Shown: one piece after another, positions 1-64,000 of the stretch
How the letters are laid out: the number at the start of each line of letters is the position of its first letter
Numbering within the stretch: the first letter of the stretch is position 1
Virus record (IMG/VR): IMGVR_UViG_3300042893_001581
Span: 1-64,000 of that record
Length of the DNA: 64,000 nucleotides
Reading direction: 5' to 3' (one strand)
Origin: a virus
Position numbers and translations under genes: made by a program
The notes under the pieces: generated by a model
Seen by the model: only the letters and a program-made list of their open reading frames with translations
Told to the model about the DNA's origin: nothing
Databases searched by the model: none

Positions 1-720
1 ATGAACCAGATGTTCCAGATGAACCTGGTGCGCCTGCGGCGCCACTAGTTCCTGATGAGCCTGAACTTCCAGATGTTCCTGTGCTACCAGAACTACCAGA
101 TGTGCCTGAAGATCCACGAGTGCCTGATGTTCCTGAACTACCTGATGTACCTGCTGTACCTGAGCTGCCAGAAGTTCCAGATGAACCTGGTGCGCCTGCG
201 GCGCCACTAGTTCCTGATGAGCCTGAGCTGCCAGATGTTCCAGATGAACCTGGTGCGCCTGCGGCGCCACTAGTTCCAGATGAACCAGATGTTCCAGATG
301 AACCTGGTGCGCCTGCGGCGCCACTAGTTCCTGATGAGCCTGAACTTCCAGATGTTCCTGTGCTACCAGAACTACCAGATGTGCCTGAAGATCCACGAGT
401 GCCTGAAGTTCCTGAACTTCCAGATGTACCTGCAGTACCTGAGCTGCCAGAAGTTCCAGATGAACCTGGTGCGCCTGCGGCGCCACTAGTTCCTGATGAG
501 CCTGAGCTGCCAGATGTTCCAGATGAACCTGGTGCGCCTGCGGCGCCACTAGTTCCTGATGAGCCTGAGCTGCCAGATGTTCCAGATGAACCTGAGCTGC
601 CAGATGAACCTGGTGCGCCTGCGGCGCCACTAGTTCCTGATGAGCCTGAGCTGCCTGATGTTCCTGTGCTACCAGAACTACCAGATGTACCTGATGAACC
701 TCGAGTACCAGAAGTGCCTG
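1..720. repeat. Near-perfect coding repeats (about 279-bp duplication; recurrent GAACCTGGTGCGCCTGCGGCGCCACTAGTTCC unit)
   Basis: Sequence starting at 1 recurs from 280 with few mismatches. The GC-rich unit encoding GTSGAAGAPGS recurs about 7 times here and again near 1101 and 1533. Confidence 0.85.
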
Positions 721-2185
721 ATGAACCTGCAGTGCCAGAAGAGCCAGATGTTCCACTAGTTCCACTAGTAGCAGCAGTGAATGAAGATCCGTTTATAGTA
801 AGTGAACCTGTTATAGAAACAGAACCAGTAAATTGATGTGTGTTTGTAAGTAAAGAACCATTAATACTTGAGCCTGTTACAAAATCAATAGATGATGTAA
901 TTGTTTGCGCAGTTATAGTTTGAGCGGTAATGTTTCCTGTAACTGTAAGTGTTGTACCATCAAATGTTAAGTTAGCTTCAGCGTTAGCTGTATTAGTTGT
1001 GCCTAGTGAAGTTAGAACTCTATTGTCTACCGGGTTTGTTATTGTATTAAACCCAGTACCTGATGTTCCAGAAGATCCACTTGAACCAGAAGTTCCAGAT
1101 GAACCTGGTGCGCCTGCGGCGCCACTAGTTCCAGAAGATCCACTAGAACCAGAAGTTCCAGAAGATCCTGAACTACCTGATGTGCCTGATGATCCTCGAG
1201 TACCAGAAGTACCGCTAGATCCAGATGTGCCAGACGATCCACTAGAACCACTTGAACCTGCAGTTCCTGAACTACCAGATGTACCAGAACTTCCACTAGT
1301 GCCAGAAGATCCTGTTGATCCAGATGTTCCAGAAGAGCCGCTTGTTCCGCTAGATCCATTCGCACCACTTGTTCCACTAGATCCAGATGTTCCAGATGAG
1401 CCTGATGAACCTGAACTACCTGAAGTTCCTGTGCTACCAGAACTACCAGATGTGCCTGAAGATCCACGAGTGCCTGATGTTCCTGAACTACCTGATGTGC
1501 CACTAGTTCCAGATGAACCAGATGTTCCAGATGAACCTGGTGCGCCTGCGGCGCCACTAGTTCCAGATGAACCAGATGTTCCTGCACTACCTGCTGATCC
1601 TGATGTCCCAGAACTGCCTGACGATCCTGTTGTTCCAGAAGAACCTGATGAACCAGAAGATCCATTTGCTCCACTTGTTCCAGAAGAACCAGAAGATCCA
1701 CGAGTACCAGAAGTACCGCTAGATCCAGATGTACCGCTAGTCCCAGAACTTCCAGATGTACCAGAAGATCCAGATGAACCTGCAGTACCACTAGTACCAG
1801 ATGTTCCTGATGTAGCAGCAGTAAATGATGAGCCATTTAAAGTCAATGACCCTGTTATATTAAGACTGCCTGTAACAGTTAAACTGCCACTAACGTCTAG
1901 TGTACCATTTAATAATGATTCTTTTCCTACCCCTACTTTTGATTGAGAAACAAATAATGCTTTTTGCCCGAATTGACCAATACGTGCTGTATTGTCAGAA
2001 AAAGCTTCTATGATAGGAAGGCCTGCTGCTGTATTGACTGAAAATAAAGATCCAGATAAAGAATCGTCAATCTGAAATAATCGACCAGAAGTTCCGTCTA
2101 CGGTAAATACTTCTGAACCTGACGCATTAATGTTAGCTGACCCACTAACAAGTAGGCCATTTTTGACTTTGAATTCGTTTGGCAT
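2..2185 (-). CDS. Gly-X-Ser repeat tail/whisker fibre protein, truncated by the left window edge (not in ORF track)
   Basis: Hand translation from ATG at 2185: MPNEFKVKNGLLVSGSANINASGSEVFTVDGTSGRLFQIDDSLSGSLFSVN..., then (GTS/GSS)n tracts at about 1053-1812 and 1-768. The tracts are separated by the same GFNTITNP...NTHQFTGSV module as the 2789-aa protein. No stop seen before position 1; ATATTTAT motif upstream. Confidence 0.8.
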   Translation of the reverse strand, partial: MPNEFKVKNGLLVSGSANINASGSEVFTVDGTSGRLFQIDDSLSGSLFSVNTAAGLPIIEAFSDNTARIGQFGQKALFVSQSKVGVGKESLLNGTLDVSGSLTVTGSLNITGSLTLNGSSFTAATSGTSGTSGTAGSSGSSGTSGSSGTSGTSGSSGTSGTRGSSGSSGTSGANGSSGSSGSSGTTGSSGSSGTSGSAGSAGTSGSSGTSGAAGAPGSSGTSGSSGTSGTSGSSGTSGTRGSSGTSGSSGSTGTSGSSGSSGSSGTSGSSGTSGANGSSGTSGSSGTSGSTGSSGTSGSSGTSGSSGTAGSSGSSGSSGTSGSSGTSGTRGSSGTSGSSGSSGTSGSSGSSGTSGAAGAPGSSGTSGSSGSSGTSGTGFNTITNPVDNRVLTSLGTTNTANAEANLTFDGTTLTVTGNITAQTITAQTITSSIDFVTGSSINGSLLTNTHQFTGSVSITGSLTINGSSFTAATSGTSGTSGSSGTAGSSGTSGTRGSSGTSGSSGSTGTSGSSGSSGTSGAAGAPGSSGSSGSSGTSGSSGSSGTSGAAGAPGSSGTSGSSGSSGTSGAAGAPGSSGTSGSSGTAGTSGSSGTSGTRGSSGTSGSSGSTGTSGSSGSSGTSGAAGAPGSSGTSGSSGTSGAAGAPGSSGTSGSSGSSGTSGAAGAPGSSGTSGSSGTAGTSGSSGTSGTRGSSGTSGSSGSTGTSGSSGSSGTSGAAGAPGSSGTSGS

Positions 2186-2228
2186 ATTCTATACTGTTTT
2201 CACTTTCCGACAGCTATGAATAAATATA

Positions 2229-2486
2229 CTAAGGAATTGGATTAGGATCAGTCCATTCAGGAGTTGCTAAAATAGTTAGCATTTCCTCATAGGTATATGG
2301 TCCTTCTTTAGTGGTTAATGAGTCTACTGATGATGGAATAGTTGTTCCATCCCATTTTACAAATGTTTTTGTTTCATCTACTGACTTTCTTACTGTATCA
2401 ATTGATGTTTCTAATACTTGGGTAAAATCGATTTGTAGTAATTCTGATACATTGAAGATCATGAATTCTCTGTTTTCGTATGACAT
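2229..2486 (-). CDS. Hypothetical protein, possibly a fibre-associated accessory/chaperone
   Basis: 85-aa ORF tightly packed between the LamG genes and a fibre gene; function inferred from context only. Confidence 0.5.
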   Translation of the reverse strand: MSYENREFMIFNVSELLQIDFTQVLETSIDTVRKSVDETKTFVKWDGTTIPSSVDSLTTKEGPYTYEEMLTILATPEWTDPNPIP

Positions 2487-2489
2487 AGT

Positions 2490-3197
2490 TTATAAATTAA
2501 ATCGTGATTTTTGTGAATTGTAGTTTTGTAAAATTTCTGATGTTGAGAGAGTACGGTTATAAACTTGAATATTAGCTATGCTTCCATTAAGATATCTTCC
2601 ACTACTAGCCCTAGGATCACGACCTAATGCTACTACAGAATTTGAATTATTTACAATTCCAGTACTTATTCCTGTACTAGTACCATACAAAGTTCCATTT
2701 ATATACATTATTATATTAGATGTATTAATAGTTCCTGCTAGAAAATACCAAGTATTATTATCTAAAATAGAAGATGCTATATTTTTCCAAGCTCCATTAT
2801 CATTAACGTAAAAAGTTACTGTATTATTAGTATTACCATGCATTAACCAAACATTAGATGTCATGTCATCTAGAGAAAGAGTTGATTGGCCACAACCAGC
2901 ACCTGTTAATAAATCTCCATTTCTTTTTATCCACCAACAAACTGATAGTTGGTTTGTGTATTGGTAAAATGCTTGACCTGCTGTTGTTGTTGTATAATCA
3001 TCAATGCCATCAAACACAATACTTCCTCCATTAGCACTGTTGAAAGTAGGACTATTAGTTAAAGTACTATTACTATTATTCCCAGACATATCTCTCCAAG
3101 TAGTCCCACTACCAGGATAAGAATTTCTATCAGCAGCATCTAATGCTAATACTAATCCGTCTGTTACTATTTTACCAAATGCGTATTGTGTTGCCAT
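2490..3197 (-). CDS. LamG/concanavalin A-like lectin domain protein (paralog 3)
   Basis: GLVLALDA...FDGIDDY...WYFLAGT...MYING...LNGSIANIQVYNRTLS.SEILQNY, a typical LamG_3 pattern. Confidence 0.85.
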   Translation of the reverse strand: MATQYAFGKIVTDGLVLALDAADRNSYPGSGTTWRDMSGNNSNSTLTNSPTFNSANGGSIVFDGIDDYTTTTAGQAFYQYTNQLSVCWWIKRNGDLLTGAGCGQSTLSLDDMTSNVWLMHGNTNNTVTFYVNDNGAWKNIASSILDNNTWYFLAGTINTSNIIMYINGTLYGTSTGISTGIVNNSNSVVALGRDPRASSGRYLNGSIANIQVYNRTLSTSEILQNYNSQKSRFNL

Positions 3198-3201
3198 AAC
3201 T

Positions 3202-3831
3202 TTATAGATTGAAACGTGATTTTAATGCGTTGTAGTTTTGTAATGATTCTGCTGTTGTTAAAGATCTATTATACATTAATATTTTTCCAACATATCCAGC
3301 AATTTCATACCCGGCAGCATATCCTAAAAAATTCCATGTAGTAGTCCAAGATGCAAAAGATATTCCTTTTGCTTCCCACATATGCCAATTATTATCTAAA
3401 TAATTAATAGGAGTAGCTGGATTGGTGGTTAAAAGAGTGTCTATGTAAAAAGTAGGGCTTCCAGCATTGCTATTATAAAATGCTACTCCTGGAGAATATG
3501 CTCCTACATAATAAGCTCCGGTATTTCCTACTTGCTCCCCAGATAACATTAATCCTACTGTATCTGATGTCTTTAACCACTGTACTAAAGTAATTGCATT
3601 GTTTAATCCTGAAGTAGATAATCTTTGAATTCCATCAGTTGATCCATCTAAGTAAATACTTCCTCTGCCTTCTGTTGAATAAATAGCATTACCTTGTAAA
3701 GTAAAATTATAATTATTTACTGATAGATCATTAATATTAGTTCCACTACCAGGATAAGAATTTCTATCACCGGCATCTAATGCTAATACTAATCCATCTT
3801 CAATCATATTTGGTCCGCCTGATATTCCCAT
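3202..3831 (-). CDS. LamG-like lectin domain protein (paralog 2)
   Basis: Same N-terminal DGLVLALDAGDRNSYPGSGT and C-terminal YNRSLT..ESLQNYNALKSRF, with a divergent core. Confidence 0.75.
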   Translation of the reverse strand: MGISGGPNMIEDGLVLALDAGDRNSYPGSGTNINDLSVNNYNFTLQGNAIYSTEGRGSIYLDGSTDGIQRLSTSGLNNAITLVQWLKTSDTVGLMLSGEQVGNTGAYYVGAYSPGVAFYNSNAGSPTFYIDTLLTTNPATPINYLDNNWHMWEAKGISFASWTTTWNFLGYAAGYEIAGYVGKILMYNRSLTTAESLQNYNALKSRFNL

Positions 3832-3833
3832 AG

Positions 3834-4532
3834 TTATAAGCCGAAGCGTGATTTTTGTGCGTTATAGTTTTGGAGGATTTCTGATGTGGATAGATCTTTA
3901 TTATTAACTAAAAAAGATGCTAATTTTCCTGTATATAATTCGCAGCAACTATTTTTAACTATTCCCGGTGTTCCATTTTGCATTGCTGTTTGTGCTGTTA
4001 AAGTTGTAGAACTTTGGAAAATTCCATTTAAATAACATAATATAGAAGTTCCGCTTCTATTAAATACAGCAGTAACATGATTCCATGAGTTAGAAGATAT
4101 AGAAGAAATAAAAGATAGAGTTCCTTCTTTATAATTTGGCCCTATTAAATAATATATACCATTTAATCCAACTCCAAATCTATATCCATCACCACCTCCT
4201 GCATTTGAAAATATTGATACTTGTGAACTAGCTATTGGTGGATTTTTTACCCAACATGAAAAAGAAAAATTTCCTGTTGTAGTAACCATATTAGATGCAA
4301 AAGTAAATCCTAATGTTGCTGTTTGAGAATTGGCTCCAGAAATCGTAGCAAAATTAAAACACGGGCTAAAATCTGTTTCATAAGGTACACTACCGAACAT
4401 AGTACCATTATTTCCATTTCCACTCATATCTCTCCAAGTAGTTCCACTACCGGGATAGCTATTTCTATCAGCAGCATCTAATGCTAATACTAATCCATCA
4501 CTAACAATTCTCGGTCCATTTCCAAATGCCAT
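3834..4532 (-). CDS. LamG/concanavalin A-like lectin domain protein (paralog 1)
   Basis: DGLVLALDAADRNSYPGSGTTWRD...FSFSCWVK...WNHVTAVF...YLNG...SEILQNYNAQKSRF. Confidence 0.85.
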   Translation of the reverse strand: MAFGNGPRIVSDGLVLALDAADRNSYPGSGTTWRDMSGNGNNGTMFGSVPYETDFSPCFNFATISGANSQTATLGFTFASNMVTTTGNFSFSCWVKNPPIASSQVSIFSNAGGGDGYRFGVGLNGIYYLIGPNYKEGTLSFISSISSNSWNHVTAVFNRSGTSILCYLNGIFQSSTTLTAQTAMQNGTPGIVKNSCCELYTGKLASFLVNNKDLSTSEILQNYNAQKSRFGL

Positions 4533-4543
4533 ACACCTTTATT

Positions 4544-7500
4544 TTATAATAAGTTAGCAATAGATTTTACTGTCCAAACACCTGACGATGTAAATTGAAG
4601 TTGTACATTTGCTCCTGATATACCTACTGCGAATAGTGCAGAGTTTGTATTTCCTATATCAGTAGTTGTTACTTCAGTGTGTCTTATAGTTGTACCATTC
4701 CAAATTGACATTATTTGCCCTGCTCTTGCATTTGAACCAGACGATATAGAATAGTTGTAAAATGCTGAGTTAAATGATGATGTGTTTATTGATGATACTA
4801 CTAGTGAACCGGCTGTTGTAGTTGATGATGTCGGATTAAATTCTGCTATACCTAAATCTAATGGTCCACCAAGTATTGATACAGATCCTGTAAACTGATG
4901 TGTATTAGAAGTTAGTGTACCAAACTTAGTTGATCCAGTAATAAAGCTTACAGATGATGTTACTTGTTGTACATTAAGTGTCTGAGCAGTTATTGAACCG
5001 TTAGTTACTATACTACCTGTTACTTGAAGTACATTATTTAAAAAGTTAAGGTTAGCTTCAGCATTTGCAGTGTTTGTAGTACCTAATGAAGTTAATACTC
5101 TTCCTGTTACAGGATTTGTAATTGTATTAAATCCTGTTCCAGAAGTACCAGATGAACCACTCGATCCACTTGAACCTGAACTACCATTTGCACCGGATGT
5201 GCCAGAACTACCAGATGATCCTGATGTGCCTGAGCTACCGCTAGAGCCAGAAGTTCCAGATGAACCACTAGAACCAGATGTTCCAGATGAACCTGTAGAA
5301 CCTGAGCTACCACTAGTTCCAGATGAACCTGATGTTCCACTAGAGCCACTAGTTCCAGAAGATCCTGAACTACCAGAAGATCCACTAGAACCACTACTAC
5401 CATTTGCTCCAGAAGTACCAGATGATCCACTAGTACCACTTGAACCTGATGTACCTGAAGAGCCTGAGCTACCCGATGTTCCTGTTGATCCAGAACTACC
5501 AGATGTACCTGATGATCCACGAGTACCAGAAGTGCCTGAACTACCTGATGTTCCACTAGAACCAGATGTTCCAGAAGAGCCGCTTGTTCCGCTAGATCCG
5601 TTTGCTCCACTTGTTCCACTAGATCCTGATGTTCCAGATGAACCTGATGTACCTGACGAGCCATTGGCGCCGCTAGTACCAGAACTACCTGATGAACCAG
5701 ATGTTCCACTTGAGCCAGAAATACCAGAACTACCAGATGTGCCTGAACTACCAGAAGTTCCGGTTGAACCACTAGTTCCTGTTGAACCAGAACTTCCTGA
5801 AGTTCCAGATGAACCTGATGTGCCAGATGATCCAGAGCTACCGCTAGTTCCACTAGAACCGCTAGTACCATTTGCACCAGAAGTTCCTGAGGTACCAGAT
5901 GTAGCAGCAGTAAATGATGAACCATTTATAGTTAATGATCCAGTAATATTTACTGAGCCAGTAAATTGATGTGTGTTACTTAATAAAGTACCAAACTTAG
6001 TAGATCCAGTTACAAAATCAGTAGATGATGTAATTGTTTGTGCTACTATAGTTTGAGCAGTTAGTGTACCTCTTACAGTAAAATTTTCTGCTGATGAAGC
6101 TGTTAATGCATTTTGGGCCCATGAAGCTGTTCCAAATAAAGAACTCGTTATAGAAGTTGCAGAAATAGTATTTACATTATTAATATCATTAGCTCCAAGA
6201 TTTAAATCACCAGTCATTGCTCTAGTACCATCAACTAAAACATATTGAGGGTGATCATCTGCTTCTAATCCTAATAAGTTTCCATGTAAAGTAACTATAC
6301 CAGTTCTTGATGGAGATGCAAAACCAAGTCTAGGTCTTTCATCAATTATAGATTGGATACTAGAACTATTTGGGGTTACTACTATAGACGCAAATAATGC
6401 AAATTGTTCTGTTACAAAGCTTGGAGGAGTTGGTAAATTACCGGCTTCTGCCGCTTCAACATTATCATATAGGTCTTGACCATAAACAAGGAAATATTGA
6501 GTAGTAGGAAGGCCAATCATATATAATGAATGCTTCACATACTTTCCAGATGGAATTGATTGTAGTGTGCCAAAGCTAGCACTATCATATAAAGTATTAC
6601 TTGCTGTTGTTTGACTTGCTACTCTAGTAAAAGCAGAACCTCCTATACCAGTTCCTGATGAGCCACTTCTATATAATGCATCAAAAGTTATAGGAGTTGC
6701 TCCAGTTGTAGTAACCCTATGTTCAGAAAAGAAAAATATAGCAGATGTTACATCTAAACTTCTAGATACAATTCCTTGAGTAGTTATACCTCCTGATTGG
6801 AATATAGGTCCTAATGCGTCTCTAAATAATCGATCTACATAGTTTGCATAGTGATGCGCATCTAAAGGAGTTCTATCTATATAAACAACAGATGAATTAT
6901 CTGTCATTACCCTTCCTATAGGCACATTAAACCTAGAGTTTGGCTCTGTTGCTGAAGACGTTAAATTTCCTGAGCTATTATAATAAACATATCTATCAGC
7001 GTTTGCTGGAAGAGTTATTTGTCTAGAAACATCTGTAGAGCCTCTAGTATTAATTTTTCTTAAATTATGATTAGGATAGTTTCCTGTAGTCATTACGTAT
7101 CCTACAGATTCTGCTACTTGGATAGTTAATCCACTAGCTGTAGTTAAAGCTCCTCCATCAATAATACCCATCGTACCACCAAAGGATACTAAATCACCAA
7201 TTTCAGTTTGAGTAGCGTTAGGCTCTCTTACCCAATCTATGCCTCCATAAAGTACTACGGATGCAGTATTTATACCTGCTCCACCACTTGGTATTAAAAG
7301 AATATTTCCTCCAGGATTTGCAAATATGCTTGCACTAACTGATGATGAAACAAATAAAGATCCAGTTATATTAGTTTTTCCATTTATATTAATGGTAGTA
7401 CCATTATCTGTAATATTTGATGGAGCAACATGTTCATTACCAGTACCTTTTATAATAACATTAGCAGCTATATAAATTTCATTTCCTATATTATTATAGG

Positions 7501-10500
7501 TTTCTGGGCCCTGAAGGAAGTGAGATGATGTTACTCCTGCATTAGTATCTGTTTTATGAACAGAGAGCCATTCATCATGAAGTGAATCATATAAGAAAGA
7601 TCCTGATACTTGTGGACTAGATCCTGAATCAATTACGGCAAGCCCTCCAAATCTAACTGATGGACTATTAGTATTTACTGTAATTAAATTAGTTCCAATA
7701 TTAAGTGTAGATTGACTAATATAAGTAATAGAAGCAGATCCTAATACAGTTAAGTTTTGTAATACAGTTAAACTTCCAGATACTGTAGTAGTATTACCAG
7801 AGACTGTAAGTATCGCTGAAGCAGTTGCAGTATTTGTAGTACCGTCTGATACTAAAACTCTACCTACTGCAGCATTATTTATTGTATTAAATCCTGTACC
7901 AGATGTTCCACTAGAACCAGAACTACCTGATGTACCACTAGTACCTGAGCTTCCAGATGTGCCAGAAGAACCGCTTGTACCTGCTGAACCATTTGTTCCA
8001 GATGTTCCACTAGAACCAGATGTGCCAGATGTTCCTGAACTACCTGATGTGCCAGATGATCCATTTGCTCCAGATGTGCCAGAGCTACCTGATGTACCAG
8101 AACTACCAGATGTGCCTGTACTTCCACTAGAACCTGATGTTCCAGTTGAACCAGATGTGCCACTAGAACCGGATGATCCTGCAGTACCTGATGAACCTGA
8201 TGTTCCAGTTGAGCCACTAGATCCTGATGTTCCAGAAGAACCGCTTGTTCCGCTAGAACCATTTGTACCATTAGCACCAGAAGTTCCTGATGTACCAGAA
8301 GTGGCAGCAGTAAATGATGTTCCGTTTATAGTTAAAGATCCAGTAATGCTTACAGATCCTGTAAATTGATGTGTATTACTTAATAGAGTACCAAACTTAG
8401 TAGATCCAGTTACAAAATCTGTTGAAGACGTTATTTGTTGTACATTTAAAGTCTGAGCTACAATATTTCCTGTGACTGTTAAAGTAGTTCCATCAAAAGT
8501 TAAATTAGCCTCAGCATTTGCTGTATTAGTTGTACCTAATGATGTTAAGATTCTATTATCTACAGGGTTAGTAATAGTATTAAATCCTGTTCCAGATGTT
8601 CCAGAGCTACCGCTTGATCCAGATGAGCCAGATGTACCACTAGTACCGCTTGATCCAGATGTGCCTGAACTACCAGATGACCCGCTAGTTCCTGTTGAGC
8701 CAGAAGATCCAGATGTACCTGAAGAACCACTTGTGCCTGATGAACCTGCAGTGCCTGTAGATCCACTTGAACCTGAAGTTCCAGTTGAACCTGAAGAACC
8801 GCTTGTGCCTGAAATACCAGATGTTCCTGATGAACCAGAGGTTCCTGTACTTCCTGATGAACCTGAAGTTCCAGTTGTACCACTACTTCCACTAGTTCCA
8901 GAAGAACCGTTTGCACCAGAAGTACCACTTGAGCCTGAAGTACCAGTTGAGCCAGATGATCCAGAAGTTCCTGAGAATCCACTAGTACCACTTACTCCAC
9001 TAGTACCACTAGATCCAGAAGATCCACTAGTTCCATTTGCTCCACTAGTTCCTGAAGAACCAGTATTACCTGAGGTACCAGATGTTCCTGTAGCTACTAA
9101 GTTAGTTCCAACACCAGCGCCACCAGTAGTTATGTCTATAAAATATCCACGAGCATTTCCACCTTGTTCAAAAAATCTAAGTCTATTTTGCCAAATATCA
9201 ATTGTTACACCACTACCAGTTAGTGTTGTATTTGTTTCAGGCCTTCCTAATAAAAGTTCTCCACCTTCATCTCCACCAACAGTTCCTGCAGTTATTTTTG
9301 AAAGTGCACTACCGCTAACCACTAAAGCACCAACAACATTAAGTGTTGTTCCATCAAATGTTAAGTTAGCTTCAGCATTAGCTGTATTAGTTGTACCAAG
9401 AGATGTTATAACTCTATTGTCTGCTGGATTAGTAATTGTATTAAATCCAGTACCTGATGTACCAGAAGATCCGCTTGATCCACTACTACCATTTGCACCT
9501 GAAGTTCCAGAGCTACCAGATGTACCACTAGTTCCAGAAGAGCCGCTAGATCCATTTGCACCAGAAGTACCAGAAGAACCGCTAGAGCCAGATGAACCGT
9601 TAGCGCCTGAAGTACCAGAAGAACCGCTAGAGCCAGATGAACCGTTAGCGCCTGATGTACCAGAAGATCCGCTTGATCCACTACTACCATTTGCACCTGA
9701 AGTTCCACTTGAACCTGCAGTGCCACTAGATCCTGCACTTCCAGATGATCCAGATGTGCCTGTAGAACCAGAAGATCCAGAACTACCAGATGACCCTGCA
9801 GTGCCACTAGAACCTGATGTACCTGAAGTACCACTAGTAGCTGTAGTAAATGAAGTTCCATTTATAGTTAATGATCCAGTAATGTTTACTGAACCAGTAA
9901 ATTGATGCGTATTAGTTAGTAAACTTCCAAATATTGTTGAACCAGTAATATATTCTTGAGAAGCAGTAATATTTTGAACAATAAGAGTCTGAGCAGTTAT
10001 TGTTCCATTAGTTGATATACTACCTGTTACTTGTAAAGTATTATTAGAAAAAGATAAATTAGTTGATGCAGTTGCCGCATTTGTTGTTCCGTCTGATAAT
10101 ATTATTCTATTAGCTCCAGGATTATTAATGGTATTGAATCCTGTACCTGAAGTTCCTGAACTACCAGATGTACCACTAGTTCCAGAAGAGCCGCTAGATC
10201 CATTTGCTCCAGATATTCCACTACTTCCAGAAGTCCCAGTTGATCCGCTACTACCACTTGTACCTGTAGAACCAGAAGAACCGCTAGATCCGCTAGATCC
10301 ATTTGCTCCACTTGTACCACTAGATCCTGCAGTACCGCTAGATCCTGAGGTTCCAGATGAACCTGAAGTACCGGATGAGCCGCTTGCACCTGTTGCTCCA
10401 CTTGTTCCAGAAGAACCTGTACTACCTGAACTACCTGATGTTCCTGATTCTCCAGAAGTACCCGATGAACCTGCAGTTCCGCTTGAACCCGATGTGCCAG

Positions 10501-12913
10501 TTGATCCTGATGTTCCAGAAGAGCCGCTAGATCCTGAAGTACCGCTAGACCCAGTTGAACCAGAAGATCCAGATAAGCCCGATGTACCTGACGTGCCAGT
10601 ACTACCACTTGTGCCTGCAGAACCAGATTCTCCAGATGAACCAGAAGACCCTGCACTGCCGCTTGTACCAGTTGACCCTGAGGTTCCTGTAGAACCACTA
10701 GACCCGGATGTTCCAGTGCTACCACTAGTACCTGTAGATCCAGAGGTTCCGGTTGAGCCTGAAGTACCAGAAGAACCATTTTGTCCAGATGTACCTGAGC
10801 TACCTGATGTTCCACTTGAACCTGATGTACCGCTTGTACCTGATGAGCCAGAAGCCCCAGCTGTATTATAATATAATTGTCCTGTAGTTTCGTCTATAAC
10901 TACAAAACGAGATAAGTTATTTAGTGTAAGGTCTTTAACAGCTAAAGAACCAGTTACAGAAACACTACCAGTAAATTGATGAGTATTAGATAGTTGCGAT
11001 CCAAATATAGTAGATCCTGTTACAAAATCAACAGACGATGTAATTGTTTGAACTACAATTGTTTGTGCAGTTAAAGTGCCTCTTACTGTAAAATTATCAG
11101 CTGAAGATGCTGTTAAGGAATTTCTAGCCCAACTAGCACTACCATTTAAACTTCCTGTAATACCTCCTGATACTTGTAGAGATCCTGATATCTGCACTTC
11201 ATTTCCTGCAGCGTATATAAGATTACTTCTATTGCTGTCATCAGTTCCATTACCTACAATAAAAGCTGCGGGTACGGATGATGTAGCATTCCATTGGCCC
11301 TGTACGTGTTGGTGATTAGCTAATGCTATTGTTTGATAACCTTCGGCATGTGAATATGAGCCTGATGCTATTGTTTCTTGGCCTTCGGCATGTGAGTAGT
11401 CTCCTATTGCTTGGGTAAAATCTCCTTCAGCATGTGAGTAGTTTCCTATTGCTTTAGTAATACTTCCTTCAGCATGTGAGTATTCTCCTGTTGCTATATT
11501 TCCCTCTAATCCTTGAATAAGAGAGCCGGTTATAGATAAAGTATTATTTGTATAAGTTAAATTAGACGATGCAGTTGCTGCATTTGTTGTACCATCTGAT
11601 AATATTATTCTGCCTTGACCTGCATTACTAATAGTATTAAATCCTGTTCCTGAAGATCCTGCTGTACCTGCTGATCCAGATGAACCTGATGACCCAGAAG
11701 ATCCTGACGTTCCTGCCTCTCCACTTGTGCCTGAAGATCCTGATGTACCGCTTGAGCCTGTAGAACCAGATGAGCCACTAGATCCGCTAGTACCTGCGGA
11801 TCCACTTGAACCTGTCGATCCTGAACTACCAGATGATCCGCTTTCCCCACTAGTACCAGATGAACCAGAACTACCCGAAGTACCAGATGTTCCAGAGCTT
11901 CCGCTAGATCCAGTTGAGCCAGAACTACCTGATGTTCCCGACTCTCCACTAGTTCCTGAACTACCTGATGATCCAGAACTACCTGAGGTACCAGAAACTC
12001 CACTAGTGCCAGATGATCCAGAGGAACCTGAACTACCTGTACTACCAGACGATCCTGTAGAACCAGAACTTCCAGATGATCCAGAGCTTCCTGATGTACC
12101 AGATTCGCCACTAGATCCACTTGTTCCTGTAGAACCAGATGAACCAGAACTACCGCTCGTACCTGATTCTCCAGAACTTCCTGATGAACCTGATGATCCA
12201 GATGTTCCACTTTCCCCACTCGTACCAGAAGATCCTGATGTTCCAGTACTTCCAGAACTGCCAGATGATCCACTAGATCCAGAAGTACCTGAGCTACCGC
12301 TTGAACCTGAACTACCTGATGAACCTGCAGTGCCACTAGTTCCACTAGTAGCAGCAGTAAACGAAGAGCCATTTATAGTTAAAGATCCAGTTATACTTAC
12401 TGAGCCAGTAAACTGATGTGTATTTGAAAGTTGAGAGCCAAATATAGTAGAACCAGTTACAAAATCAGTTGATGATGTAATTGTTTGAGCTACAATTGTT
12501 TGAGCTGTTAATGTACCTCTTACTATAAAATTATCGGCAGATGATGCTGTTGCAGCTAAGGTTGCATTTTGAGCCTGTACTACATCATTAATATTATAGT
12601 TTTCTGTATCTCCGTCTCCTTTAATTAATTGAATAGTATCCGGGAATACTTGTATAGCTGTTACAAATGCATTAGGAGTGTTAGATGCGGTAAGTGCATT
12701 TACTGCCCAACTTGCTGTGCCAAAAAAAGATCCTGTAAATGAACCAGATGTATTACCTATTGTAACTATTTGTTCACCATTAGAACCAGATTTTTTAATA
12801 AATGCTAAACCATCATAGGTATTAAGTGCTATCTCACCAAATTGTAAAGACGCTGTGTCGGGTACTCTACCCGGTACTGCGGATCTGCGAAGCTTAAGAA
12901 ACTGGTTTGACAT
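4544..12913 (-). CDS. Giant (2789 aa) modular fibre protein with six Gly-X-Ser collagen-like tracts and a YadA-head-like SHAEG repeat block
   Basis: N-terminal fibre attachment-like motif LQFGEIALNTYDG; six (GTS/GSS)n tracts; repeated NTHQFTGSV and GFNTIxN modules; four YSHAEG repeats at about 11340-11495. Confidence 0.8.
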   Translation of the reverse strand: MSNQFLKLRRSAVPGRVPDTASLQFGEIALNTYDGLAFIKKSGSNGEQIVTIGNTSGSFTGSFFGTASWAVNALTASNTPNAFVTAIQVFPDTIQLIKGDGDTENYNINDVVQAQNATLAATASSADNFIVRGTLTAQTIVAQTITSSTDFVTGSTIFGSQLSNTHQFTGSVSITGSLTINGSSFTAATSGTSGTAGSSGSSGSSGSSGTSGSSGSSGSSGSTGTSGSSGTSGESGTSGSSGSSGSSGESGTSGSSGSSGSTGTSGSSGESGTSGSSGSSGSSGSTGSSGSTGSSGSSGSSGTSGVSGTSGSSGSSGSSGTSGESGTSGSSGSTGSSGSSGTSGTSGSSGSSGTSGESGSSGSSGSTGSSGSAGTSGSSGSSGSTGSSGTSGSSGTSGEAGTSGSSGSSGSSGSAGTAGSSGTGFNTISNAGQGRIILSDGTTNAATASSNLTYTNNTLSITGSLIQGLEGNIATGEYSHAEGSITKAIGNYSHAEGDFTQAIGDYSHAEGQETIASGSYSHAEGYQTIALANHQHVQGQWNATSSVPAAFIVGNGTDDSNRSNLIYAAGNEVQISGSLQVSGGITGSLNGSASWARNSLTASSADNFTVRGTLTAQTIVVQTITSSVDFVTGSTIFGSQLSNTHQFTGSVSVTGSLAVKDLTLNNLSRFVVIDETTGQLYYNTAGASGSSGTSGTSGSSGTSGSSGTSGQNGSSGTSGSTGTSGSTGTSGSTGTSGSSGSTGTSGSTGTSGSAGSSGSSGESGSAGTSGSTGTSGTSGLSGSSGSTGSSGTSGSSGSSGTSGSTGTSGSSGTAGSSGTSGESGTSGSSGSTGSSGTSGATGASGSSGTSGSSGTSGSSGTAGSSGTSGANGSSGSSGSSGSTGTSGSSGSTGTSGSSGISGANGSSGSSGTSGTSGSSGTSGTGFNTINNPGANRIILSDGTTNAATASTNLSFSNNTLQVTGSISTNGTITAQTLIVQNITASQEYITGSTIFGSLLTNTHQFTGSVNITGSLTINGTSFTTATSGTSGTSGSSGTAGSSGSSGSSGSTGTSGSSGSAGSSGTAGSSGTSGANGSSGSSGSSGTSGANGSSGSSGSSGTSGANGSSGSSGSSGTSGANGSSGSSGTSGTSGSSGTSGANGSSGSSGSSGTSGTGFNTITNPADNRVITSLGTTNTANAEANLTFDGTTLNVVGALVVSGSALSKITAGTVGGDEGGELLLGRPETNTTLTGSGVTIDIWQNRLRFFEQGGNARGYFIDITTGGAGVGTNLVATGTSGTSGNTGSSGTSGANGTSGSSGSSGTSGVSGTSGFSGTSGSSGSTGTSGSSGTSGANGSSGTSGSSGTTGTSGSSGSTGTSGSSGTSGISGTSGSSGSTGTSGSSGSTGTAGSSGTSGSSGTSGSSGSTGTSGSSGSSGTSGSSGTSGTSGSSGSSGSSGTSGTGFNTITNPVDNRILTSLGTTNTANAEANLTFDGTTLTVTGNIVAQTLNVQQITSSTDFVTGSTKFGTLLSNTHQFTGSVSITGSLTINGTSFTAATSGTSGTSGANGTNGSSGTSGSSGTSGSSGSTGTSGSSGTAGSSGSSGTSGSTGTSGSSGSTGTSGSSGTSGSSGTSGANGSSGTSGSSGTSGTSGSSGTSGTNGSAGTSGSSGTSGSSGTSGTSGSSGSSGTSGTGFNTINNAAVGRVLVSDGTTNTATASAILTVSGNTTTVSGSLTVLQNLTVLGSASITYISQSTLNIGTNLITVNTNSPSVRFGGLAVIDSGSSPQVSGSFLYDSLHDEWLSVHKTDTNAGVTSSHFLQGPETYNNIGNEIYIAANVIIKGTGNEHVAPSNITDNGTTININGKTNITGSLFVSSSVSASIFANPGGNILLIPSGGAGINTASVVLYGGIDWVREPNATQTEIGDLVSFGGTMGIIDGGALTTASGLTIQVAESVGYVMTTGNYPNHNLRKINTRGSTDVSRQITLPANADRYVYYNSSGNLTSSATEPNSRFNVPIGRVMTDNSSVVYIDRTPLDAHHYANYVDRLFRDALGPIFQSGGITTQGIVSRSLDVTSAIFFFSEHRVTTTGATPITFDALYRSGSSGTGIGGSAFTRVASQTTASNTLYDSASFGTLQSIPSGKYVKHSLYMIGLPTTQYFLVYGQDLYDNVEAAEAGNLPTPPSFVTEQFALFASIVVTPNSSSIQSIIDERPRLGFASPSRTGIVTLHGNLLGLEADDHPQYVLVDGTRAMTGDLNLGANDINNVNTISATSITSSLFGTASWAQNALTASSAENFTVRGTLTAQTIVAQTITSSTDFVTGSTKFGTLLSNTHQFTGSVNITGSLTINGSSFTAATSGTSGTSGANGTSGSSGTSGSSGSSGTSGSSGTSGSSGSTGTSGSTGTSGSSGTSGSSGISGSSGTSGSSGSSGTSGANGSSGTSGSSGTSGSSGTSGANGSSGTSGSSGTSGSSGTSGSSGTSGTRGSSGTSGSSGSTGTSGSSGSSGTSGSSGTSGSSGTSGANGSSGSSGSSGSSGSSGTSGSSGTSGSSGTSGSSGSTGSSGTSGSSGSSGTSGSSGSSGTSGSSGSSGTSGANGSSGSSGSSGSSGTSGTGFNTITNPVTGRVLTSLGTTNTANAEANLNFLNNVLQVTGSIVTNGSITAQTLNVQQVTSSVSFITGSTKFGTLTSNTHQFTGSVSILGGPLDLGIAEFNPTSSTTTAGSLVVSSINTSSFNSAFYNYSISSGSNARAGQIMSIWNGTTIRHTEVTTTDIGNTNSALFAVGISGANVQLQFTSSGVWTVKSIANLL

Positions 12914-12973
12914 GTGCCCTTTGTTGATTTAGTATATACTTGCTAAAAGACTATATAGCCTCACGTATAAATA

Positions 12974-13195
12974 TTAGTAATCTCCTAAATCCATAGTATC
13001 AAAGCTGCCAGAATCTCCAAAAGAATCAATATTTTGTATAGTCAATGAACCTGTCTTTTGAGATGTAGAAGTTATATAGACAGATCCTGATATAACGAAG
13101 TCATTACTTTGTCCACTACCACTTAAAGTTAGTTGTGAATTAGCTTCATTATATTGAAGATTAGATAATATTTGTTTAAATTTTAACCTTGCCAT
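12974..13195 (-). CDS. Small hypothetical structural protein
   Basis: 73-aa ORF in the structural operon, beta-rich SGS motifs, ends MDLGDY. Confidence 0.55.
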   Translation of the reverse strand: MARLKFKQILSNLQYNEANSQLTLSGSGQSNDFVISGSVYITSTSQKTGSLTIQNIDSFGDSGSFDTMDLGDY

Positions 13196-13196
13196 A

Positions 13197-14459
13197 TTAG
13201 TTAAATTTACCTACTCCTATAATAACATCAGATGCTTCTAAATTATATTGTAAAGCAGTAGTATTTAGTATTAATGTAGAAGACGTTGTATTATCAGTAA
13301 AGCTTGTTATACTAGTAGCTTCTACATATTGACCGTTTACAAAAAATGTAAAATTAGTTACACTAGTTGCAGGAAGTCCTGATGGAGCTGTTAAAAATCC
13401 ATTCGGGAATGTTACTGTATTAGAAGATACAAATGTTCCTGTAACTGTCTTATTGGTATTTAAATAATTTATTGCAGCCACGTCAGTACCAGTATTGTTA
13501 GTTATATTATTTACAATATTCACAGAATCGTTTAATAGTACAGATTTAGATCCACCAGATTTTCCTTTTTTAACTCTAGCATTAAATTCTTCAGTTCCAC
13601 TAGAAGTTTCTAGTCCAAATATCACTCTAGAAATACCGTAAGCATTAGATGGAGCCGCTAGTTTTCTATTTAGAGTATCAGGAATTAAGTACCCATTTAA
13701 AGTAATAGTAAAGTTTGTTCTAACCGCACGGTTGTCACCTATATCATAGGTTATGCTATCTTGAAATGATTCAATTGAACTGTAGAAAAGAAAGCGGTTA
13801 GGATCACCCCAATAGCTTCTGGATGCGAAGTTTACTGATTCAACAAGTTTATCCATTTGCTCAACAAAATAAGTCCATAGAATACATTCATACTCTACAG
13901 TTATATAGTCTGGGGTTGCTGATACTACATATTTTGTTTCTGGCACTCTATTATTTAGTACGCCAAAATTACTATAGACATTTCTTTTACTAAAAGATTT
14001 TTTAAATAGTTGAACGTTGTGTGCTTGATTACCATCTAATTTATAACCTAGATCGCGATTTTGAGTTATAGAACTTCTCTTAAACATTAAAAGAGGCGCC
14101 ATTAACTTTTCATTTTGATCTCTATAATAACCGTCTCTTTGAACACTTTTCCAGTTTTCAGGAGTGCCATAAATTATAGGAACAGTTAGTTTAGCATTAT
14201 TTTGTACAACAGATAATTTAAGATAGTTATTAAAATAGTACATCAATGCTTCATCAACATCTTTAATACCAATAGTAAAGTCTTTATCTCCATCTTTTCT
14301 TTCACTTATTTCATAAGCTCTATTTTGTTCTGGTTGTCCTAGTTTAGTTGGTTCAGAAAAAGGTTTTTGTACAGTACCCTCACTTGGTGCATAAGCAGGC
14401 CCAATGAGTTTACTCATAAATTCTTTTCTATTCTCAGGTCTAACTACTTGTATCGCCAT
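13197..14459 (-). CDS. Putative tail terminator/sheath stabiliser (T4 gp15-like) with C-terminal extension
   Basis: Follows the neck genes; VPIIYGTPENW and PDYITVEYECILWT..EQMDKLVE resemble gp15-family motifs. Confidence 0.55.
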   Translation of the reverse strand: MAIQVVRPENRKEFMSKLIGPAYAPSEGTVQKPFSEPTKLGQPEQNRAYEISERKDGDKDFTIGIKDVDEALMYYFNNYLKLSVVQNNAKLTVPIIYGTPENWKSVQRDGYYRDQNEKLMAPLLMFKRSSITQNRDLGYKLDGNQAHNVQLFKKSFSKRNVYSNFGVLNNRVPETKYVVSATPDYITVEYECILWTYFVEQMDKLVESVNFASRSYWGDPNRFLFYSSIESFQDSITYDIGDNRAVRTNFTITLNGYLIPDTLNRKLAAPSNAYGISRVIFGLETSSGTEEFNARVKKGKSGGSKSVLLNDSVNIVNNITNNTGTDVAAINYLNTNKTVTGTFVSSNTVTFPNGFLTAPSGLPATSVTNFTFFVNGQYVEATSITSFTDNTTSSTLILNTTALQYNLEASDVIIGVGKFN

Positions 14460-14950
14460 TATAATCTATCTTTAGTTATACCAAGTTTATCAGGATCAGT
14501 ATAGTGACCAGTTAAAATAATAGAATAAGATTGTCCGAATCCTTCAACAGGTGTTGAATAAGAATAATCAGGATCTTTACCTAAGACTAACTGATTCTCA
14601 TTTGTATTATTTATTTCATAATAAACTTCATTATACATAACTACATCACCTAGTTCTGGAATAATGTTTGCTTCAATTAAATGATCTTTAAAGAATCTAA
14701 AGTCAACAGATCTTTCTGTATCAGGACCGTAGTCTGTACTTATTCTGCTAAAATCCCCTCTTACTATCAATACTGGTATTAAAACAGGACCAATAAAATA
14801 CTTAGTTAAAGCTTCACCATATATATTTACAGGAGTATCGTTTAACTTTATTTTATAATAACCAACTTGTTGAGACACAATATCTTCAACGATCTCCTTT
14901 GTGAAGATCTTAAACGTAGCCACATCCCTAGTTGATCCAAACATTGCCAT
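14459..14950 (-). CDS. Neck/head-closure protein (T4 gp14-like)
   Basis: NIYGEA...PELGDVVMYNEVYYEIN pattern; lies between gp13-like and gp15-like genes. Confidence 0.6.
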   Translation of the reverse strand: MAMFGSTRDVATFKIFTKEIVEDIVSQQVGYYKIKLNDTPVNIYGEALTKYFIGPVLIPVLIVRGDFSRISTDYGPDTERSVDFRFFKDHLIEANIIPELGDVVMYNEVYYEINNTNENQLVLGKDPDYSYSTPVEGFGQSYSIILTGHYTDPDKLGITKDRL

Positions 14951-14951
14951 A

Positions 14952-16127
14952 TTATCCTATGTATATAAACATCGGCACCTCATTTAATGTGCTTGATATT
15001 GATTGATTTTCAGATTGTTTACGTTCTAACTGTGCTCTACGACTCATGTCTTCAAAATCACCTCTAAGTCTTTCTCTAAGAGCCGTTTGTTGATCGCGAC
15101 CTTTAGTTATTAAGTCTCCAGAATTTAAAGTAACTTCAGATCCTGGTGCTGGAATTTGTGAGTACTTGCCTCTAATTAGACCGAGAAGTTCTGAAGCTAA
15201 TGCTAAAGTATATTCATAGATCCACTGTCTACCTGGATGATTAATCTGTCTATATGTGATAGTTGAATATGGAGCTAAGCCTGGATTAGAAATTAAACTT
15301 TGATCATTACCATAAGGACTATTTCCTGTTATACTTCTTACTTCACTTTGTTTTGCATAATCAATCCATACAACGATACCATCTTTATCAGGAAAAGGAA
15401 ATATAGTTAGTTTATTATTTGTTATAGAGAAAGAATACATTGAACGTCTAACAGTATTAGACATTTCAATCTCTTGTATTCTAGATATATCCCAATAAAT
15501 AGGAAATAAAACAAAGTTTAGACCAGGAGAATAACTCGCCCAACCAAAGTTTTCAGTTGCTCCTTGATAATTTATACTACCTCCAATATATGGATCATAG
15601 TATTGATTAATTGCTGGCTGAGATTCATAATAAATTCTATTAACTACTAATCTATCTCCAGGAGCTATTAAGCTTCCAGATAATGCCCAAGCTTGTAAAT
15701 CATATGTTTGTTGACTAGATGTTAAATATAAAACACTTTTATATTGATCAACAAAGCCACCTACTTGAATAGGAGTGCCGTAATTTTCAGCTACAGTAAT
15801 TATAGAGTTTAAATTAGGTACTACTACAGTATTATTTAGTATAGATCCTGTAGATCCACCTTCTAAAGAAAGATAGTTGTCTTTTATTTTAGATTGATAA
15901 AGCTCTTCTGCATAAATAGAAACGGCTTCTTCAAAGCAAGCATAAAAATTTATGTCTTGCAACTCTACTTCCATTATGGGATATCCTAGTTTACGAGCAC
16001 AATAGTTTGCTACTTTAGGACCATCTGCTTGGAAATTAGGATCTGAATCATAGAAACCAAATGGAGTAGAACCTGAAATTGCTCCAGGAGTTCCATCATA
16101 TATTACTGTTGTTGCTGTAGATGCCAT
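14952..16127 (-). CDS. Neck/head-tail adaptor protein (T4 gp13-like)
   Basis: YCARKLGYPIMEVEL...WIYEYTLALASELLGLIRGKY...VTLNSGDL...PMFIYIG, characteristic of the gp13 family. Confidence 0.8.
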   Translation of the reverse strand: MASTATTVIYDGTPGAISGSTPFGFYDSDPNFQADGPKVANYCARKLGYPIMEVELQDINFYACFEEAVSIYAEELYQSKIKDNYLSLEGGSTGSILNNTVVVPNLNSIITVAENYGTPIQVGGFVDQYKSVLYLTSSQQTYDLQAWALSGSLIAPGDRLVVNRIYYESQPAINQYYDPYIGGSINYQGATENFGWASYSPGLNFVLFPIYWDISRIQEIEMSNTVRRSMYSFSITNNKLTIFPFPDKDGIVVWIDYAKQSEVRSITGNSPYGNDQSLISNPGLAPYSTITYRQINHPGRQWIYEYTLALASELLGLIRGKYSQIPAPGSEVTLNSGDLITKGRDQQTALRERLRGDFEDMSRRAQLERKQSENQSISSTLNEVPMFIYIG

Positions 16128-16792
16128 TAATCGTGTGCTTTATATATTTCAAGAATATGTTCTACTATTGGATCACGATGATTTGTTTTCAAAGTGATTA
16201 CTGCAAAACCAGGCACCTCTTTAAAGTTAGTGCATATGAAATTAAAACCAGATTGTTTTTTGTCTTTAAGATCTATCTGTGCGCTATCTCCACATATAAT
16301 CATTGTTGTTCCACTACAGATACGACCTAGCACAAGTTGCATTTGTTGAGAAGTAATATTCTGCCCTTCATCTACAACTACACAACAATTACTTAAATTT
16401 CTTCCTCTCATGAATGCTAAAGGTATTACTTCAATATTACCTTCTGCTAATTCTTTATCTATCTTTTCCTTATTATAGAGTCTATACATGTTGTCATATA
16501 TAGCTGCCGTATAAGGAGCTAATTTATCTTCTTTAGAACCAGGTAAAAAACCTATGTCTTCTCCTGATGTTACTGCTGGCCTTGTTAAAATAATTCTTTC
16601 AACTTCTTTACGAAATAGCAAATCAAGTGCTATTTGCGCTGCGATTAAAGATTTTCCTGAACCAGCCTGTCCTCTTAAAACTGTTATTTTATTATTTAAT
16701 ATAATTGACTTGGCTTCTTTCTGTTCTTCATTAAGTTGCACTTGAAACCTAATCTCATTCTTGGGTCTACGCTTAGCACTTTTGTCAACCAT
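16127..16792 (-). CDS. phoH: PhoH-like ATPase (start revised to MVDKSAK at 16792)
   Basis: GQAGSGKS Walker A, LTRPAV, GFLPG, PLAFMRGR, DEGQN, GDSAQIDL. The longer start in the track lies inside the terminator; a late promoter motif sits at 16810-16817. Confidence 0.92.
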   Translation of the reverse strand: MVDKSAKRRPKNEIRFQVQLNEEQKEAKSIILNNKITVLRGQAGSGKSLIAAQIALDLLFRKEVERIILTRPAVTSGEDIGFLPGSKEDKLAPYTAAIYDNMYRLYNKEKIDKELAEGNIEVIPLAFMRGRNLSNCCVVVDEGQNITSQQMQLVLGRICSGTTMIICGDSAQIDLKDKKQSGFNFICTNFKEVPGFAVITLKTNHRDPIVEHILEIYKAHD

Positions 16793-16832
16793 ATTATAAC
16801 GCCTTTCAAATAAATATTGATTAATAGTAAAT

Positions 16833-16864
16833 AAAAAACCCAACCTTACGGGGTTGGGCTTTTA
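16833..16864 (-). terminator. Rho-independent terminator after the major capsid gene
   Basis: Minus strand AGCCCAACC-CCGTAA-GGTTGGGTT followed by a T run, about 20 nt after the MCP stop. Confidence 0.85.
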
Positions 16865-16884
16865 TAATCTATAGTAGAGTTAAA

Positions 16885-18561
16885 TTACACTACGTTAAGA
16901 TCAGATACTACTACCAAGCCATAGTATTCAGGACGTACCATAGTCATTGCGTAACGAGTCAAGATACCTTTTCTTGGAGTGAAGGTATTTGGATCGTACA
17001 CAAGTGGAGTCATGATCAATGGAACATATGGAGAGTATACAGCGCCACACTCTAAGAACTGATTGCCACGGAAACCGAGCAAGATAACGTTCTCAAGCAT
17101 GTAAGGGTTTTTGTAAACCTTATAACGACTGTTCAACTGACCTACTTTTTGTACACCAAAAGCATACTTCATTGTATCAGCTGCACCATCAGTATCAGCA
17201 GCAAATCCTGGGATAGACTCAAGAATTGTAGCTACAGTTGGAGAAACTACCATGAAGTTAGCACCACCACGCAAAGTACGCTGATGGATAATGTTAGACA
17301 CTTTCTGAAGTTTGATGCCCAAAGTTTGGAACCAACTCATTTGAGTGTAATAAACACCATCAGTATTGCTTGTGAAAGCAGTCTTTGCAGTGTTGATTTG
17401 ATTACCAACCTTAGCTGACCAATACTCAACAGTTGGCGCATTTTGAATTAACATATCCAATACTTCCAAATCAATCTCAAGAGAGATGTGCTCAGAAAGA
17501 AGGCCAGTCAATTCAGCTTCAGCGTCAAGAGAATGGTAAGCATTCAAGTCTTGTGCAAATTCTGGAGTCCATTGTGCTTTCAACTTACGAGTTTTAGCAC
17601 TGATTGTTTGAGACTTCATTTGTACGTTGATCTCAGGGATAACGATTGAAGTTGCAGACAAACTGTTTGGAACAGATGGGTTACCAGTTCTATCTTCAAA
17701 ATCACCACGACTGTTAAAGTCTGTTTGTTTATTATAGAAAACAGTAAAGTTTGCTGCACCAACTGCAATTGCACCACCTTTGTTAACTATAAAATTAACA
17801 AAAACTCCAGCAGCACTAGATGATAGAGCAGTAAACTGTTGCAAGTTTTCTGCATTACCGATAGCCGCAGTAGAAGAAGAAATAGTAAATGCTCTAACAC
17901 CCAATTGATTCAATGTAGAATCAATAGAAGATGTAGGGATTGTAAGCTTTGTTAAGCTTTTAGCTACAATTGATGCAGAATAATTACTGTCAAATTCAAC
18001 ATCAGCAAAAGTAGCAGATGCAGAAGCAAATCCTGATACAGATGAAGATAGTGAAGAACTAAATTGGTTCAAAGAATAACCAAAACGTCCAGCACCATAA
18101 AGAGCGCCTTCAGCAAGGTTACCAAAGTTTGCACTTGGAGTACCATAAATAGAATCACCAGCAGTGAAAGGATTCTTAGTGTTTCCGTATTGGAAATCAA
18201 GATAGAATACCAAACCTGCAGGAAGATTCATCGGCTGTACAGAAACGAATTCTTTAGCAGCGATTTGACCAAATACCTTACGTACCAATGGAAGAGCTAC
18301 ACCAGCCCACTGCTCACCAGTGCCAGGAGTAAAGGTTGCACCACCAGAGTTAAGGCCGCCGTTAGTGTTAGAAGATTCAACTACAAGCTGTTTAGCTTGG
18401 TTTTCGAGGATTACGGCCATGTTGTTGGCGTCGTAATCATGCATGCCCTCGAGAAGGCCTGACTTGCTCCACTTTTTAGCAAGACGCTGAGCAACACCAT
18501 GTTGATCAGAGAAAGCTGTACCAGCGGATTCAGTCAATAAAGATTGTACTAAATTTGCCAT
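16885..18561 (-). CDS. gp23: Major capsid protein (T4 gp23-like)
   Basis: LPLVRKVF, VSVQPMNLPAGLVFYL, AKTRKLKAQWTPEFAQDLNAYHSLDAEAEL, YSPYVPL, DPNTFTPRKGILTRY. Confidence 0.96.
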   Translation of the reverse strand: MANLVQSLLTESAGTAFSDQHGVAQRLAKKWSKSGLLEGMHDYDANNMAVILENQAKQLVVESSNTNGGLNSGGATFTPGTGEQWAGVALPLVRKVFGQIAAKEFVSVQPMNLPAGLVFYLDFQYGNTKNPFTAGDSIYGTPSANFGNLAEGALYGAGRFGYSLNQFSSSLSSSVSGFASASATFADVEFDSNYSASIVAKSLTKLTIPTSSIDSTLNQLGVRAFTISSSTAAIGNAENLQQFTALSSSAAGVFVNFIVNKGGAIAVGAANFTVFYNKQTDFNSRGDFEDRTGNPSVPNSLSATSIVIPEINVQMKSQTISAKTRKLKAQWTPEFAQDLNAYHSLDAEAELTGLLSEHISLEIDLEVLDMLIQNAPTVEYWSAKVGNQINTAKTAFTSNTDGVYYTQMSWFQTLGIKLQKVSNIIHQRTLRGGANFMVVSPTVATILESIPGFAADTDGAADTMKYAFGVQKVGQLNSRYKVYKNPYMLENVILLGFRGNQFLECGAVYSPYVPLIMTPLVYDPNTFTPRKGILTRYAMTMVRPEYYGLVVVSDLNVV

Positions 18562-18585
18562 TTTGTTGTTAATTTTGTTTTTTTG

Positions 18586-19608
18586 TTATTTGATTCCAGC
18601 AAGTTTTTGCCATCTACTCATCATATTATCTTGCTCGATAATAGGTTGCTTAGGTGCCATACCAGCTGCTTGTGAAGCAAAACCAATTGATTCTTTAAGT
18701 TGCTTCTTAGATTCGAAAGACTCTTTCAAAGTTTCAAAAGTGTTCTTAACCTCAGTTACAGATGTAGCACGGTCAAGAGCATTAATTACTTTTACTTTTT
18801 GAGATTCAGACAAAGTCTTAGCTTTAAACAACTTGTTCATGTAAAGATACTTAGCATTAAGAAGATTAACCTCTTGTAGGCTATGACGAAGTTCTTCGAT
18901 AGTAGAGTTAGCTTCTTCAAGCTCTTCTTCTACTTTATCTTTCTTTTCGTCTTCCTCTTTGTCATGTTTTTTCTTCTCTTCAAGCTCTGGGTAATTCATA
19001 CCCTCTTCTTCAAGTTCAGCAAGAATTTCATCTAATGAAATTTCAGCTTCAGCTTCAGAATCAGCGTCTGCTTCGTCAGAAGGAATGTCCATGCCCATGT
19101 CTTGTGAGCCAGCCATTACAGATTGAAGAACTTGTTTAAGGTCACCAAGAGTGATGTCGATGATTTTAGTATCGTCACCAACTTCTTCTCCACCTTCAAC
19201 TTTTTCTTCCTCTTCTTCTTCAGCTTCTTCTTCTTCCTCTTCTTCTTCAGCTTCATTTAAATTTTCGTCTTTCATTTTGTCTTCATCAGCTTCTTCCATT
19301 TTATCGTGGTCAGCTCCGTCAACTTTAGAAAGCTCTTCGAGTTCAGCAAGAATTTCTTCTAGCTCAGAATCGTTAATGCTATAGTCTCCTTCCATTCGTG
19401 GTTGATCCATAGCGTCATTCATTTCTTCGATATTCTCTTCTGCTTCAGCTTGATAAGAATCATCTCCCATTTCTTCAGATAGCTTCAAACGAAGCATCTC
19501 TTGAATCTTAGGTTCGAAAGCTTCTTCAAGAGCGGCTTTGGCGTTAGCCATAGCAGATGCTCTTAGGGCTTTAGCATCAAGGATAGCGTCTTGATACAAT
19601 TTACTCAT
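18586..19608 (-). CDS. Prohead scaffolding/core protein (gp22-like)
   Basis: Highly acidic coiled-coil protein directly upstream of MCP; many (L/I)xE sites; ends RWQKLAGIK. Confidence 0.8.
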   Translation of the reverse strand: MSKLYQDAILDAKALRASAMANAKAALEEAFEPKIQEMLRLKLSEEMGDDSYQAEAEENIEEMNDAMDQPRMEGDYSINDSELEEILAELEELSKVDGADHDKMEEADEDKMKDENLNEAEEEEEEEEAEEEEEEKVEGGEEVGDDTKIIDITLGDLKQVLQSVMAGSQDMGMDIPSDEADADSEAEAEISLDEILAELEEEGMNYPELEEKKKHDKEEDEKKDKVEEELEEANSTIEELRHSLQEVNLLNAKYLYMNKLFKAKTLSESQKVKVINALDRATSVTEVKNTFETLKESFESKKQLKESIGFASQAAGMAPKQPIIEQDNMMSRWQKLAGIK

Positions 19609-19628
19609 AATTAATGATTGTGTCGGGA

Positions 19629-19693
19629 ATTGCTTATTAGAATGTAAAGCAATATAAGGATTTTTTTATAGTAGTGCCATATTAGATCATGGC
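19629..19693 (-). promoter_or_regulatory. Two hairpins in the 5' UTR of the scaffold-MCP transcript
   Basis: GCCAT-GATCTAAT-ATGGC and ATTGCTT-TACATTCTAAT-AAGCAAT; both loops end in TCTAAT. Confidence 0.5.
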
Positions 19694-19702
19694 GCATATG
19701 CA

Positions 19703-19710
19703 ATAAATAT
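19703..19710 (-). promoter_or_regulatory. Late promoter motif ATATTTAT (representative copy, upstream of scaffold/MCP)
   Basis: The same 8-mer lies on the coding strand upstream of genes at 2220, 12967, 16810, 19703, 22190, 24162, 28752, 32741, 37270, 40500 (minus) and 44920, 48714, 56999, 60809, 63242 (plus). Confidence 0.75.
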
Positions 19711-19749
19711 CTAAGTACGTAGTAAAATACATAAACTTAGAAATATTTT

Positions 19750-20232
19750 TTATTTACTACCTAAAAATACTAGCACTTCAACGTTTCCGTTATCGAGAGT
19801 TTTATAAAAAGTTATATTAGTCGGTATTGTTTGGCCTGAGACTTTTGATTTTGCTTTTTGAGTTGCTGCAAATTGCGCTGCTGATTGGGTTGCACCTGTT
19901 GCTTTGCCTTGTGCTATTTTTACTCCTTTACCTATCATGCCTTGTAGCATTTCTATAGATACATCAACAGATAATCCACCAGCTGCAGGTTTGTAACCTT
20001 GTTTTTCAATTTGTTTTGCAGCTTTAGAACTTGTAATATCAATATCATCGCTAGCTTGTTGAACTATTTGTTGAGGTTCTTGAGCTTTAGTTTGTTGAGG
20101 ACTTCCAAATAAAGATGCCACTGTCATTGCAGCACCAACACCAAGGTCTTTTAAACCTAATTCGTGTATTTCACTTTCTGATAAAAGTCCTGCTAACTTT
20201 TTTAATCTTAATATTTCTAATGAGTTATCCAT
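19750..20232 (-). CDS. Putative internal head protein with RLKKLAG leader
   Basis: N-terminus MDNSLEILRLKKLAGLLSE; lies between protease and scaffold. Confidence 0.55.
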   Translation of the reverse strand: MDNSLEILRLKKLAGLLSESEIHELGLKDLGVGAAMTVASLFGSPQQTKAQEPQQIVQQASDDIDITSSKAAKQIEKQGYKPAAGGLSVDVSIEMLQGMIGKGVKIAQGKATGATQSAAQFAATQKAKSKVSGQTIPTNITFYKTLDNGNVEVLVFLGSK

Positions 20233-20861
20233 TATTTAATACAGCAAACACCAGATTGAGAACAAATAATGTCTGATATTAACTGATGTATTTTATTATC
20301 TTTATGTTTAACTGTATCGTATTCTAATGATTCTCTAAGTCCACCCATTGGTTTCATGTATGCACCATAGGTTGATGGTGTAGATACAAAGTCCCAACAA
20401 ATAAGATCTAAATCATCTTCAACTTGAACAAGACCTTCACCTATTGGAGTAACAGAACCCATAGCTCTAGATGAAATACCAACAGTGATATTGTTTTTGA
20501 ATAATTCTCTTAATATATTTCCAGAAGGAGTAGGAAGTATTTCAACATCGCCATATAAATCTTTACCTTCCCAGAAAAGTCTTATTATATTATGACTAAC
20601 ATTCTTAAGGTTAATAATAGAAGATTCTGGGTGATCTAGTTCACCTAAAGCTCTATTCTCTGAAATTGGTCCAGCAATGTACTTCTGTACTTGCACAAAT
20701 AAAGTTTGATAAGGATATATTCTTTTATTTGCATTAGGTTTATCAGTAGCCTGAACAAGTCCAGACACTACCATATTACCATTAGCTAAACGACGAACTT
20801 CAGTCAAAGACTGCTGGATTGGTTGAAAAGCACTATATTCTATTAAGAGTTGTTTGTTCAT
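20232..20861 (-). CDS. gp21: Prohead core protease (T4 gp21-like)
   Basis: NANKRIYP, ALGELDHP, NVSH, GISSRAMGSV, WDFVSTPSTYGA. Confidence 0.93.
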   Translation of the reverse strand: MNKQLLIEYSAFQPIQQSLTEVRRLANGNMVVSGLVQATDKPNANKRIYPYQTLFVQVQKYIAGPISENRALGELDHPESSIINLKNVSHNIIRLFWEGKDLYGDVEILPTPSGNILRELFKNNITVGISSRAMGSVTPIGEGLVQVEDDLDLICWDFVSTPSTYGAYMKPMGGLRESLEYDTVKHKDNKIHQLISDIICSQSGVCCIK

Positions 20862-20862
20862 A

Positions 20863-22185
20863 TTATTCTGGATATGTAGAATATACTACTTTATTTTTTT
20901 CTAATGTTTGTATATCTTGTTTATTGTTAGAAGGCACATTAACAACTTGTCCTGTTGATCTAGCGGTTGTCATTTCTTTGTCAGAAATTTTTTCTTTCAA
21001 CTTCTTTACAGCCTCTTTAAGCTTACCCATCTTCTCTTTGTCATCTTTATTCTTATCTATATATTTTCTTAAAAGAGTCTGAATATCTTCTGGTTTATAA
21101 TTTAGTTCTTGCCCAATAGAAGGTCCCATTTGATCTCCTGTTTCTGGTGCGGCTCCTTTAAGGGAATCAAATTTTTTCCAAGCTGCATCTCTTTCTATTT
21201 TTTCTGTATCAGCTTGATTTTCTTGGGCTTTTTGAGTATGGTGATCTATAGTATTGATCTGATAGTCTTTCTGTGACCCATCTTCCATTTCAACGGTAAG
21301 AGTACCTCCAACTATTTCAATTACTTTACCTTTGCCATCAGCGGTGTGAACTTCTGAACCTACGTGATGTTTCCAGTGGCTATCTTCGTTAATTAAATCT
21401 TTTTTTTTAAGAGAATTGTAAAGATCTTTAAGTGCATCTTCTTTCATCATTTGAACTCCCTTAGGCTTTCCTTTTTTATTCTCTTTTGTAGATACTTTAG
21501 TATTTGCTTTATCAATATTTTGACCTTTCATCTTTTTCATTTGACGGTCCTTATTGACAAGATTATTCTTTTTAACTTCTTCAGTTCCAAGCTTAGCATC
21601 TGCTTTTGCTACATCTTTTGCATTAGCAAACATCTCTTCATCAAATACATGAGGATTCTTTTGAAGCATTAATGCAGCTTTGTTTAGAGCTTTAATATAT
21701 GAATCGTTAGTAAGTTCTTTTTCTTTATCTAGTAACATTTGTACTCCTTTTTTCAAGAAGTAAGGATTTACCCTATCAACTGCTGGGTCTGTAGGAACAT
21801 TATTATCAACTTCGTTTAAGGCTTCTTCTTCTTTAGAAAAAACATTTGGTCCGAAATTCTTTATCATATCAGCCTTTTGTTTTTCTATCATTTTTTCAAT
21901 ATAATCTGTAGGGGATGCATTATACATACCTTCTAAACTAGCTAAATAGTCTTTAGCAGCTTTTTTATCATAATCTTTACGATGAGTATCTAATTTCTGA
22001 TCTAATTTAGAATTATCTTGTAATTCACTAATAATACCCTTATTCTTAAGGATCTTTACAGCATCATCAAAAGATGTAAGGTTGGTTACCCAAGGAAGGT
22101 TTTTATCACGACGTACTTCGTAAATAAACTTATCACGACTTACTTCACCGGCTTTATGCTTACGATATAATTCAATTGTTCTCAT
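20863..22185 (-). CDS. Hypothetical Lys/Glu-rich head-associated protein
   Basis: 440-aa ORF with a late promoter motif and multiple ISE/LNE/INE/LKE sites. Confidence 0.6.
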   Translation of the reverse strand: MRTIELYRKHKAGEVSRDKFIYEVRRDKNLPWVTNLTSFDDAVKILKNKGIISELQDNSKLDQKLDTHRKDYDKKAAKDYLASLEGMYNASPTDYIEKMIEKQKADMIKNFGPNVFSKEEEALNEVDNNVPTDPAVDRVNPYFLKKGVQMLLDKEKELTNDSYIKALNKAALMLQKNPHVFDEEMFANAKDVAKADAKLGTEEVKKNNLVNKDRQMKKMKGQNIDKANTKVSTKENKKGKPKGVQMMKEDALKDLYNSLKKKDLINEDSHWKHHVGSEVHTADGKGKVIEIVGGTLTVEMEDGSQKDYQINTIDHHTQKAQENQADTEKIERDAAWKKFDSLKGAAPETGDQMGPSIGQELNYKPEDIQTLLRKYIDKNKDDKEKMGKLKEAVKKLKEKISDKEMTTARSTGQVVNVPSNNKQDIQTLEKNKVVYSTYPE

Positions 22186-22196
22186 GCTAATAAATA

Positions 22197-22328
22197 TTAG
22201 TGTCTTCCTTGTCCACGATAATTCTTTTCTGAACGGTCGTGTTTGTTAAATGATTTTTTTGCAACTCCTTTTTTTTTCTTACCAAATGTAACTTTAGCTG
22301 CGGTACCTGAACCTTTTGCTTTTGCCAT
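22197..22328 (-). CDS. Small basic protein (43 aa, not in ORF track)
   Basis: MAKAKGSGTAAKVTFGKKKKGVAKKSFNKHDRSEKNYRGQGRH; start overlaps the upstream stop (TAATG) and the ORF fills the gap. Confidence 0.75.
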   Translation of the reverse strand: MAKAKGSGTAAKVTFGKKKKGVAKKSFNKHDRSEKNYRGQGRH

Positions 22329-23287
22329 TACTTAAACTTTTTTATGTTTTGATTAAGTTCTGAAACCATTTCCTTGATTTTTGCAAGGGCTTTTTCTGTG
22401 TGTACTTTATATTTAAGACCACCTTCACCTTCAGATAATTCTGTTTTTAGGCGGTTTACATATTCAAATAATCTATTGATCTCTTGTACTTTCCTTCTTA
22501 CTTCACGAACTGCTTGGTGGAATTGATCTGATTTGCCTCTAGTCTTAGTTTCAGTTTTAAACTTTGAATAGCTTTCATCTAAACTACGCCTTTGAAAATA
22601 ATCGCTAGTACCTTTGTCGCTATAATCTTTTTCATAATAGTTAGGATCTTTACGATACTCACCATAATCACTTACAGGTTTATATTTGTCAGTAAACCAA
22701 TCATAGCTGTCTTCATTATCATCTTGCTCCTCGGGTTCATAATCTGGATTTACATCTTCACTTACAGTTTTATTTAAATTTGATTTAATATACTCACTAA
22801 AATCTTGACCATAAGTTAAAACTGGCAGTTGTTTTCCTAATTTTTTTTCTAGATCTTGTATTAATTTTAATTGCTTAATACGATTTTCATATGCTGAAAT
22901 TACAGAATAGTTTTTAGTTTCACGAGCTTTTGCTAATAATCCTTCTACTCTAGCTAATTCTTGAGAATTTGTTTTAATAGAATCACTTAACTCTTCAAAT
23001 AGTTTTTTATATATAAAACCGCCTTTTGATGGACGATTAGGTATAGATGGAGCATCTTCCCAATCCCACTTATTTTTCATGTATACTTTAGCTTTACCGG
23101 CTGCTAATTTAGGTTCAACATCTTTCTGCTCTTCTTCTTTTTTTACTTTCTTTTTATTTTTTGTTGTATACCAGTCTTGAGTAACAGGATTATTGACTGT
23201 TGATGGAGTCATTCCTGCACCAGTACTAGTCACAGACATTTCTTGACGTAGTTTTTGAGTAGCAAATTGATTGTTGAAATTAGCCAT
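22328..23287 (-). CDS. Hypothetical head-module protein
   Basis: 319-aa ORF coupled to neighbours; LRQE/LFEE/LDE sites; C-terminal coiled coil. Confidence 0.6.
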   Translation of the reverse strand: MANFNNQFATQKLRQEMSVTSTGAGMTPSTVNNPVTQDWYTTKNKKKVKKEEEQKDVEPKLAAGKAKVYMKNKWDWEDAPSIPNRPSKGGFIYKKLFEELSDSIKTNSQELARVEGLLAKARETKNYSVISAYENRIKQLKLIQDLEKKLGKQLPVLTYGQDFSEYIKSNLNKTVSEDVNPDYEPEEQDDNEDSYDWFTDKYKPVSDYGEYRKDPNYYEKDYSDKGTSDYFQRRSLDESYSKFKTETKTRGKSDQFHQAVREVRRKVQEINRLFEYVNRLKTELSEGEGGLKYKVHTEKALAKIKEMVSELNQNIKKFK

Positions 23288-24137
23288 TATTGATTGTTTT
23301 TAACTCATCAATCAAATCAAAATATTGTAAAATTCCTGTTATAGTATCGTCTTTAATAGACTGATTATCTTTAATAGGAGTTACAAATTTTAATACCTCT
23401 TCTAATTTGATTTTAACAACCTGGTCTTTTGAAGACTTTTTTAATTCAGTTAGTTCTTTTTGAATTTGATCTAACTGAGCATTTAAATATATTTTAAGAT
23501 TCTTTGTGTCAGAAATATTTGTGATGTATTCTTTTAACACCTCTTTCTGTTTTTCAGACATGTCTTGATACTTGTTATTGAACTTCTCAACCATTAACTT
23601 GTATGCCAGAAGCCTGATCTCTTTATCCTCTTTCATAAGATCGTCTACTATAGACTTTGGTACTTTTGAATCAGAAAGATCTTGCTTTGTTAAGTGCTCA
23701 AGAAGATTAATCTTATTTACAATAAGCTGTTTAGTGTCTGATAACTTTGAGTTTTGAGACTCAAGAATAGTATAAATTGAAGCATAAGATTTATAATGAT
23801 CTATCTTAGCCTTAAAGAAATTATCTATGTCGTAGTTATTCTTAATCTCTTTTATTAAGTTATATTTCAACTTGTTTATCTTCTCATAATCAAGCTTCTT
23901 GTATTGCTCAATAAGAGTAGAGACTAAGATTTCAGCTTTAGCTTCTGATAGTTTAGGGCTAGTTGAAAAGGCACTATAAAGGCCATATTCTTTACCTAAT
24001 TCTGTATTTGTAAAATACTTTTTAAGTATCTTAACAGACTTTGAATCTTGATTATTCAAGAGATCGGAAGTGGTCTGTCTAACTAGTAGTTCAAATAAAA
24101 TACCAGTATTGCGATATTTGGAATGTTTTATTGCCAT
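23280..24137 (-). CDS. Hypothetical head-module protein
   Basis: 285-aa helical ORF (KHSKYRNTGILFELLVRQ) directly downstream of the portal, with a late promoter motif. Confidence 0.65.
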   Translation of the reverse strand: MAIKHSKYRNTGILFELLVRQTTSDLLNNQDSKSVKILKKYFTNTELGKEYGLYSAFSTSPKLSEAKAEILVSTLIEQYKKLDYEKINKLKYNLIKEIKNNYDIDNFFKAKIDHYKSYASIYTILESQNSKLSDTKQLIVNKINLLEHLTKQDLSDSKVPKSIVDDLMKEDKEIRLLAYKLMVEKFNNKYQDMSEKQKEVLKEYITNISDTKNLKIYLNAQLDQIQKELTELKKSSKDQVVKIKLEEVLKFVTPIKDNQSIKDDTITGILQYFDLIDELKTINNG

Positions 24138-24177
24138 AGTTTTTTTACGAGTCCGCTAGTAATAAATATCTAAATAT

Positions 24178-26088
24178 TTAATCTAAACCATTAATTATAT
24201 TGTCTTCACTTAAAAGATCTGGTTGCTCAAACAAATTAACTTTTCTTTGGTGTTTCTTTGTCATTGCATTCAAAGTACTTTTATTCTTTAAATATTCGGC
24301 CATTGTTCCTTCCAATGCTAATGGGCTTCCTCCTTTATAGTTTGGCTTCATATCATCCTCTCCTCTTTCTGCATTTTTACTATAAGCAGCTTGACCAATT
24401 GGATCACGACCAAATCTAGAATTATCAGTACCAATGATAGAAGTTACAGCTTTTGGACGACCAGGCTTTTTCTCATCATAACCATAAGGTACATTCAACA
24501 TAGAATCTTCTTTGCCTCCATATAGACTAGCTATCTGGTGAGGCGTTCCGTATGCCTGTCCTGATTCTGCAGGATCATTGCCTTCTTCTTGGATCTGTGC
24601 GTATCTAAACTCTCTTTTCTTATCTTCAATAATCATATCTTCAAGTTCAGCATATTGATCTTCAGAGAAGTGGAATATCTTATCGTAAATAAAATCTCTA
24701 GGTAATAATGATCCTTCCATTGCTTGTTTAGCCAAATCAATCTTCTCTTTAAAGAGTGCTATCCTTTCTTGATCGTAAATAATAGATGGGTTAGTTAATG
24801 AAAGGCTAAAGTTAGCGGCAGACTCATTAGTATATCCATGTGCGTATAAGTGAACTAATGCAATCTTAGTTAATTCACTAATGATAATTCTTTGTAGTCT
24901 TTCAATAGTTCTAGCAAAACGAATATCTTCTGCAGCAAGTGTAGCTTTACCAGTTAAGTCTTTTTCATAACCCATGAAAGCTTTAGGTATTTTAAGGGCT
25001 GCAAATAACTTTTCACGGAAATAAGCTACGTCTTCAATACCATTATAATCAAGACCTTTTGCAGTATCTATTTTAGTAGATGTATCATTACCTCTTACAG
25101 GGATAAAGAAGTCTTCTAATAGGTTTTGCTGATTATATTTAAGATTATAATTACCTGTATTTGGATCAATCAAAGGAGTTTTCTTCATCTTTTGAATCAT
25201 CTTCTGCATGTAATTATCTACTTCACCTGGAGGTATAGCTCCTACATTTACATAGAAAATACGTCTTTCAGGTGCTCTTACAATACGATGAATCAACATC
25301 GCATCTTCAATCAACACATACTGTTTAAACAACTTACGACCTGGTTCTAAATAAGATCTACCATAAGGAAGATAGTTAACATCTCCAGTTAATCTGAAGT
25401 GTGCCATTTCAAAGTTATCAAACCAAATACCTGTATCATTGTTTTTTTGTGAACTATATCCTGTAGATGAAGCCAAAGTTGCATTTGGATCATACTTAAA
25501 TCTTACTTCTTGTGGGTTTTCTGGATTATATCCTTCTTCACGGATAATATTATACGCTGAAAAAGGAATTACATTATAAACACCATAATTTTCTGCAATT
25601 TCTAATTTGAGGTAGAAGTCACCGTATTTAGCCATGTTGCGAACCCAAGACCAAAGATTAAATTCAATATTAAGTACAGAATAAAATAAATTGTAGAGGA
25701 GTTTCTGAATGTTTTCATCAGAAGATCTAATTTGTAATACTTCACCTTGTTCATTTTTAAGTGTACATTCGTCTGCTACGATATCTAATGCTGAACAACA
25801 AATAGCATCTGTATCCATCGCGTCATAGTCTGCATATATTTGAACCCTTGCTGATTGGTAGTTCTGTGCTAAGTTAAGGTTTACACCATAAGCTGTTGAT
25901 GTAGTATATACCTTATTAAATCTATCAATTAAAGAGTTGGTTTGAATAACACCAGATCTTTGTATAGTATCTGTGTCAATTACTTTAAGCATATCTCCAC
26001 CCTCATTACGAATGATAACATCTGTAGAAAACAGACGTCTTAAGGTAGAGAATAAATTGTTTTGTTTTTGCGGTTGTTGTTCTGCCAT
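24178..26088 (-). CDS. gp20: Portal protein (T4 gp20-like)
   Basis: ALDIVADE, LIEDAMLIHRIVRAPERRIFYVNVG, LEDFFIPVRG, YFREKLFAALKIP, EDIRFARTIERLQ. Confidence 0.95.
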   Translation of the reverse strand: MAEQQPQKQNNLFSTLRRLFSTDVIIRNEGGDMLKVIDTDTIQRSGVIQTNSLIDRFNKVYTTSTAYGVNLNLAQNYQSARVQIYADYDAMDTDAICCSALDIVADECTLKNEQGEVLQIRSSDENIQKLLYNLFYSVLNIEFNLWSWVRNMAKYGDFYLKLEIAENYGVYNVIPFSAYNIIREEGYNPENPQEVRFKYDPNATLASSTGYSSQKNNDTGIWFDNFEMAHFRLTGDVNYLPYGRSYLEPGRKLFKQYVLIEDAMLIHRIVRAPERRIFYVNVGAIPPGEVDNYMQKMIQKMKKTPLIDPNTGNYNLKYNQQNLLEDFFIPVRGNDTSTKIDTAKGLDYNGIEDVAYFREKLFAALKIPKAFMGYEKDLTGKATLAAEDIRFARTIERLQRIIISELTKIALVHLYAHGYTNESAANFSLSLTNPSIIYDQERIALFKEKIDLAKQAMEGSLLPRDFIYDKIFHFSEDQYAELEDMIIEDKKREFRYAQIQEEGNDPAESGQAYGTPHQIASLYGGKEDSMLNVPYGYDEKKPGRPKAVTSIIGTDNSRFGRDPIGQAAYSKNAERGEDDMKPNYKGGSPLALEGTMAEYLKNKSTLNAMTKKHQRKVNLFEQPDLLSEDNIINGLD

Positions 26089-26092
26089 ATTA

Positions 26093-27688
26093 TTAAATTA
26101 ACCAAGTTAAATCTTGTGTTTCGCCACCCATAGGAGTATTAATATTCATAGCCCAAGGGTTTTGATTATATTGATTATTAGCATTATAACTAATACTATC
26201 ATCTTGAGTTCTAGTAAAACTATTTAATGCAGCATAAGTTAAATTTTCTGCTGTCTTTCTATATCTAAGGCTTGTTTCTCTTAAATACATTGCGATAGCA
26301 AAAGACATAACTAAGTCATCATTATAACTTTGCATTGCTTGTGCTTTACCATTTTTCCAAATAAAGACTCTTAACTCTTCTAAAAGTCTTATCGACTTTA
26401 TGTTTGCTAATTTAGTCTCTATAAAATCTCTCATCTTTTCTATAACTAAAGGCCTAGTTTTTTCTGTTGTACTAAAGCCAGGAACTAAACCAGTCTGAGT
26501 ATTAAATCTATCTACATACTTGGTAAAGTCCATGTTTTGATCTTGCTTATAACTATAATGTACATTGTTATAACCTCTTTCTAATACTGTTTGAATTACA
26601 TCCCAACCTATATTAGCATTCTCAATTACAACTAAGGCATTATTATATTCAGATGCAACACTTAATATTATATTAGCGTAATCTCTAGTATCTATTTGCG
26701 ACTTATACTCTGCTACTTGAGTTACAGATTCTATATCTATAACGTGAAAAGAAGAGTAATCTTTACCATCACCACGTGCAACGTCAGCAACCAGGGCATA
26801 ATATTTCATTGGATCGGGATATTCCCATAACCACAATGCTTTATCTAATCCACGCCTTTCTATTGGTTCTGAGATCATATTCTGCTCATACCAATTTAGT
26901 ATATCTGGTTCTATAACTGTATTACCTGATGTGGCAAAGTCGCAATCACACTCTTGAGCAGCATTACGCTTACCTAATATTGTATCTTGCTCATCTCTCC
27001 AATCTTGATTACGTTCAGGGTGAACTGTCCAAGGAAGAGAGATCGGTAAAAACCTATTTTGTTGTTCTTGAGCAGATGTATAAGTTTTGTGAAACCAGTT
27101 ACCTACGCCATTAGGAGTAGATAATGCTATACAACCACCACCTGTTGCCAATGTTTGTTGAGCAGCTGTAAAGATAGTTTCAATATTATCAATAAACGCA
27201 GCCTCATCTATAACTAGTAGCGATACAGCTTCAGAACGACCAGCATCACCAGCAGCAGATACTGCTTTTACTTGAGAACCATTTACTAATTTTAGACTAA
27301 GTCTATTATCTTCAGCCGTTCCTATCTTAAGCCAACTTGGTAAGTTTTGATAAGCAAATCTTACTTTAGTTACCATGTTCTTGGCAGTATCTTGCTTAGT
27401 AGCAATAACAAGAACGTTTTTATCTTTATTAAAGAGCATTAACCATAATGAGTAAGCAGATACTAAGGTAGATATACCTAACTGCCTTGACTTATTTATG
27501 ATTGAATAATCATGTTTCTGAAACAGTTTAAGAACCTTTTCTTGAAACGGATAAAGATTAAAGAATTGCCTACCTCTTTGTGGGTGCTGGATCATATAGT
27601 ACTTCTTCATGAAGTATACAGGATCTGTCGCGCACTTGACAAACTCTTCTCTAATCTTTTCTTTTATCGATATCTGGTTGTCAGACAT
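26093..27688 (-). CDS. terL: Terminase large subunit (T4 gp17-like)
   Basis: KSRQLGIST Walker A, LLVIDEAAF Walker B, STPNG, ADVARGDGKDYS and DDLVMS nuclease motifs. Confidence 0.96.
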   Translation of the reverse strand: MSDNQISIKEKIREEFVKCATDPVYFMKKYYMIQHPQRGRQFFNLYPFQEKVLKLFQKHDYSIINKSRQLGISTLVSAYSLWLMLFNKDKNVLVIATKQDTAKNMVTKVRFAYQNLPSWLKIGTAEDNRLSLKLVNGSQVKAVSAAGDAGRSEAVSLLVIDEAAFIDNIETIFTAAQQTLATGGGCIALSTPNGVGNWFHKTYTSAQEQQNRFLPISLPWTVHPERNQDWRDEQDTILGKRNAAQECDCDFATSGNTVIEPDILNWYEQNMISEPIERRGLDKALWLWEYPDPMKYYALVADVARGDGKDYSSFHVIDIESVTQVAEYKSQIDTRDYANIILSVASEYNNALVVIENANIGWDVIQTVLERGYNNVHYSYKQDQNMDFTKYVDRFNTQTGLVPGFSTTEKTRPLVIEKMRDFIETKLANIKSIRLLEELRVFIWKNGKAQAMQSYNDDLVMSFAIAMYLRETSLRYRKTAENLTYAALNSFTRTQDDSISYNANNQYNQNPWAMNINTPMGGETQDLTWLI

Positions 27689-28377
27689 TATTTGATTATT
27701 AATAAACCTAAGATCACAGCGCCTAAGACTACTTTTTGGAATCTACCAAATTTAAGTTTGCGATCAGCTTTTTTTACTTCTGTTTTCAAACCATCAACTT
27801 GTATTTTATAGTTGTCAATTTGGCTTGATTTGTCTTTATCTATTTGAATATAGTTAGCTTCTTTGTCTCTTAACTTAACAATAACCTCTTCACGATTCTT
27901 AAGAGACTGATCTAAAGTAACTATAACGCTGTCTTGTGCTACTACTAATTTCTCATTTGTTTCTCCTTCTTGAAGATCAACAACAACCGCTTTACTTACT
28001 TCTAAAGGAAGTTGAGTTGTATCTTCAGATACTAAAATGTATTCGTTAGGATACTTAGCTACAAAAAAACTATCTACTTGAGTAGGAGTATATTTTAAAG
28101 CATTTTTAGCGTCTTTAAGATCACCTTTCAAATCTAAGACTTTTTCATTTAACTTAACCACTTTAACTACCAAGTATTCATTATCTTGTTCTAATATACT
28201 AATAGCTCCTTCTAAATGAATGTTTTCTATTTGTATAGAGTCAATACTATGTTCAAGTGAATCAATCTTTTGTTCAAAAGGTTTTGTATCAAATTTAGGG
28301 GCTTTGTAAATGAATACATACCAAACTGCTAATAAAGCTAAAAGGCATATCACTACAATACTAATTGTCTTCTTCAT
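27688..28377 (-). CDS. Membrane-anchored coiled-coil protein (possibly spanin-like)
   Basis: Hydrophobic N- and C-terminal segments flanking a long coiled coil. Confidence 0.45.
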   Translation of the reverse strand: MKKTISIVVICLLALLAVWYVFIYKAPKFDTKPFEQKIDSLEHSIDSIQIENIHLEGAISILEQDNEYLVVKVVKLNEKVLDLKGDLKDAKNALKYTPTQVDSFFVAKYPNEYILVSEDTTQLPLEVSKAVVVDLQEGETNEKLVVAQDSVIVTLDQSLKNREEVIVKLRDKEANYIQIDKDKSSQIDNYKIQVDGLKTEVKKADRKLKFGRFQKVVLGAVILGLLIIK

Positions 28378-28735
28378 CTGAATCTAATTTAGGGTTTTCT
28401 ATTCTTTTAATTTTTGCTTGTAGTCTTTGTATATCGTATGGAATTTGTCCTACAGCCTCTTTATATGCGGCCATATCTGTTATTTTTAATTCACCATTAG
28501 GACCTCTTTTTATTTTACCATCATCGTCTTTATCTGAATACTTATATATAGCCTTTTTTATTTGGCTTTTAAGATCTTCTAGTTCTTTTTTATCTTTATC
28601 TAGATTCCTAAAGTCTTTTTCAGATTGTTTGAGATCATCTTTTGAAGGTTCTACCTCCATATCTTCCTCTTCTCTGATCTTAGAGATTATGGTAAGATTG
28701 TTTTCAACTAAATACTTTCTTAAGTTAAATGACAT
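28361..28735 (-). CDS. Putative internal head protein (leader MSFNLRKYLVE)
   Basis: Late promoter motif at 28752-28759; leader ends LVE. Confidence 0.55.
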   Translation of the reverse strand: MSFNLRKYLVENNLTIISKIREEEDMEVEPSKDDLKQSEKDFRNLDKDKKELEDLKSQIKKAIYKYSDKDDDGKIKRGPNGELKITDMAAYKEAVGQIPYDIQRLQAKIKRIENPKLDSDEEDN

Positions 28736-28762
28736 GGTTGCACATTTACTTATAAATATTTA

Positions 28763-29008
28763 TCAATCAACAAAATCTTCTTTGGTAAGTACTTTCCTTA
28801 AAGGCCTAGATAATTCTAGCCATCTATCATAATCGTACTTGACTCCAAACAAATAGTATTCGTCTTGCTTATTATGTCCTTTAGAGTAAAGGATAGCAGG
28901 GCCTGTGGCACAGTGTGGTTTTGTAGTCCCTTTTTCGTCTTCGTAGATGTGGATTGTTGTTCCTTCTATAGTGTTTATTGTTCTATAGATTGTATCTTTT
29001 TTTGCCAT
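28763..29008 (-). CDS. Hypothetical protein with its own early-type promoter
   Basis: 81 aa, H..GPA...EYYLFG motif; upstream TTTGTTGTATATTAG. Confidence 0.6.
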   Translation of the reverse strand: MAKKDTIYRTINTIEGTTIHIYEDEKGTTKPHCATGPAILYSKGHNKQDEYYLFGVKYDYDRWLELSRPLRKVLTKEDFVD

Positions 29009-29022
29009 GTTATTAATTTATG

Positions 29023-29057
29023 GCTAATATACAACAAATAATTGAAATAAAAAAATT
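29023..29057 (-). promoter_or_regulatory. Putative early/host-polymerase promoter
   Basis: Minus strand AAATTTTTTTATTTCAATTATTTGTTGTATATTAG is nearly identical to plus strand 42277-42311. Confidence 0.6.
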
Positions 29058-29071
29058 TATTTTAGAATAAA

Positions 29072-30616
29072 TTAAGAAAAATCTACAAGATCCTCCCCTT
29101 CAACATCTACATCTACATTTTCAGGATCTCCTATAAAAAAATTAAGTAAAGATGATAATGAAGATTTTAATTTATTCCATGCACTAGAAAAGAAATTTTT
29201 AATGCTACTAGAATCTATTTCATTAATATCTTCTGGATTATACTGGAGTCCTAAAACTGTAGCATATCCGTACTCTCCGGTTTTTTCTCCTTTACTTTTT
29301 ATAGATCCTGTTTTAAATCTAACATCTACTTTTATTTGTCCTGCTACTTTTTTTGCGTAAGAATCGTTTTTTATTTTAACAAGTTTAGCATTTTCATAAT
29401 TTTTATCTACAGATAAAATATATTCTGCGGTTGCAGGGCTATCTGCTCCAAATTTTTTTTCTCCAGACATTGCTTCAATTACAAATGCTTTTGTAAAAGT
29501 AGGATTATTTTCAAATAAACTTTCTAAAGCAGCCATTGCTTTTTTATTTGCTGCATTTGCTGTATTTAAAGCTTTATCTTCTCCTGTTTTTAGTGATGTT
29601 CTTATATTTCCTTGGGTTCTTCCTCCTTTAGCAAATTTATTTATTTGTTTTAAAATATTTTGAACTTCTTCTGTTTGTATTAACTCTGGGGTTTTTTCTA
29701 ATGCTGCATAAAATGTGGCCTTAGCTTCTTCTTTTACTCCACTCATTAATTGAGACGGTCCTGCTTTTACTGATATTCTCGCACCTCCTATTATTACATC
29801 AGATTTTGATGTCTTATTTTTTGCTTTATAAAAACTCCAAAACTCTGTTAATGGCTCACTAAGTTTACCTGTAGATATAGCATATTCTCCACCGGTTAAA
29901 TTTGTTGCAATAAGAGCTTTTTTTGCTTTATTTATTAAATCTGGGTATTTACTATTTATCTGGTTAACTTCTGAATCACTTACTGCTCCTTTTGGTATTT
30001 TTCTATTATTTATTTTATGCCATGCTATTACTAAAGCCGTTTCAAAAAGAACAGATTTTTTTTGCTCACCTTCTGCTTCCAATACATAATTAGTTAAAAT
30101 ACTCTCTAATATCCTAGACTCTGTCAACTCTTCTCCTCCTGCTTCTGGTGCTGATGTTTCTGCTGGTGGAGTTGGTCCTGCTTCTTCTGAAGGTCCTTCT
30201 GAATCTCTAGTCGCTTGTTCTGCTCCATCAGGTCCTTTAGTCTTTAAAGGATTACCAAACCTAAGAAGCCTTGATATTGCAATCATGCATCTTTCTTTCT
30301 CACCAATAGACATTAAATAGTATTTTCTTCCTTCTACAGTTGCTTCATAAGCTTTACCCATGAACTGTAAGAATAAGAATTGACCATTATGTAGAACAAC
30401 TTTAAATGTTGTTGGCTTAGGAGCAACTACATATATACCAGTTATATATTCTTCAAATGAAGGAGTCATAAGATACTCAAGAGTGTTCTTAAGTCCTGCA
30501 TACTTCTTCAATATGAACTGCATAGGATCATCCTCAAACGTAGAAGTTTCAGGCTCCATCCTATCTAACTCTTGTAAGAGTATAGTCTTTAATATATCTT
30601 GGTTACTCACTGGCAT
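29072..30616 (-). CDS. Two-domain leader-bearing protein; C-terminal domain possibly PD-(D/E)xK-like
   Basis: Leader ...ILKTILLQE; linker ELTESRILESILTNYVLEAE; TSKSDVIIGGARISVK motif. Confidence 0.45.
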   Translation of the reverse strand: MPVSNQDILKTILLQELDRMEPETSTFEDDPMQFILKKYAGLKNTLEYLMTPSFEEYITGIYVVAPKPTTFKVVLHNGQFLFLQFMGKAYEATVEGRKYYLMSIGEKERCMIAISRLLRFGNPLKTKGPDGAEQATRDSEGPSEEAGPTPPAETSAPEAGGEELTESRILESILTNYVLEAEGEQKKSVLFETALVIAWHKINNRKIPKGAVSDSEVNQINSKYPDLINKAKKALIATNLTGGEYAISTGKLSEPLTEFWSFYKAKNKTSKSDVIIGGARISVKAGPSQLMSGVKEEAKATFYAALEKTPELIQTEEVQNILKQINKFAKGGRTQGNIRTSLKTGEDKALNTANAANKKAMAALESLFENNPTFTKAFVIEAMSGEKKFGADSPATAEYILSVDKNYENAKLVKIKNDSYAKKVAGQIKVDVRFKTGSIKSKGEKTGEYGYATVLGLQYNPEDINEIDSSSIKNFFSSAWNKLKSSLSSLLNFFIGDPENVDVDVEGEDLVDFS

Positions 30617-30619
30617 TAT

Positions 30620-31255
30620 TTATTTTGCTTTTTTACGCTTGATAACACTTTCCATCATAGATTTAAGAGCCATGTCTAAATCTTCTGCATCACCTGCAGG
30701 TACTTCTTGTGTACCATCTGGAAGTTCATCCATATCATGCTCACCGTTATGATATTCATGATAATTCTTTGAAGCCTGATTAATAAAGTTTTCTGCATTA
30801 GTAATATGATCTTGTATCCAAGCTGGAATATCTTTTTCATCTTGGCCTAACATATTCATCAATTGACTTGCTGAGCTTATAATAGACTTAAGACTATTTT
30901 GAGCCATTGATACTTCATGATCTTGACCTTCAGATTCCTTCATGTACTTTGATTTTCTCATAAAATCTCTTTGTGCGTCAGCTTTGGATTCAAACCCATC
31001 ATTTGATTTTTGACTTTTTCCTGATTTAGGATTCCATGTCCAATAGTATTTATCACCTTCTTTTTCAATCTTTAAAGTTCCTCCACCACTATCATCATCT
31101 TCTTCTTCGTTTTTAGCACGAAGTGCTGCAAAGTCTGCAGCAGTAATTTTATCTTTAGGTTCGGCAGCTCCTGCTATTCTCTCTTGATTTCCAGGAAGAT
31201 CTTTTTCATTTAACTCTTTCATTAAAAGAGCTTTAAAGAATGAAATGTTAGTCAT
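30620..31255 (-). CDS. Putative internal head protein (start revised to MTNISFFKALLMKE)
   Basis: ATG at 31255 directly follows the upstream stop; modules delimited by LNE/MKE. Confidence 0.6.
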   Translation of the reverse strand: MTNISFFKALLMKELNEKDLPGNQERIAGAAEPKDKITAADFAALRAKNEEEDDDSGGGTLKIEKEGDKYYWTWNPKSGKSQKSNDGFESKADAQRDFMRKSKYMKESEGQDHEVSMAQNSLKSIISSASQLMNMLGQDEKDIPAWIQDHITNAENFINQASKNYHEYHNGEHDMDELPDGTQEVPAGDAEDLDMALKSMMESVIKRKKAK

Positions 31256-31256
31256 T

Positions 31257-31544
31257 TTATTTTTTCTTTTTAGATTTACTTGCTTTTTTCCATAAACTTT
31301 TATCTGCTTTTCTTGCTCCACCTTTACCTGTTACAAATGAATTTACTCTGCCCATTGCCCATTGGTGTTGACCAACTCCAGGACGGTGTCCTGTTTTCCA
31401 AGCTGCCAAACCTTTAGCATAAACACTTTTAAGTATTGATTTAGATATACCAGTAGACTTTGCTTTGTTTGCTAGTGCTTTTTCTATTTCAGCGTCATAC
31501 TCAAGAATGAGTAATTGTTTTAATATATCTAATTTATTGATCAT
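31257..31544 (-). CDS. Basic putative internal head protein (start revised to MINKLDILKQLLILE)
   Basis: Leader followed by a basic domain GLAAWKTGHRPG...WAMGRVNSF. Confidence 0.6.
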   Translation of the reverse strand: MINKLDILKQLLILEYDAEIEKALANKAKSTGISKSILKSVYAKGLAAWKTGHRPGVGQHQWAMGRVNSFVTGKGGARKADKSLWKKASKSKKKK

Positions 31545-31554
31545 TTCTTTTTTT

Positions 31555-31929
31555 TTATCTAATTTCCTTAACACTTTTTTTAGCGTCTTCTAATGAATTA
31601 AATGCTTGTGAAGGATTTCCTGGATTTGCAGTTTGTGTAAAAGTATACACGTAAAATTTACCATCTTTATTTGTAATGGCATAATTTTTTGCAGATCCAA
31701 TTGCTCTAGACACAATATCAACTAAAGGAGACGAACTATCAATATTAAATTTTTTAATAAATTCTTCTTTATTATTAATGTCTGTCCATTTTCCTTCAAA
31801 TGAGGATTTAACTGGTGCTTGATCTCCTCCGGATAAAAATTGGTTTATATCAAATTCATCTAATTGAGATTCCTTAATTATACCAGCTAATTGCTGCATT
31901 CTTTTTACTTCATTTAATTGTTTTTTCAT
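31555..31929 (-). CDS. Putative internal head protein with RMQQLAG leader
   Basis: MKKQLNEVKRMQQLAGIIKESQLDE. Confidence 0.6.
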   Translation of the reverse strand: MKKQLNEVKRMQQLAGIIKESQLDEFDINQFLSGGDQAPVKSSFEGKWTDINNKEEFIKKFNIDSSSPLVDIVSRAIGSAKNYAITNKDGKFYVYTFTQTANPGNPSQAFNSLEDAKKSVKEIR

Positions 31930-32201
31930 TTCTTTTTCTTTTTATCTAGTTTATTTTTAACTATCTCTCTAGTCCTATCCATTTTCCTTGCATAAGCAGG
32001 ATCATCTTTACGGTTAAAATTAGCTTGTTGGTTTAATGAGCCAGTTATTTTGCTCATGTTACCTTTTCTTGTTCTAATCAACCAATTAGCTAACTTTTCT
32101 GCTGGCAACTCTTTAAACTTACCTTTTGCATCTGGTGCATTAGAATGATGAAACTTAAGTCTCTCTTCAACTAACTGTTGTAATAGTTCTTGTAGTTTCA
32201 T
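31926..32201 (-). CDS. Basic putative internal head protein
   Basis: Leader MKLQELLQQLVEE. Confidence 0.6.
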   Translation of the reverse strand: MKLQELLQQLVEERLKFHHSNAPDAKGKFKELPAEKLANWLIRTRKGNMSKITGSLNQQANFNRKDDPAYARKMDRTREIVKNKLDKKKKK

Positions 32202-32734
32202 TACTTTTCTTTTTTACCAAATCTTTTTTCGTAAGCAGAAGTTGCTGCACTCTTCTTAGTCTTGTACTTCTTAGTCTTACCCTTATCTGAATAATCTGCG
32301 TCCCACTTACCATATGCTGAAGGATCATCGGACTTTAACTTTTTTACTCTATCAATTTCTTTTTTCATTGCTGCTGCATCTTTAGTAAGATAAGCAGGAT
32401 TAACCTTATTTTTCTTTTTTGCTTCACTTACTCTAACACAGTTAGGAACCATATTACCTTTTTTTCCTTTTTTCATTGGATTTTTTGGATCTTTTCTATA
32501 TCCTTTCCAACAAGCTTCTTCTAAAGGATTTAAATCTAATTCTTTTTCTATATCGGTAATGTCATCATATCCTAAATATTCTAAATCTTTTTCTAAAGTA
32601 TAAGGGGTTTTTGATACGGCTCTAGATATTTGATCTCTAATTTCAGCATTTCCATTATTAAAAGCCTGTAAAATATTCTGATAGTGAATATCTGTTTTAG
32701 CCATTTCTAATAATATATCTTTAAGCTTTATCAT
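32201..32734 (-). CDS. Modular putative internal head protein
   Basis: Leader MIKLKDILLE; LEEACWKGY...VPNCV module; late promoter motif at 32741-32748. Confidence 0.6.
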   Translation of the reverse strand: MIKLKDILLEMAKTDIHYQNILQAFNNGNAEIRDQISRAVSKTPYTLEKDLEYLGYDDITDIEKELDLNPLEEACWKGYRKDPKNPMKKGKKGNMVPNCVRVSEAKKKNKVNPAYLTKDAAAMKKEIDRVKKLKSDDPSAYGKWDADYSDKGKTKKYKTKKSAATSAYEKRFGKKEK

Positions 32735-32796
32735 ATGAATATAAATATCTGCCTATCAATTAAAGTTGGGAGGTTAATATATCTATCATATTTATA

Positions 32797-33333
32797 CTAC
32801 TTCCAAGTAATTCCATTCCAATATTCAAACCCCTGTAATTTGTTTTTATAGTTGAAAATATCAAAATAATCAGCTATATATAAATACTCATAGTCATTTA
32901 TAAGTTTTTTTAGTAAGTAATAAAATGAAAGAGTTCCATAAGACTTTTTACTTTTTGTTTCATTCATGACAGAGAATAATACTTGATCTTCTATATAGAT
33001 TATCCTACCCCAAAAAAGATCGTCAAAAAAAAAGTCTTCAAATTTTCCGTGATTATAAAGTTGTAGGTCTGGTGGGGTTTCTATTTGTTTGTTTTCTGTA
33101 TGTCCTGATATTTTTATTTTAGATAGTTGATTTTTTCTTTTACTAGAAATTTCTTGTATTTTTAGTCTTGAAGATTGTGTTTGATACCAGTGTTCCTGAT
33201 TATCTTTATAATAAACAATCCATCCATTTTCAAACATGGATTTAGCAGATTCATTTTCTCTTTCAGCTTCTAAATAAATTAGAGGATATTTACCATTATA
33301 AATACTTAAAGAATGATCAAATATTAGTTTCAT
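32797..33333 (-). CDS. Possible aminoacyl-tRNA-protein transferase (ATE/Bpt-like, compact)
   Basis: FENGW...WYQTQSSRL N-terminal part; SYGTLSF...YEYLYI...YKNKLQGFEYWNG.W C-terminal part resembles ATE_C motifs. Confidence 0.4.
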   Translation of the reverse strand: MKLIFDHSLSIYNGKYPLIYLEAERENESAKSMFENGWIVYYKDNQEHWYQTQSSRLKIQEISSKRKNQLSKIKISGHTENKQIETPPDLQLYNHGKFEDFFFDDLFWGRIIYIEDQVLFSVMNETKSKKSYGTLSFYYLLKKLINDYEYLYIADYFDIFNYKNKLQGFEYWNGITWK

Positions 33334-34018
33334 TATCTAATTCATTATATATTTTAGATCTTTCTTTATTTGATTCACCAGATTCTAAGTCAGTATGATC
33401 ATAATTAAAAACATCAGTATCAGGTGTAACCCACCTACTGTTTCTTTCTGCAGTCCAAGAAGTAGTATTATATTTTCTATTTATAACAATATCTTGTTTA
33501 ACTGTAAATGACGGATCATGAATAATTAATCTATTATTAGGTTGTATTGCAAAATTTCCATTATCCATTTGAATAAAATGTCCGCATTTATGTTGAGAAG
33601 GAAATTCACTTAATCCAAAATCTGTATCGCTCATATCATCAGAACTTCCCCAATCTAAGGTAAATAAATATTTTCCTGAATATTGAATTCTTCTTCTTGA
33701 TGTGAACTTACAAGTCTTATTTTTTAATATAGGAAAACAAGTTGCACCTACATGATATGTAAATGAATCCCACAAAACAAGTTCATCTAACTCTTGTTGA
33801 GGAGCATCTTCTTTCCAACAAAAGGCATGAATTGGCATTCTCCACCAGAGTCCACCATCTTCCATCATAAAATGAAATAATGGTGCTTGAGCAGGTATTG
33901 ACGACATGCCAAATATATAGCATGGAAATTTTTTATCAAAAGAATCTTCTTGATTTCTTAGAAAGTTTCCTCTAATAAAAGATTCAACAATTGGGATTGG
34001 GGTATTTAGATATGACAT
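33317..34018 (-). CDS. Hypothetical protein
   Basis: 233-aa globular ORF (WWRMPIHAF, YLFTLDW, HKCGH, GNFAIQPNNR). Confidence 0.65.
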   Translation of the reverse strand: MSYLNTPIPIVESFIRGNFLRNQEDSFDKKFPCYIFGMSSIPAQAPLFHFMMEDGGLWWRMPIHAFCWKEDAPQQELDELVLWDSFTYHVGATCFPILKNKTCKFTSRRRIQYSGKYLFTLDWGSSDDMSDTDFGLSEFPSQHKCGHFIQMDNGNFAIQPNNRLIIHDPSFTVKQDIVINRKYNTTSWTAERNSRWVTPDTDVFNYDHTDLESGESNKERSKIYNELDNETNI

Positions 34019-34043
34019 TTTATAACCTTTTTATAAATTTATA

Positions 34044-34361
34044 TTATTTTTCTCTTATTAATAGTTCACCTAATACTTCTAAACGTCCAACTTCACGTTG
34101 AAATTCAATTTGAGTCATATTTAAGGATATCTTTTTATATGTCTGCTCAAATTCTTTTTTAGCTGCTTCTTTATCAAACTTACCTTCAGTAGCTTTTTTA
34201 TAATATGGAGCTTTAACTTTAAAATGATGCCAAGTTAATAAAGATAATCCACCTTTTTCTTCAGCGGTAGCTGCTATTTTAGCTGCGCCTTTAGCACGTG
34301 TTTGAGCAAAGGTTTCAAAGCTTTCTTTAGCTTCAGTTAACAGTTGAATAAGTTTTATCAT
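34044..34361 (-). CDS. Putative internal head protein
   Basis: Leader MIKLIQLLTE. Confidence 0.6.
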   Translation of the reverse strand: MIKLIQLLTEAKESFETFAQTRAKGAAKIAATAEEKGGLSLLTWHHFKVKAPYYKKATEGKFDKEAAKKEFEQTYKKISLNMTQIEFQREVGRLEVLGELLIREK

Positions 34362-34873
34362 TTGTTTTTATTTTTAACAGGAGCATAACCAGAACCATAC
34401 AGGGCTGCTTTGCCTGATTGTGGATCTGCTGTTTCTTTTACTTTATTTAAACGTTTAGTTTTTTCTTTTGATGCTTCTTTACGAGATTCAATATAATCTA
34501 ATCCATTTTTTAATCTAGCTTTTACTTCAGAGTCTTTAGCTTTACCGTAAGCTGCTCTGACTCTTTGGTGTATTAAATTTATAATCTGTGACTGTCTAGC
34601 ATGTGATTTAGATTTAAATTCACTTTTAGATAGTGTATCTTTTATATCTTTAACTGTTTTAAATTTTACACTAACAGTATCTTTAGGATCTTCATCTGTG
34701 TATAATCTGCGGTCTGATCCCTTTGGCTTTTTACCACTACCTTTTTTAGGATCCGCTTCAGTTATATCAGGATCATTAGTCCAGGTATCAGAAGCTTTGT
34801 ATCTTACTTTTTTAACCATATCGGATCTATATGGCGGATACATTTCTAATAATATATCTAATAGTTTAATCAT
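34358..34873 (-). CDS. Basic putative internal head protein
   Basis: Leader MIKLLDILLE; internal ITE and VKE sites. Confidence 0.6.
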   Translation of the reverse strand: MIKLLDILLEMYPPYRSDMVKKVRYKASDTWTNDPDITEADPKKGSGKKPKGSDRRLYTDEDPKDTVSVKFKTVKDIKDTLSKSEFKSKSHARQSQIINLIHQRVRAAYGKAKDSEVKARLKNGLDYIESRKEASKEKTKRLNKVKETADPQSGKAALYGSGYAPVKNKNK

Positions 34874-34874
34874 A

Positions 34875-35747
34875 TTACCACTTTCTACATGACCAATATC
34901 TAGCTTTCCATCTTGGTCCTGGATTAGTGTCGCAATGATGTCTTGCTCTAAAACTTTTTCTCCTTTCAGGATTATTCTTTTTTATCTTTACTCCTTTCTG
35001 TCCAAAGTTAACTTTAACAACATTTCCTTTGGCATTCTTTACGTACACCTTAAACTTTTTAATATCGCCGGCCATTGGTTTTCCTAGTTGTACTTTTCTA
35101 CCTTTGTACTCTGCTTCTTGTAAAGAGTTAGCATGATCTTTTATATATTCAGCTAAACATTGAGGACAAAATTCTCCCTCATTTAATTCTTCAAGCCCTG
35201 CTTTAATTAGTTTATCGTAGTATTTAGGATCTTCTTTAATATGATCTAAAGCTATTTTTAAAGCTATTTTAGGATCATCAGTATGCTCCATCTCAACTTC
35301 AATACCTTTTTTTATTTGGGAAAGTTTATCTTTATCTATTTTAGATTCTTTTATACCTGCTATGTGTCTACCTTGATACTTATCCTGAAGATAGTTAACC
35401 ATTTTTGCATTCATATTAAAATCAAGCTCTAATTTTTTATCATTAGGTTCTTTATCTATAGCTTTAGCTATTGTTTGCATAAAACCATTTTCTACATTAT
35501 TATCTACAATAGCAGCCATTTTATCATCAATATCAAGACGATCTAACCATGTTTGTGATTTTTGACCGTCTGGTTTTGTAACGGCTGCTTTTATAAACTG
35601 GAATGTTGTTTTTGCTGCGCCATATCCAGGAACAAAATCTAATATTGCATCTACAGCAACTCCAGCTATTTTATCAGTCTTTTGTTTTTTTGCAATAGAT
35701 TGTATAGCTTGTTTTAAATCTCCATATGTCTCAAGATTATTTTCCAC
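34875..35747 (-). CDS. Multi-module putative internal head polyprotein
   Basis: Modules separated by IKE/LEE/LNE/LQE, including GIEVEMEHT...IALDHIKEDPKYY and a basic C-terminal VNFG...SFRARH.C...ARYWSCRKW module. Confidence 0.6.
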   Translation of the reverse strand: MENNLETYGDLKQAIQSIAKKQKTDKIAGVAVDAILDFVPGYGAAKTTFQFIKAAVTKPDGQKSQTWLDRLDIDDKMAAIVDNNVENGFMQTIAKAIDKEPNDKKLELDFNMNAKMVNYLQDKYQGRHIAGIKESKIDKDKLSQIKKGIEVEMEHTDDPKIALKIALDHIKEDPKYYDKLIKAGLEELNEGEFCPQCLAEYIKDHANSLQEAEYKGRKVQLGKPMAGDIKKFKVYVKNAKGNVVKVNFGQKGVKIKKNNPERRKSFRARHHCDTNPGPRWKARYWSCRKW

Positions 35748-36028
35748 TATGGTAAATTTTGAGTCCTAGTATCATATACTTTTAATACCTGTTGTAATGT
35801 TGGAGATATAGATCCTCTTCCTAGGTCATCTAGAATAGCCTTAATTATAGTTGCAAAAGATTGAATTTCTTTAGAATCAGCCCCATTTAATTTAGGTATT
35901 GTAATAGAAGAAAGGTCTCTAAAATATTTTTGTAGTTCAGATTTTGTATCTACTATATTTTTTTCTTTAGGAAGGTCTTCCTCTTTTAAAAGATTAGTTA
36001 CATGCTTTTTAAATTCTGGCGTATTCAT
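35747..36028 (-). CDS. Hypothetical protein with ...NLLKEE leader
   Basis: 93-aa ORF coupled to neighbours. Confidence 0.55.
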   Translation of the reverse strand: MNTPEFKKHVTNLLKEEDLPKEKNIVDTKSELQKYFRDLSSITIPKLNGADSKEIQSFATIIKAILDDLGRGSISPTLQQVLKVYDTRTQNLP

Positions 36029-36390
36029 TATTTTAGGAATTTAAGTTTATACTTAGTAGATTCTAGAAGATTAACTACATTGTCAATCTCATTCTGGATA
36101 TATGAATCTTGTGGAACTTTTGTTCTAATCATTTCTACAAACTTACAAAGACCTTCGAAGTAAAGAATCGCATTATCATCTTCTTTTATCTGATTTGCCA
36201 TTGCATATCCACGAAGAATGCCGTATTTTCCTTGATATGACTCAACTAAACCGTCGATCAAATCTACAATCTCTTCGTAATACTTTTGCAAAGCTTTGTG
36301 AGCGGCAAAAGAGTTTGTCTGTAAATGGTAGATGTGAGCCTGATTACGGCTTTGCATCAATGTTCCTATAAATAAAGCGTATGGTTCCAT
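36028..36390 (-). CDS. Ferritin/Dps-like four-helix protein (start revised to MEPYALF)
   Basis: QAHIYHLQT.SFAAHKAL..YYE.I.DLIDGLVESYQG...YKLKFL. Confidence 0.7.
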   Translation of the reverse strand: MEPYALFIGTLMQSRNQAHIYHLQTNSFAAHKALQKYYEEIVDLIDGLVESYQGKYGILRGYAMANQIKEDDNAILYFEGLCKFVEMIRTKVPQDSYIQNEIDNVVNLLESTKYKLKFLK

Positions 36391-37244
36391 TAGTCTTGTT
36401 TTGGTTGCCATCTAAGCTCACCAGATTTAACATCTGCATCAAATATTTCTTTAGGCCATTGCCATAATTTTCCTTTAAATTTATCAGATTCTAAGTAAAC
36501 CTTATCGCCTTCTATTTTTTGAATTGTTAATACTTGATTATCTTTTTTTACAAATTTATCTCCAACTTTTAAATTATCACCTATATTTAAGCTAGATTCT
36601 TTAATATCTTTTTTTTTATCTTCTTCTTTCTCAACATTTTTCTTGCTCTTTTCAATCTTTTCCATCTTACTCATAAGATCGTCGATTTGAGATGCAAGTT
36701 TAGCAATATGTTCTTTATGTTGAGAAGCATTTTTAGGATCTTCTTTTGCCATATCAACGTGCTCTTTACGCTTCTTTTCAAGATGGTCGATAGTCTTTTT
36801 TAACTTATCTCCAACTTTACCTTTCTTTTCTTCAAGTTGAAAAGATTCGTCCATATATTTTTTGTATGCTTCTGCTGCTATTTCTTGAGCTTGAGAAGCA
36901 TCAGCAGTAACACTTATAACATCTTCCATATTAACATTTAGAGGAGCAAGTCCTTCTAAAGGATTCAATTCTTTAATTAATCCAGCTGCGTCAAGATTAT
37001 CTACAGGTCTAAGAACTACATACATCTTAGTAGGATCATAGTCTTCTTTCTTAACCTTTTTAGGAAGGCCCTTATGTTTAGTTGCAGCGAAGTCTTTTAC
37101 ATCGCCTTTTTTCATTGATTTAGCCATTTCTTTTGCTTTTCCTGATGCTTGTGATGGTTTCATATCTCCTTTTTGAAGGGCACGAACTATGCCCATTAAT
37201 TTTTGTTGTTGTTTAGATGCAGCTTTTTCTGATATATTATGCAT
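36390..37244 (-). CDS. Multi-module putative internal head protein
   Basis: MHNISE, then KAASKQQQKLMG...DFAATKHKGLP (DUF3008-like) module, then LEE/IKE-delimited modules; late promoter motif at 37270-37277. Confidence 0.6.
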   Translation of the reverse strand: MHNISEKAASKQQQKLMGIVRALQKGDMKPSQASGKAKEMAKSMKKGDVKDFAATKHKGLPKKVKKEDYDPTKMYVVLRPVDNLDAAGLIKELNPLEGLAPLNVNMEDVISVTADASQAQEIAAEAYKKYMDESFQLEEKKGKVGDKLKKTIDHLEKKRKEHVDMAKEDPKNASQHKEHIAKLASQIDDLMSKMEKIEKSKKNVEKEEDKKKDIKESSLNIGDNLKVGDKFVKKDNQVLTIQKIEGDKVYLESDKFKGKLWQWPKEIFDADVKSGELRWQPKQD

Positions 37245-37266
37245 TATAATATTCTTTTATAATTTA

Positions 37267-37845
37267 CTAATAAATATCTGTTTTCCTAAACTCCTGTATC
37301 TTTTCTTTGAGCTGTTTATATATATGAGTCTTATCTCCGCCTTGCCAACTTTCAATATCTCCTTGTTCAGTAACAAAAGTATCTTTTTCCTCAAGCCATG
37401 AATCTAAAGCCTGTTCAAACTCTTCAAGGCTAGCATTCTTATTCATATTAAGAATATTCTTCTCATATTGCTCATACTTACCTTCTAGCTTAAGTTTAGC
37501 TTCCATATCAATGACACAGTTCAAACATACTTTGTGTACTGAATACATCTTCTTGTTTAGTTCATTAGCCTTCATAGGCTTCTTACAACTAGGACAAGTA
37601 AGTGGTAAAGATACTAGATGTTTGAACTTATCTAGCTTGGTAATAGACTGTTTGATACCGTTTTTAATGGTCCATTTTTTTCCACCTTCTTCCCAAGTAT
37701 CTCCTTCTTTATGTTCTTCTATTGTAGCTTCCCAACCTCCAAGTACCTGAGTTCTATCACCAGTATTTCCGGTGATAATGTTTCTCATCCTTTGAACTTC
37801 ACTTTTCTTAAACTCTTTTTTTAACGTAGACTCTTTTGGTATCAT
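37267..37845 (-). CDS. Hypothetical protein with CxxC...CxxC zinc finger
   Basis: CPSC...CLNC. Confidence 0.65.
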   Translation of the reverse strand: MIPKESTLKKEFKKSEVQRMRNIITGNTGDRTQVLGGWEATIEEHKEGDTWEEGGKKWTIKNGIKQSITKLDKFKHLVSLPLTCPSCKKPMKANELNKKMYSVHKVCLNCVIDMEAKLKLEGKYEQYEKNILNMNKNASLEEFEQALDSWLEEKDTFVTEQGDIESWQGGDKTHIYKQLKEKIQEFRKTDIY

Positions 37846-37860
37846 AACAGTATTTTTATT

Positions 37861-39120
37861 TTATAAGTTAGAAATGTCTACAATCCAAATATTAGGATCT
37901 TCTCCATTATTAACTAATCCAGAAAGTCTTGTATTACCAGCTAGAAGATCATAATCAGAATTAGAAAATTTGACTGCTATTGGCATTTCTATTTGACCTT
38001 TTTTAAACGCAGATTGGAATCTTTGTTTTTTTTCTTTTTCTAGACTATTAAAATTTAAGTCTACATTTCCAAGGACATCTTTTATTTTAGAGTATTTTGT
38101 TATATATCCTTTTTTAGATATCTTCTCCCAATTATCTTTACCTATTTTTTTAAGTTCTGGATATCGAATTGCTTCTTCCCATTCTACATTAAAATTAGGT
38201 TTAGAATATTTAACCTCATTTATTCTAAATTTACTTAATATATCTTTTGTTTTATTAATATCTTTATGCATTACTGCAATACCACCTAGTGTTTTCCATG
38301 GAGCTAGATTTGTCCAATAGTCATCTATCAATATAGATTTTTTTGGGTCAGTTATCATCTTTAAATGCTTATTTCCGGACTCGGCGAATATAACTTCTTT
38401 TGGTTGTGGACTTAAATTATCTTTAATCCATTCTAATTTACCTTCTTCAGCATATTCAAATTGACCAGGACTAGTTAAGATTATAGGATTATATTTACCT
38501 ATTATAGACCATAGTTCTTGGCCTCCAGGCATCCATTGCATTTTACTCCAGTATGTAATACCTACTTCGTCTACTGCTTTAGTTAGGTACTCATTTGCTT
38601 TTTCTGGTTTATATTGTTTTCTGTATTCTGAGGGGGACATGTTATAAAAATATTCAAACCTTGCATCAAAGTCGCATAGAACTCCATCCATATCACAATA
38701 GATTTGAATACCACTATTACTTTCTACTTCATATATTTGTTTAAGAGTAGGAAGAAAAGACTCATAAATAAGATCATTAGTCTTACCATAATCTCTCATC
38801 ATTATACCTGCCAAAGCATTAGCTTGATTTTCTATATTAGAACCAGTTTCTCCAGCATTATTATATAATTTACCAAGCTCATTTTGTCTATGGTGAACTA
38901 ATTCATGGCATAAGGTTCTAAGTATATCTGCTAGGTTTCTATTACCTATATAAACGTCTAAGTGTCTTTTATTTGGATCATATTGTCCAAAGCTTCTTTT
39001 TTCAGTAGCCCATTCACGATCATTTATAAAACTAGTTGTAGGAAGCTTATCTATATCAAGTTTGCTTTTTACAAACTGTATAAAATCCTCTATTATATAT
39101 TGTCTTTGTTCTAGTGTCAT
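37861..39120 (-). CDS. Tri-domain protein: HExxH metallopeptidase-like, HAD 5'(3')-nucleotidase-like and ParB/Srx-like
   Basis: RTLCHELVH; YCDMDGVLCDF...ILTSP...ILIDD; PIAVK...YDLLAGNTRL. Confidence 0.7.
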   Translation of the reverse strand: MTLEQRQYIIEDFIQFVKSKLDIDKLPTTSFINDREWATEKRSFGQYDPNKRHLDVYIGNRNLADILRTLCHELVHHRQNELGKLYNNAGETGSNIENQANALAGIMMRDYGKTNDLIYESFLPTLKQIYEVESNSGIQIYCDMDGVLCDFDARFEYFYNMSPSEYRKQYKPEKANEYLTKAVDEVGITYWSKMQWMPGGQELWSIIGKYNPIILTSPGQFEYAEEGKLEWIKDNLSPQPKEVIFAESGNKHLKMITDPKKSILIDDYWTNLAPWKTLGGIAVMHKDINKTKDILSKFRINEVKYSKPNFNVEWEEAIRYPELKKIGKDNWEKISKKGYITKYSKIKDVLGNVDLNFNSLEKEKKQRFQSAFKKGQIEMPIAVKFSNSDYDLLAGNTRLSGLVNNGEDPNIWIVDISNL

Positions 39121-39707
39121 TTCATTATTTTCAATAGTCTTCCAAAGACATCTTTAGCTACTCCCTTATTATATGCTGAGTCTGGGATGAATTTAACAAA
39201 CTCTTCAAAATTGCCGGCTTTAATTGTATCTCTCATTTGAGTTGCAGATATTCTACCAAATTGATCTGGTATAGTTTCTTTTCTAACTCTATTAGGAAAT
39301 CTTTTTTGTATAGAATCAAAGTATCCAATATCTTCAACTTCTTCGGCCCCGCCTGCAACATATACTGGATCAACATCAGGATTCTCTGCCATGAACGCAA
39401 AGATGTCTTTTATTGGTGTAGACTCTTTAGATATTGATACATCTATTTTAGGATTTGGTTCTGCTTTAAGATACTCTTGCCAAATATAAAGAGAATCTTC
39501 AGGAGTTATACCATACTTAGTAACATTAGATATAATAACATATACTTTATTAATATAATTTAAAGATGCTAAATACTTTGTAGCTTCGAAATGTCCTTTG
39601 TGAGGAGGCTTAAATTTACCAGGATAAAAACAAGGTCCTACATCTGGTGATGCTTCTCTTAGTATATCTTCTGCTATTTGTCTTCCTAGTTGTTCGAAAT
39701 TAATCAT
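39117..39707 (-). CDS. HxGH nucleotidyltransferase (cytidylyltransferase-like/NMNAT superfamily)
   Basis: FYPGKFKPPHKGH and ISATQMR motifs; leader ...EDILRE. Confidence 0.8.
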   Translation of the reverse strand: MINFEQLGRQIAEDILREASPDVGPCFYPGKFKPPHKGHFEATKYLASLNYINKVYVIISNVTKYGITPEDSLYIWQEYLKAEPNPKIDVSISKESTPIKDIFAFMAENPDVDPVYVAGGAEEVEDIGYFDSIQKRFPNRVRKETIPDQFGRISATQMRDTIKAGNFEEFVKFIPDSAYNKGVAKDVFGRLLKIMK

Positions 39708-40492
39708 GGTGTAATAAATGATTTTGCTTTAGACACAACACTTTCAGTACTATCGTCTTTTAGAGACTCAACTTGTTTTTCTATATCTTCAAACTGTCCA
39801 GCTAAGATATCTATTTGTTTATCAACTAGCTCTTTAGATTTTGCTATTTCTTCAGGAGATTTTTGTTTAGTAGGATCTTTTTTAAATGTAGACTTAAATT
39901 GACCAGAAGATAATAGTTCAGAAAAGAATTCTTTTAGCTTTCCAGAATTATACGCCTTCATAAATGCGCCAACCATCTTCTGTTCTGCAGGACTAACCTC
40001 TGATTGTACTAATAAAAAGTTATCTCCAAACATACTTTTATATGTAGAGATATTTTTATATACATTATTCCAACTTGATAATACTCCAACAGTTGGTACC
40101 TTTCTTTCTCTCTTAAAGTTCCTCAAAAAACTTACAACCGGATTGGTATAAACCATGATCATCATTATGTCATAGCCTGAGGATTCTATATTCTTTACTC
40201 TGTCTACATTTGTTCCTGTAGTATCATAAAGAAAATTCTTACCACTTTTTATAGTATTAGGTAGATCAACCTTCTCTATATAACTAGACGCCTTACCTAA
40301 ACTGTTATACATAGGACTATCTTTATCTTCTACATACTTGTCAGCATTAAGTTCTTGCCAGCCTGATTTTTCAAGGTCCGGTCTAAGTTGCCTAACTATA
40401 TTAGATTTGCCTGCTCCGGCTCCGCCGGCCATGACAATAGCCTTATTACCATTTTCAGGTTGTTCTTTCAATAAATCTAGTAGCTTAATCAT
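39704..40492 (-). CDS. P-loop kinase (zeta toxin/AAA_33-like) with MIKLLDLLKE leader
   Basis: MAGGAGAGKS, NAD, YDTTG, RNFKRERKVP. Confidence 0.75.
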   Translation of the reverse strand: MIKLLDLLKEQPENGNKAIVMAGGAGAGKSNIVRQLRPDLEKSGWQELNADKYVEDKDSPMYNSLGKASSYIEKVDLPNTIKSGKNFLYDTTGTNVDRVKNIESSGYDIMMIMVYTNPVVSFLRNFKRERKVPTVGVLSSWNNVYKNISTYKSMFGDNFLLVQSEVSPAEQKMVGAFMKAYNSGKLKEFFSELLSSGQFKSTFKKDPTKQKSPEEIAKSKELVDKQIDILAGQFEDIEKQVESLKDDSTESVVSKAKSFITP

Positions 40493-40506
40493 ACTACCAA
40501 TAAATA

Positions 40507-41301
40507 TTAATCTGTAAGTTTAACAGTATTAGGAAGAGTAAGTAATTCAATTTCAGTCTCCGGGTGCATAATCTTGTAAGTTTCATAGGTATGTAAGAAC
40601 ATATTGAAGTACTCGTCTACTGTCTTCTTTCCTTCAATTATTTCCCATCCTGCACCTTGCATTTTTTTGCCTGCCTTATCTGGCCCTCTCTTTGTAGATT
40701 TAAGCCATACGATACCGTTACGATCCACTTTTTGGAGGTATTTCTCTTCATAAGCTTTAGTGTAGGCTGACATTTGTAAGTGGTGGCTTTCATGAACTGC
40801 GTTTGAGGTTTTAATATCTAGAAGCCATTTTTCTCCATTGATATCTACCAATAGATCTAGGGTTCCAGAATACTTATGTGTATCACTAAACATGAATTCT
40901 TCTGACAATAAAAGGGTTGGCTTATATGTTGTCCAGAAGTCTGTGAATCCTAAAATCATCTTCCATACATGAGTATGATAGTTAACCTTGCCATCAGGTT
41001 CAATCCATCTAATCTCTTCATTTTTTAAGAATTTCTCTACTGCGTTGTGTACTTGAGTTCCTTCATCACCGGCGCGACGCATAACAATATCAGCATTATG
41101 CCCCATGTCTTTAATCCACGTTTCAAAAAAAGCACCTTTAGGAAAGTAGCCTAGGATAGTAGTAACAGAGGGATAGAAAACACCAGGAGATCTTTGATAA
41201 TACCTTGAATCATGTAAAGTAATTTGTCTAAGCTCAGGATCTGTCTCAACGATTCTTTTTAAGAACTTATCTCTATAGACATTCTTGTTTTGTTCAATCA
41301 T
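40507..41301 (-). CDS. PD-(D/E)xK exonuclease (Cas4/RecB-like)
   Basis: YPSVTTIL, GTQVH, YSGTLDL, LLDIKTS, QMSAY. Confidence 0.85.
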   Translation of the reverse strand: MIEQNKNVYRDKFLKRIVETDPELRQITLHDSRYYQRSPGVFYPSVTTILGYFPKGAFFETWIKDMGHNADIVMRRAGDEGTQVHNAVEKFLKNEEIRWIEPDGKVNYHTHVWKMILGFTDFWTTYKPTLLLSEEFMFSDTHKYSGTLDLLVDINGEKWLLDIKTSNAVHESHHLQMSAYTKAYEEKYLQKVDRNGIVWLKSTKRGPDKAGKKMQGAGWEIIEGKKTVDEYFNMFLHTYETYKIMHPETEIELLTLPNTVKLTD

Positions 41302-42227
41302 ATTAGTTGTATTTTTTTGAGAAGCAGGTCTCCGAAAGACATTGGCTTCGCAGTGTGTAATAACTTGGTCATATTATTAAAACCAAGGTCAGAAGGATCT
41401 TTACCTTCTAATTCTATTAAATAAACTTCTTTACCAAGATTAAGAAGATTTTGTGAATAATTGAGAGCTTCTTTAAGAGCATCTTTATCTAATGCTAAAT
41501 ATACTGTTTTTACTTCAGATTCTACTAATTTCATCATGAGTGACTGAGGTATAGTCTTTCCAAATAATGGAATAGCATTACGTTTAATTGCAATGGCATC
41601 AAAAATACCTTCACATAATATAATAGGAATAGACCAATTAACAAAGTACTCTAGGCCTATAAGTTCTGTTTTATTACAACTTGGAGCATCATATTTACGA
41701 GCAGGATCTGGTTCAAATGATCTGGCTATAAAATAGTTTATATTGCCATTTTTGTCATAAGACGGCACTATGATTCTATTTCTATATCTACCCGTCTTAC
41801 AATACCCAATATTGTACTTTTGTATGTCTTGAATAGAAATGTTTCTTTTCTTTAGATAAGTCAAAGCATGTCTACACTCAAGAGATTTATCTGGGTTATA
41901 TAACGAAAGAAACTCTTCTGGCAGGGTTACCTTATTTGATTTAGTAGTATCAATCTTAGTATTATCTCCTTGAAAGTAATTCTTCATCTCAAGAATCTTT
42001 TCAGTAGGAGCGTCTACTTTTTTTAATAGCGATACCGGTGTTTTACCTTTAGTAGCAGGATGACAAGTCCAACAATTATATTGTCCAGACTTAATATTCA
42101 CTATCAACTTAGGATTATGATGCTTACAAACTGGGCAATAGAATGCATAATCCATAGTGGTTTTAGAACCTTTTCCTTTGCCAAGAACTGTTTCTAATAA
42201 TCCTAATACGAGTAACTCTTTGTCCAT
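41298..42227 (-). CDS. dnaG: DNA primase (zinc finger plus TOPRIM)
   Basis: CPVC...CWTC, YLKKR, RIIVP, YFIAR, LCEGIFDA, LALDKDA, KDP. Confidence 0.88.
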   Translation of the reverse strand: MDKELLVLGLLETVLGKGKGSKTTMDYAFYCPVCKHHNPKLIVNIKSGQYNCWTCHPATKGKTPVSLLKKVDAPTEKILEMKNYFQGDNTKIDTTKSNKVTLPEEFLSLYNPDKSLECRHALTYLKKRNISIQDIQKYNIGYCKTGRYRNRIIVPSYDKNGNINYFIARSFEPDPARKYDAPSCNKTELIGLEYFVNWSIPIILCEGIFDAIAIKRNAIPLFGKTIPQSLMMKLVESEVKTVYLALDKDALKEALNYSQNLLNLGKEVYLIELEGKDPSDLGFNNMTKLLHTAKPMSFGDLLLKKIQLI

Positions 42228-42231
42228 TTAT

Positions 42232-42265
42232 CAAATATAAGACAAAAAAATGACATAAAAAAATA
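42232..42265 (-). promoter_or_regulatory. Bacteroidota-type promoter (TATATTTG) for primase
   Basis: Minus strand ...TTTTTATGTCATTTTTTTGTCTTATATTTGATAAATG matches the TAnnTTTG -7 element 4 nt before the ATG. Confidence 0.55.
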
Positions 42266-42276
42266 TTTATTAAAAA

Positions 42277-42311
42277 AAATTTTTCTGTTTCAAATATTTG
42301 TTGTATATTAG
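42277..42311 (+). promoter_or_regulatory. Putative early promoter for the rightward arm
   Basis: AAATTTTTCTGTTTCAAATATTTGTTGTATATTAG, a near copy of the motif at 29023-29057 on the minus strand. Confidence 0.6.
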
Positions 42312-42321
42312 TAAAACTAAT

Positions 42322-42517
42322 GTCGTATACTCAGGCTCTATGCCATAGCTTGGTTAAATTCCATGAGTGAGTTTTAGAATGAGTAAGCTATACGACTACC
42401 AGGAGTAAAGACTAATATATGCTTCAGGTATACAAAAATAATTGGTAGTGAAAGCCTAAAATAATATCGGCCATATCCGACGGTTTAGTCCGCTAAAGGG
42501 TTTTAGATATAAGCTAC
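42322..42517 (+). ncRNA. Candidate structured ncRNA or 5' leader (unknown family)
   Basis: No long ORF, relatively GC-rich. Nested inverted repeats GTCGTATA/TATACGAC, TACC-GGAGTA/TGCTTC-GGTA, and CTAAAA/TTTTAG enclosing TCGG/CCGA and TTTAG/CTAAA. Confidence 0.4.
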
Positions 42518-42578
42518 AGATGAAAAACAAAGTCAATTACACTCTAAAAAAAGGATAAATACCTTTAAACTAGCTATT

Positions 42579-42746
42579 ATGCAAGCAGAAGATTTTCAAA
42601 TAGATGGAGATAAATTAACAGAAGAGCAATTAGATGCACTATATATTTATTTATCAATGACATTTGATACTATGAAAGATGAAGAAAAAAGCATGTGGTA
42701 TGAAATTATGCAAAAAATAGATAAAGAATTTTATGAACAAGATTAA
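42579..42746 (+). CDS. Small acidic hypothetical protein (55 aa, not in ORF track)
   Basis: MQAEDFQIDGDKLTEEQLDALYIYLSMTF...EFYEQD; overlaps the next start. Confidence 0.6.
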   Translation: MQAEDFQIDGDKLTEEQLDALYIYLSMTFDTMKDEEKSMWYEIMQKIDKEFYEQD

Positions 42747-43053
42747 ATTATTAATATTAGAAGGTTGTAGTAAGTGCCAAAAATTAAAACAGGAATTAAA
42801 TAATAACTATATTGATTACGAATATGAAGTTTGTAAATCGGATACGGAAATTTGTGATTCTATTGAAGATTTAACAGGCTGTTCTAACTATCCTATAGTA
42901 TTAAAAATGTTAAATGCTTCTATTATAGAAGAGATAATCTATGTAGCAAATACATATGAAGATATAAGTAAAAAAATTATTTTTAATAATAAAGTTAAAG
43001 GCAAAGCATTTCACTCTATAGATCAATTGATAGAGTACACAATAAAGTTGTAA
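42733..43053 (+). CDS. Glutaredoxin-like protein
   Basis: GCSKC motif near the N-terminus; TG...YP.V. Confidence 0.7.
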   Translation: MNKIKLLILEGCSKCQKLKQELNNNYIDYEYEVCKSDTEICDSIEDLTGCSNYPIVLKMLNASIIEEIIYVANTYEDISKKIIFNNKVKGKAFHSIDQLIEYTIKL

Positions 43054-43062
43054 ATTTATAGT

Positions 43063-43239
43063 ATGAAATACAAACAATTAATATTAAGGAAAATATTCGA
43101 ATTAAACAATTTAATAAATTCCCAAAGAGCTTTAGTATCCACTTCTAGACCTCAAGATGAAATCAATTCTCATTTAGATAAAATAAAATATAAAATAGAA
43201 GAAATTGAAGTCTTGATAAATAGTGAAAATGAATTCTAA
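43063..43239 (+). CDS. Small hypothetical protein (58 aa, not in ORF track)
   Basis: MKYKQLILRKIFELNNLINSQ...INSENEF fills the gap between flanking genes. Confidence 0.6.
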   Translation: MKYKQLILRKIFELNNLINSQRALVSTSRPQDEINSHLDKIKYKIEEIEVLINSENEF

Positions 43240-43251
43240 ATAAAATAAGTT

Positions 43252-43881
43252 ATGAAAAAGTTAAGCATTGAACAAATGGCTGATAATTTAGCCAAGTTTT
43301 ATTCTTTAATTGATAAATATATTTCTGGTCCTAGGAAAGATAAGCTTCTTGAAATGTATAAAGATATTGAAGAGACTTTAGCTACTTCTCCTGCCTCTAC
43401 TAAAATAAGTCATCACAATGCATTTGCTGGTGGTTATTTAGATCATGTTAACAGAGTTACTGAGGCAGCTTTGGTATTTGAAAAGGTTTGGGATAAGTTT
43501 GGCCAGAGTAAAAATTATACAACAGAAGAGTTAGCTTTCTCAGCACTTAATCACGATCTTGGTAAACTAGGTACAAATGATGAACCAGTTTATATTCCTA
43601 ACCAATCACAATGGCACAGGGAAAATCAAGGTCTTATGTTCAATTACAACCCTGCTATACCTCATATGAGAATTGCAGAAAGAAGTTTATTCGTACTTCA
43701 GAAGTATGGTATTCAGGTTTCAGAAAACGAGTTCTTAGCTATCAGACTCCATGATGGTTTGTATGAAGAAGCAAATAAGCAGTATTATATTACCTACAAT
43801 AAAGATACAGAATTGAGGTCTAATATAGCTTATATATTGCATCAAGCAGATTTGATGGCTAGTAAAATTGAATCAAATTAA
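43252..43881 (+). CDS. HD-domain phosphohydrolase (YhaM-like HD)
   Basis: PAS...HHNAFAGGYLDH, LNHDLGK, AIRLHDG, LHQAD. Confidence 0.85.
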   Translation: MKKLSIEQMADNLAKFYSLIDKYISGPRKDKLLEMYKDIEETLATSPASTKISHHNAFAGGYLDHVNRVTEAALVFEKVWDKFGQSKNYTTEELAFSALNHDLGKLGTNDEPVYIPNQSQWHRENQGLMFNYNPAIPHMRIAERSLFVLQKYGIQVSENEFLAIRLHDGLYEEANKQYYITYNKDTELRSNIAYILHQADLMASKIESN

Positions 43882-43893
43882 AATTAATATATT

Positions 43894-44166
43894 ATGACAA
43901 CAGGAATTATAGCCATTATAGTTTGGATTTTATCCATTATAGGATACGTAGTTTGGAATTTATTTCAAAAAAATAGAAAGTTAGAATCTATGGTTGTTAG
44001 ACAACAAGTGTTTATTGGCAATATTAAAGAGTGTATGAAAGAGATAAATACTTGTGCCAATGAAATTGATTCTAAATTATGGATTCAATCTGATCCTGAG
44101 TTTTTAAGTCTTATGGAAAATGTTAAACAGATGCAGACTAGAATTAACGAATTTATAGAAGAATAA
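43894..44166 (+). CDS. Small single-pass membrane protein
   Basis: N-terminal hydrophobic helix followed by a coiled coil. Confidence 0.6.
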   Translation: MTTGIIAIIVWILSIIGYVVWNLFQKNRKLESMVVRQQVFIGNIKECMKEINTCANEIDSKLWIQSDPEFLSLMENVKQMQTRINEFIEE

Positions 44167-44167
44167 T

Positions 44168-44920
44168 ATGAGTGATATACTATTGAATGAGGAAGAGGTG
44201 TTACTAACTAAGAAAGGAGATCCTAGAAAAAGAAAGCCAAAAACAAAAAATAATTACTTTACTTCTGAAACGGAAGAGGCTATTCTAAGGTATAGGTCTA
44301 CAAAAAATCAAGACGAAAGAAATAGGATTTACAATCAAGACATTCACTACGGGTTTTATAAACTAGTAGAGAATATCATTCATACATTTAAGTTCTATTA
44401 TACTGAGGTCGATAATATAGAAGATCTTAAGTATGAAGTAATATCATTTCTTTTGCAAAAATTAGACCTTTACGATCAGTCTAAAGGTAAGGCATTTTCT
44501 TATTTTGGTACAATTGCCAAAAGGTATTTGATTATATATAACCAAAAGAATTACAAGAAACTTGTAGCAAAATCAGAGATTGGCGAACAAAGTGATGACA
44601 ACGCCCTTCTAAATAGCATCCTTGTTAAAGAACCAGAACCAGAGCTAGATAAGCTAGACGTGGTCGAGCTTTTTATCAAATATGTAGATGACAATTTATT
44701 AGAGCTATTTGACAAAACAGAGGAGCTAAAGGTCGCTGATGCTATCCTAGAGATATTCAAGAAAAGGGAAAATATAGACATTTTTAATAAAAAGGCTGTT
44801 TTTATCTATGTTAAAGAGATGGCAGACACTCAGTCAAATACCATTACAAAGGTAATTAAAAAGCTAAAAACTATCTACAAAACTATCCTTAATCAGTATC
44901 TTGAAAACAATGACTATTAA
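44168..44920 (+). CDS. Putative late-transcription sigma factor (T4 gp55-like)
   Basis: NNYFT...KLVENII...EDL...LDLYDQSKGKAFSYFGTIAKRYLI resembles sigma region 2 of gp55-type factors. Confidence 0.65.
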   Translation: MSDILLNEEEVLLTKKGDPRKRKPKTKNNYFTSETEEAILRYRSTKNQDERNRIYNQDIHYGFYKLVENIIHTFKFYYTEVDNIEDLKYEVISFLLQKLDLYDQSKGKAFSYFGTIAKRYLIIYNQKNYKKLVAKSEIGEQSDDNALLNSILVKEPEPELDKLDVVELFIKYVDDNLLELFDKTEELKVADAILEIFKKRENIDIFNKKAVFIYVKEMADTQSNTITKVIKKLKTIYKTILNQYLENNDY

Positions 44921-44938
44921 TATTTATTCTAAAAAGTC

Positions 44939-45301
44939 ATGGAACTTGATAAGGAAATATTCAAAGGGAAAACTATTGCCAATCTTGTAGAAGAGGTATA
45001 CGATAAGCAGAAAAATCAAGATTCTACAATCAAACATGAGATCATGAGGCTTGCCGATATGATTGAAACTCCTGGTGATGCTATTGTAGTTGTACCTTTA
45101 CTTAAAGGATTTATAGACTCTAGTTTAAAGAATGACGAGGTTCTTCTTAAACTACTTAATCTTTTCCAAAAAGCTGCTGAAAGTAAAAAGGCTGGTGATG
45201 CCGATGATTCTGGCGTTCTTACTGAAAAGGATATTGAACAGCTATTTTCTGAGGTTTCTAATATTGTAATTAAAGACCCTAAACAACTACCTAGCGTATA
45301 A
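44939..45301 (+). CDS. Hypothetical helical protein (terminase small subunit candidate)
   Basis: Late promoter motif at 44920-44927; 120-aa helical ORF; function is a guess. Confidence 0.3.
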   Translation: MELDKEIFKGKTIANLVEEVYDKQKNQDSTIKHEIMRLADMIETPGDAIVVVPLLKGFIDSSLKNDEVLLKLLNLFQKAAESKKAGDADDSGVLTEKDIEQLFSEVSNIVIKDPKQLPSV

Positions 45302-46266
45302 TGGCATATACATTTGGACCAAAATTTGATTCTGATTTAGGATTTTCAAAAGGGCAATACTTCCAAATTGGAAGGGTTAAGTCTGTTGTATTAGGGCCAA
45401 ACACACCCGCAGGTAAAAAAGATCTTAATTATAAATCTCCATCTGATATAGGAGCTATAAAATTTGAATTACTATATTCTCCTTATTCAACTTCAAAATC
45501 AAAAGAAGTATCTGAACCAGCACATCCAATATGGTATTTTATTAAACAGATTCCCTTAGTAAACGAAATAGTTTTAATTATTGTTGGCCCTTCTATAAAA
45601 TTAAATGATGGTGCAACAAAACAACAGTATTATTATATGCCAGCTTATGGTATGTGGAAAAATCCAAACCATAATGCATTTCCAAATATGCAAGAATGGG
45701 CAGAATATCTAAATAGTTCTGCTAATAAGCCAGGATATTCAGGTAATGCTACTAAAAGTAAACCACTTCCTTTAGGATATACTTTTGAAGAAAATCCAGA
45801 AATAAAAGATCTACAACCTTTTGAAGGAGACACCATTATTCAAGCTAGGTTTGGTCAATCTATTAGATTTGGAAGTACAGTTTCTGTATTAAGTAATGAA
45901 AATACTTGGTCAAAAAATTCACCCACTTTAGCAAAACTTAATGAAACTACAGAGATTTCAAAAAAAACAAAAAATGGAGATCCAATAACTATTATAACAA
46001 ATAGACAAGGAGATAGAGTTGTTAGAAATAAATTTGATTCTATAGTTGAAGATATAAATAAAGATGGATCCTCAATATATTTAACAAGTACTCAAGAAAT
46101 AAATATACCAGATCTAATAAACTTTCCATTAAAATCATTTGTAGTTAGAAGAAACTTAACAGACAATAGAAACCCTATTGTAGATTCAACTTTAAAAATA
46201 AATACTAAACCAGTATCTAATCAATTTACATCAGCTGTAGATCAAGATAAAAAATCTAACGGATAA
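45301..46266 (+). CDS. Baseplate hub/spike protein N-terminal part (gp5/VgrG OB-fold-like)
   Basis: GRVKSV...GAIKF...PLVNEIVLI OB-fold pattern; FEGDTIIQARFGQSIRFGS. Confidence 0.5.
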   Translation: MAYTFGPKFDSDLGFSKGQYFQIGRVKSVVLGPNTPAGKKDLNYKSPSDIGAIKFELLYSPYSTSKSKEVSEPAHPIWYFIKQIPLVNEIVLIIVGPSIKLNDGATKQQYYYMPAYGMWKNPNHNAFPNMQEWAEYLNSSANKPGYSGNATKSKPLPLGYTFEENPEIKDLQPFEGDTIIQARFGQSIRFGSTVSVLSNENTWSKNSPTLAKLNETTEISKKTKNGDPITIITNRQGDRVVRNKFDSIVEDINKDGSSIYLTSTQEINIPDLINFPLKSFVVRRNLTDNRNPIVDSTLKINTKPVSNQFTSAVDQDKKSNG

Positions 46267-46715
46267 TGGCAATAACTCCAACATATAAACCAGATTTTCC
46301 ATATAAGGGTGATCAAATAATATTATCATCTGATAGAGTATTATTACATTCTAAAAATGATTCTATATTTTTATTTGGTAAACAAGCCGTATCATTATCT
46401 TCTACTAAAACTATAAACTTAGATGCTAATGATAAAGTTTTAATTTATACTAATAAAATAGAATTAGGCAATGATGCTGAAGCATTAGGTGAACCTTTAG
46501 TTTTAGGAAGGACTCTTAATACACAACTAACAATTTTACTATCAGTATTAAAAAGTGTTGGAGATCAGCTTTCAAATGTTTCTGAATCTAATCTAGGAGC
46601 CAGTATGGGAATAATTGCTGGTGCTGGCCAAGCTATTTCTCAAGAAGCAGAAAGACTTAGAGGTTTTTTAGTTGGTGAATCACAAATATTATCTAAAAGA
46701 ACATATACTAGATAA
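46266..46715 (+). CDS. Baseplate spike C-terminal-like protein
   Basis: GDQIILSSDRVLL beta repeats; IELG...EPLVLG. Confidence 0.45.
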   Translation: MAITPTYKPDFPYKGDQIILSSDRVLLHSKNDSIFLFGKQAVSLSSTKTINLDANDKVLIYTNKIELGNDAEALGEPLVLGRTLNTQLTILLSVLKSVGDQLSNVSESNLGASMGIIAGAGQAISQEAERLRGFLVGESQILSKRTYTR

Positions 46716-46716
46716 T

Positions 46717-48714
46717 ATGATACCTCCTATAAATCCTACAGCTATTGCTAGTTTTAATAATGCCTCCGCTGATCAAAAAGCAAAATGGCAAAAAGGATTT
46801 GTAAATTTTGGAGATCCTAAATTAAATACCAATACAACAACTGCAAAAGGATTAGAAAAAGTAATAGCTGTAATTTATAAGTTTATAATAAAAGCGCAAG
46901 GATCTGTTTTAGGTATTATATATGGTAAATTTCAAAGACAAAATAGTAGTAATCCTATAACTAGAGCAATTGATAGAGGTATTACTAACATATTACAAGA
47001 TGTAGCAGAAGTTGATATGTGTAACTTATTAAGTTATGCAATAAATGAAATACCAGGTGGTAAACAATTTAATCCTAATGAACAGCCTCCATCAGATAAT
47101 CCTTTTGCTCTATCTAAATGGAGACTTCAAAAAGCTGCATATGATGTACAGAAAAAAATAGACGATTACTATACTAGTTATGGAGATGCAAAAAATCCAG
47201 ATAGTAAATTTGGATTATATAATTTAACTAAGGATATAACAGAAATATTTAATCTTACTAATAATCCTAACTTTCCTATAAGCAATCCAGAATTAAATAA
47301 AGCCTTTCCGTCTCTTTCTGTTGCTTCAAATTTTTTAACTAATGCTTTAAGTTTATTTAATAGATATACTGATCTTAGACAAATTCCAAATGAGGAATTA
47401 CAAAAAATAATAAGAACAATAGATCAAATTAGAGTTTATACAATAGCTATACAGGGATTAAATACACCAGCTTCTTTTGTTAATCTTGCTGATTCTATAT
47501 TAGGAGGAGACGTTCAAAAACAAATAGAAAAAATAAATAAAATTATAACTCCTACAAAATTAATACCTTTATTAAAACAGATATTAAAAGCGGCTAATAA
47601 TTTAAATTCTTTAGGAACTAAACTTCTATCTTATATAGTTACTTCTCAAGCAATAATAAAAATAGCTATTATATTAATTAGAGTCTATGATTTTTTAGTT
47701 GCGTTTTTTATAGCACTTGGAATACCAGCTTTTTTCCTGCCGTCTGGTGTTCAAACAGGATTTAGTTTTAGTGTAATAGAAATTTTTGAAGAAAGAGGTA
47801 AAAAGAAATTAGTAAAAAGATTAGGACAAATAAACATATTATTAGGAGCTATAGCAGGATTAGTTCAAACAATGATAATAGGAATCTATGATATTATACA
47901 AAAATTAAATTTAATATTACTAAATTTAGAAAATTGTGTAAATGCTCCATCTGATTTAAAAGCAGAAATTCAAACAACTATAGATAATTTATCTAGTACT
48001 GTAAATGGACTTCAAGACTTTTTAGATAAATATAATAATGCACAAGATAGAATAAATAGAACTTTTGGTGAATATGTAATAGAAATAGTTAATGAAGAAG
48101 TAACTGATGAAGGAATAAGTATTAAAAGAAGATATGGAATAGCAAGAGATACTAATGGATATATAGTAGCTCAATCTACCCCAACTTTTGCTTCTTTAGA
48201 TTTAATTATAATTAATGAAGTAAAATTAATATTATCTTCAAAGGGACTAGTTAAAACTGGACTAGATTCACTATCTCCTGAAGATACAGTAACTATTTCT
48301 GAATCTTTAAAGTACTTGGATGAACAAGATCTTTCACTTGATTCAATAGAATTGTCTACAGTTGATTTAAATAATTTAGAAGAAAATGAACAGGAATTAG
48401 GACTTCAATCATTTATAAATAATCTACCAGGAGGCAAAGCTTTAAGAAAAAGGATGAGAAAGATTTTAATTAAACAAAACCAATCCCTTACTAGTAACTT
48501 AAAAAGCACAGATCCTTCTAGTAAATATACAAATAATATAGTAAAACAAAAAGAAAAGGAAACTACTAAATTAAAAATAGAGGAGTTAGAAGATGAAAAA
48601 AGAAAGCTTAAGCTATTATTATTAACCGGAGGCCCTGCAATTCAGATTATAACACTAAATAAAATATCACAAATAGATAAAGAGATAAATAAACTTAAAA
48701 ATGGTATAAAATAA
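46717..48714 (+). CDS. Helical structural protein with central hydrophobic segments (start revised to MIPPINP)
   Basis: ATG at 46717 follows the upstream stop; lies in the baseplate operon. Confidence 0.5.
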   Translation: MIPPINPTAIASFNNASADQKAKWQKGFVNFGDPKLNTNTTTAKGLEKVIAVIYKFIIKAQGSVLGIIYGKFQRQNSSNPITRAIDRGITNILQDVAEVDMCNLLSYAINEIPGGKQFNPNEQPPSDNPFALSKWRLQKAAYDVQKKIDDYYTSYGDAKNPDSKFGLYNLTKDITEIFNLTNNPNFPISNPELNKAFPSLSVASNFLTNALSLFNRYTDLRQIPNEELQKIIRTIDQIRVYTIAIQGLNTPASFVNLADSILGGDVQKQIEKINKIITPTKLIPLLKQILKAANNLNSLGTKLLSYIVTSQAIIKIAIILIRVYDFLVAFFIALGIPAFFLPSGVQTGFSFSVIEIFEERGKKKLVKRLGQINILLGAIAGLVQTMIIGIYDIIQKLNLILLNLENCVNAPSDLKAEIQTTIDNLSSTVNGLQDFLDKYNNAQDRINRTFGEYVIEIVNEEVTDEGISIKRRYGIARDTNGYIVAQSTPTFASLDLIIINEVKLILSSKGLVKTGLDSLSPEDTVTISESLKYLDEQDLSLDSIELSTVDLNNLEENEQELGLQSFINNLPGGKALRKRMRKILIKQNQSLTSNLKSTDPSSKYTNNIVKQKEKETTKLKIEELEDEKRKLKLLLLTGGPAIQIITLNKISQIDKEINKLKNGIK

Positions 48715-48726
48715 TATTTATAAGAT

Positions 48727-49167
48727 ATGGGACAAGTAGATCAATTAAGAAAACTAATAAGAGAAGAGCTCAGAGCTGTTCTTAAAGAAGAACTTCCTAA
48801 ACTATTAAGTGAGGTTAAAAAAACTCCTATGGCAGACCCTAAAAAGAGCTTACAAGAACAGGTAAAATCAAAAATACCTGGTACTTTGAACACTGCTATT
48901 CCTAAACCTATTAAATTTACAGGAAACAATCCTATGGCAGCATTCTTAAATGATACTGCCCAAAATATGTTAAATGAAGACTTTAATATGACTTCAGATA
49001 ATATACACCCAGGACTAGCTTTCCAACCTAAAGAAGTTAAGGTCGGTAGTGTAGAAGGTATGTTAGGAACAGCAAGAGCGAGTTCAAACTTGGATGCTGT
49101 ACAAATAAACGAGGTTCCAGACTTTACAGGCCTTATGACAAAACTTAAAGAACAAGGACAAATATAA
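48727..49167 (+). CDS. Hypothetical virion protein (LRKLIREE N-terminus)
   Basis: Late promoter motif at 48714-48721; LKE/LSE/LQE/LNE sites. Confidence 0.55.
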   Translation: MGQVDQLRKLIREELRAVLKEELPKLLSEVKKTPMADPKKSLQEQVKSKIPGTLNTAIPKPIKFTGNNPMAAFLNDTAQNMLNEDFNMTSDNIHPGLAFQPKEVKVGSVEGMLGTARASSNLDAVQINEVPDFTGLMTKLKEQGQI

Positions 49168-49580
49168 TGGCTTACGGATTAAAACAAATATCGCCATTAG
49201 ATTTTAAGCCATCAACAGCAATTGGGGTAAAAATCCCTTTTGATGCTGAAAATGTATTTTCGTCTGTATACACTACCAAGGATCAAATAAAATATAATAT
49301 TATTAATTTTTTATTAACTGATCCTAGAGAAAGAGTTTTTAATCCTACTTTTGGGGCTGGTCTTAGAGCTAGGTTATTTGAACAAATAGATCAAGCATCT
49401 TTTGAAGAAATTAAGCAGTCTATAAGAACTCAAATGGAAAATCAATTCCCTCAAGTTCAAGTTACTACTTTAGATATTATAGGAAGTCCTGATTATAATT
49501 CAATCAATATAAAATTTAGTTATAGACTATTAAGATCAAATGAAAATGATTCGGTTGTATTGACTATACAAAACATGTAG
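49167..49580 (+). CDS. Baseplate wedge/sheath initiator (gp25-like)
   Basis: QIKYNIINFLLTDPRERVFNPTFGAGLRARLFE. Confidence 0.88.
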   Translation: MAYGLKQISPLDFKPSTAIGVKIPFDAENVFSSVYTTKDQIKYNIINFLLTDPRERVFNPTFGAGLRARLFEQIDQASFEEIKQSIRTQMENQFPQVQVTTLDIIGSPDYNSINIKFSYRLLRSNENDSVVLTIQNM

Positions 49581-49582
49581 AA

Positions 49583-51442
49583 ATGGCTAACCAAGTTGAC
49601 ATTAAATATTTAAACAAAGATTTTGCTTCTTTAAAAGCAGATCTAATAGAATATGCAAGAGCATACTATCCTACTGCGTACAATGACTTTACTCAGGCAT
49701 CACCTGGTAGTATGTTTATTGATATGGCTTCTTATGTAGGAGATGTGCTTTCATTTTATTTAGACAATCAACTACAAGAAACATTTTTACAATATGCTAA
49801 ACAAAAAGGTAATTTATTTACCTTAGCTTACATGTTAGGTTATAGACCTAAAATAACTTCTGCAGCTATAGTGAATCTTGATGTATATCAACAATTACCT
49901 GCGGTTAGTCTTGGTGGTAGCAATGTAGCTCCTGACTTTACTTATGCAATGACTATAGAGCAGGGAATGCAAGTTAAATCAAATGTAAATAGCTCTGTAA
50001 TATTTTATACTCCTCAAAAAGTTAATTTTGCATCATCTTCTTCTTTAGATCCGACTACAGTAGAAGTATATACAATAAATGGAAGTAATGTTCCTACATC
50101 TTATCTTCTAAAAAAGACTGTTCAAGCTTTATCAGGACAAACTAAAACTCAAACTTTTAGTTTTTCATCTCCACAAAGATTTGCAACCGTAAATATATCA
50201 GATAGTTCTATTATTACAATATTAGAAGCAAAAGATTCTGACGGTAATACTTGGTATGAAGTTCCTTACTTAGCTCAAGATTATATATTAAAGCCAGTAC
50301 AAAATACTGCAGCTAACTATCCATCATTATATCAATTCCAGAATCAGGTTCCTTATATGATACAGAAGTTATCTGTGCCTAGAAGGTTCACATCTAGATT
50401 TAGAGCTGATGGTTCTTTAGAAATAGAATTTGGTCCTGGTATCAATTCAGTTGCCGATACAGCGGTACTTCCTAATCCTAATAATGTAAGTGTTGGTTTA
50501 ACTGGTGGTGGACTTAGCACTCTATCTAGTTCATTTGATCCAACAAACTTTGTTACAACTCAAACATATGGATTAGCTCCAAAAAATACAAGTATATCAT
50601 TTCAATATTTAGTGGGTGGCGGTGCTTCTGCAAATGCTTTAAGTAATCAATTAACTCAAATTGTATCTTATACAGTAACAGGAAATACAACCTATCAAAA
50701 TACTATAGTAGTAAATAATGTAGATCCTGCTTCAGGAGGTGGCGACGGTGACACTGTAGATGAACTTAGAATGAATATTGCAGCAGAATTTCCTACTCAA
50801 TATAGAGCAGTTACTCAAGAAGATTATTTGGCGAGAACTCTTAGTATGCCTCCTCAATATGGTAAAATATCAAAGGCATATATAACTAAAGATGACGCAA
50901 CATTCAATAATTACATGCAAGGTGATTTTAGTCAAAAAGATCAAGTATTAGTTAGTCTTTATGTATTAGGTCTTGATGCTAATAATAATATAGCAGATCC
51001 TTCACCAGCGTTACTTCAAAATCTACAAACATATTTGTCAGATTATAGAATGATGACTGATGCCATTAATATTAAACCTGGTTATGTAATTAATATAGGC
51101 TGCAATTTTGAAATTATAATTAGACCTAATTACACTGGTCAAGATGTAATTGCTAGATGTATATTAACTTTACAAGACTTTTTTAATATAAATAATTGGC
51201 AAATAAATGAACCAATTATATTAGGAGACATCTATTCTTTATTAGATGTAGTTGAAGGAGTTCAAACAGTAAAAGATGTGAGGATAGTAAATAAATCTGG
51301 TGAAGCTGATGGATATTCAAAATACTCTTACGATATATCAGCAGGCTCTTTAAATGGTGTTATTTATCCTTCTTTAGATCCTTCTATATTTGAAGTAAAA
51401 TTCCCTAATACAGATATTCAAGGTCGTGTAGTAACAATGTAA
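49583..51442 (+). CDS. Baseplate wedge protein (gp6/baseplate J-like)
   Basis: YLNKDFASLK..L, SYVGDVLSFYLD, LAYMLGY, GGGDGDTVDELR, QYRAVTQEDY. Confidence 0.88.
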   Translation: MANQVDIKYLNKDFASLKADLIEYARAYYPTAYNDFTQASPGSMFIDMASYVGDVLSFYLDNQLQETFLQYAKQKGNLFTLAYMLGYRPKITSAAIVNLDVYQQLPAVSLGGSNVAPDFTYAMTIEQGMQVKSNVNSSVIFYTPQKVNFASSSSLDPTTVEVYTINGSNVPTSYLLKKTVQALSGQTKTQTFSFSSPQRFATVNISDSSIITILEAKDSDGNTWYEVPYLAQDYILKPVQNTAANYPSLYQFQNQVPYMIQKLSVPRRFTSRFRADGSLEIEFGPGINSVADTAVLPNPNNVSVGLTGGGLSTLSSSFDPTNFVTTQTYGLAPKNTSISFQYLVGGGASANALSNQLTQIVSYTVTGNTTYQNTIVVNNVDPASGGGDGDTVDELRMNIAAEFPTQYRAVTQEDYLARTLSMPPQYGKISKAYITKDDATFNNYMQGDFSQKDQVLVSLYVLGLDANNNIADPSPALLQNLQTYLSDYRMMTDAINIKPGYVINIGCNFEIIIRPNYTGQDVIARCILTLQDFFNINNWQINEPIILGDIYSLLDVVEGVQTVKDVRIVNKSGEADGYSKYSYDISAGSLNGVIYPSLDPSIFEVKFPNTDIQGRVVTM

Positions 51443-51453
51443 AAAAATAAAAA

Positions 51454-52560
51454 ATGGCCGTATATAAAATATTTGCTTCTTCTGATGCTACTTTATATTC
51501 AAGTAGTCCTGCCGCTAATACAGGTCTTGATGAAATACTAGAAATATCAGTTAAGAATTCAGATAATCCGTCTAACTATTTTGTAGATCCTGTTCCCTCT
51601 GAACCTTTACTTCAAGACAATTTAAGAAGAGCTATTATATCTTTTTCTGATTCAGATATTGCTATATTAAAAACCTACACTACAGGATCATGGAAAACTA
51701 ATTTAAGATTATTTTTAGCTACTGCTGAGAATTTAAATACAACATATAGTTTAGAATTTAGACAAGTTTCTCAGTCTTGGGAAATGGGAACAGGAAAGTT
51801 TGGAGACTCTCCTGAGACTAGAAACGGTGCATGTTGGTATAGTCCTAATCAATTTACAACAGCTTCTAATCAATGGGGAAATGGTGCATTTTATTTAACT
51901 CCTGGTGGTGGATCGTTTACAAATTTAGTAGTTACACAATCATTTAATTATCCAGATAATAAAGATATAAATGTAGATGTTAGCTCTATAGTTGATACTT
52001 GGTTTAGTGGTTCTAGATCAAACTATGGATTTATAGCTAAACATACTAATGCAATTGAACAAAATTCAGGAAGCTATATAGGATTAAGCTTCTTCTCAGT
52101 TGATACACACACAATATATCCTCCGACATTGGAAATAAAGTGGGATGATAGTTCATATTCTACAGGAAGTTTATCTGTAATTAATAGTACCGACAGTGTA
52201 ATTACGCTATCTAATAATTTAGATACTTACAAATATGGTACAGGAAAATACAGGTTTAATATAAATTCAAGGGACAAATATCCTGTAAGAACATTTACTA
52301 CATCCTCTATTTACATCACTAATAAGGCTCTCCCTCAAACATCTTATTGGGCTTTGCAAGATGTAAAGACAAATGATATACTGATAGATTATGACACTTC
52401 GTATACAAAGATTAGCTGTGATGGAATAAATAGTTACTTTAACTTATATATGAACGGATTAGAGCCAGAAAGGTATTATAAGATATTAATTAAAACAGTA
52501 CTATCTGACGGTTCATCTTATGAAATAGATAATAATTTAATATTTAAAGTTACTAGATAA
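51454..52560 (+). CDS. Virion structural protein (baseplate region)
   Basis: DATLYS...NTGLDEILE...WEMGTG...YPPTLEIKWDD; lies in the baseplate operon. Confidence 0.55.
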   Translation: MAVYKIFASSDATLYSSSPAANTGLDEILEISVKNSDNPSNYFVDPVPSEPLLQDNLRRAIISFSDSDIAILKTYTTGSWKTNLRLFLATAENLNTTYSLEFRQVSQSWEMGTGKFGDSPETRNGACWYSPNQFTTASNQWGNGAFYLTPGGGSFTNLVVTQSFNYPDNKDINVDVSSIVDTWFSGSRSNYGFIAKHTNAIEQNSGSYIGLSFFSVDTHTIYPPTLEIKWDDSSYSTGSLSVINSTDSVITLSNNLDTYKYGTGKYRFNINSRDKYPVRTFTTSSIYITNKALPQTSYWALQDVKTNDILIDYDTSYTKISCDGINSYFNLYMNGLEPERYYKILIKTVLSDGSSYEIDNNLIFKVTR

Positions 52561-52901
52561 TGGCGAATGTAGAAATGGTTAAGGAGATTTATGGACTTAA
52601 TACGTACAGTAAAGCTATAAATACTAATTTTACTGAACTATTACAACCTGCTGTTGTTGAAGCTCCAACTACTGAGATAACAGTTGATCAGTTTTTTGAA
52701 TACTACGACCAATTATTTTTTACTATACCTGTTGATGGTACTATTAACTCTCATACATATTTAGTTGAAACAAGTCAACAATATATAGGAGGATCTGTAA
52801 TAGATGCAGAAAAACAAGCACTAATAGAAGAGATAAATTCTTTACGCCAACAGCTTTTAGATATTAATCAATCGTTTGCAAATATTAATGATATAATATA
52901 A
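52560..52901 (+). CDS. Hypothetical baseplate-region protein
   Basis: Translationally coupled 113-aa ORF. Confidence 0.6.
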   Translation: MANVEMVKEIYGLNTYSKAINTNFTELLQPAVVEAPTTEITVDQFFEYYDQLFFTIPVDGTINSHTYLVETSQQYIGGSVIDAEKQALIEEINSLRQQLLDINQSFANINDII

Positions 52902-55900
52902 TGGAATTAGTTAATATAACATATTCAGGGGAGGGATTTCAATCTCAAGACTTAACTCCATTAGATAAACAATTAGTAACTTCTAATTTTATAAATAGTC
53001 AATTTGGCGCACCAGAAGATTATTTAGAATTATATATCTACGATGAAAATAATAATCTATTAGATTTTGATTATGATGCATTTGATTATTATCCTTATTT
53101 AACAGCAAATCCAAAAAATAATACCTATTCTGTATTAACTTTAGATCCAGAAAAAGATTTAAAAAATAGAGGATATAATAGAGGTAATTTAAATATACAA
53201 TATAATTTTTATAAAAGATTATTTAATTCTGCATTTGGTACTTTTTATTGGATTAAAGAAATATCTCCATCAAGAACTGAATTAAAATTAGCATCGCAAA
53301 CAATAAGTGATGATAGTATTTTAAATGGCTTTTCTCAATATCAATCTTACATAAGTAATAAAAATTATTATCCTGTATTCTATTTGAATTTAGGTAATAA
53401 TCAAACTATAATAGCAAGTAATGTATCATATACAGAAGATGAAGATGGATCTTATTTATTAATAAAACTATATGAGCCACTAGATGCAGATTTTGATTTA
53501 AAATCTCAATTGTGGATAGTAGATAAAGTTGCAGAATCAGTAAGTTATAATGTATCTATTACTGTAGAAGCAGAAAATATAGATCAAGTAAATAGATTAA
53601 GAGGTCCTAATTTTAATGTTCAAATAAATGATAAAAACGGCCAAACTACTCCATATTATAACTACGATAATTTATTAGCGAGCCCAGTAAGTTCTTCTTA
53701 TCAAAAATTATTAAGCTATTATCAAGATAGATCTGTAGCTATAAACGTAGATTATACTAACTTTACAAACTTTGTGCATTTTTCAAGTGCAACGGAAAGA
53801 GTAAACAATTTTGTTTATAAAGTTGGATTGATAGAACAATATAAACAGCAACAATCTAATCAATCTATAATTGCAGGAGGTTCAGGAAATTCATCTTATA
53901 AATCAAATTCTATAGATTCTGCTCAACAAGCTATAGATAATATTATAGAAAAATTTGATACTTATGAATACTTTTTGTATTTTAATTCATCAAGTTTTGC
54001 TTGGCCTAAATCTACAACAACCCAACCTTATCAATTATATTCAGTAACGTCTTCTCAAGTTAGTAACTTTTTAGGATCAACTAGTGCAGTTCCAACGGCA
54101 ACTACTCAATCTTTATTATTTAGTGCATCTTATTATGATTCTACAAATAAAGATCTACTACATAATTCAATACCTCAGTACTTATTAGATGATTCAAACA
54201 ATCAGCCTTTCATTACCTTTATGGATATGATTGGCCAACACTTTGATAATATATGGATCTACTATAAAGATCTTTCTAATAGATACAATGCCACCAATAA
54301 TCCTGATACAGGAATATCATTAGACGTTGTTGGAGACGCACTGAAAGGTCTTGGCATTCAGTTATATACAAATTCAAACGTATCAGATAACCTCTATTAT
54401 ACGTTGTTTGGAATCAATGCAGATGGATCTTTACTTCCTCCAACAGGATCAGAAAAAATAACTTCAATTGGAGGAAAGTATGTTACTTCAAGTTTAGAAA
54501 CGCTTTCTGCAAAAGAGATTCAACAAGAATTATATAAAAGACTCTATCATAATTTACCCTACTTACTAAAAAGTAAAGGTACAGAAAGAGGTGTAAAAGC
54601 GCTTATTAGTACTTTTGGTATTCCTGATGATATATTAACTGTTAGAGAATTTGGGGGAACTCCTATAAATTCTGTAGATGGAGTATTTGATTTAGATTCA
54701 TCTACTTATAAAGTATCTATAGTAACAGGAAGTGGTGGAAATGTAACTGGTAGTTTAACTTTATCTTCTTCATTATTGCATCCGGAAGCAAGTTTACAAT
54801 ATTATCAAAATATTAATAGGATCAATACTACAAATATAGAAGTAGGATTTTCACCAGCAGATACAATTAATAGTAATATAGTTTCTTCTCAAGGATATTT
54901 TAGTATAGATCAATTAATAGGAGCTCCAGAATATCAATATTCTGCATCTTATACTCCTTTAGTAGATTTTAATGAAACATATTTTAGTTCTTATACACAA
55001 AAAAATAGTATTTGGGAATACATAAGATTAATCAAGTTTTATAATAACTCTCTATTTAAAATGATTAAAGACTATGTTCCTGCTAGAGCTAATCTCTCTA
55101 CTGGTATAATAGTTAAGTCACACATGTTAGAGAGAAATAAATATGCTCGTCATGAACCTGATGTAACTTTTAACGATTATTCTCAATCGATAGATACAGC
55201 ATTTATTTCAGGTTCTGATGGTGGATCTGTTATAGGATCTACTTCATTTACAGGAAGTATAATGACTCCTTCAGGATCAGTTCAATTTATAAGTTCTGAT
55301 GGAATAGAAAAATATAATGGTGAATTTAGTGGTTCTACAATAGTAGTAACAAGCGGTCAAGAATTTCCTCAATTTGAAATATCACAGCTTCCTTCAAGTT
55401 CTTTATTTGTAACTTATTCATTAGGAGCACTATATCAAAATGTTAGTCAATCAGTAAGATCTCAAATACTTTGGGATTTAGATTATAATGCCGATCAAAC
55501 TATACCAGTTAACTATGGAATAGTAACTCAATCTATAAATAATTCTCAGATTAATAACTACGCTTCATATACGAATCCTAATAATCCTTACGCTTACGTT
55601 CAAGACTATAACTATAATTTAAAAAGGTCTATATATCCTAGATATGTTGGATCTACAATTAATAGTGCTCAATATAATGTATATACTGCAGGAGATATTT
55701 CATATGGTAAAACTGCAACTATAGATAAAATAAAATATCAATATGCTTATTTAATTGACATATATTCTTCATCTTTTCAATTACCTCGAAGAGCTAATGC
55801 CCAAATTAAATATTTTATAGATAATGATGAAAATGTATTAGATTTAACTAAATTAAATAATAATATATTTACAACTCAAAATGTATTTAAATCAGGAGAA

Positions 55901-56995
55901 ACTTTAGATGTTTCTTTATTTGATTATGATAATACAAATCCTTATATTCAAAAACTAACAGATAATAATACATTTACTATATATGAAGGTGGATATAGAT
56001 ACAGCCCTATTTTATTTAATGTAGGAGGTAGTGGAAGTATGAATTACGTATTAGATGAACCTATACAAGTTACCAGCTCAGTTACTATACCTTCTACAAC
56101 ACCTTTATCTCCAGGAAATACTAATTATTGGACAATAAATAATTCTGATTTAGATCTATATAAACCTAATGCATTTGCACCTTTATTACTACAAATAACT
56201 GGAAGTTCTGTAGTAGGTGGGTCTTCTACAGCGGCGGTAAATATATCTTTACAAGTAAGAAATACCTCAGCAAGAAATAATGTATTCTATAATGTACCAG
56301 AATTTCAAATACCACAATCAGTTTCTAACTATAAATTCACTATTAATTTACCAAGTAGTACTTACTCTGACTGGGTTGCAGATGATATTGTTGTTGTTAA
56401 TAGTTTATCTGAGGTTCAATTTAATCCAAATGGAGGAGGGACAGTTGATTCTGTAGAGTTTATAACAAGTATAACAGATCGAGATACATGTTGGGTTGCA
56501 ATAGATCCAAGAACTATAAAAATGTCTCTTACTCAATCTGCATATTATGATGAAGGTTTTATTTTCACAGGTAGTTATCCAGGTATAGAAACGCCTGTAT
56601 TTGATTTCACTTTAAATCAAATGGATTTATTAAGATTTTATAATACAGGAAGTGGATGGTCAATAAATTCTGAATATAGAGTATCGTCAGTTCAACCATA
56701 TATAGATTCAACTGGGTCCTACTATAGTATAACTATTGATAGAGATCTTAATTTATCGGACACATCTGGATCTTCATATCCTGCAAAAATTTGCAAGTAT
56801 ATTATTCTAAAAAGACTTCCTGATGAAACTAATGTTATATTAAATTATAATTTAGGGACTCCTATAACTCAAGACGGAATATTATTTCCTCAATATATAG
56901 ATCCTATAGTAAGAGACAATTCTGGTAATGTAATTAAATCCTTAAGGCAGCAAAATTTAATCAATCCAGATACAAATACATTAATTTTCCAATAA
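52901..56995 (+). CDS. Large baseplate wedge protein (gp7-like)
   Basis: IPQYL...FMDMIGQHFD, LYHNLPYLLKSKGTERGVKALISTFGI...VREF, IKDYVPARA motifs. Confidence 0.6.
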   Translation: MELVNITYSGEGFQSQDLTPLDKQLVTSNFINSQFGAPEDYLELYIYDENNNLLDFDYDAFDYYPYLTANPKNNTYSVLTLDPEKDLKNRGYNRGNLNIQYNFYKRLFNSAFGTFYWIKEISPSRTELKLASQTISDDSILNGFSQYQSYISNKNYYPVFYLNLGNNQTIIASNVSYTEDEDGSYLLIKLYEPLDADFDLKSQLWIVDKVAESVSYNVSITVEAENIDQVNRLRGPNFNVQINDKNGQTTPYYNYDNLLASPVSSSYQKLLSYYQDRSVAINVDYTNFTNFVHFSSATERVNNFVYKVGLIEQYKQQQSNQSIIAGGSGNSSYKSNSIDSAQQAIDNIIEKFDTYEYFLYFNSSSFAWPKSTTTQPYQLYSVTSSQVSNFLGSTSAVPTATTQSLLFSASYYDSTNKDLLHNSIPQYLLDDSNNQPFITFMDMIGQHFDNIWIYYKDLSNRYNATNNPDTGISLDVVGDALKGLGIQLYTNSNVSDNLYYTLFGINADGSLLPPTGSEKITSIGGKYVTSSLETLSAKEIQQELYKRLYHNLPYLLKSKGTERGVKALISTFGIPDDILTVREFGGTPINSVDGVFDLDSSTYKVSIVTGSGGNVTGSLTLSSSLLHPEASLQYYQNINRINTTNIEVGFSPADTINSNIVSSQGYFSIDQLIGAPEYQYSASYTPLVDFNETYFSSYTQKNSIWEYIRLIKFYNNSLFKMIKDYVPARANLSTGIIVKSHMLERNKYARHEPDVTFNDYSQSIDTAFISGSDGGSVIGSTSFTGSIMTPSGSVQFISSDGIEKYNGEFSGSTIVVTSGQEFPQFEISQLPSSSLFVTYSLGALYQNVSQSVRSQILWDLDYNADQTIPVNYGIVTQSINNSQINNYASYTNPNNPYAYVQDYNYNLKRSIYPRYVGSTINSAQYNVYTAGDISYGKTATIDKIKYQYAYLIDIYSSSFQLPRRANAQIKYFIDNDENVLDLTKLNNNIFTTQNVFKSGETLDVSLFDYDNTNPYIQKLTDNNTFTIYEGGYRYSPILFNVGGSGSMNYVLDEPIQVTSSVTIPSTTPLSPGNTNYWTINNSDLDLYKPNAFAPLLLQITGSSVVGGSSTAAVNISLQVRNTSARNNVFYNVPEFQIPQSVSNYKFTINLPSSTYSDWVADDIVVVNSLSEVQFNPNGGGTVDSVEFITSITDRDTCWVAIDPRTIKMSLTQSAYYDEGFIFTGSYPGIETPVFDFTLNQMDLLRFYNTGSGWSINSEYRVSSVQPYIDSTGSYYSITIDRDLNLSDTSGSSYPAKICKYIILKRLPDETNVILNYNLGTPITQDGILFPQYIDPIVRDNSGNVIKSLRQQNLINPDTNTLIFQ

Positions 56996-57022
56996 CACAT
57001 ATTTATTTAAAAGCCCATTTAT

Positions 57023-57682
57023 ATGTCATATTTAAGTAGTACATCAGTAGTAGTAGATGCTATCCTTACTAAAAAAGGTAGAGAACTCCTTTCCAGAAAT
57101 GATGGATCATTTAGAATTACTCAGTTTTCTTTAGCTGATGATGAGATCGATTATACTCTATATAACCCCACCCACCCATCAGGATCTGCATTTTATGGTG
57201 AGGCTATTGAAGCGATGCCAATTATTCAAGCATATCCTAATGATATGGAAATCATGAAGTATAAGCTTATTACGCTTCCAAGAGGCACTGCAAAAATTCC
57301 AGTATTAGATCTTGGATATACGGCAATTACAATAAAACAAGGAGCTTCTTTAGCAATTACTCCTCAAACATTAAATTATCTTGGAGCAACATCAACCTTT
57401 GAACAATCAGGATATGTAGCTACAATTGGTGATGTAAGAACAATGAGTTCATTTAATGGAGTTGGTATTAATACTCCTGAAGCTACGTCATTAAATAGTA
57501 CAACAACTATAGGTACTAACGTAAGTAAGACAGTTATAGGAACAACAATTAATTTAACTGCAACCACGGTTAATACTTTATTTGGCTCTAATACATCTTT
57601 ATTTACTACCTTAGTCGTAGTAGGTCGTGATTCTGGCGCTAGAATTAGTATTCCTGTAACAATCGTAAAGGTAACCTCATAA
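57023..57682 (+). CDS. Virion structural protein
   Basis: DAILTKKGRELL...ITQFSLADDEIDY; late promoter motif at 56999-57006. Confidence 0.6.
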   Translation: MSYLSSTSVVVDAILTKKGRELLSRNDGSFRITQFSLADDEIDYTLYNPTHPSGSAFYGEAIEAMPIIQAYPNDMEIMKYKLITLPRGTAKIPVLDLGYTAITIKQGASLAITPQTLNYLGATSTFEQSGYVATIGDVRTMSSFNGVGINTPEATSLNSTTTIGTNVSKTVIGTTINLTATTVNTLFGSNTSLFTTLVVVGRDSGARISIPVTIVKVTS

Positions 57683-57693
57683 TATATTAAAAT

Positions 57694-58728
57694 ATGTCAT
57701 TTACAAGATTAGATCCTACAGATTTTGTGGTATCTGCCGACTCAGTAACGGCACCAGCATGGAGTAATAATGTAACTACTCTTACTAGTTTTTTTACAGC
57801 TTCTGCATCAACTACGGGTAGTTATTACGTTGATGTATATGATGGAAATATAAGTTCTCCATCTGCATCAGTTCAATTCTCAGTAGCTTATGGACATTAT
57901 GCTGGATCTGGATCTTTAGCTCTAAATAGTTTAGTGCTAGGAAAAAGCCCAACTAGAATTACATTTGGCCAATTTAGAAATTTAATTTATGGAGATGCAG
58001 AAAGTGCTGTAAATTTTGGTACGGGAAATGTTGATTCAGATGATTTAATAGCTATTCAAATAGATAGAAATAGATATAAAGAGAGTTTATTCCCAGGTAC
58101 TTTTAATTTAACTTTACTTAATGGTGCCAACGGTCCTATTAAATTAACTGATAACTCAAATGATGTAAGTACTATAACATATTTAGACGGTGGAAGAGTT
58201 TATAATATAGTATCTGGTTCTAATGGAACGGCTAAAAATAGTCCAACTTTATCTGGAGCAACTCAAGGAAATACTGTGTCAGGAAGTTATGGTTTATTTT
58301 TACCTGACATTGGATTAATTCTTTTAAACCCTAGAGCTTTATCTTTGGGCACTGCTGCTGGTGGAATTGTTACTTCATTCAATACAACAGCAAATACAGT
58401 AGCTGCATCTAGTGCAAATAATAATTTAATCTATGCTATAATTAATTCTGGTTCTAATTTTCAACTTAATTCTCAAGAAACAATCTCTTCTGATTATGTA
58501 TTTGTAAGATTTAAAAATGCTGACTATAACTATACTACTAATCCTTCATTTATAACGGGTTCTGGTGAATTAATATATTCTAATTTCATTAATAGTCCTC
58601 AAACATATCCTACAACTGTTGGATTGTATAACGATAACAATGAATTATTAGCAGTAGCTAAAATGTCTAAACCTCTTACAAAAGACTTTACTAAAGAGGC
58701 TCTTATTAGAGTTAAATTAGATTGGTAG
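57694..58728 (+). CDS. Baseplate/tail structural protein (intact paralog)
   Basis: C-terminal YNYTTNPSF...TTVGLYNDNNELLAVAKMSKP...IRVKLDW. Confidence 0.65.
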   Translation: MSFTRLDPTDFVVSADSVTAPAWSNNVTTLTSFFTASASTTGSYYVDVYDGNISSPSASVQFSVAYGHYAGSGSLALNSLVLGKSPTRITFGQFRNLIYGDAESAVNFGTGNVDSDDLIAIQIDRNRYKESLFPGTFNLTLLNGANGPIKLTDNSNDVSTITYLDGGRVYNIVSGSNGTAKNSPTLSGATQGNTVSGSYGLFLPDIGLILLNPRALSLGTAAGGIVTSFNTTANTVAASSANNNLIYAIINSGSNFQLNSQETISSDYVFVRFKNADYNYTTNPSFITGSGELIYSNFINSPQTYPTTVGLYNDNNELLAVAKMSKPLTKDFTKEALIRVKLDW

Positions 58729-58751
58729 TAAAATACTACAATAGTTTATAA

Positions 58752-60797
58752 ATGGGAATGTCAAAAAATACTCTTGATAGATCAGATATTTCTACTTTTC
58801 CTATAAAGTTAAAATATTCTTCATCTTATGCAAGTTCATCTGCTGTAAGTTATGGAATAACTTTAAATAGAGGAATTAATGGATCTTTTAATTCTGACGG
58901 AGAAGATTTTCTAGTATATAAATTAGCTAAACAACTATATTATAATTCTTATTTAACTGGATCTTTAAATAATACTGCAAGTGCTTGGAATGACAATTTA
59001 CAATCCACGGCAGCATCAGGTACTTTTGATAATGATTATAGATATTTTCCAACTACATCGGGTGATGAAATAACAGTATTAGCAATACCTAGGACTGTTT
59101 TTGGTGAAAATATAAGTAGAAAAAGTTTTGTATTATCAGGAACTACTTATAATTTAATTGATGACGGTAATGGAAATGTTATAGATGTAAATAATAATAA
59201 CGTACATGTAGGAAATATATTATATGCTCAAGGAATAGTTATTATTACAAATTTAGATTATGAGTATGCTCTAATACAAACAACGACAACGACAACTACT
59301 ACTAGTACTACATCAACTACTACTACTGCGGCACCTACAACCACTACTACTAGTACAACAACTAGTACAACTACGGCTGCGCCGACTACTACTACTAGTA
59401 CAACAACTAGTACAACTACGGCTGCGCCGACTACTACTACTAGTACAACAACTAGTACAACTACGGCAGAGCCGACTACTACTACTAGTACAACAACTAG
59501 TACAACTACGGCAGAGCCGACTACTACTACTAGTACAACAACTAGTACAACAACAGAAACTCCAACAACTACCACAACTACTAGTACAACCACTAGTACA
59601 ACAACTGTTGCATCTACAAACCATTTTAGAAGTGTAACTCCTCAAAGTAGTGCTGCTAACGCTTGTCTACAAAGTACACCGAATGATATCTATACTTCTG
59701 TAGCAACATCTACTATGGCAAACAGTATTGTATTCTATTCAGATGCTAATTTAAACACTGTTTTTAATGGTGCAAGCCAATGGTTCAAAATATTATGGAA
59801 AGGATCTGTAGGATTTGATGATATTTATGCAGTACAAATTAATTCGTCAGGTGTAGTGTTAAATTGGGAATACTGCCCAACAACTACCACAACAACTAGT
59901 ACAACAACAGGAGTTCCTACAACCACTACAACTAGTACAACGACTAGTACAACAACAGAAGTTCCTACAACCACTACAACTAGTACAACGACTAGTACAA
60001 CTACAGCAGCTTGTTATGAATATGTAGCAACGGCAGGCCAAACAGATATAGATAATTCAGATAATGGAACTGTTTATTTTAACTATACAGATTGTGATGG
60101 AAATCCTCAAACTCTTAGCAGAGGAACAACTACTCCAAGCAATCCAGTTTGTGCTATAAATGTAGGAAGTGTTTATATATTAATAGGAGGAAATCAATCC
60201 GCAGCTGGAAGCAGTTCATGGAGTACACCTGGAACACAGTGTAATGGAGCTCCAACGACCACAACTACTAGCACTACAACAGAAGCTCCGACAACAACTA
60301 CTACTAGCACGACTACTAGTACTACAACTGTAGTACCTACTACAACAACGACTAGTACAACTACATCAACAACAACAGAAACTCCAACAACAACTACTAC
60401 TAGTACAACAACTAGTACTACAACTGCAGAACCAACTACAACTACAACGACAACTAGTACAACTACATCAACAACTACAGCAGAGCCTACTACAACCACA
60501 ACAAGTACAACTACAACAACTACAACTATAGCTTGTTATGAATATATAGCTACAGCAGATCAAACAGATATAGATAATTCTGATAACGGAACTGTTTATT
60601 TTGAGTATGTTGATTGTGATGGAGTAACCCAAACACTAACTAGAGGAACAACAACTCCAAGTGATCCGGTATGTGCAAGAAGCGTAGGATCAGTTTATAT
60701 ATTAATAGGAGGAAATGCATCAGCTGCAGGTGGTAGTTCTTGGAGCGTACCTGGTACACAATGTAATCCTGGTGGCGGTGGTGGAGGTGGAGCGTAA
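58752..60797 (+). CDS. Structural protein N-domain fused to a Thr-rich mucin-like region with Cys-containing domains
   Basis: About 175-aa globular N-domain, then (AAPTTTTSTTTSTTT)n-type tracts interrupted by three Cys-containing domains; ends GGGGGGA. Confidence 0.75.
   Translation: MGMSKNTLDRSDISTFPIKLKYSSSYASSSAVSYGITLNRGINGSFNSDGEDFLVYKLAKQLYYNSYLTGSLNNTASAWNDNLQSTAASGTFDNDYRYFPTTSGDEITVLAIPRTVFGENISRKSFVLSGTTYNLIDDGNGNVIDVNNNNVHVGNILYAQGIVIITNLDYEYALIQTTTTTTTTSTTSTTTTAAPTTTTTSTTTSTTTAAPTTTTSTTTSTTTAAPTTTTSTTTSTTTAEPTTTTSTTTSTTTAEPTTTTSTTTSTTTETPTTTTTTSTTTSTTTVASTNHFRSVTPQSSAANACLQSTPNDIYTSVATSTMANSIVFYSDANLNTVFNGASQWFKILWKGSVGFDDIYAVQINSSGVVLNWEYCPTTTTTTSTTTGVPTTTTTSTTTSTTTEVPTTTTTSTTTSTTTAACYEYVATAGQTDIDNSDNGTVYFNYTDCDGNPQTLSRGTTTPSNPVCAINVGSVYILIGGNQSAAGSSSWSTPGTQCNGAPTTTTTSTTTEAPTTTTTSTTTSTTTVVPTTTTTSTTTSTTTETPTTTTTSTTTSTTTAEPTTTTTTTSTTTSTTTAEPTTTTTSTTTTTTTIACYEYIATADQTDIDNSDNGTVYFEYVDCDGVTQTLTRGTTTPSDPVCARSVGSVYILIGGNASAAGGSSWSVPGTQCNPGGGGGGGA
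59345..59550 (+). repeat. 45-bp tandem repeat (about 4.5 copies) encoding A(A/E)PTTTTSTTTSTTT
   Basis: GCCGACTACT recurs at 59381, 59426, 59471 and 59516. Confidence 0.9.
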
Positions 60798-60836
60798 CAA
60801 CTTTCACAATATTTATTAATATAAAATAAAACTGTT

Positions 60837-61793
60837 ATGAAAAATTTACGTTATATTTGTGCTCAACCTAGATTGGTTTATTATGCTTGGCAAGTAGAAG
60901 TTATGATTAATAATTTCATTAAGAATGGAATTAATCCTAATAATATAGATATTCTTGTAGCTTGGAATCCTAATGATGATACAAGTAAGCCAGAGACTAT
61001 TGAGATGTGGAATAAACTTACAGCTCATTATAATACTGTCAGATTCTTTTTTTATGAAGATACTAGGAAAAAGCCTATACACTACATTTCATCCATTAGG
61101 CCAAACATACTGAAGCAACACTTTAAAGCTCACCCTGAATTAAAAGACGAGGCAATATTTTATCATGATTGTGATATTTTATTTACTAAGCCTGTTGATT
61201 GGACTAATCTATTAAATGATGATATTTGGTATTTAAGTGATACCAATAGTTATATAAACTCCTCGTACATACTTTCTAAGGGTGAGGATGTTTACAACAA
61301 GATGTGTGAGATTGTTGGTATAGATTCAATAGTACCAAAACTAATGAACTCTAATTCAGGTGGTGCACAGTACATACTAAAAAATGTAGGTTGGGAATAT
61401 TGGACAAAAGTAGAACAAGATTCTGAAAACTTATTTTACCAAATAAATCAACTAAATCATAAGAAGAAAGAAGAAGATCCATCTCATCATGAACTTCAAA
61501 TATGGTGTGCAGATATGTGGGCCGTGTTGTGGAACGGGTGGCTTTGGGGTAATGAAACAAAGGTAATTAAAGAAATGGATTTTAGTTGGGCAACAGATTC
61601 AGAAGAACGATTTAATGAAACAAATATATTTCATAATGCAGGAGTAACTTGTTCTTGTGGAGGAAAGTTTTATAAAGCTAACTATAGAGATTCACTTCCT
61701 TATAATTTAGATCTTAGAATAAAAGAAGGAATGGCAAGTTATAAATACTATCAAGAAATTCAAGAAGTAGAAAAAAAATCTTCTTTATTGTGA
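60837..61793 (+). CDS. Putative protein O-glycosyltransferase (similar to plant peptidyl-serine galactosyltransferase/HPAT, GT96/GT95)
   Basis: YYAWQVEVM, Y.SSIRP, YHDCDILFTKP (DxD), GGAQY, WCADMWA; late promoter motif at 60809-60816. Confidence 0.6.
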   Translation: MKNLRYICAQPRLVYYAWQVEVMINNFIKNGINPNNIDILVAWNPNDDTSKPETIEMWNKLTAHYNTVRFFFYEDTRKKPIHYISSIRPNILKQHFKAHPELKDEAIFYHDCDILFTKPVDWTNLLNDDIWYLSDTNSYINSSYILSKGEDVYNKMCEIVGIDSIVPKLMNSNSGGAQYILKNVGWEYWTKVEQDSENLFYQINQLNHKKKEEDPSHHELQIWCADMWAVLWNGWLWGNETKVIKEMDFSWATDSEERFNETNIFHNAGVTCSCGGKFYKANYRDSLPYNLDLRIKEGMASYKYYQEIQEVEKKSSLL

Positions 61794-61804
61794 TTAAATA
61801 AATT

Positions 61805-62380
61805 ATGAAAATAGAATTTATAATATCAACTCATGGTAGAGTTAATAACTTAAATATGTCTTTAGGTTGTTTACAAAGTCAAACAAATAAAAATTGGGTA
61901 GCTAATATTATAGTTGACGGAATTAAAGATCCATACATTGAGTGTGAAAAATATTTTTCAAATGATGATAGAATAATATTTAATTATTTGGAAAAAAATT
62001 ATAATGACTTTGGGAATACTCCAAAAAATATAGGATTGCAATCAGCAAAAGAAGAATTAGTTATTATGACTAGCGATGATAATTATTACGTTGCATCTTT
62101 TGTTCAAGAAGTATTAAATAATTATTCGGAAAATATTAATTTTATTTATTGTGATATGATACATAATGGATATGATTATAAATTTTTTGAAACGTACCAC
62201 TCATCTCATAGAATAGATATTGGTATAATGATTATGAAAACAAAATTTGCTAAACAATTAAAATTAACAGAAAACAGAATAGACTCAGATGGAATTTTTT
62301 GTCATGAATATACTTCTAAATTTTGTCAAAATGAAGGGTCAATTAAAAAAATAAATAAAATTTTATATGCTCATAATTAA
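61805..62380 (+). CDS. Glycosyltransferase family 2-like
   Basis: IISTHGR...LQSQTNKNW...IIVDG...G.TPKNIGL...TSDDNYY. Confidence 0.85.
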   Translation: MKIEFIISTHGRVNNLNMSLGCLQSQTNKNWVANIIVDGIKDPYIECEKYFSNDDRIIFNYLEKNYNDFGNTPKNIGLQSAKEELVIMTSDDNYYVASFVQEVLNNYSENINFIYCDMIHNGYDYKFFETYHSSHRIDIGIMIMKTKFAKQLKLTENRIDSDGIFCHEYTSKFCQNEGSIKKINKILYAHN

Positions 62381-63242
62381 AGCTCTATACGGAAATAAAG
62401 ATTGCACTCAACAAATTAAGTCTAAAATTGTAAATGATAAATTAATAGTTAGATCATGTAACGATATTATAGGTGATACACTTCCTGGAGTTATAAAATA
62501 TCTTGAAGTAGATATAGAGCATAAAAATAAAATTTATAATGAAAAAATTAAAGAGGGAGAGTTATTAGTTTTTCCTAAATCAAAAAATAATAAATTAGGA
62601 ATTTTTTATTCTAATAATCATGTCTCTCAAACTTATCCTACTATAAAAAAATCTTTAGATACAATAAAAATAGCATCAGAAGGAAAAGCAGATATTTTAA
62701 CTTGTATGTGGAATCACGAACCTGATAATCCATTTCCTGAATTTATTTCTTGGGTAAAGATATCTAGCCACCTAAATCAATTGCTTCAAATAATGCATTT
62801 ATTATATCAAGCAAGAGAGATTAATAATTATAATTATGTTTCTTTTCTAGAACATGATGTTCTTTATCCAGAAGGATATTTTGATTATCCAGAAATAAAT
62901 GATGGAGAAGTTTTAACTAATATGAATTATATGGGGATTTGCAGAAGCGGTTGGCAAAGTTTAGGGCAGTTAGATCAACCATTTCATCAAATGACTATGA
63001 AATTTTCAGAAGCAATAAAACATTGTGAATCTATATTGTCTAATGCGTTAATAAGAAATTCAGGTCTTATAGAACCTCAAAATATTATCAGAAAAACTTG
63101 GAATTGTATTAATCCCTCTGTCCATGTTAATCATGGATATCATTTTACTTCTCACTTTAATGTGTACAGAAAAGATGATATTTTTCACGAACATTCATAT
63201 TGGGGAATTTTTGAAAACTATAAGTATTTATTTGAGTTTTAA
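62367..63242 (+). CDS. Putative glycosyltransferase with a small N-terminal lectin-like (SUEL-type) domain
   Basis: IIKALYG...GDTLPGVIKYLEV N-domain; VSFLEHDVLYP acidic motif; HVNHG.HFT. Confidence 0.55.
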   Translation: MLIIKALYGNKDCTQQIKSKIVNDKLIVRSCNDIIGDTLPGVIKYLEVDIEHKNKIYNEKIKEGELLVFPKSKNNKLGIFYSNNHVSQTYPTIKKSLDTIKIASEGKADILTCMWNHEPDNPFPEFISWVKISSHLNQLLQIMHLLYQAREINNYNYVSFLEHDVLYPEGYFDYPEINDGEVLTNMNYMGICRSGWQSLGQLDQPFHQMTMKFSEAIKHCESILSNALIRNSGLIEPQNIIRKTWNCINPSVHVNHGYHFTSHFNVYRKDDIFHEHSYWGIFENYKYLFEF

Positions 63243-63253
63243 TATTTATAAGT

Positions 63254-63553
63254 ATGCCATCTTATTCTGCATATACACTTAATTTAGTAGCCGAGACAAC
63301 TGTATACCAAAACGAAGTTAGGTGTAGGGTGAAGGAAAATGATTTTAACTATACGTTAAATCCGAGTGCAAATAAAGCAGGAACCTCAGGTTCTTATATA
63401 GATGCAGTAACAGGTTCAGACTTTCATCCTTATACAACCACAGTAGGATTATATAATGATAAAGATGAGTTATTAGTAGTTGGAAAATTATCTAGGCCAT
63501 ATCCAATTCCACCTAATACAGATATGACTTTTATTATAAGGTGGGATAGTTAA
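63254..63553 (+). CDS. Stand-alone C-terminal domain paralogous to the C-terminus of 57694-58728
   Basis: FNYTLNPS...YTTTVGLYNDKDELLVVGKLSRP...FIIRWD; own late promoter motif at 63242-63249. Confidence 0.75.
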   Translation: MPSYSAYTLNLVAETTVYQNEVRCRVKENDFNYTLNPSANKAGTSGSYIDAVTGSDFHPYTTTVGLYNDKDELLVVGKLSRPYPIPPNTDMTFIIRWDS

Positions 63554-63563
63554 AAAATAAAGT

Positions 63564-64000
63564 ATGAATAAATGGTTATATTTTGATCCTCTAGGAGTTA
63601 CTAGAGAGTTTAATTCAATAGAAGACTTTCCACCCAATACTGTTGGCTTTATATATAAGATTGTCAATCTAGTCAATGGCAAATTCTATATAGGTAGAAA
63701 GGTCCTTTTCAATAATACCAATAAAGTATTAACCAAGAAGGAGATCGCGGAATGGGACAAACCTGGGCGCGTCCCACGCAAGAAGAAGATCATTAAAGAA
63801 TCTGATTGGTTATCATACCATGGAAGTAATAAGCTTCTTAATCAAGAAAGAAAAGAAATAGGGGATGATATGTTTACTAGAGAGATCTTACAATTATGTT
63901 ACTCTAAAAAACAATTGACTTATTATGAAGTATGGTGGCAAATGCATTACAAAGTTCTTCATATAGATTCATATAACGATAATATCCAAGGTAGGTTCTA
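63564..64000 (+). CDS. GIY-YIG family nuclease-like protein, truncated at the right window edge (not in ORF track)
   Basis: MNKWLY...GFIYKIVNLVNGKFYIGRK...ESDWLSYHGS...FTREIL...YNDNI. Confidence 0.8.
   Translation, partial: MNKWLYFDPLGVTREFNSIEDFPPNTVGFIYKIVNLVNGKFYIGRKVLFNNTNKVLTKKEIAEWDKPGRVPRKKKIIKESDWLSYHGSNKLLNQERKEIGDDMFTREILQLCYSKKQLTYYEVWWQMHYKVLHIDSYNDNIQGRF

Follow-up and report, generated by a model that had tools for sequence, protein, structure and literature searches.

A nine-residue peptide that ends the scaffold of an uncultured T4-type phage also stands near the start of two other, mutually unrelated proteins, and we consider it probable, at roughly two chances in three, that this copy of the scaffold end acts as a tag that targets proteins to the prohead and is then cleaved off. 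It would be a variant of the T4 capsid-targeting sequence (CTS) that works by scaffold mimicry. The DNA analyzed was a 64,000-nt stretch (IMGVR_UViG_3300042893_001581, positions 1–64,000; hereafter the window). Its T4-type head set was complete: PF03420, PF07068, and PF07230 were found above the cut-offs, PHROGs agreed, and the gene order was as in T4. The head genes and the terminase gene were as follows.

16885–18561, minus strand: major capsid protein (MCP), gp23 type, 558 amino acids (Pfam PF07068 Gp23, E 3.3e-76; PHROG 138)
18586–19608, minus strand: scaffold, gp22 analogue, 340 amino acids, lying, as in T4, between the genes for the S77 protease and the MCP
20232–20861, minus strand: prohead core serine protease, T4 gp21 type (Peptidase S77; PF03420, E 3.3e-22, above the curated cut-off; PHROG 207)
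24178–26088, minus strand: portal protein, gp20 type (Pfam PF07230, E 1.5e-71)
26093–27688, minus strand: terminase large subunit (Pfam/PHROGs)

The scaffold has a helical N-terminus, an acidic disordered middle, a conserved helical C-terminal domain, a disordered linker, and a terminal helix with a short tail. Its C-terminal 100 amino acids matched scaffold-position genes of Flavobacterium phage immuto, Mel-JY01, and LR756508, and 86 homologues of the scaffold were found in IMG/VR. The scaffold ORF ends ...MMSRWQKLAGIK followed by TAA, 24 nt ahead of the MCP start. The MCP, a candidate receptor of the motif, is 55% identical to the MCP of immuto, and an MCP alignment showed a conserved N-terminal propeptide with LxE sites. 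The S77 protease is the presumed remover of the tags.

A preliminary description of this DNA had reported the scaffold-end motif near the start of two further proteins; all three peptides were found in those places, and the two proteins and the motif copies are listed here.

18589–18615, minus strand: scaffold C-terminal motif RWQKLAGIK, the last 9 scaffold residues
19750–20232, minus strand: 160-amino acid tagged protein of no known family, its gene lying between those of the protease and the scaffold
20176–20208, minus strand: N-terminal tag RLKKLAGLLSE of the 160-amino acid protein (tag HMM E 6e-6), with an LxE site (LSE) at its end
31555–31929, minus strand: 124-amino acid tagged protein belonging to no known family; the terminase gene lies about 4 kb downstream
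31870–31902, minus strand: N-terminal tag RMQQLAGIIKE of the 124-amino acid protein (tag HMM E 1.7e-11), with LNE before it and IKE at its end

The 160-amino acid ORF starts at 20232 (MDNSLEILRLKKLAGLLSESE), where its ATG shares TAATG with the protease stop, and the 124-amino acid ORF starts at 31929 (MKKQLNEVKRMQQLAGIIKESQ), where its ATG shares ATGA with the upstream stop; both start codons are credible because they overlap upstream stops. The motif cores, RLKKLAGLL and RMQQLAGII, respectively, begin 9 to 10 residues past the start Met. The statement that the two proteins are unrelated was also confirmed, since blastp aligned them only within the tag (residues 6–27 versus 7–28, E 1e-4) and their mature parts showed no likeness (best match E 1.6). 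Pfam and PHROGs gave nothing above thresholds for the tagged proteins of the window, the ESM Atlas provided no usable lead on the function of these two, and a homologue of the 160-amino acid protein was present in none of the fetched IMG/VR loci.

Among six-frame ORFs of at least 50 codons in the 64 kb, LAG[ILVM] occurred four times, three of them at these sites, and the tag HMM recovered these three sites alone (next match, E = 1.3). For the pattern [RK]xx[KQ]LAG[ILVM], three terminal matches were observed against 0.0018 expected from composition, and none appeared in 300 residue shuffles; chance similarity is thereby ruled out. The recurrence might otherwise be that of a DNA-level cassette, such as a mobile regulatory or recombination element, and shared leaders could in principle drive gene shuffling. 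At the invariant positions, however, all six Leu, four Ala, and four Gly codons are in use, and the three copies in the window differ in their codons. Synonymous codons thus vary freely, which excludes a DNA repeat or cassette and indicates that selection acts on the peptide; we assign the cassette and chance explanations together a negligible probability.

A survey of IMG/VR returned 272 occurrences of the motif in 223 loci, counts that overstate the uniformity of the motif because the DNA patterns from which they were drawn demanded its core. The majority (168 of 272) lay 5 to 22 residues past a Met, 98 lay at most 6 residues from a C-terminus, and the remaining 6 were internal or unclear. 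The C-terminal class consists mostly of scaffolds: 86 loci carry a scaffold homologue, and 88 have a gp23-type MCP gene directly downstream. The N-terminus of GroEL (KKVLAGINKLADAV, L092) matched a loose pattern and was dropped as a false positive. In an alignment of scaffold C-termini, the R, Q, L, A, G, and I of the motif and an upstream E were all invariant. These comparisons of sequences support the view that the peptide at the scaffold C-terminus is a portable module, one that keeps to termini and on which selection acts at the level of protein.

We then considered the sites beside the motif. The sequence (I/L)xE is the known specificity of T4 gp21, and the cleavage specificity of the window protease was assumed, by analogy, to be the same. 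The preliminary description had (L/I)xE sites flanking the motif in each protein. This applies to the scaffold (IIE before the motif) and to the 124-amino acid protein (LNE before, IKE after), but the 160-amino acid protein has LSE and IHE after the motif, and its upstream "site" is SLE, which is not canonical. The scaffold IxE site (PIIE) is invariant and precedes the L of the motif by 11 residues. The spacing recurs in the wider set, where [LIV]xE sites have a background frequency of 0.054 per residue: in 28 of 34 N-terminal tags the E fell exactly 6 residues past the L, and in 67 of 89 C-terminal copies it preceded the L by 11. A site was found within 8 residues downstream in 32 of the 34 N-terminal tags; the other 2 had none.

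A protease-type site at a fixed distance from the motif in both classes would also fit a leader that is a mere pro-sequence, keeping the protein inactive or marking it for the protease without any addressing, in which case the likeness to the scaffold would be a shared protease recognition element. T4-type cleavage, however, requires little beyond (L/I)xE, a need that a near-invariant nine-residue motif far exceeds. In both classes, moreover, the motif lies beyond the cut, on the discarded piece, as expected of a handle, and substrates must reach proheads first because the protease acts inside them. We therefore give the pro-sequence explanation very little credence. The second addressing code proposed in the preliminary description is supported in part, by comparative evidence, namely by a portable terminal peptide, unrelated bodies, a protease-type site at fixed spacing, and a T4-type head module.

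The consensus of the tag is MKKQILSEEFRRMQKLAGIITE. It corresponds to an amphipathic helix with a stripe of F/M/L/I, near-invariant R and Q, and an A-G pair. Tagged proteins are small and mostly acidic, and the tag usually lies 9 to 15 residues past the Met (LAG is 9 to 19 residues from the Met in N-tagged proteins); C-terminal and interdomain positions are rarer. Their bodies are diverse: 37 tagged proteins fell into 33 clusters, and a wider set of 127 fell into 75. None of the larger tagged proteins tried reached a curated Pfam cut-off, and PHROGs gave weak partial matches for one of them and nothing above threshold. Genomes carry several tagged genes each, in variable regions away from the head module; in relatives, such genes often lie immediately upstream of the terminase large subunit gene.

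This distribution bears on the idea that the tagged proteins are assembly modulators that compete for the binding site of the scaffold and so tune its occupancy, the size of the head, or the timing of assembly, in the manner of SaPI1 CpmB toward the 80alpha scaffold. CpmB has the C-terminal capsid-binding motif of the scaffold and competes with it (PMC5644958), and the 160-amino acid gene does sit inside the head module, between the protease and the scaffold. However, at least 75 unrelated families, present several per genome in variable regions, fit fast-evolving payloads better, and the fixed-spacing protease site implies that the body is released from the tag. We regard a modulator role as improbable.

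The direction of copying was examined in relatives. Scaffolds end in RIKRLAGL in RM378, RMKKLAGIVK in Mel-JY01, and RMQKLADIS in LR756508; LKTLAGRKAK is a further divergent scaffold end in the clade. RM378 and Mel-JY01 were scanned as whole genomes by regular expression, because the first-pass filter of the tag-HMM search of whole records had missed the RM378 scaffold motif; tagged cargo was detected in neither, though both have the scaffold motif. Likewise, no tagged cargo was detected in a complete 166-kb contig that has the scaffold motif. The motif without detected tagged cargo in these three suggests that the motif belonged to the scaffold before any tags existed and that the cargo copies the scaffold. 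In the cultured phage immuto (vB_FspM_immuto), the scaffold ends in RWQKLAGIIK and two genes are N-tagged: immuto35A_187 and immuto35A_42, the latter an ORF at 25470–25865 of MW353176.1, with a predicted cut directly after ...LAGIITE. The expectation that the cargo motif would track the scaffold terminus was borne out only in part: the core R-h-x-x-L-A-G-h is common to both, but where a lineage has its own form of the scaffold end, the cargo of the same phage does not mirror it; such forms are the W of this window and, among complete genomes, RMKKLAGL and RFQKLAGITKY. The covariation comparison across the fetched loci was underpowered, three of them having both a scaffold end and an N-terminal tag. 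Cargo tags thus ignore the variants of their own scaffold end, so scaffold and cargo need not bind identically.

An AF2 model of the scaffold placed a helix at residues 327 to 336, with only moderate confidence in this part (block pLDDT 59–73), followed by a four-residue tail ending in GIK, behind a disordered linker at 300 to 326. The modeled layout resembles the C-terminal "helix-and-hook" of the 80alpha scaffold and SaPI1 CpmB, which binds the capsid N-arm and contains an RIIK motif (PMC5644958; PDB 6B0X and 6B23). There, an amphipathic helix of about 11 residues precedes the hook, and a second protein shares both the element and the capsid site; here, a 10-residue helix is predicted before a tail ending in GIK or GIIK, and many other proteins carry the scaffold element and would enter the procapsid with it. 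The likeness does not extend to sequence, as no homology to 80alpha or CpmB was detected, the terminal IIK alone being alike, and a PDB search with a profile of the scaffold C-terminus gave no match up to E = 10. CpmB is, furthermore, a homologous alternative scaffold from a satellite and not cargo, whereas the element here is mostly N-terminal, cleavable, and attached to unrelated bodies, and its binding to the capsid protein is putative. The preliminary description had cited the scaffold helices of P22 as precedent; that comparison is a loose one, and the helix-and-hook of 80alpha and CpmB is closer.

Prohead loading might also proceed through a different receptor, with the terminal helices of the scaffold bundling together, or another core protein, receiving the cargo as pseudo-scaffold ends. 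Reviews of T4 describe an affinity of the CTS for the core, with the mechanism open (PMC9026906, PMC9958956), and the tag is an amphipathic helix of the self-associating kind; a homotypic bundle that tolerates mixtures would explain why cargo tags do not follow their own scaffold variants. On the other hand, polar R and Q residues that hardly vary, together with the A-G pair, point to a specific pocket more than to a generic coiled coil, and the scaffold touches the capsid protein with its extreme C-terminus in the cases solved (80alpha, PMC5644958). We consider such a receptor unlikely.

The preferred reading, a cleavable tag that mimics the scaffold end, can be compared with known targeting systems. 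The T4 CTS is reportedly the subject of work by Mullaney and Black from 1996. In T4, N-terminal propeptides that end at gp21 sites target unrelated proteins into the core; the CTS is MKTYQEFIAE on IPII and IPIII, with related leaders on IPI and Alt, and is removed by gp21 (PMC9026906, PMC9958956). The system described here is similar in its short N-terminal propeptide on otherwise unrelated bodies with (L/I)xE at the end, in its head set (gp20, gp21/S77, gp22-like, and gp23), and in a cargo set that differs between relatives. Unlike the T4 CTS, the LAG tag is longer (about 20 residues removed), copies the C-terminal peptide of the scaffold itself, and occurs also at C-terminal and internal positions and on far more families. 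Its consensus shows no likeness to MKTYQEFIAE beyond the terminal xE, and T4 gp22 ends otherwise (...VYAKVASRF). By sequence, the LAG tag is a tag class separate from the T4 CTS.

In engineered P22 virus-like particles, cargo is loaded by fusion to the coat-binding C-terminal domain of the scaffold (PMC9962691). The phage seems to be a natural version of this design, its cargo carrying the putative capsid-binding end of the scaffold; the P22 particles are synthetic constructs that rely on a helix-turn-helix domain, not a nine-residue motif, and lack proteolytic release. Encapsulins, too, take diverse cargo into an HK97-fold shell by means of a short conserved peptide at the cargo terminus; the resemblance would be functional only. 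Encapsulins have no scaffold, maturation protease, or DNA, and their cargo peptide is retained and mimics nothing, whereas both a scaffold and an S77 protease are encoded here and the tag is bounded by a protease-type site. In the literature we found on capsid targeting, scaffold mimicry, and prohead proteases, the motif was not described; full-text searches for its letters returned unrelated papers only, and no virion proteomics was found in the literature mentioning immuto.

We propose the following mechanism. R-(M/W/L)-(Q/K)-(K/Q)-L-A-G-(I/L)-(I/L) would be the docking end of the gp22-like scaffold in deep-branching ("far-T4") myoviruses, consisting of a short amphipathic helix, then Gly and a tail of 2 to 4 residues, all carried by a flexible linker. 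In one sub-lineage, to which the window and immuto belong, this docking peptide would have been grafted onto many unrelated small proteins. As the prohead assembles, the tag would take the site that otherwise receives the scaffold end, and the cargo would be built into the core; the gp23-type capsid protein, at its inner face or N-arm, is the most likely receptor, and another core component is the alternative. In cargo, more chain follows the "hook," so recognition there cannot depend on a free C-terminus. The S77 protease would then cut at (I/L)xE, 6 residues past the L of LAG in cargo and 11 before it in the scaffold, and the tag peptide would be lost like scaffold fragments. The mature cargo would be freed inside the head and probably delivered with the DNA. 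Docking, receptor, cleavage, packaging, and injection of the tagged cargo are all inferred.

A second leader class, MIKLxDLLxE, was observed in the window, and both classes were found in tandem (MIKLTDILNEVRRFQQLAGLTE). Scaffold N-termini read M.N.DLLKEAIAE in the clade, MSKLYQDAILD in the window, and MLKEQLIAE in T4 gp22. The LAG tag may be a copy of the C-terminal helix-and-hook, and MIKLxDLLxE and the T4 CTS may be copies of the scaffold N-terminal propeptide. We consider it unlikely, though conceivable, that T4-type phages in general target proteins to the capsid by copying scaffold ends. If it were, cargo would enter the core as pseudo-scaffold subunits, with either end or a tandem sufficing, and the long-open question of how the T4 core recruits internal proteins would be explained; the uptake of internal, injected proteins by T4-type cores is still called mysterious (PMC9958956).

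If the terminal docking peptide of the scaffold is the address label, scaffold end and cargo should share one receptor, which makes the question testable, and experiments are feasible because the cultured relative immuto carries the whole system. Through the tag, more than 100 proteins without a known function stand out as probable payloads delivered by the capsid and candidate anti-defence or takeover factors. The motif is also a potential nine-residue, protease-removable, position-independent tag for phage-head loading, a natural counterpart of the P22 scaffold fusions.

The T4-type head and packaging module of the window consists of minus-strand genes at approximately 14–28 kb, and two ORFs that carry the C-terminal motif of the scaffold (RWQKLAGIK) near their N-termini, hereafter the tag, are encoded on the same strand.

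Head and packaging genes and tagged ORFs of the window
31555–31929, minus strand: 124-aa ORF with N-terminal tag; the terminase gene lies 4 kb downstream
26093–27688, minus strand: terminase large subunit
24178–26088, minus strand: gp20-type portal (PF07230, E 1.5e-71)
within the module, minus strand: three ORFs of no known family
20232–20861, minus strand: gp21-type prohead serine protease (Peptidase_S77, PF03420, E 3.3e-22)
19750–20232, minus strand: 160-aa ORF with N-terminal tag
18586–19608, minus strand: scaffold (gp22 position; acidic, 340 aa)
16885–18561, minus strand: gp23-type major capsid protein (MCP; PF07068, E 3.3e-76)

By capsid protein identity, the closest cultured relatives are Flavobacterium phage vB_FspM_immuto (hereafter immuto; 55%), Microcystis phage Mel-JY01 (50%), and Rhodothermus phage RM378 (35%); LR756508, a metagenomic phage of 484 kb, belongs with them (49%), and classical T4-like phages share approximately 26–34%. 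The window therefore represents an uncultured member of the deep-branching "far-T4" myovirus group.

The last codons of the scaffold before its stop encode ...PIIEQDNMMSRWQKLAGIK, and the 160-aa and 124-aa ORFs begin with MDNSLEILRLKKLAGLLSESEIHE and MKKQLNEVKRMQQLAGIIKESQ, respectively. The start codons of both tagged ORFs overlap the stop codon of the preceding gene (TAATG; ATGA), an arrangement that backs the gene calls and puts the motif genuinely close to the N-terminus. When all six reading frames of the 64 kb were counted, with ORFs of 50 codons or more, LAG[ILVM] matched four times, three of the four being the scaffold and the two tag sites. For [RK]xx[KQ]LAG[ILVM], the expectation from composition is 0.02 matches overall and 0.0018 for the terminal zones alone. 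The three matches observed were all terminal, and 300 residue shuffles produced none, which excludes chance similarity. A tag profile search of the window recovered only the three known sites (runner-up, E = 1.3). The tagged proteins resemble each other in the tag only (residues 6–27 versus 7–28, E 1e-4; mature parts, E 1.6), and the last 8–15 residues of the scaffold are its best local match to each of them. These results bear out the preliminary description of a scaffold-end motif at the start of two unrelated proteins. The flanking (L/I)xE sites that it also claimed were found as IIE in the scaffold, LNE and IKE in the 124-aa protein, and LSE and IHE in the 160-aa protein, but the upstream SLE of the latter is non-canonical. 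In the 160-aa protein, the tag and its two sites give way to a body (19750–20160) with a Lys, then a stretch of moderate hydrophobicity (GVGAAMTVASLFG) and a segment rich in Gln; no homologue of the protein was found in any fetched locus.

An AlphaFold2 model of the scaffold based on 25 sequences starts with a helix and continues through an acidic, disordered middle region to a helical domain predicted with confidence (residues 207–299); a disordered linker (300–326) then leads to a terminal helix (327–336, NMMSRWQKLA) with a GIK tail, predicted with moderate confidence.

IMG/VR was scanned with two degenerate DNA patterns, for M-Q-[QK]-L-A-G-I-[IM] and K-L-A-G-I-I-T-E, each of which matched at least 119 contigs. 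Among the matches listed, 223 fetched loci contained 272 in-frame motifs: 98 within 6 residues of a C-terminus, 168 located 5–22 residues after a Met, and 6 internal or unclear. Upstream of approximately 10 of the 168, the frame continues without a stop for over 80 residues, and the tag may be internal there rather than N-terminal. A homologue of the window scaffold was found in 86 loci and a gp23-type capsid gene directly downstream in 88, again among the matches listed; protease, portal, and terminase often accompany the loci with a C-terminal motif, in the T4 order. This C-terminal class is essentially the scaffold. The N-tagged proteins share the tag but have bodies mostly unrelated to each other: a first set of 37, mostly acidic, formed 33 blastp clusters, and a larger set of 127 complete unique proteins (median, 158 aa) formed 75. 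For those of the larger tagged proteins that were tried, Pfam gave nothing above the cut-off and PHROGs gave weak partial matches to one protein only. Homologues of the terminase, portal, or other head genes of the window occurred in 30 of 115 N-tag loci (approximately 9 kb examined per locus), in agreement with the position of the 124-aa gene in the window.

Aligned on LAG, the N-tag consensus is M-K-K-Q-I-L-(S/N)-E-E-F-x-R-M-Q-K-L-A-G-I-I-T-E. Conservation is 100% for L, A, and G, 99% for Q at −2, 92% for E at +6, approximately 90% for I at +3 and +4, and 77% for R at −4 (otherwise mostly K, H, or Y), and for the core residues it is not independent of the search pattern because the scans required the core motif. 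Every one of the six Leu, four Ala, and four Gly codons occurs at the invariant positions, and codon choice differs among the three copies of the window, which excludes a DNA cassette; tag conservation is at the protein level. The E of [LIV]xE lies exactly 6 residues past L in 28 of 34 unique tags; among scaffold-class copies, the closest site upstream has its E 11 residues before L in 67 of 89, and this E is invariant in the alignment of scaffold C-termini (background density of [LIV]xE, 0.054 per residue). With this fixed spacing, the motif is always on a small terminal fragment that T4 gp21-like cleavage would detach. (L/I)xE is the established specificity of the T4 prohead protease gp21 (PMC9026906), and by analogy we infer it for the S77 protease of the window. 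A leader detached in this way could be a pure pro-sequence, a reading that we regard as highly improbable.

The tag also stands at the C-terminus of non-scaffold proteins of 77 aa (L016, 10379–10609), 222 aa (L017, 10419–11084; also L019), and 285 aa (L071, 9121–9975), with an [IM]NE or IEE site ahead of it in each. Some of the C-tagged non-scaffold proteins have N-termini resembling class-1 leaders, a separate cargo leader type of the window (MIKLxDLLxE). Larger ORFs of loci L205 and L218 contain the tag internally, with an (L/I)xE site on either side, and in one genome (G006, L265) it follows a class-1 leader directly in tandem (MIKLTDILNEVRRFQQLAGLTE). These variant placements show that the element is portable.

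In the relatives, the gene that immediately precedes the capsid gene ends RWQKLAGIIK (immuto), RMKKLAGIVK (Mel-JY01), or RIKRLAGL (RM378), and two huge metagenomic phages have variant ends: RMQKLADIS, with D in place of G, in LR756508 (L004, ~20390), and LKTLAGRKAK in the 595-kb LR756511 (L257, ~2960). LR756508 also contains small ORFs opening ...GRLQELAGIEQ and ...SRFQELAGVLSE. The immuto scaffold gene, immuto35A_203 (L001, 19095–20336), is labelled "DNA polymerase phi-like protein" in GenBank, almost certainly a mis-annotation caused by the acidic low-complexity middle. The LAG motif was absent from the scaffold C-termini of the classical T4-like phages compared: T4-type gp22 (L132, 2424–3233) ends VSVYAKVASRF, and the scaffolds of cyanophage S-SM2, Melnitz-2, and Pseudomonas phage Milchi end MSAYLRTLGSTLQN, MSAYMSAISKNVKRGKV, and IQSYLAAAKRPSQRLV, respectively (loci L254, 1275–2351; L255, 1240–2418; L256, 1498–2301). 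Classical scaffolds have their own conserved C-terminal motif, S-x-Y-(L/M/A), distinct from LAG. A conserved terminal peptide thus seems general to gp22-like scaffolds, with a lineage-specific sequence. The MCP propeptide of the window (18380–18561) is strongly conserved in the MCP alignment, with an invariant LLxE near residue 10, KW..GLLEG, and ILENQAK; that of T4 gp23 matches it (KWKPLLEG, IFENQEK), although the LAG motif is missing from the T4 scaffold. At the C-terminus of the T4-type core protein gp68 (L132, 1330–1755; ...KALKRRKALGLS), A-L-G-L comes after a basic stretch, an arrangement that loosely recalls the scaffold end of RM378 and may be coincidence.

Scanned over their whole genomes, RM378 and Mel-JY01 showed no tagged cargo, the scaffold being the sole motif site, and in an IMG/VR genome complete at 166 kb a search of limited sensitivity found only the scaffold copy. 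N-tagged genes number two in immuto and three in each of G002 and G004, both complete IMG/VR genomes. On this evidence, the scaffold motif is ancestral and the tags are later and lineage-restricted, a distribution that fits cargo having copied the scaffold. It had been proposed that cargo mimics the coat-binding helix of the scaffold, so that its motif tracks the scaffold terminus. Only the core R-h-x-x-L-A-G-h was common to scaffold ends and cargo tags: a scaffold-length ORF ends RMKKLAGL in G002 (cargo, RMQKLAGI(I/V)TE) and RFQKLAGITKY in G004 (cargo, R/K-M-Q-(Q/K)-LAG(L/I)(I/L)TE), and a W in the scaffolds of the window and of immuto corresponds to M or L in their own cargo. Fine covariation was thus not seen in these four genomes, a weak test because the searches required the core motif, and one that leaves mimicry unrefuted.

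The scaffold N-termini of this clade (loci L009–L119) read M.N.DLLKEAIAE-AK, with MSKLYQDAILD in the window (19570–19608). By eye, they resemble T4 gp22 (MLKEQLIAE-AQK; L132, 2424–2460) as well as the class-1 leader and the T4 capsid targeting sequence MKTYQEFIAE. From these likenesses, both leader classes may therefore copy scaffold ends, the LAG tag the C-terminal and class-1 the N-terminal one, a suggestion that we consider doubtful.

In T4, N-terminal propeptides of 10–19 residues ending at gp21 sites send unrelated and foreign proteins into the core (PMC9026906), by a mechanism called mysterious and with an unknown receptor (PMC9026906; PMC9958956). The same loading function with a receptor in the core instead of the capsid protein is the main alternative reading of the tag, less likely but tenable. 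In phage 80alpha, the last 16 scaffold residues form an 11-residue amphipathic helix and a 5-residue hook ending RIIK, which binds the N-arm of the capsid protein; SaPI1 CpmB has the same element and binds the same site (PMC5644958). The window scaffold has a strikingly similar modelled layout (10-residue helix, Gly, and I(I)K at the extreme end), with no detectable sequence homology between the two C-termini. We regard it as improbable that the tagged proteins serve, like CpmB, to modulate assembly. Cleavable capsid-targeting leaders (T4) and a second protein sharing the capsid-binding end of the scaffold (SaPI1) are thus already known; we found no description in the literature of the LAG motif or of the scaffold end as a tag in T4-type phages. 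The T4 and 80alpha/CpmB precedents support the logic of the reading that we prefer, with a probability of roughly 0.65: the terminal helix and tail of the scaffold would be a docking element in the prohead, cargo bearing a copy would join the core during assembly, and the S77 protease would then cut the cargo body free of its tag.

Follow-up and report, generated by a model that had tools for sequence, protein, structure and literature searches.

A block of unrelated genes with T4-style N-terminal tags in an uncultured freshwater phage, and the probable packaging of their products into the virion

The array and its surroundings

The window analysed here, a stretch of 64,000 nucleotides (positions 1 to 64,000 of IMG/VR record IMGVR_UViG_3300042893_001581), comes from an uncultured freshwater phage of the T4 type, also described as a far-T4-type myophage. 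Upstream of its head genes and on the minus strand lies a 12-kb block bounded by an exonuclease gene and a terminase gene. This array, taken as a set of 20 genes (Table 1), was compared with 80 related loci from IMG/VR viral contigs, which together with the window form our related set, and with a cultured relative, Flavobacterium phage vB_FspM_immuto (hereafter immuto). Among its products, the NMNAT-like nucleotidyltransferase carries a GKFKPPHKGH motif and an 18-residue leader ending in ILRE, and orthologues of a marine lineage (L100) start with MKKFSQFVE.

Table 1. Features of the array and of the head genes, with the positions of the promoter-like motif
Feature	Position	Strand	Basis	Relatives
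P-loop kinase (Zeta_toxin family)	39704..40492	-	Pfam PF06414 E=9.9e-10	leader kept in about 100 metagenomic orthologues, only position 9 free
Kinase class A leader MIKLLDLLKE	codons 40463-40492	-		
Nucleotidyltransferase (NMNAT/cytidylyltransferase-like)	39117..39707	-	weak matches phrog_395, phrog_3041	
Three-module protein: HExxH domain, 5'-nucleotidase, optional C-terminal domain	37861..39120	-	phrog_2643 E=3.9e-26 over residues 138-304	most end near residue 300
192-aa protein, Cys-x2-Cys pair, no leader	37267..37845	-	no family match found	
DUF3008 protein, no N-terminal leader	36390..37244	-	PF11450 E=4e-8	8-200 and 217-283 align separately
DUF5856 / Dps-like protein, no leader	36028..36411	-	PF19174 E=9e-23, phrog_858 E=2e-26	
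93-aa protein, 16-17-residue leader ending LLKEE	35747..36028	-		in only some relatives
Composite protein: variable N half, DUF5661, DUF5754; no N-terminal leader	34875..35747	-	Pfam	halves match separately
171-aa Lys-rich protein, pI 9.8, class A leader MIKLLDILLE (34844-34873)	34358..34873	-		in only 3/9 close relatives
105-aa basic protein, class A leader MIKLIQLLTE (34332-34361)	34044..34361	-		immuto orthologue starts MRLLELLRE
phrog_3704 family protein, weak site only (PIVE at residue 12)	33317..34018	-	phrog_3704 E=3.5e-51	
178-aa protein, no leader	32797..33333	-		in only some relatives
Class A leader MIKLKDILLE (32705-32734) and modular body	32201..32734	-	alignment of 32 homologues	
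91-aa protein, pI 10.3, 13-residue leader ending LVEE	31926..32201	-		
124-aa protein, class C leader ending RMQQLAGIIKE	31555..31929	-		only in the window among close relatives compared
DUF5824 protein, pI 10.4, 15-residue leader ending LILE	31257..31544	-	PF19141 E=1e-17	start at 31544 agrees with relatives; in HTVC008M the C-terminus of a 596-aa fusion
Acidic 211-aa protein, 14-residue leader ending LMKE	30620..31255	-		start at 31255 agrees with relatives
514-aa two-module protein	29072..30616	-		
Internal joint of the 514-aa protein	30077-30121			
Nuclease-fold domain of the 514-aa protein	29222-30070		predicted model	
81-aa protein, no leader	28763..29008	-		
Acidic 124-aa protein, class B leader MSFNLRKYLVE, then second site	28361..28735	-		
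Prohead protease, gp21 family	20232..20861	-	PF03420 Peptidase_S77 E=3.3e-22	
Head-module protein, class C-like leader ending KKLAGLLSE	19750..20232	-		
Acidic scaffold-like protein, pI 4.2	18586..19608	-	position and composition	
Major capsid protein, gp23 type	16885..18561	-	55% identity to immuto coat protein	
ATATTTAT motif, kinase gene (39704..40492)	40500-40507			
ATATTTAT motif, DUF3008 gene (36390..37244)	37270-37277			
ATATTTAT motif, class A gene 32201..32734	32741-32748			
ATATTTAT motif, class B gene 28361..28735	28752-28759			

The array shares a promoter-like motif with virion genes. The motif, ATATTTAT, precedes four array genes by 7-33 nt and is also found upstream of head, tail and baseplate genes; it occurs 25 times in total against 15 expected, and is read as a promoter from its position only. 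Compared with relatives, the genes flanking the array are 87-100% identical whereas the array proteins are 48-93% identical, and among close relatives both genes and modules of genes have been gained, lost and swapped, including swaps of C-terminal parts. The array is a rapidly evolving set of probably late genes, and the suggestion in the preliminary description that the proteins form an exchangeable set is supported by this turnover.

Leaders shared by unrelated proteins

The preliminary description had reported that short, similar N-terminal leaders precede completely different bodies. This observation was confirmed: all 11 leaders quoted were found at the starts of their genes on the minus strand, both leader DNA strings quoted were exact, and no pair of array proteins matched in BLASTP at E<0.1 after the first 22 residues had been removed. 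The notion of a single leader type fared less well. Four genes (starts 40492, 34873, 34361 and 32734) do share a strict 10-residue tag, MIKL-x-D/Q-I/L-L-x-E, but the leaders fall into three classes, MIKL-type (class A), FNLRKYLVE-type (class B) and RMQQLAGIIKE-type (class C), and a clear leader is absent or weak in 8 of the 20 array genes. In the window and the 80 related loci the strict tag heads 58 ORFs, where 200 shuffles give 0.25 on average and 3 at most, and it sits on at least 16 unrelated body families. The other two classes are portable as well, class B heading four mutually unrelated immuto proteins, and class C being spread over 8 body families and found also on two immuto genes.

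A looser motif, defined as hydrophobic-hydrophobic-x-Glu ending within residue 22, is present in 11 of the 20 array genes, against about 6% predicted from its density inside proteins (binomial p of about 4e-9), and in 10 of the 45 other genes of the window. Since it also occurs in 15% of T4 ORFs (41/271), each leader outside class A is weak when taken alone; the highly specific form is limited to four genes, and the case for the seven or eight looser leaders is a statistical one. It had been asked whether the motif might be equally frequent in early or replication genes. In immuto it is concentrated at 100-130 kb, the region upstream of and within the head module (15/32 genes, versus 17/187 elsewhere, p of about 1e-6), and because the latter figure equals background, the motif is not common in replication genes.

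Across 48 distinct class A leaders, positions 2, 4, 7, 8 and 10 show little or no variation, and positions 5 and 9 are free. Their codons vary synonymously, with Ile encoded by ATA, ATT and ATC in 22, 16 and 10 cases and Leu drawn from both of its codon families, exchanges between Lys and Arg go through CGN codons, and the DNA upstream differs between the genes. The synonymous variation indicates that the peptide, not the DNA, is under selection. Between orthologues, identity is only modestly higher in the leader than in the body (0.88 versus 0.79).

The tag has its closest counterparts in T4, namely the capsid-targeting sequence (CTS) of the internal proteins IPI, IPII and IPIII and the 10-residue propeptides of gp24 and Alt, all removed by the prohead protease gp21. 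This enzyme cuts after L/I-x-E, and in IPIII targeting depends on residues 4 and 7 whereas processing depends on residues 8 and 10 (PMC9026906). The conserved class A residues 4, 7, 8 and 10 coincide with these determinants. The T4 N-termini (NC_000866; MKTYQEFIAE in IPII and IPIII, MAKINELLRE in gp24, MELITELFDE in Alt) follow the layout M-x-x-hydrophobic-x-acidic-hydrophobic-hydrophobic-x-E, and class A has the same layout, positions 4, 7 and 8 being hydrophobic, position 6 acidic or polar and position 10 Glu. A specificity pattern derived from both phages finds 4 of the 271 ORFs of T4 (IPII, IPIII, gp24 and gp61.1), with Alt matching from its annotated start, and among the 69 ORFs of the window exactly the four class A genes. 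A point against the analogy is that the residue after the leader Glu is not confined to small residues. The class A proteins are Lys-rich (pI 8.7-9.8), as are the internal proteins of T4, in which lysines make contact with the DNA (PMC3012670).

Head genes, module joints and the nuclease-fold protein

When aligned with T4 gp21, the protease of the window keeps the GELxHP and SSRxxGS motifs, and both share an N-terminal LLIE, the LIE-9 site of gp21 having been noted previously (PMC9026906). It is presumably the enzyme that removes the leaders. The acidic scaffold-like protein is their presumed docking partner; it ends in RWQKLAGIK, which resembles class C leaders, and its immuto counterpart has the same ending. 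Coat protein and protease had both been said to begin like the leaders, and LLIE in the protease and SLLTE at residue 11 of the coat protein are indeed present, but in the latter the counterpart of the T4 cut is not SLLTE, which is an extra site: after residue 62, where gp23 has L-T-E followed by A, it has V-V-E followed by S.

Similar sites are found inside the longer array proteins. The three-module protein has only a weak site at its N-terminus (YIIE) and joints LIYE/QIYE at about residues 120-131 and RINE at about residue 302; in the DUF3008 protein the variable C-terminal part is joined at DIKE (residue 216), and the composite protein has GIKE at residue 134. In the family of the class A gene starting at 32734, the leader is followed by a module of about 55 hypervariable residues, a joint that is invariant (L-E-E before A, residue 73) and a C-terminal domain that is conserved and Lys-rich; in many homologues the first site is immediately followed by another, VISE. 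All five module boundaries defined by comparison fall at most 3 residues from an L/I/V-x-E site, a coincidence with a rough chance value of 2e-5, the boundaries having been chosen post hoc.

The 514-aa protein consists of a leader ending in LLQE (residue 16), an N-domain (residues 30-120), a disordered acidic linker, a tag-like joint ending in YVLE before A (residue 180) and, at residues 183-465, a domain whose predicted fold is like that of the HinP1I/MspI nucleases. The model (ma11c036d8cd3) has a pLDDT above 90 in both domains, and gives VIA Z values of 10.1 against HinP1I and 9.7 against MspI with Foldseek probabilities of 0.97-0.99; D273, S282, K284 and E297 are invariant. Among the 31 stand-alone homologues of this domain, 13 bear a tag of the strict T4-like form (MKTFSEYITE, for example) and the N-terminus is tag-like in about 20, and these tags align with the internal joint of the fused window protein. 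Thus the same cargo occurs behind different tag dialects, homologues in other lineages having the T4 one (MKTF-x-E-Y-I-T-E), and one marine contig tags its NMNAT, nucleotidase and ligase-like genes in this manner too.

Packaging and injection compared with other roles

Since the array leaders resemble the head-loading signal of T4, the array proteins bearing such T4-style tags are probably packed into the virion. The reading we favour, with a probability of about 0.65, is that at least four array proteins, and probably about twelve, start with a short amphipathic propeptide of the T4 capsid-targeting kind. During head assembly the propeptide would dock the protein onto the scaffolding core; the gp21-family serine protease would then cut after the Glu of the hydrophobic-x-Glu motif, acting on the N-terminal tag and also on similar joints that connect the modules of longer proteins; and the freed proteins would stay beside the DNA inside the head and pass with it into the next host. 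The cargo may comprise the P-loop kinase, the NMNAT-like nucleotidyltransferase, the 5'-nucleotidase, the restriction-endonuclease-fold protein and several basic proteins that are small and rich in Lys. For neither this phage nor any relative found did the search bring up a virion proteome, an N-terminal sequence or a cleavage assay. The interpretation given in the preliminary description is partly supported: a portable tag of the T4 capsid-targeting type, acting as a peptide and ending in the cleavage motif of the encoded gp21-family protease, is backed by several independent comparisons, whereas the presence of the proteins in the virion, their cleavage and injection, and a payload far larger than that of T4 are predictions.

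The leaders could also be docking and cleavage propeptides of assembly or core components that are degraded after cleavage and leave the head, with no injected payload, as the cleaved proteins gp22, gp67 and gp68 do in T4. The core proteins of T4 have the same kind of N-termini (MEGLIE in gp67, MLKEQLIAE in gp22), and several array proteins are highly charged with predicted disorder; we nevertheless hold this to be unlikely, because folded enzyme domains (kinase, nucleotidyltransferase, nucleotidase, nuclease fold) would make poor scaffolds and the turnover of the block fits host-interaction genes better than assembly parts. Recognition of the leader by a partner other than the capsid is similarly improbable, whether that partner is a chaperone, a modifying enzyme or the array's own HExxH-domain protein (37861-39120), given that the tag matches the mapped T4 determinants position by position, that in T4 the specificity pattern singles out head proteins and that protease, coat and scaffold-type proteins bear related N-termini.

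It could further be that the proteins work in the cytoplasm, as small DNA-binding proteins and as enzymes of nucleotide or NAD salvage, that the N-terminal helix is generic to AT-rich late genes with a convergent likeness to T4, and that nothing is packaged. Kinase, NMNAT and nucleotidase would make a plausible metabolic set, the NMNAT-like orthologues of two relatives (L095 and L001) have no leader, and the loose motif is common. Yet the strict tag exceeds its frequency in shuffles more than 200-fold, occurs on 16 unrelated bodies, and is found neither in tail and baseplate genes nor in the replication genes of immuto, so that there is little likelihood of this explanation. A role of the leader at the nucleic acid level, as translation-start context for nearly leaderless mRNAs or as a recombination linker for cassette swaps, would suit the distance of only 7-33 nt between the promoter-like motif and the ATG and the fact that cassettes do swap among relatives; it is already disfavoured, and very improbable, since residues are fixed while synonymous codons vary freely, Lys changes to Arg through unrelated codons and the upstream sequences differ between genes.

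Like the T4 CTS, the proposed signal heads bodies that are unrelated to one another, and its phage encodes a protease of the gp21 family. There are differences, in that the dialect is of the MIKL type rather than the MKTY/MKTF type, that two further leader classes exist, that about 12 tagged genes stand in one block by the terminase gene whereas T4 has three small dispersed genes, and that the cargo, known here from sequence, includes enzymes and jointed multi-module proteins. T-even phages have polymorphic internal-protein loci where only the CTS is conserved in front of diverse bodies (cited in PMC3012670 as reference 23); these likewise combine variable bodies and rapid turnover among close relatives, but the present lineage is much more distant, its locus is larger, and its bodies are swapped not only one gene at a time but also at protease-type joints inside the proteins. 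In phiKZ, 201phi2-1 and SPN3US, ejection or inner-body proteins are cut after S/A-x-E by a diverged gp21 homologue (PMC9026906, PMC5694885). These giant phages resemble the array in having many head-protein propeptides cut after Glu (a prediction in our case) and redundant tandem sites, here in the 32734 family, but they have no short uniform N-terminal address and their cleavage motif differs; they are known from mass spectrometry, the array from its sequence. The Dar anti-restriction proteins of phage P1 are packaged in the head, delivered with the DNA and act early, and the array proteins would be delivered in the same way, but loading in P1 follows a hierarchy of Dar proteins and is not known to depend on a gp21-type cut or a decapeptide common to the proteins. 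It speaks against the favoured reading that some body domains, DUF5754 among them, are found in podophages and archaeal viruses too, since these are not known to have a gp21-type protease. T4 rI.-1 has the same product name as the DUF5856 / Dps-like protein.

Genomic setting and distribution of the leaders

The window belongs to a myophage of the T4 superfamily that comes from an uncultured source. A more distant relationship links its coat protein to the coat proteins of Rhodothermus phage RM378 and of T4-like phages. The gene order of its minus-strand block is the same in the cultured Flavobacterium phage vB_FspM_immuto (hereafter immuto), where the gap between exonuclease and terminase holds a comparable 13-kb block. 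The preliminary description had proposed a comparison of leader and body swapping among related genomes. In that comparison identity among close relatives is 87-100% for the genes flanking the array (primase, exonuclease, terminase and portal) and 48-93% for the array proteins, which also show gains and losses of genes and replacement of domains. In one close relative (L001, positions 1807-7446) the place of the exonuclease, kinase and NMNAT genes is taken by two large ORFs (1050 and 824 aa), the second of which opens directly with the NMNAT motif, without a leader.

Features of the window, with the minus-strand block in its order
Feature	Position	Strand	Remark
Primase		minus	first in the block
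PD-(D/E)XK exonuclease		minus	
Array	28361-40492	minus	12 kb, 20 genes
Kinase	39704-40492	minus	in array; class A leader
Nucleotidase protein	37861-39120	minus	in array; joint-bearing
HExxH domain of the nucleotidase protein	38730-39120	minus	N-terminal
Joint-bearing gene	36390-37244	minus	in array
DUF5856/Dps-like protein	36028-36411	minus	in array
Composite gene	34875-35747	minus	in array; joint-bearing
Class A genes	start 34873; start 34361	minus	in array
Hypervariable-module gene	32201-32734	minus	in array; class A leader; joint-bearing
Largest array protein	29072-30616	minus	514 aa; joint-bearing
Nuclease-fold domain of the largest array protein	29222-30070	minus	C-terminal
Membrane protein		minus	
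Large terminase		minus	
Portal		minus	
Three unknown head-module genes		minus	
Prohead protease	20232-20861	minus	Peptidase_S77
Small protein		minus	
Scaffold-like protein	18586-19608	minus	acidic
Coat protein	16885-18561	minus	
PhoH		minus	
Fibres		minus	end of the block
ATATTTAT copies	40500-40507; 37270-37277; 32741-32748; 28752-28759; 24162-24169; 22190-22197; 16810-16817	minus	
ATATTTAT copies	44920; 48714; 56999; 60809; 63242	plus	

All leaders quoted in the preliminary description are present at the gene starts assigned to them, and the bodies that follow are unrelated, as it had claimed, no pair of bodies matching with E<0.1 within the window. Four array genes share the strict decapeptide M-I-K-L-x-(D/Q)-(I/L)-L-x-E (class A), another seven or eight have longer N-termini that close in hydrophobic-hydrophobic-x-Glu within 22 residues, and in the remaining eight the leader is absent or only a weak site is present. 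The hydrophobic-hydrophobic-x-Glu motif is found at the N-terminus of 11 of the 20 array genes versus 10 of the 45 other window genes, and its frequency in the array compares with about 6% expected from the density of the motif inside proteins (p ~4e-9); it was not found in the tail and baseplate genes of the window. The strict tag occurs 58 times in the window and 80 related IMG/VR loci, versus 0.25 in shuffles, and is borne in relatives by at least 16 unrelated body families. It lies at the extreme N-terminus, over about 10 residues, in the four window genes and in 48 distinct leaders of relatives. Two further leader classes can be distinguished: class B (MSFNLRKYLVE, then a second site) is also found at the start of four immuto proteins that are unrelated to one another, and class C (ending in RMQQLAGIIKE) precedes 8 body families in relatives.

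The motif was tested genome-wide on the complete immuto genome and on T4. In immuto it is carried by 15 of the 32 genes between 100 and 130 kb, a region comprising the block upstream of the terminase and the head module, versus 17/187 elsewhere, which is background. An equal frequency in replication genes, named in the preliminary description as an argument against its proposal, was not seen, the replication and nucleotide-metabolism genes of immuto being at the background level. A second small cluster of three adjacent leader-bearing genes is located far from the immuto head genes (record L082, 24977-26183), with one class A leader, one class C leader and one MEEEILLE, and a class B gene at position 1803 of the same record adjoins the DNA polymerase gene.

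Likeness to the capsid-targeting sequences of T4

In the T4 record (NC_000866) the N-termini read MKTYQEFIAE in the internal proteins IPII and IPIII, MAKINELLRE in gp24, MELITELFDE in Alt and MNEPQLLIE in gp21. IPII, IPIII, gp24 and Alt have the layout of class A, in which positions 4, 7 and 8 are hydrophobic, position 6 is acidic or polar and position 10 is Glu. The proteins with class A leaders are also basic and rich in Lys, as are the T4 internal proteins. The prohead protease gp21 cleaves after L/I-x-E, and for IPIII it has been shown that residues 1-10 are enough for encapsidation, targeting being governed by residues 4 and 7 and processing by residues 8 and 10 (PMC9026906). Among the 48 distinct class A leaders, position 7 is I or L, position 8 is L or I and position 10 is E in every case, and position 4 is L in 47. 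The natural variation of class A, which holds positions 2, 4, 7, 8 and 10 fixed and lets positions 5 and 9 vary freely, agrees with the targeting and processing map of IPIII. As a control, a single pattern was written to fit both T4 and window leaders; of the 69 window ORFs it matches the four class A genes and no other, and of the 271 T4 ORFs it matches 4 (IPII, IPIII, gp24 and the uncharacterised gp61.1), whereas the loose motif matches 15% of T4 ORFs. Thus, the strict tag is a specific predictor and the loose motif only a statistical one. The sole T4 match other than known head proteins, gp61.1 (54 aa; record L089, 18966-19130, minus strand), starts with MKTFKEFIKE, a perfect CTS-like decapeptide.

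The prohead protease of the window matches Peptidase_S77 (PF03420, E=3.3e-22), and in an alignment with T4 gp21 both the catalytic His and the catalytic Ser motif are retained. The earlier claim that coat protein and protease begin like the leaders stands for the protease, which has the N-terminal LLIE in common with gp21; the coat protein does contain SLLTE, but its putative maturation site is a different one, since in a three-sequence alignment V-V-E↓S, after residue 62, stands opposite the T4 gp23 cut L-T-E↓A. Maturation at the N-terminal SLLTE was rejected on this ground, and SLLTE would then be an additional site within what is presumably the delta piece. The scaffold-like protein ends in RWQKLAGIK, as does the immuto scaffold, and two unrelated proteins (19750-20232 and 31555-31929) carry this scaffold-end motif at their N-termini, followed by hydrophobic-x-E. 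The class C leader may serve as a second address, copied from the coat-binding end of the scaffold.

Other origins and functions of the leaders have to be considered. A DNA-level repeat as the source of the shared leader was rejected because the codons differ: they vary synonymously at every conserved position, with three Ile codons and both Leu codon families in use, and changes from Lys to Arg run through CGN codons. Since, in addition, the DNA upstream of the leader genes differs from gene to gene, selection acts on the peptide. A signal peptide was likewise rejected, as the tag is only 10 residues long and contains acidic residues. It could also be that the kinase, the NMNAT-like enzyme and the nucleotidase act in the cytoplasm. 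The NMNAT-like gene has no leader in some relatives; a search for homologues of the kinase retrieved only close orthologues (64-96% identity) and is hence uninformative on leaderless cellular relatives. The best-supported reading is that the leaders are T4-type capsid-targeting and cleavage tags, to which we give a probability of about 0.65.

Array proteins and their module joints

The model of the largest array protein, which is of good confidence, shows a leader helix and an N-domain, followed by a disordered acidic linker and a C-terminal domain. The latter folds, in the predicted model, like the monomeric restriction endonucleases HinP1I and MspI, with VIA Z scores of 10.1 (rmsd 4.5, 194 aligned) and 9.7, respectively, versus 4.9 for the next unrelated match, and Foldseek probabilities of 0.97-0.99 (E ~3e-3). 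D273 and S282-x-K284, on neighbouring strands of the model, are invariant, as is E297; if the former two are the PD-(D/E)XK catalytic motif D...(D/E/Q/N)-x-K, Ser occupies its middle position. No curated sequence family for the domain was found in Pfam or PHROG, and an Atlas search gave only leads at 0.83-0.86. Stand-alone homologues from other aquatic T4-like lineages bear T4-dialect tags such as MKTFSEYITE and MKTFKEYIVE (strict in 13 and tag-like in about 20 of 31), and these tags align with the internal joint Y-V-L-E↓A of the fused protein of the window. On a marine contig, NMNAT-like, nucleotidase, ligase-like and nuclease-fold genes all start with such tags, and the same module is present, with genes partly fused, in Pelagibacter phage HTVC008M. 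In immuto DNA all G is replaced by fdPreQ1 (PMC10516641), which could shield the phage DNA against such a nuclease.

The kinase matches PF06414 (Zeta_toxin) with 38.6 bits, versus a curated cut-off of 22.3, and contains a Walker A motif, GAGAGKS. The nucleotidase protein begins with an HExxH domain (HELVHH) that falls in no recognised family, and a similar domain is found in immuto within a 907-aa fusion with the NMNAT-like domain (record L081, 17087-19810); different phages thus fuse the same modules in different ways. The Dps-like protein inside the array has no leader, and its family name, DUF5856, is the same as that of T4 rI.-1. The halves of the composite gene occur as separate genes in relatives. 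A further match of its DUF5661 segment is to a Vibrio phage VPs20 protein annotated as DUF2213, a head-protease/scaffold-type family. Some of the array body domains also occur in phages that are not known to encode a gp21-type protease.

Five module boundaries, one in each joint-bearing gene, were placed at the points where the proteins of relatives are split, lack a part or carry a different one. An L/I/V-x-E site lies at most 3 residues from the boundary in all five joints, for which the rough chance is 2e-5 with boundaries chosen post hoc. In the family of the hypervariable-module gene, a fixed tag, often with a second site directly after it, precedes some 55 residues of hypervariable module, which an invariant L-E-E↓A joint connects to a conserved C-terminal domain rich in Lys. 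The model of the window member (mean pLDDT 50.8) is too poor for a structure search, and an Atlas search with this protein returned unnamed viral clusters only.

Possible loading, delivery and expression of array proteins

The use of CTSs by T4-like phages to load varied proteins has been published (PMC3012670, PMC9026906); new here are the tag dialect, the two further leader classes, the enzyme-rich block beside the head genes and the jointed cargo. In the published literature searched, we found no description of this MIKL-type tag, no virion proteomics for immuto or other relatives and no paper on Mel-JY01. If the tags work as in T4, protein loading is not confined to the three small T4 proteins, and we infer that a large payload may be injected. 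A more speculative reading, which we consider rather unlikely as a whole, is that a whole lineage of aquatic T4-type phages stocks the capsid in advance with an enzyme kit whose contents can change and which is delivered together with the DNA. The kit would comprise a nuclease of restriction-endonuclease fold, a kinase, an NMNAT-like enzyme, a nucleotidase and small basic proteins. Three interchangeable address peptides would direct the loading, one copying the C-terminal motif of the scaffold, the head protease would cut multi-module cargo at tag-like joints, and genome-wide DNA modification, as in immuto (PMC10516641), could let the nuclease travel beside the phage DNA. Tags that work as they do in T4 would make protein loading a general plug-in system, with which T4-type phages of the environment could deliver enzymes ahead of all phage gene expression. 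Such a system would bear on how phages meet host defences within the first seconds of infection, and would provide both a sequence rule to predict virion cargo from metagenomes and new short tags to load foreign proteins into phage heads. The claim is directly testable because the cultured immuto carries the same block.

At a distance of only 7-33 nt from the start codon, a motif, ATATTTAT, precedes four array genes (starts 40492, 37244, 32734 and 28735) as well as genes for head, tail, baseplate and fibres. Of the 19 copies on the coding strand, 13 to 15 are in such upstream positions. This sharing suggests co-expression of the array with virion genes. Pfam yielded no match to the putative late sigma factor, to the tail genes or to the HExxH domain. 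The motif is a candidate late promoter, which would yield very short or no 5′ leaders.

Follow-up and report, generated by a model that had tools for sequence, protein, structure and literature searches.

Glycosylation of phage virions has a known precedent in the mycobacteriophages, which use enzymes unrelated to those described here. In the mycobacteriophages Che8 (gp108-110), Corndog and Myrna, phage-encoded glycosyltransferases add sugars to capsid and tail-tube proteins of the phage itself (Freeman et al. 2023, Cell Host Microbe 31:1216; described in PMC12363180). In animals, polypeptide GalNAc-transferases carry out dense O-glycosylation of Thr/Ser/Pro tandem repeats. The plant and algal hydroxyproline O-arabinosyltransferases (HPAT; GT95, PF23452) and the peptidyl-serine alpha-galactosyltransferase SGT1 (GT96) attach the first sugar to hydroxyl-bearing side chains in extended, repetitive stretches of protein, the plant enzymes being Golgi membrane proteins with a retaining mechanism. 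Among eukaryotic viruses, Chlorovirus PBCV-1 encodes the cytoplasmic GT-A enzyme A64R, which acts on the major capsid protein and builds N-linked-type glycans. Here we analyse a window of 64,000 nucleotides from an IMG/VR virus record, for which an earlier note had proposed a dedicated O-glycosylation cassette.

Results

Organisation of the locus

The segment 58752-63242 of the window encodes a 681-aa protein with Thr/Ser tracts (P0001) followed by three soluble glycosyltransferases of GT-A fold (P0002, P0003 and P0004) behind one promoter-like motif, and all four open reading frames listed in the earlier note were found in place. The source phage is T4-like and aquatic, with gp23, gp20 and a T4-type terminase being present. 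The genes upstream show synteny to the baseplate module of Flavobacterium phage immuto, and the P0001 N-terminus is similar to gp105 of that phage (E 4e-6), bearing out the assignment to a baseplate region. The promoter-like motif AATATTTAT (60808..60816, + strand) lies 20 nt before the first glycosyltransferase gene, where the earlier note had proposed a late promoter motif. It is enriched in the window (12 copies versus 5.1 expected, with 0 of 100 shuffles reaching 12), its copies mostly sit just 5' of start codons, and it is absent between the three glycosyltransferase genes, the next copy being found at 63241.

This next copy precedes a 99-aa open reading frame (63254..63553, +) that aligns with the last third of immuto gp105 (aa 241-356, E 6e-25). 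Together with the gp105-like N-terminus of P0001 this shows, at the level of sequence comparison, the tract-plus-glycosyltransferase cassette interrupting a split gp105-like structural gene. The cassette is flanked by a SegE-type GIY-YIG homing endonuclease gene (63564..63998, +; PF19835, E 3.7e-25) running off the window end, and 13 of 80 related loci likewise have a homologue of this endonuclease downstream. The window ORFs that were scanned include no gene for nucleotide-sugar synthesis. All four proteins, P0001 to P0004, are predicted to be soluble, no transmembrane segment being predicted in any of them.

The mucin-like protein P0001

P0001 (58752..60797, +) is a mucin-like fibre protein (32% Thr, 12% Ser) and contains three Thr/Ser tracts of 262 residues in total. 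The gp105-like baseplate-module domain (aa 1-173) is followed by tract 1 (aa 174-290, nt 59271-59621), a globular segment (aa 291-373), tract 2 (aa 374-421, nt 59871-60014), a four-Cys module (about aa 418-497), tract 3 (aa 499-595, nt 60246-60536) and a second four-Cys module (about aa 594-673) that is 80% alike to the first, the C-terminal end being a poly-Gly tail. The DNA of the tracts consists of 45- and 48-nt tandem repeats with units of the TTTTSTTTSTTTA[AE]P type. A tract-type peptide, (TTTTSTTTSTTTAAP)n, is a candidate acceptor for P0002.

The glycosyltransferases P0002, P0003 and P0004

P0002 (60837..61793, +; 318 aa) is a soluble GT-A glycosyltransferase and, by fold, motifs and linkage, a candidate initiating Thr/Ser O-glycosyltransferase belonging to phrog_4417, a large phage family without a name. 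The motifs quoted previously are all present, i.e. YYAWQ (aa 15-19), YISSIRP (83-89), HDCDILFTKP (110-119) and WCADMWA (223-229), with W18, Q19, Y83, D111, D113, M227 and W228 occupying invariant or near-invariant family columns. The DxD motif is D111-C-D113 (nt 61167-61175), D113 being invariant in the family and D111 nearly so. The structure model (pLDDT 97.3) adopts a GT-A fold resembling retaining GT8-type enzymes; the top matches are LgtC (Z 14.7), glycogenin (14.3), Skp1 Gat1 (14.1), the UGGT catalytic domain (13.7) and GlyE (12.6), with WbbM and LARGE1 also among the best structural neighbours. The earlier note had named DNA-modifying and lipopolysaccharide glycosyltransferases as best structural matches that would speak against its reading: the 50 best contain no DNA glycosyltransferase, but LgtC, which acts on lipooligosaccharide, ties with glycogenin, Skp1 Gat1, UGGT and GlyE, which are protein-directed, so that the fold by itself is compatible with either kind of acceptor.

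P0002 itself has no Pfam match, GT8 and PF23452 included, and a profile search of PDB sequences returned nothing real. The proposed kinship to plant GT95/GT96 is weak and borderline at the sequence level: PF23452, which alone among Pfam models recurs in the family, matches 2 of 48 family members (best E 1.3e-4) but none of 83 more divergent members and none of 5 GenBank phages, and a language-model search returned viral clusters with HPAT in 10% of members. The retaining mechanism of the plant enzymes fits the retaining-type fold neighbours of P0002. Literature searches turned up no paper on the phrog_4417 family, and no glycan, mass shift or enzyme activity reported for any of its members.

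P0003 (61805..62380, +; 191 aa) is a candidate extender, a compact glycosyltransferase of the GT2 family in which a DDNYY motif is conserved. Its own Pfam GT2 score is just under the cut-off (21.5 versus 23.3 bits), the GT2 assignment made previously being backed by PF00535 in nearly all of 101 homologues. Most loci with a member of the P0003 family (73 of 80) are not cassettes of this kind; the closest P0003 homologues (six loci, at least 45% identity) all keep the order P0002-P0003-P0004, five of the six with an S/T tract just upstream. P0004 (62367..63242, +; 291 aa), likewise a candidate extender, comprises by profile and fold matches a SUEL/rhamnose-binding-lectin-like beta domain (aa 1-70, nt 62367-62576; profile E 1e-7 to 5h4s), confirming the lectin-like domain noted before, and a GT-A domain (aa 73-290, nt 62583-63236; Z 14.2 to 6p61) with an invariant E162-H163-D164 motif. 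Members of the P0004 family are found at positions +1 to +3 in 39 of 80 related loci. All three genes initially described as glycosyltransferase-like are GT-A glycosyltransferases, as judged by the folds of P0002 and P0004 and the GT2 homologues of P0003.

Linkage of the P0002 family to Ser/Thr tracts

In 80 IMG/VR loci carrying a P0002 homologue (49-77% identity), an S/T tract is present in gene -1 in 50 of 77 loci (65%) and in gene -2 in 12 of 73, compared with 25 of 1226 genes (2%) at all other positions and 0-2% at downstream positions. The odds ratio at -1 is 89 (Fisher p 2e-51), the loci being related to one another so that raw counts overstate independence; when the enzymes are clustered at 70% identity, 17 of 28 clusters show the pairing, and the proteins carrying the tract belong to 9 unrelated groups. 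The co-occurrence anticipated in the earlier note is also found in seven cultured phages of other families. A gene with terminal or internal poly-Thr lies next to the enzyme in Lactococcus 1706 (ORF13), Enterococcus phiFL1A (gp50), Clostridium phiCTP1 (gp18), Staphylococcus PMBT8, Lactobacillus Semele (gp075) and Chryseobacterium MA9V-3, and a poly-Thr tail-tube gene lies five genes from it in Enterococcus VPE25. In these cultured carriers the tract often forms the C-terminus of the tail-tube protein.

In the reverse direction, among 52 arbitrarily chosen viral loci that encode at least 10 consecutive Thr in frame, 5 carry a P0002-family enzyme, in all five cases immediately downstream of the run on the same strand. 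The related phage immuto has neither a P0002-family enzyme nor any 8-Thr run. The gene -1 tract is missing in 35% of related loci and the enzyme sometimes lies among non-structural genes; for four of five loci without a tract, poly-Thr proteins are encoded elsewhere in the record, and these four include all three whose records are at least 90% complete. In one locus, L009, the same gp105-like N-terminal gene stops exactly where the P0001 tract begins and is followed by the enzyme and a radical SAM gene, with no tract.

The genes 3' of P0002-family enzymes include the P0004 family, GT2, GT32, GT6, radical SAM/SPASM and methyltransferase genes. Fused forms (at least 450 aa) make up 83 of the 150 best representative clusters, the partners scanned comprising GT7C, GT2, GT6, GT29, GT25, GT32, radical SAM and methyltransferase domains. 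Judged by their domain assignments, these neighbours and fused domains are variable glycan-extending or sugar-modifying enzymes. As would be expected for a priming transferase, the first enzyme stays constant while the extenders vary.

Discussion

Gene content, folds, conserved catalytic motifs and the linkage of enzyme and tract across phages are direct observations. The P0002-family enzyme lies directly after Thr-run virion proteins in many unrelated phages, suggesting that it probably sugar-coats the phage particle. For the locus itself we favour, as the likely reading, a virion O-glycosylation cassette in which P0002 starts O-glycosylation of the Thr tracts and P0003 and P0004 extend the glycan. 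Of the earlier reading, which is partly supported overall, the dedicated cassette acting on the phage's own mucin-like virion protein is the part supported by co-occurrence, while the division into priming, extending and modifying enzymes and a function in shielding, stiffening or adhesion are inferences.

We infer the acceptor, donor sugar, order of action and biological benefit as follows. The three genes would be transcribed as a single unit from the promoter-like motif at 60808, and the enzymes would act in the cytoplasm, the four proteins having no membrane segment. P0002, as a metal-dependent GT-A enzyme with a DxD motif and a retaining GT8-type shape, would transfer the first sugar from a host nucleotide-sugar onto Thr/Ser hydroxyls of the TTTTSTTTSTTT tracts of P0001, and P0003 (GT2) and P0004 would next extend the glycan. 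The lectin-like domain of P0004 may keep the enzyme on already glycosylated tracts, as in animal mucin GalNAc-transferases. The products would be stiff, protease-resistant bottle-brush spacers holding the two small Cys-containing modules of P0001 off the baseplate, with the gp105-like N-terminus serving as the putative baseplate anchor.

It is conceivable, but in our view unlikely, that the enzymes glycosylate an acceptor other than P0001, i.e. host LPS/capsule or another non-protein acceptor, the Thr tracts being plain flexible linkers and the adjacency reflecting hypervariable swap-site cargo in the tail module. LgtC, the nominal top structural match, is a lipooligosaccharide galactosyltransferase, the position of the cassette within a split structural gene beside a homing endonuclease looks like mobile cargo, the enzyme of L009 occupies this site with no tract beside it, and the P0003 family is mostly found elsewhere. 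However, the pairing recurs in phages whose genomes are laid out very differently, among them temperate siphoviruses infecting Gram-positive bacteria, where the tail-tube protein carries the tract as its C-terminal tail and a swap site plays no part, and the tract position is directional, upstream rather than downstream. Envelope-modifying glycosyltransferases usually use lipid-linked acceptors at the membrane, whereas the enzymes described here are soluble and located in structural modules.

Giant collagen-like fibre proteins of the (Gly-Ser/Thr-Ser)n type might be the main substrates instead of or besides P0001, resembling glycosylated collagen-like BclA of Bacillus spores or serine-rich-repeat adhesins. 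Two proteins encoded in the window, one of 2789 aa and one of at least 728 aa, contain Pfam Collagen repeats (E 1e-147 and 2e-73) whose X and Y positions are almost all Ser/Thr, and GlyE, a GT8 enzyme decorating a serine-rich-repeat adhesin, is a structural neighbour of P0002. We consider this quite improbable, since these genes lie at least 46 kb away on the opposite strand and the cross-phage linkage concerns near-pure Thr runs adjoining the enzyme, not Gly-X-Y repeats. A modification of phage DNA, comparable to the sugar hypermodification of bases in T4-like phages, would be in line with the T4-like character of the phage (gp23, gp20, T4-type terminase), as T4 relatives glycosylate their DNA. 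The T4 alpha- and beta-glucosyltransferases have a GT-B fold, however, while P0002 and P0004 are GT-A enzymes with no DNA glycosyltransferase among the best 50 matches, and the P0002 family is linked to Thr tracts and common in small temperate siphoviruses amid tail genes, making this explanation hardly credible.

Compared with described systems, the proposed O-glycosylation by P0002 would parallel plant HPAT and SGT1 in transferring a first sugar onto repetitive tracts, but P0002 is soluble, unlike the plant Golgi enzymes, and its proposed acceptors are Thr runs instead of the Ser/Hyp of extensins. Glycogenin, Skp1 Gat1, UGGT and GlyE, the last from the pneumococcal pathway for a serine-rich-repeat adhesin, have the GT-A fold with DxD in common with P0002 (Z 12.6-14.3 over 217-246 residues), at a sequence identity of 8-12%. 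PBCV-1 A64R (2p6w) is a lower-ranked and much shorter match (Z 11.3) from a eukaryotic virus. P0004 combines a GT-A and a lectin-like domain as animal GalNAc-transferases do, and GalNAc-T structures are among its fold matches at values ordinary for GT-A domains (Z 10.9-11.5); its lectin domain is SUEL-like and at the opposite protein end, whereas that of the GalNAc-transferases is ricin-like, making the likeness an analogy, not kinship.

Like some P0002-family loci, the mycobacteriophage systems include a methyltransferase. Che8 encodes a GT2 plus methyltransferase, a GT2 and a GT25 enzyme with no detectable kinship to P0002: hhalign of the P0002 family against Che8 gp108 and gp110 found nothing, and tblastn with P0002 found no Mycobacterium phage. 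The host range is entirely different. Virion glycosylation is proven in the mycobacteriophages, where the sugars reportedly sit on Ser/Thr-rich C-terminal tails, and is predicted for the P0001 cassette, in which the carrier would be a long mucin-like fibre with three internal tracts instead of a short tail.

Ser/Thr tracts next to the enzyme gene

We show that P0002, the candidate initiating glycosyltransferase of the window (60837-61793; here called the enzyme), belongs to a viral family whose genes are regularly preceded by a gene encoding Ser/Thr tracts. Eighty viral-metagenome loci carrying a P0002 homologue were sampled, a non-overlapping gene set was called in each and every gene was scored, a tract being called where Ser and Thr made up 10 or more of 12 residues in at least three windows. 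The earlier note had proposed testing for co-occurrence of the enzyme with Ser/Thr-rich genes, and such a co-occurrence was found: 50/77 genes at position -1 of the enzyme (65%) contain a tract, compared to 25/1226 (2%) at all other positions, resulting in an odds ratio of 89 for a tract at -1. Tracts are present in 12/73 genes at -2 and in 0-2% of those at +1 to +8. Since the pairing is found in 17 of the 28 enzyme clusters formed at 70% identity, and since masking of the tracts leaves nine groups of carrier proteins lacking detectable mutual similarity, it does not reflect one lineage being counted repeatedly. An adjacent tract is absent in a third of the P0002 loci; among five loci without one, four encode poly-Thr proteins at another place in their record. 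In the reverse direction, of 52 viral loci chosen arbitrarily for an in-frame stretch of ten or more Thr, 5 carry the enzyme, in all five immediately downstream and on the same strand.

The same arrangement is seen in cultured phages. A tail-tube or major structural protein with a poly-Thr end adjoins the enzyme in Lactococcus phage 1706, Enterococcus phage phiFL1A, Clostridium phage phiCTP1 and Staphylococcus phage PMBT8, while its neighbour is a small Thr-repeat protein in Lactobacillus phage Semele and a protein with an internal tract in Chryseobacterium phage MA9V-3. For Enterococcus phage VPE25 the poly-Thr tail-tube gene is located five genes away from the enzyme. The 250-nt gap between capsid and enzyme genes of VPE25 (locus L088, about 2752-3001), unannotated in the record, contains 8 or more consecutive Thr codons (record positions 77924-77946) that may represent a small unannotated Thr-tag ORF. 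The 160-kb genome of Flavobacterium phage immuto, the nearest cultured relative of the window by DNA, contains neither the enzyme nor a run of eight Thr.

A mucin-like protein within a split structural gene

The window derives from a T4-like myophage and contains genes for the gp23 capsid protein, the gp20 portal and a terminase of the T4 type. The four ORFs described in the earlier note are all present at their places, at the end of a plus-strand baseplate module in which the genes directly upstream (57023-58728, plus strand) match immuto gp107 and gp106. The Thr/Ser-tract gene that the note had assigned to the baseplate region is confirmed as P0001 (58752-60797), a protein of the baseplate or fibre module containing 32% Thr and three tracts with 262 residues in all (a peptide of the tract type is written (TTTTSTTTSTTTAAP)n), encoded by 45- and 48-nt tandem repeats. 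One globular segment and two four-Cys modules, 80% alike, are located between the tracts; language-model and structure look-ups with the Cys module returned just unnamed phage proteins with low scores.

The first approximately 170 residues of P0001 match the N-terminal part of immuto gp105, and a 99-aa ORF following the glycosyltransferase genes (63254-63553) matches gp105 residues 241-356 (E 6e-25), showing that the tracts and the three glycosyltransferase genes are placed inside a split gp105-like structural gene. This context supports the prediction of P0001 being a virion protein. The first piece of the gp105-like gene (58752-59270) is fused to the mucin tracts, the second one (63254-63553) stands separately with a promoter-like motif of its own. 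In about 15 of the 80 related loci, matches to the 99-aa piece are found at +1 to +4 of the enzyme; the gp106-like gene (57694-58728) matches the same ORFs. A SegE-type GIY-YIG homing endonuclease (63564-63998, plus strand; PF19835, E 3.7e-25) follows directly after the C-terminal gp105 piece, and homologues of it are present downstream of the cassette in 13/80 related loci. In locus L009 (9446-11985), encoding an enzyme 76% identical to P0002, the gp105-like N-terminal gene stops at ...ALIQ, exactly where the Thr tract of the window begins; the genes that follow encode the enzyme, a radical SAM/SPASM protein and the 99-aa piece, leaving the corresponding site tract-less.

In the window the motif AATATTTAT occurs in excess (12 copies compared to 5.1 expected), mostly 5-25 nt upstream of start codons and on both strands, and is probably a phage promoter element. 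Among the 12 sites are 12967, 22190, 28752 and 40500 on the minus strand and 44919, 48713, 60808 and 63241 on the plus strand. The promoter motif reported earlier ahead of the glycosyltransferase run corresponds to one copy preceding P0002 (60808-60816); as the next copy precedes the 99-aa ORF, the three glycosyltransferase genes resemble one transcription unit. At about 42230-42730 gene orientation and GC/AT skew change sign, with minus-strand genes lying before this point and the plus-strand baseplate module after it, and a copy of the promoter-like motif is found at 42262 in the gap at this orientation switch.

P0002 has a GT-A fold

P0002 is a member of phrog_4417, a family of unknown function comprising 3677 clusters at 90% identity (E 0.001 or below) and 862 matches among 50%-identity representatives, and has no Pfam match at E 0.1 or below. 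Its AlphaFold2 model, computed with 48 diverse sequences as input, consists of a single Rossmann-like GT-A domain (pLDDT 97.3). We found 91 PDB representatives at Z 8 or more, nearly all of the matches listed being GT-A-fold nucleotide-sugar transferases or nucleotidyltransferases. The best neighbours are retaining GT8-type enzymes, i.e. LgtC, glycogenin, WbbM, Skp1 Gat1, UGGT, LARGE1 and GlyE, effectively tied at Z 12.6-14.7, and the fold does not discriminate between proteins and glycolipids as acceptors. The DxD motif, which in GT-A enzymes binds the metal and the nucleotide-sugar, is formed by H110-D111-C112-D113. D113 is invariant and D111 is kept in 90% or more of the 48 sequences (alignment A1), and both are invariant in 83 more divergent members (alignment A3).

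An assignment to CAZy GT8 or Pfam Glyco_transf_8 was rejected, as neither P0002 nor 131 family members showed a sequence match, the likeness being in the fold only. PDB sequence searches with P0002 alone and with the family profile returned spurious matches only, to adenylyl cyclase and TALE repeats; sequence thus detects no relative of P0002 with a solved structure. The fold search in BFVD resulted in two uncharacterised family members followed by generic GT8-like viral enzymes.

Relationship to plant HPAT and SGT1

The resemblance of P0002 to the plant peptidyl-hydroxyl glycosyltransferases is no more than suggestive of a remote kinship. By its own score P0002 falls outside the Pfam HPAT family PF23452, showing no match to this profile (curated cut-off 23.9 bits). 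When 48 members of the P0002 family were scanned singly, PF23452 was the top Pfam family, with 2/48 matching and a best E of 1.3e-4; among the 83 more divergent members none matched at E 0.01, the domains of fusion partners being the only ones found. In a language-model search, 22 of the 30 named matches were to viral clusters in which 10% of the members carry HPAT. PF23452 was found in 0/5 GenBank phage genomes carrying the enzyme and also in 0/14 control genomes, for which reason this search says little, and PDB searches turned up no GT95 or GT96 structures. Plant HPAT and SGT1 have a type II membrane anchor, whereas P0002 is devoid of a membrane segment (maximum 19-residue hydropathy 0.73). 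Taking these profile and language-model results together, we consider the chances for and against a remote kinship with HPAT to be about even.

Partner enzymes and alternative substrates

Membrane segments are absent from P0001, P0002, P0003 and P0004. P0004 (62367-63242) comprises a GT-A domain at residues 73-290 (Z 14.2) preceded by a beta-rich, possibly lectin-like N-terminal segment. The family profile of this segment matches, over 24-38 residues, all three repeats of 5h4s, a SUEL/rhamnose-binding lectin (E 1e-7), and both repeats of CSL3 (E 5.7e-4). The P-C of the SUEL signature at the domain end (...N-x-V/I-F/I-G-D-P-C-x-G-x-x-K-Y-L-E-V) is not kept, and there is no match to Pfam Gal_Lectin. 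Members of the P0004 family are encoded in the region directly downstream of the enzyme in 39/80 loci. P0003 (61805-62380) is a compact GT2 enzyme scoring 21.5 bits alone compared to the 23.3-bit cut-off of PF00535, a domain present in nearly all of its 101 homologues (26-75% identity); its N-terminus matches EpsD and PglI of NCBIfam. None of the 80 P0002 loci contains a P0003 homologue at E 1e-3, and in a separate scan of P0003-family loci (L217-L296) 73/80 were outside any P0002 or tract context, indicating from gene context that this 191-aa GT2 family, widespread in viral contigs, has other uses in phages.

The remaining downstream genes are variable and include those for GT2, GT32 and GT6 enzymes, radical SAM/SPASM proteins and methyltransferases. 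Fusions are frequent as well: 83 of the best 150 representative clusters have a length of 450 aa or more, and the partners scanned comprise GT7C, GT2, GT6, GT29, GT25, GT32, radical SAM and methyltransferase domains. A constant enzyme placed by a tract and combined with swappable extenders is the look that would be expected of a priming transferase with lineage-specific glycans. This gene arrangement is in line with the reading we favour, according to which the cassette would O-glycosylate its own Thr tracts. Two giant collagen-repeat proteins of 2789 aa (4544-12913) and at least 728 aa (2-2185), both encoded on the minus strand and with Gly-X-Y repeats that are almost all Gly-Ser/Thr-Ser, are possibly fibres or further or alternative glycosylation substrates. 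The local GC of their genes is 0.42-0.49 compared to about 0.30 elsewhere.

A wider role and comparison with known virion glycosylation

Beyond the window, we put forward tentatively, and with rather low confidence, that phrog_4417 serves phages in general as the 'mucin-type' enzyme initiating Thr O-glycosylation and shares an ancient origin with the plant enzymes HPAT/SGT1, with poly-Thr tags marking, on proteins of capsid, tail tube and fibre, a widespread unseen sugar coat on phages of Firmicutes and Bacteroidota and on abundant aquatic T4-like phages, the glycans being lineage-specific via swappable extenders. If phrog_4417 glycosylates virions, virion glycosylation would be common, the carriers of the family including already cultured phages of dairy, gut and staphylococcal bacteria as well as abundant aquatic phages. 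A poly-Thr tag beside the enzyme gene would then allow glycosylated virion proteins to be predicted simply from the genome, which would matter for how stable phages are, how they adhere, how they are recognised by the immune system in phage therapy and how cryo-EM maps are read. Mucin-like glycoproteins could moreover be made with a set of soluble enzymes working in the bacterial cytoplasm.

Our literature search returned no paper on phrog_4417 or on poly-Thr tags in phages, and nothing that connects the family, 'prophage pi2 protein 34' or poly-threonine tags with glycosylation in phages. One study reported no glycoprotein staining in ten other phages. For the mycobacteriophages Che8, Corndog and Myrna it is established that phage-encoded enzymes glycosylate the virion (Freeman et al. 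2023, as cited in PMC12363180); in the account of PMC12363180, phage sugar coats are shown only for a few mycobacteriophages, where antibody recognition is blunted. The Ser/Thr-rich tract on a virion structural protein, typical of the mycobacteriophage systems, is also present here, in P0001 and in the tail-tube proteins of cultured relatives. The enzymes differ: Che8 gp108-110 are a GT2/methyltransferase, a GT2 and a GT25 enzyme, the Pfam families differ, and hhalign comparison of the P0002 family with gp108 and gp110 gave probabilities below 1%, i.e. no profile similarity. The cassette, described here from sequences and predicted structures, would follow the same logic as mycobacteriophage glycosylation, the enzyme family being another one that has no name and is far more widespread.
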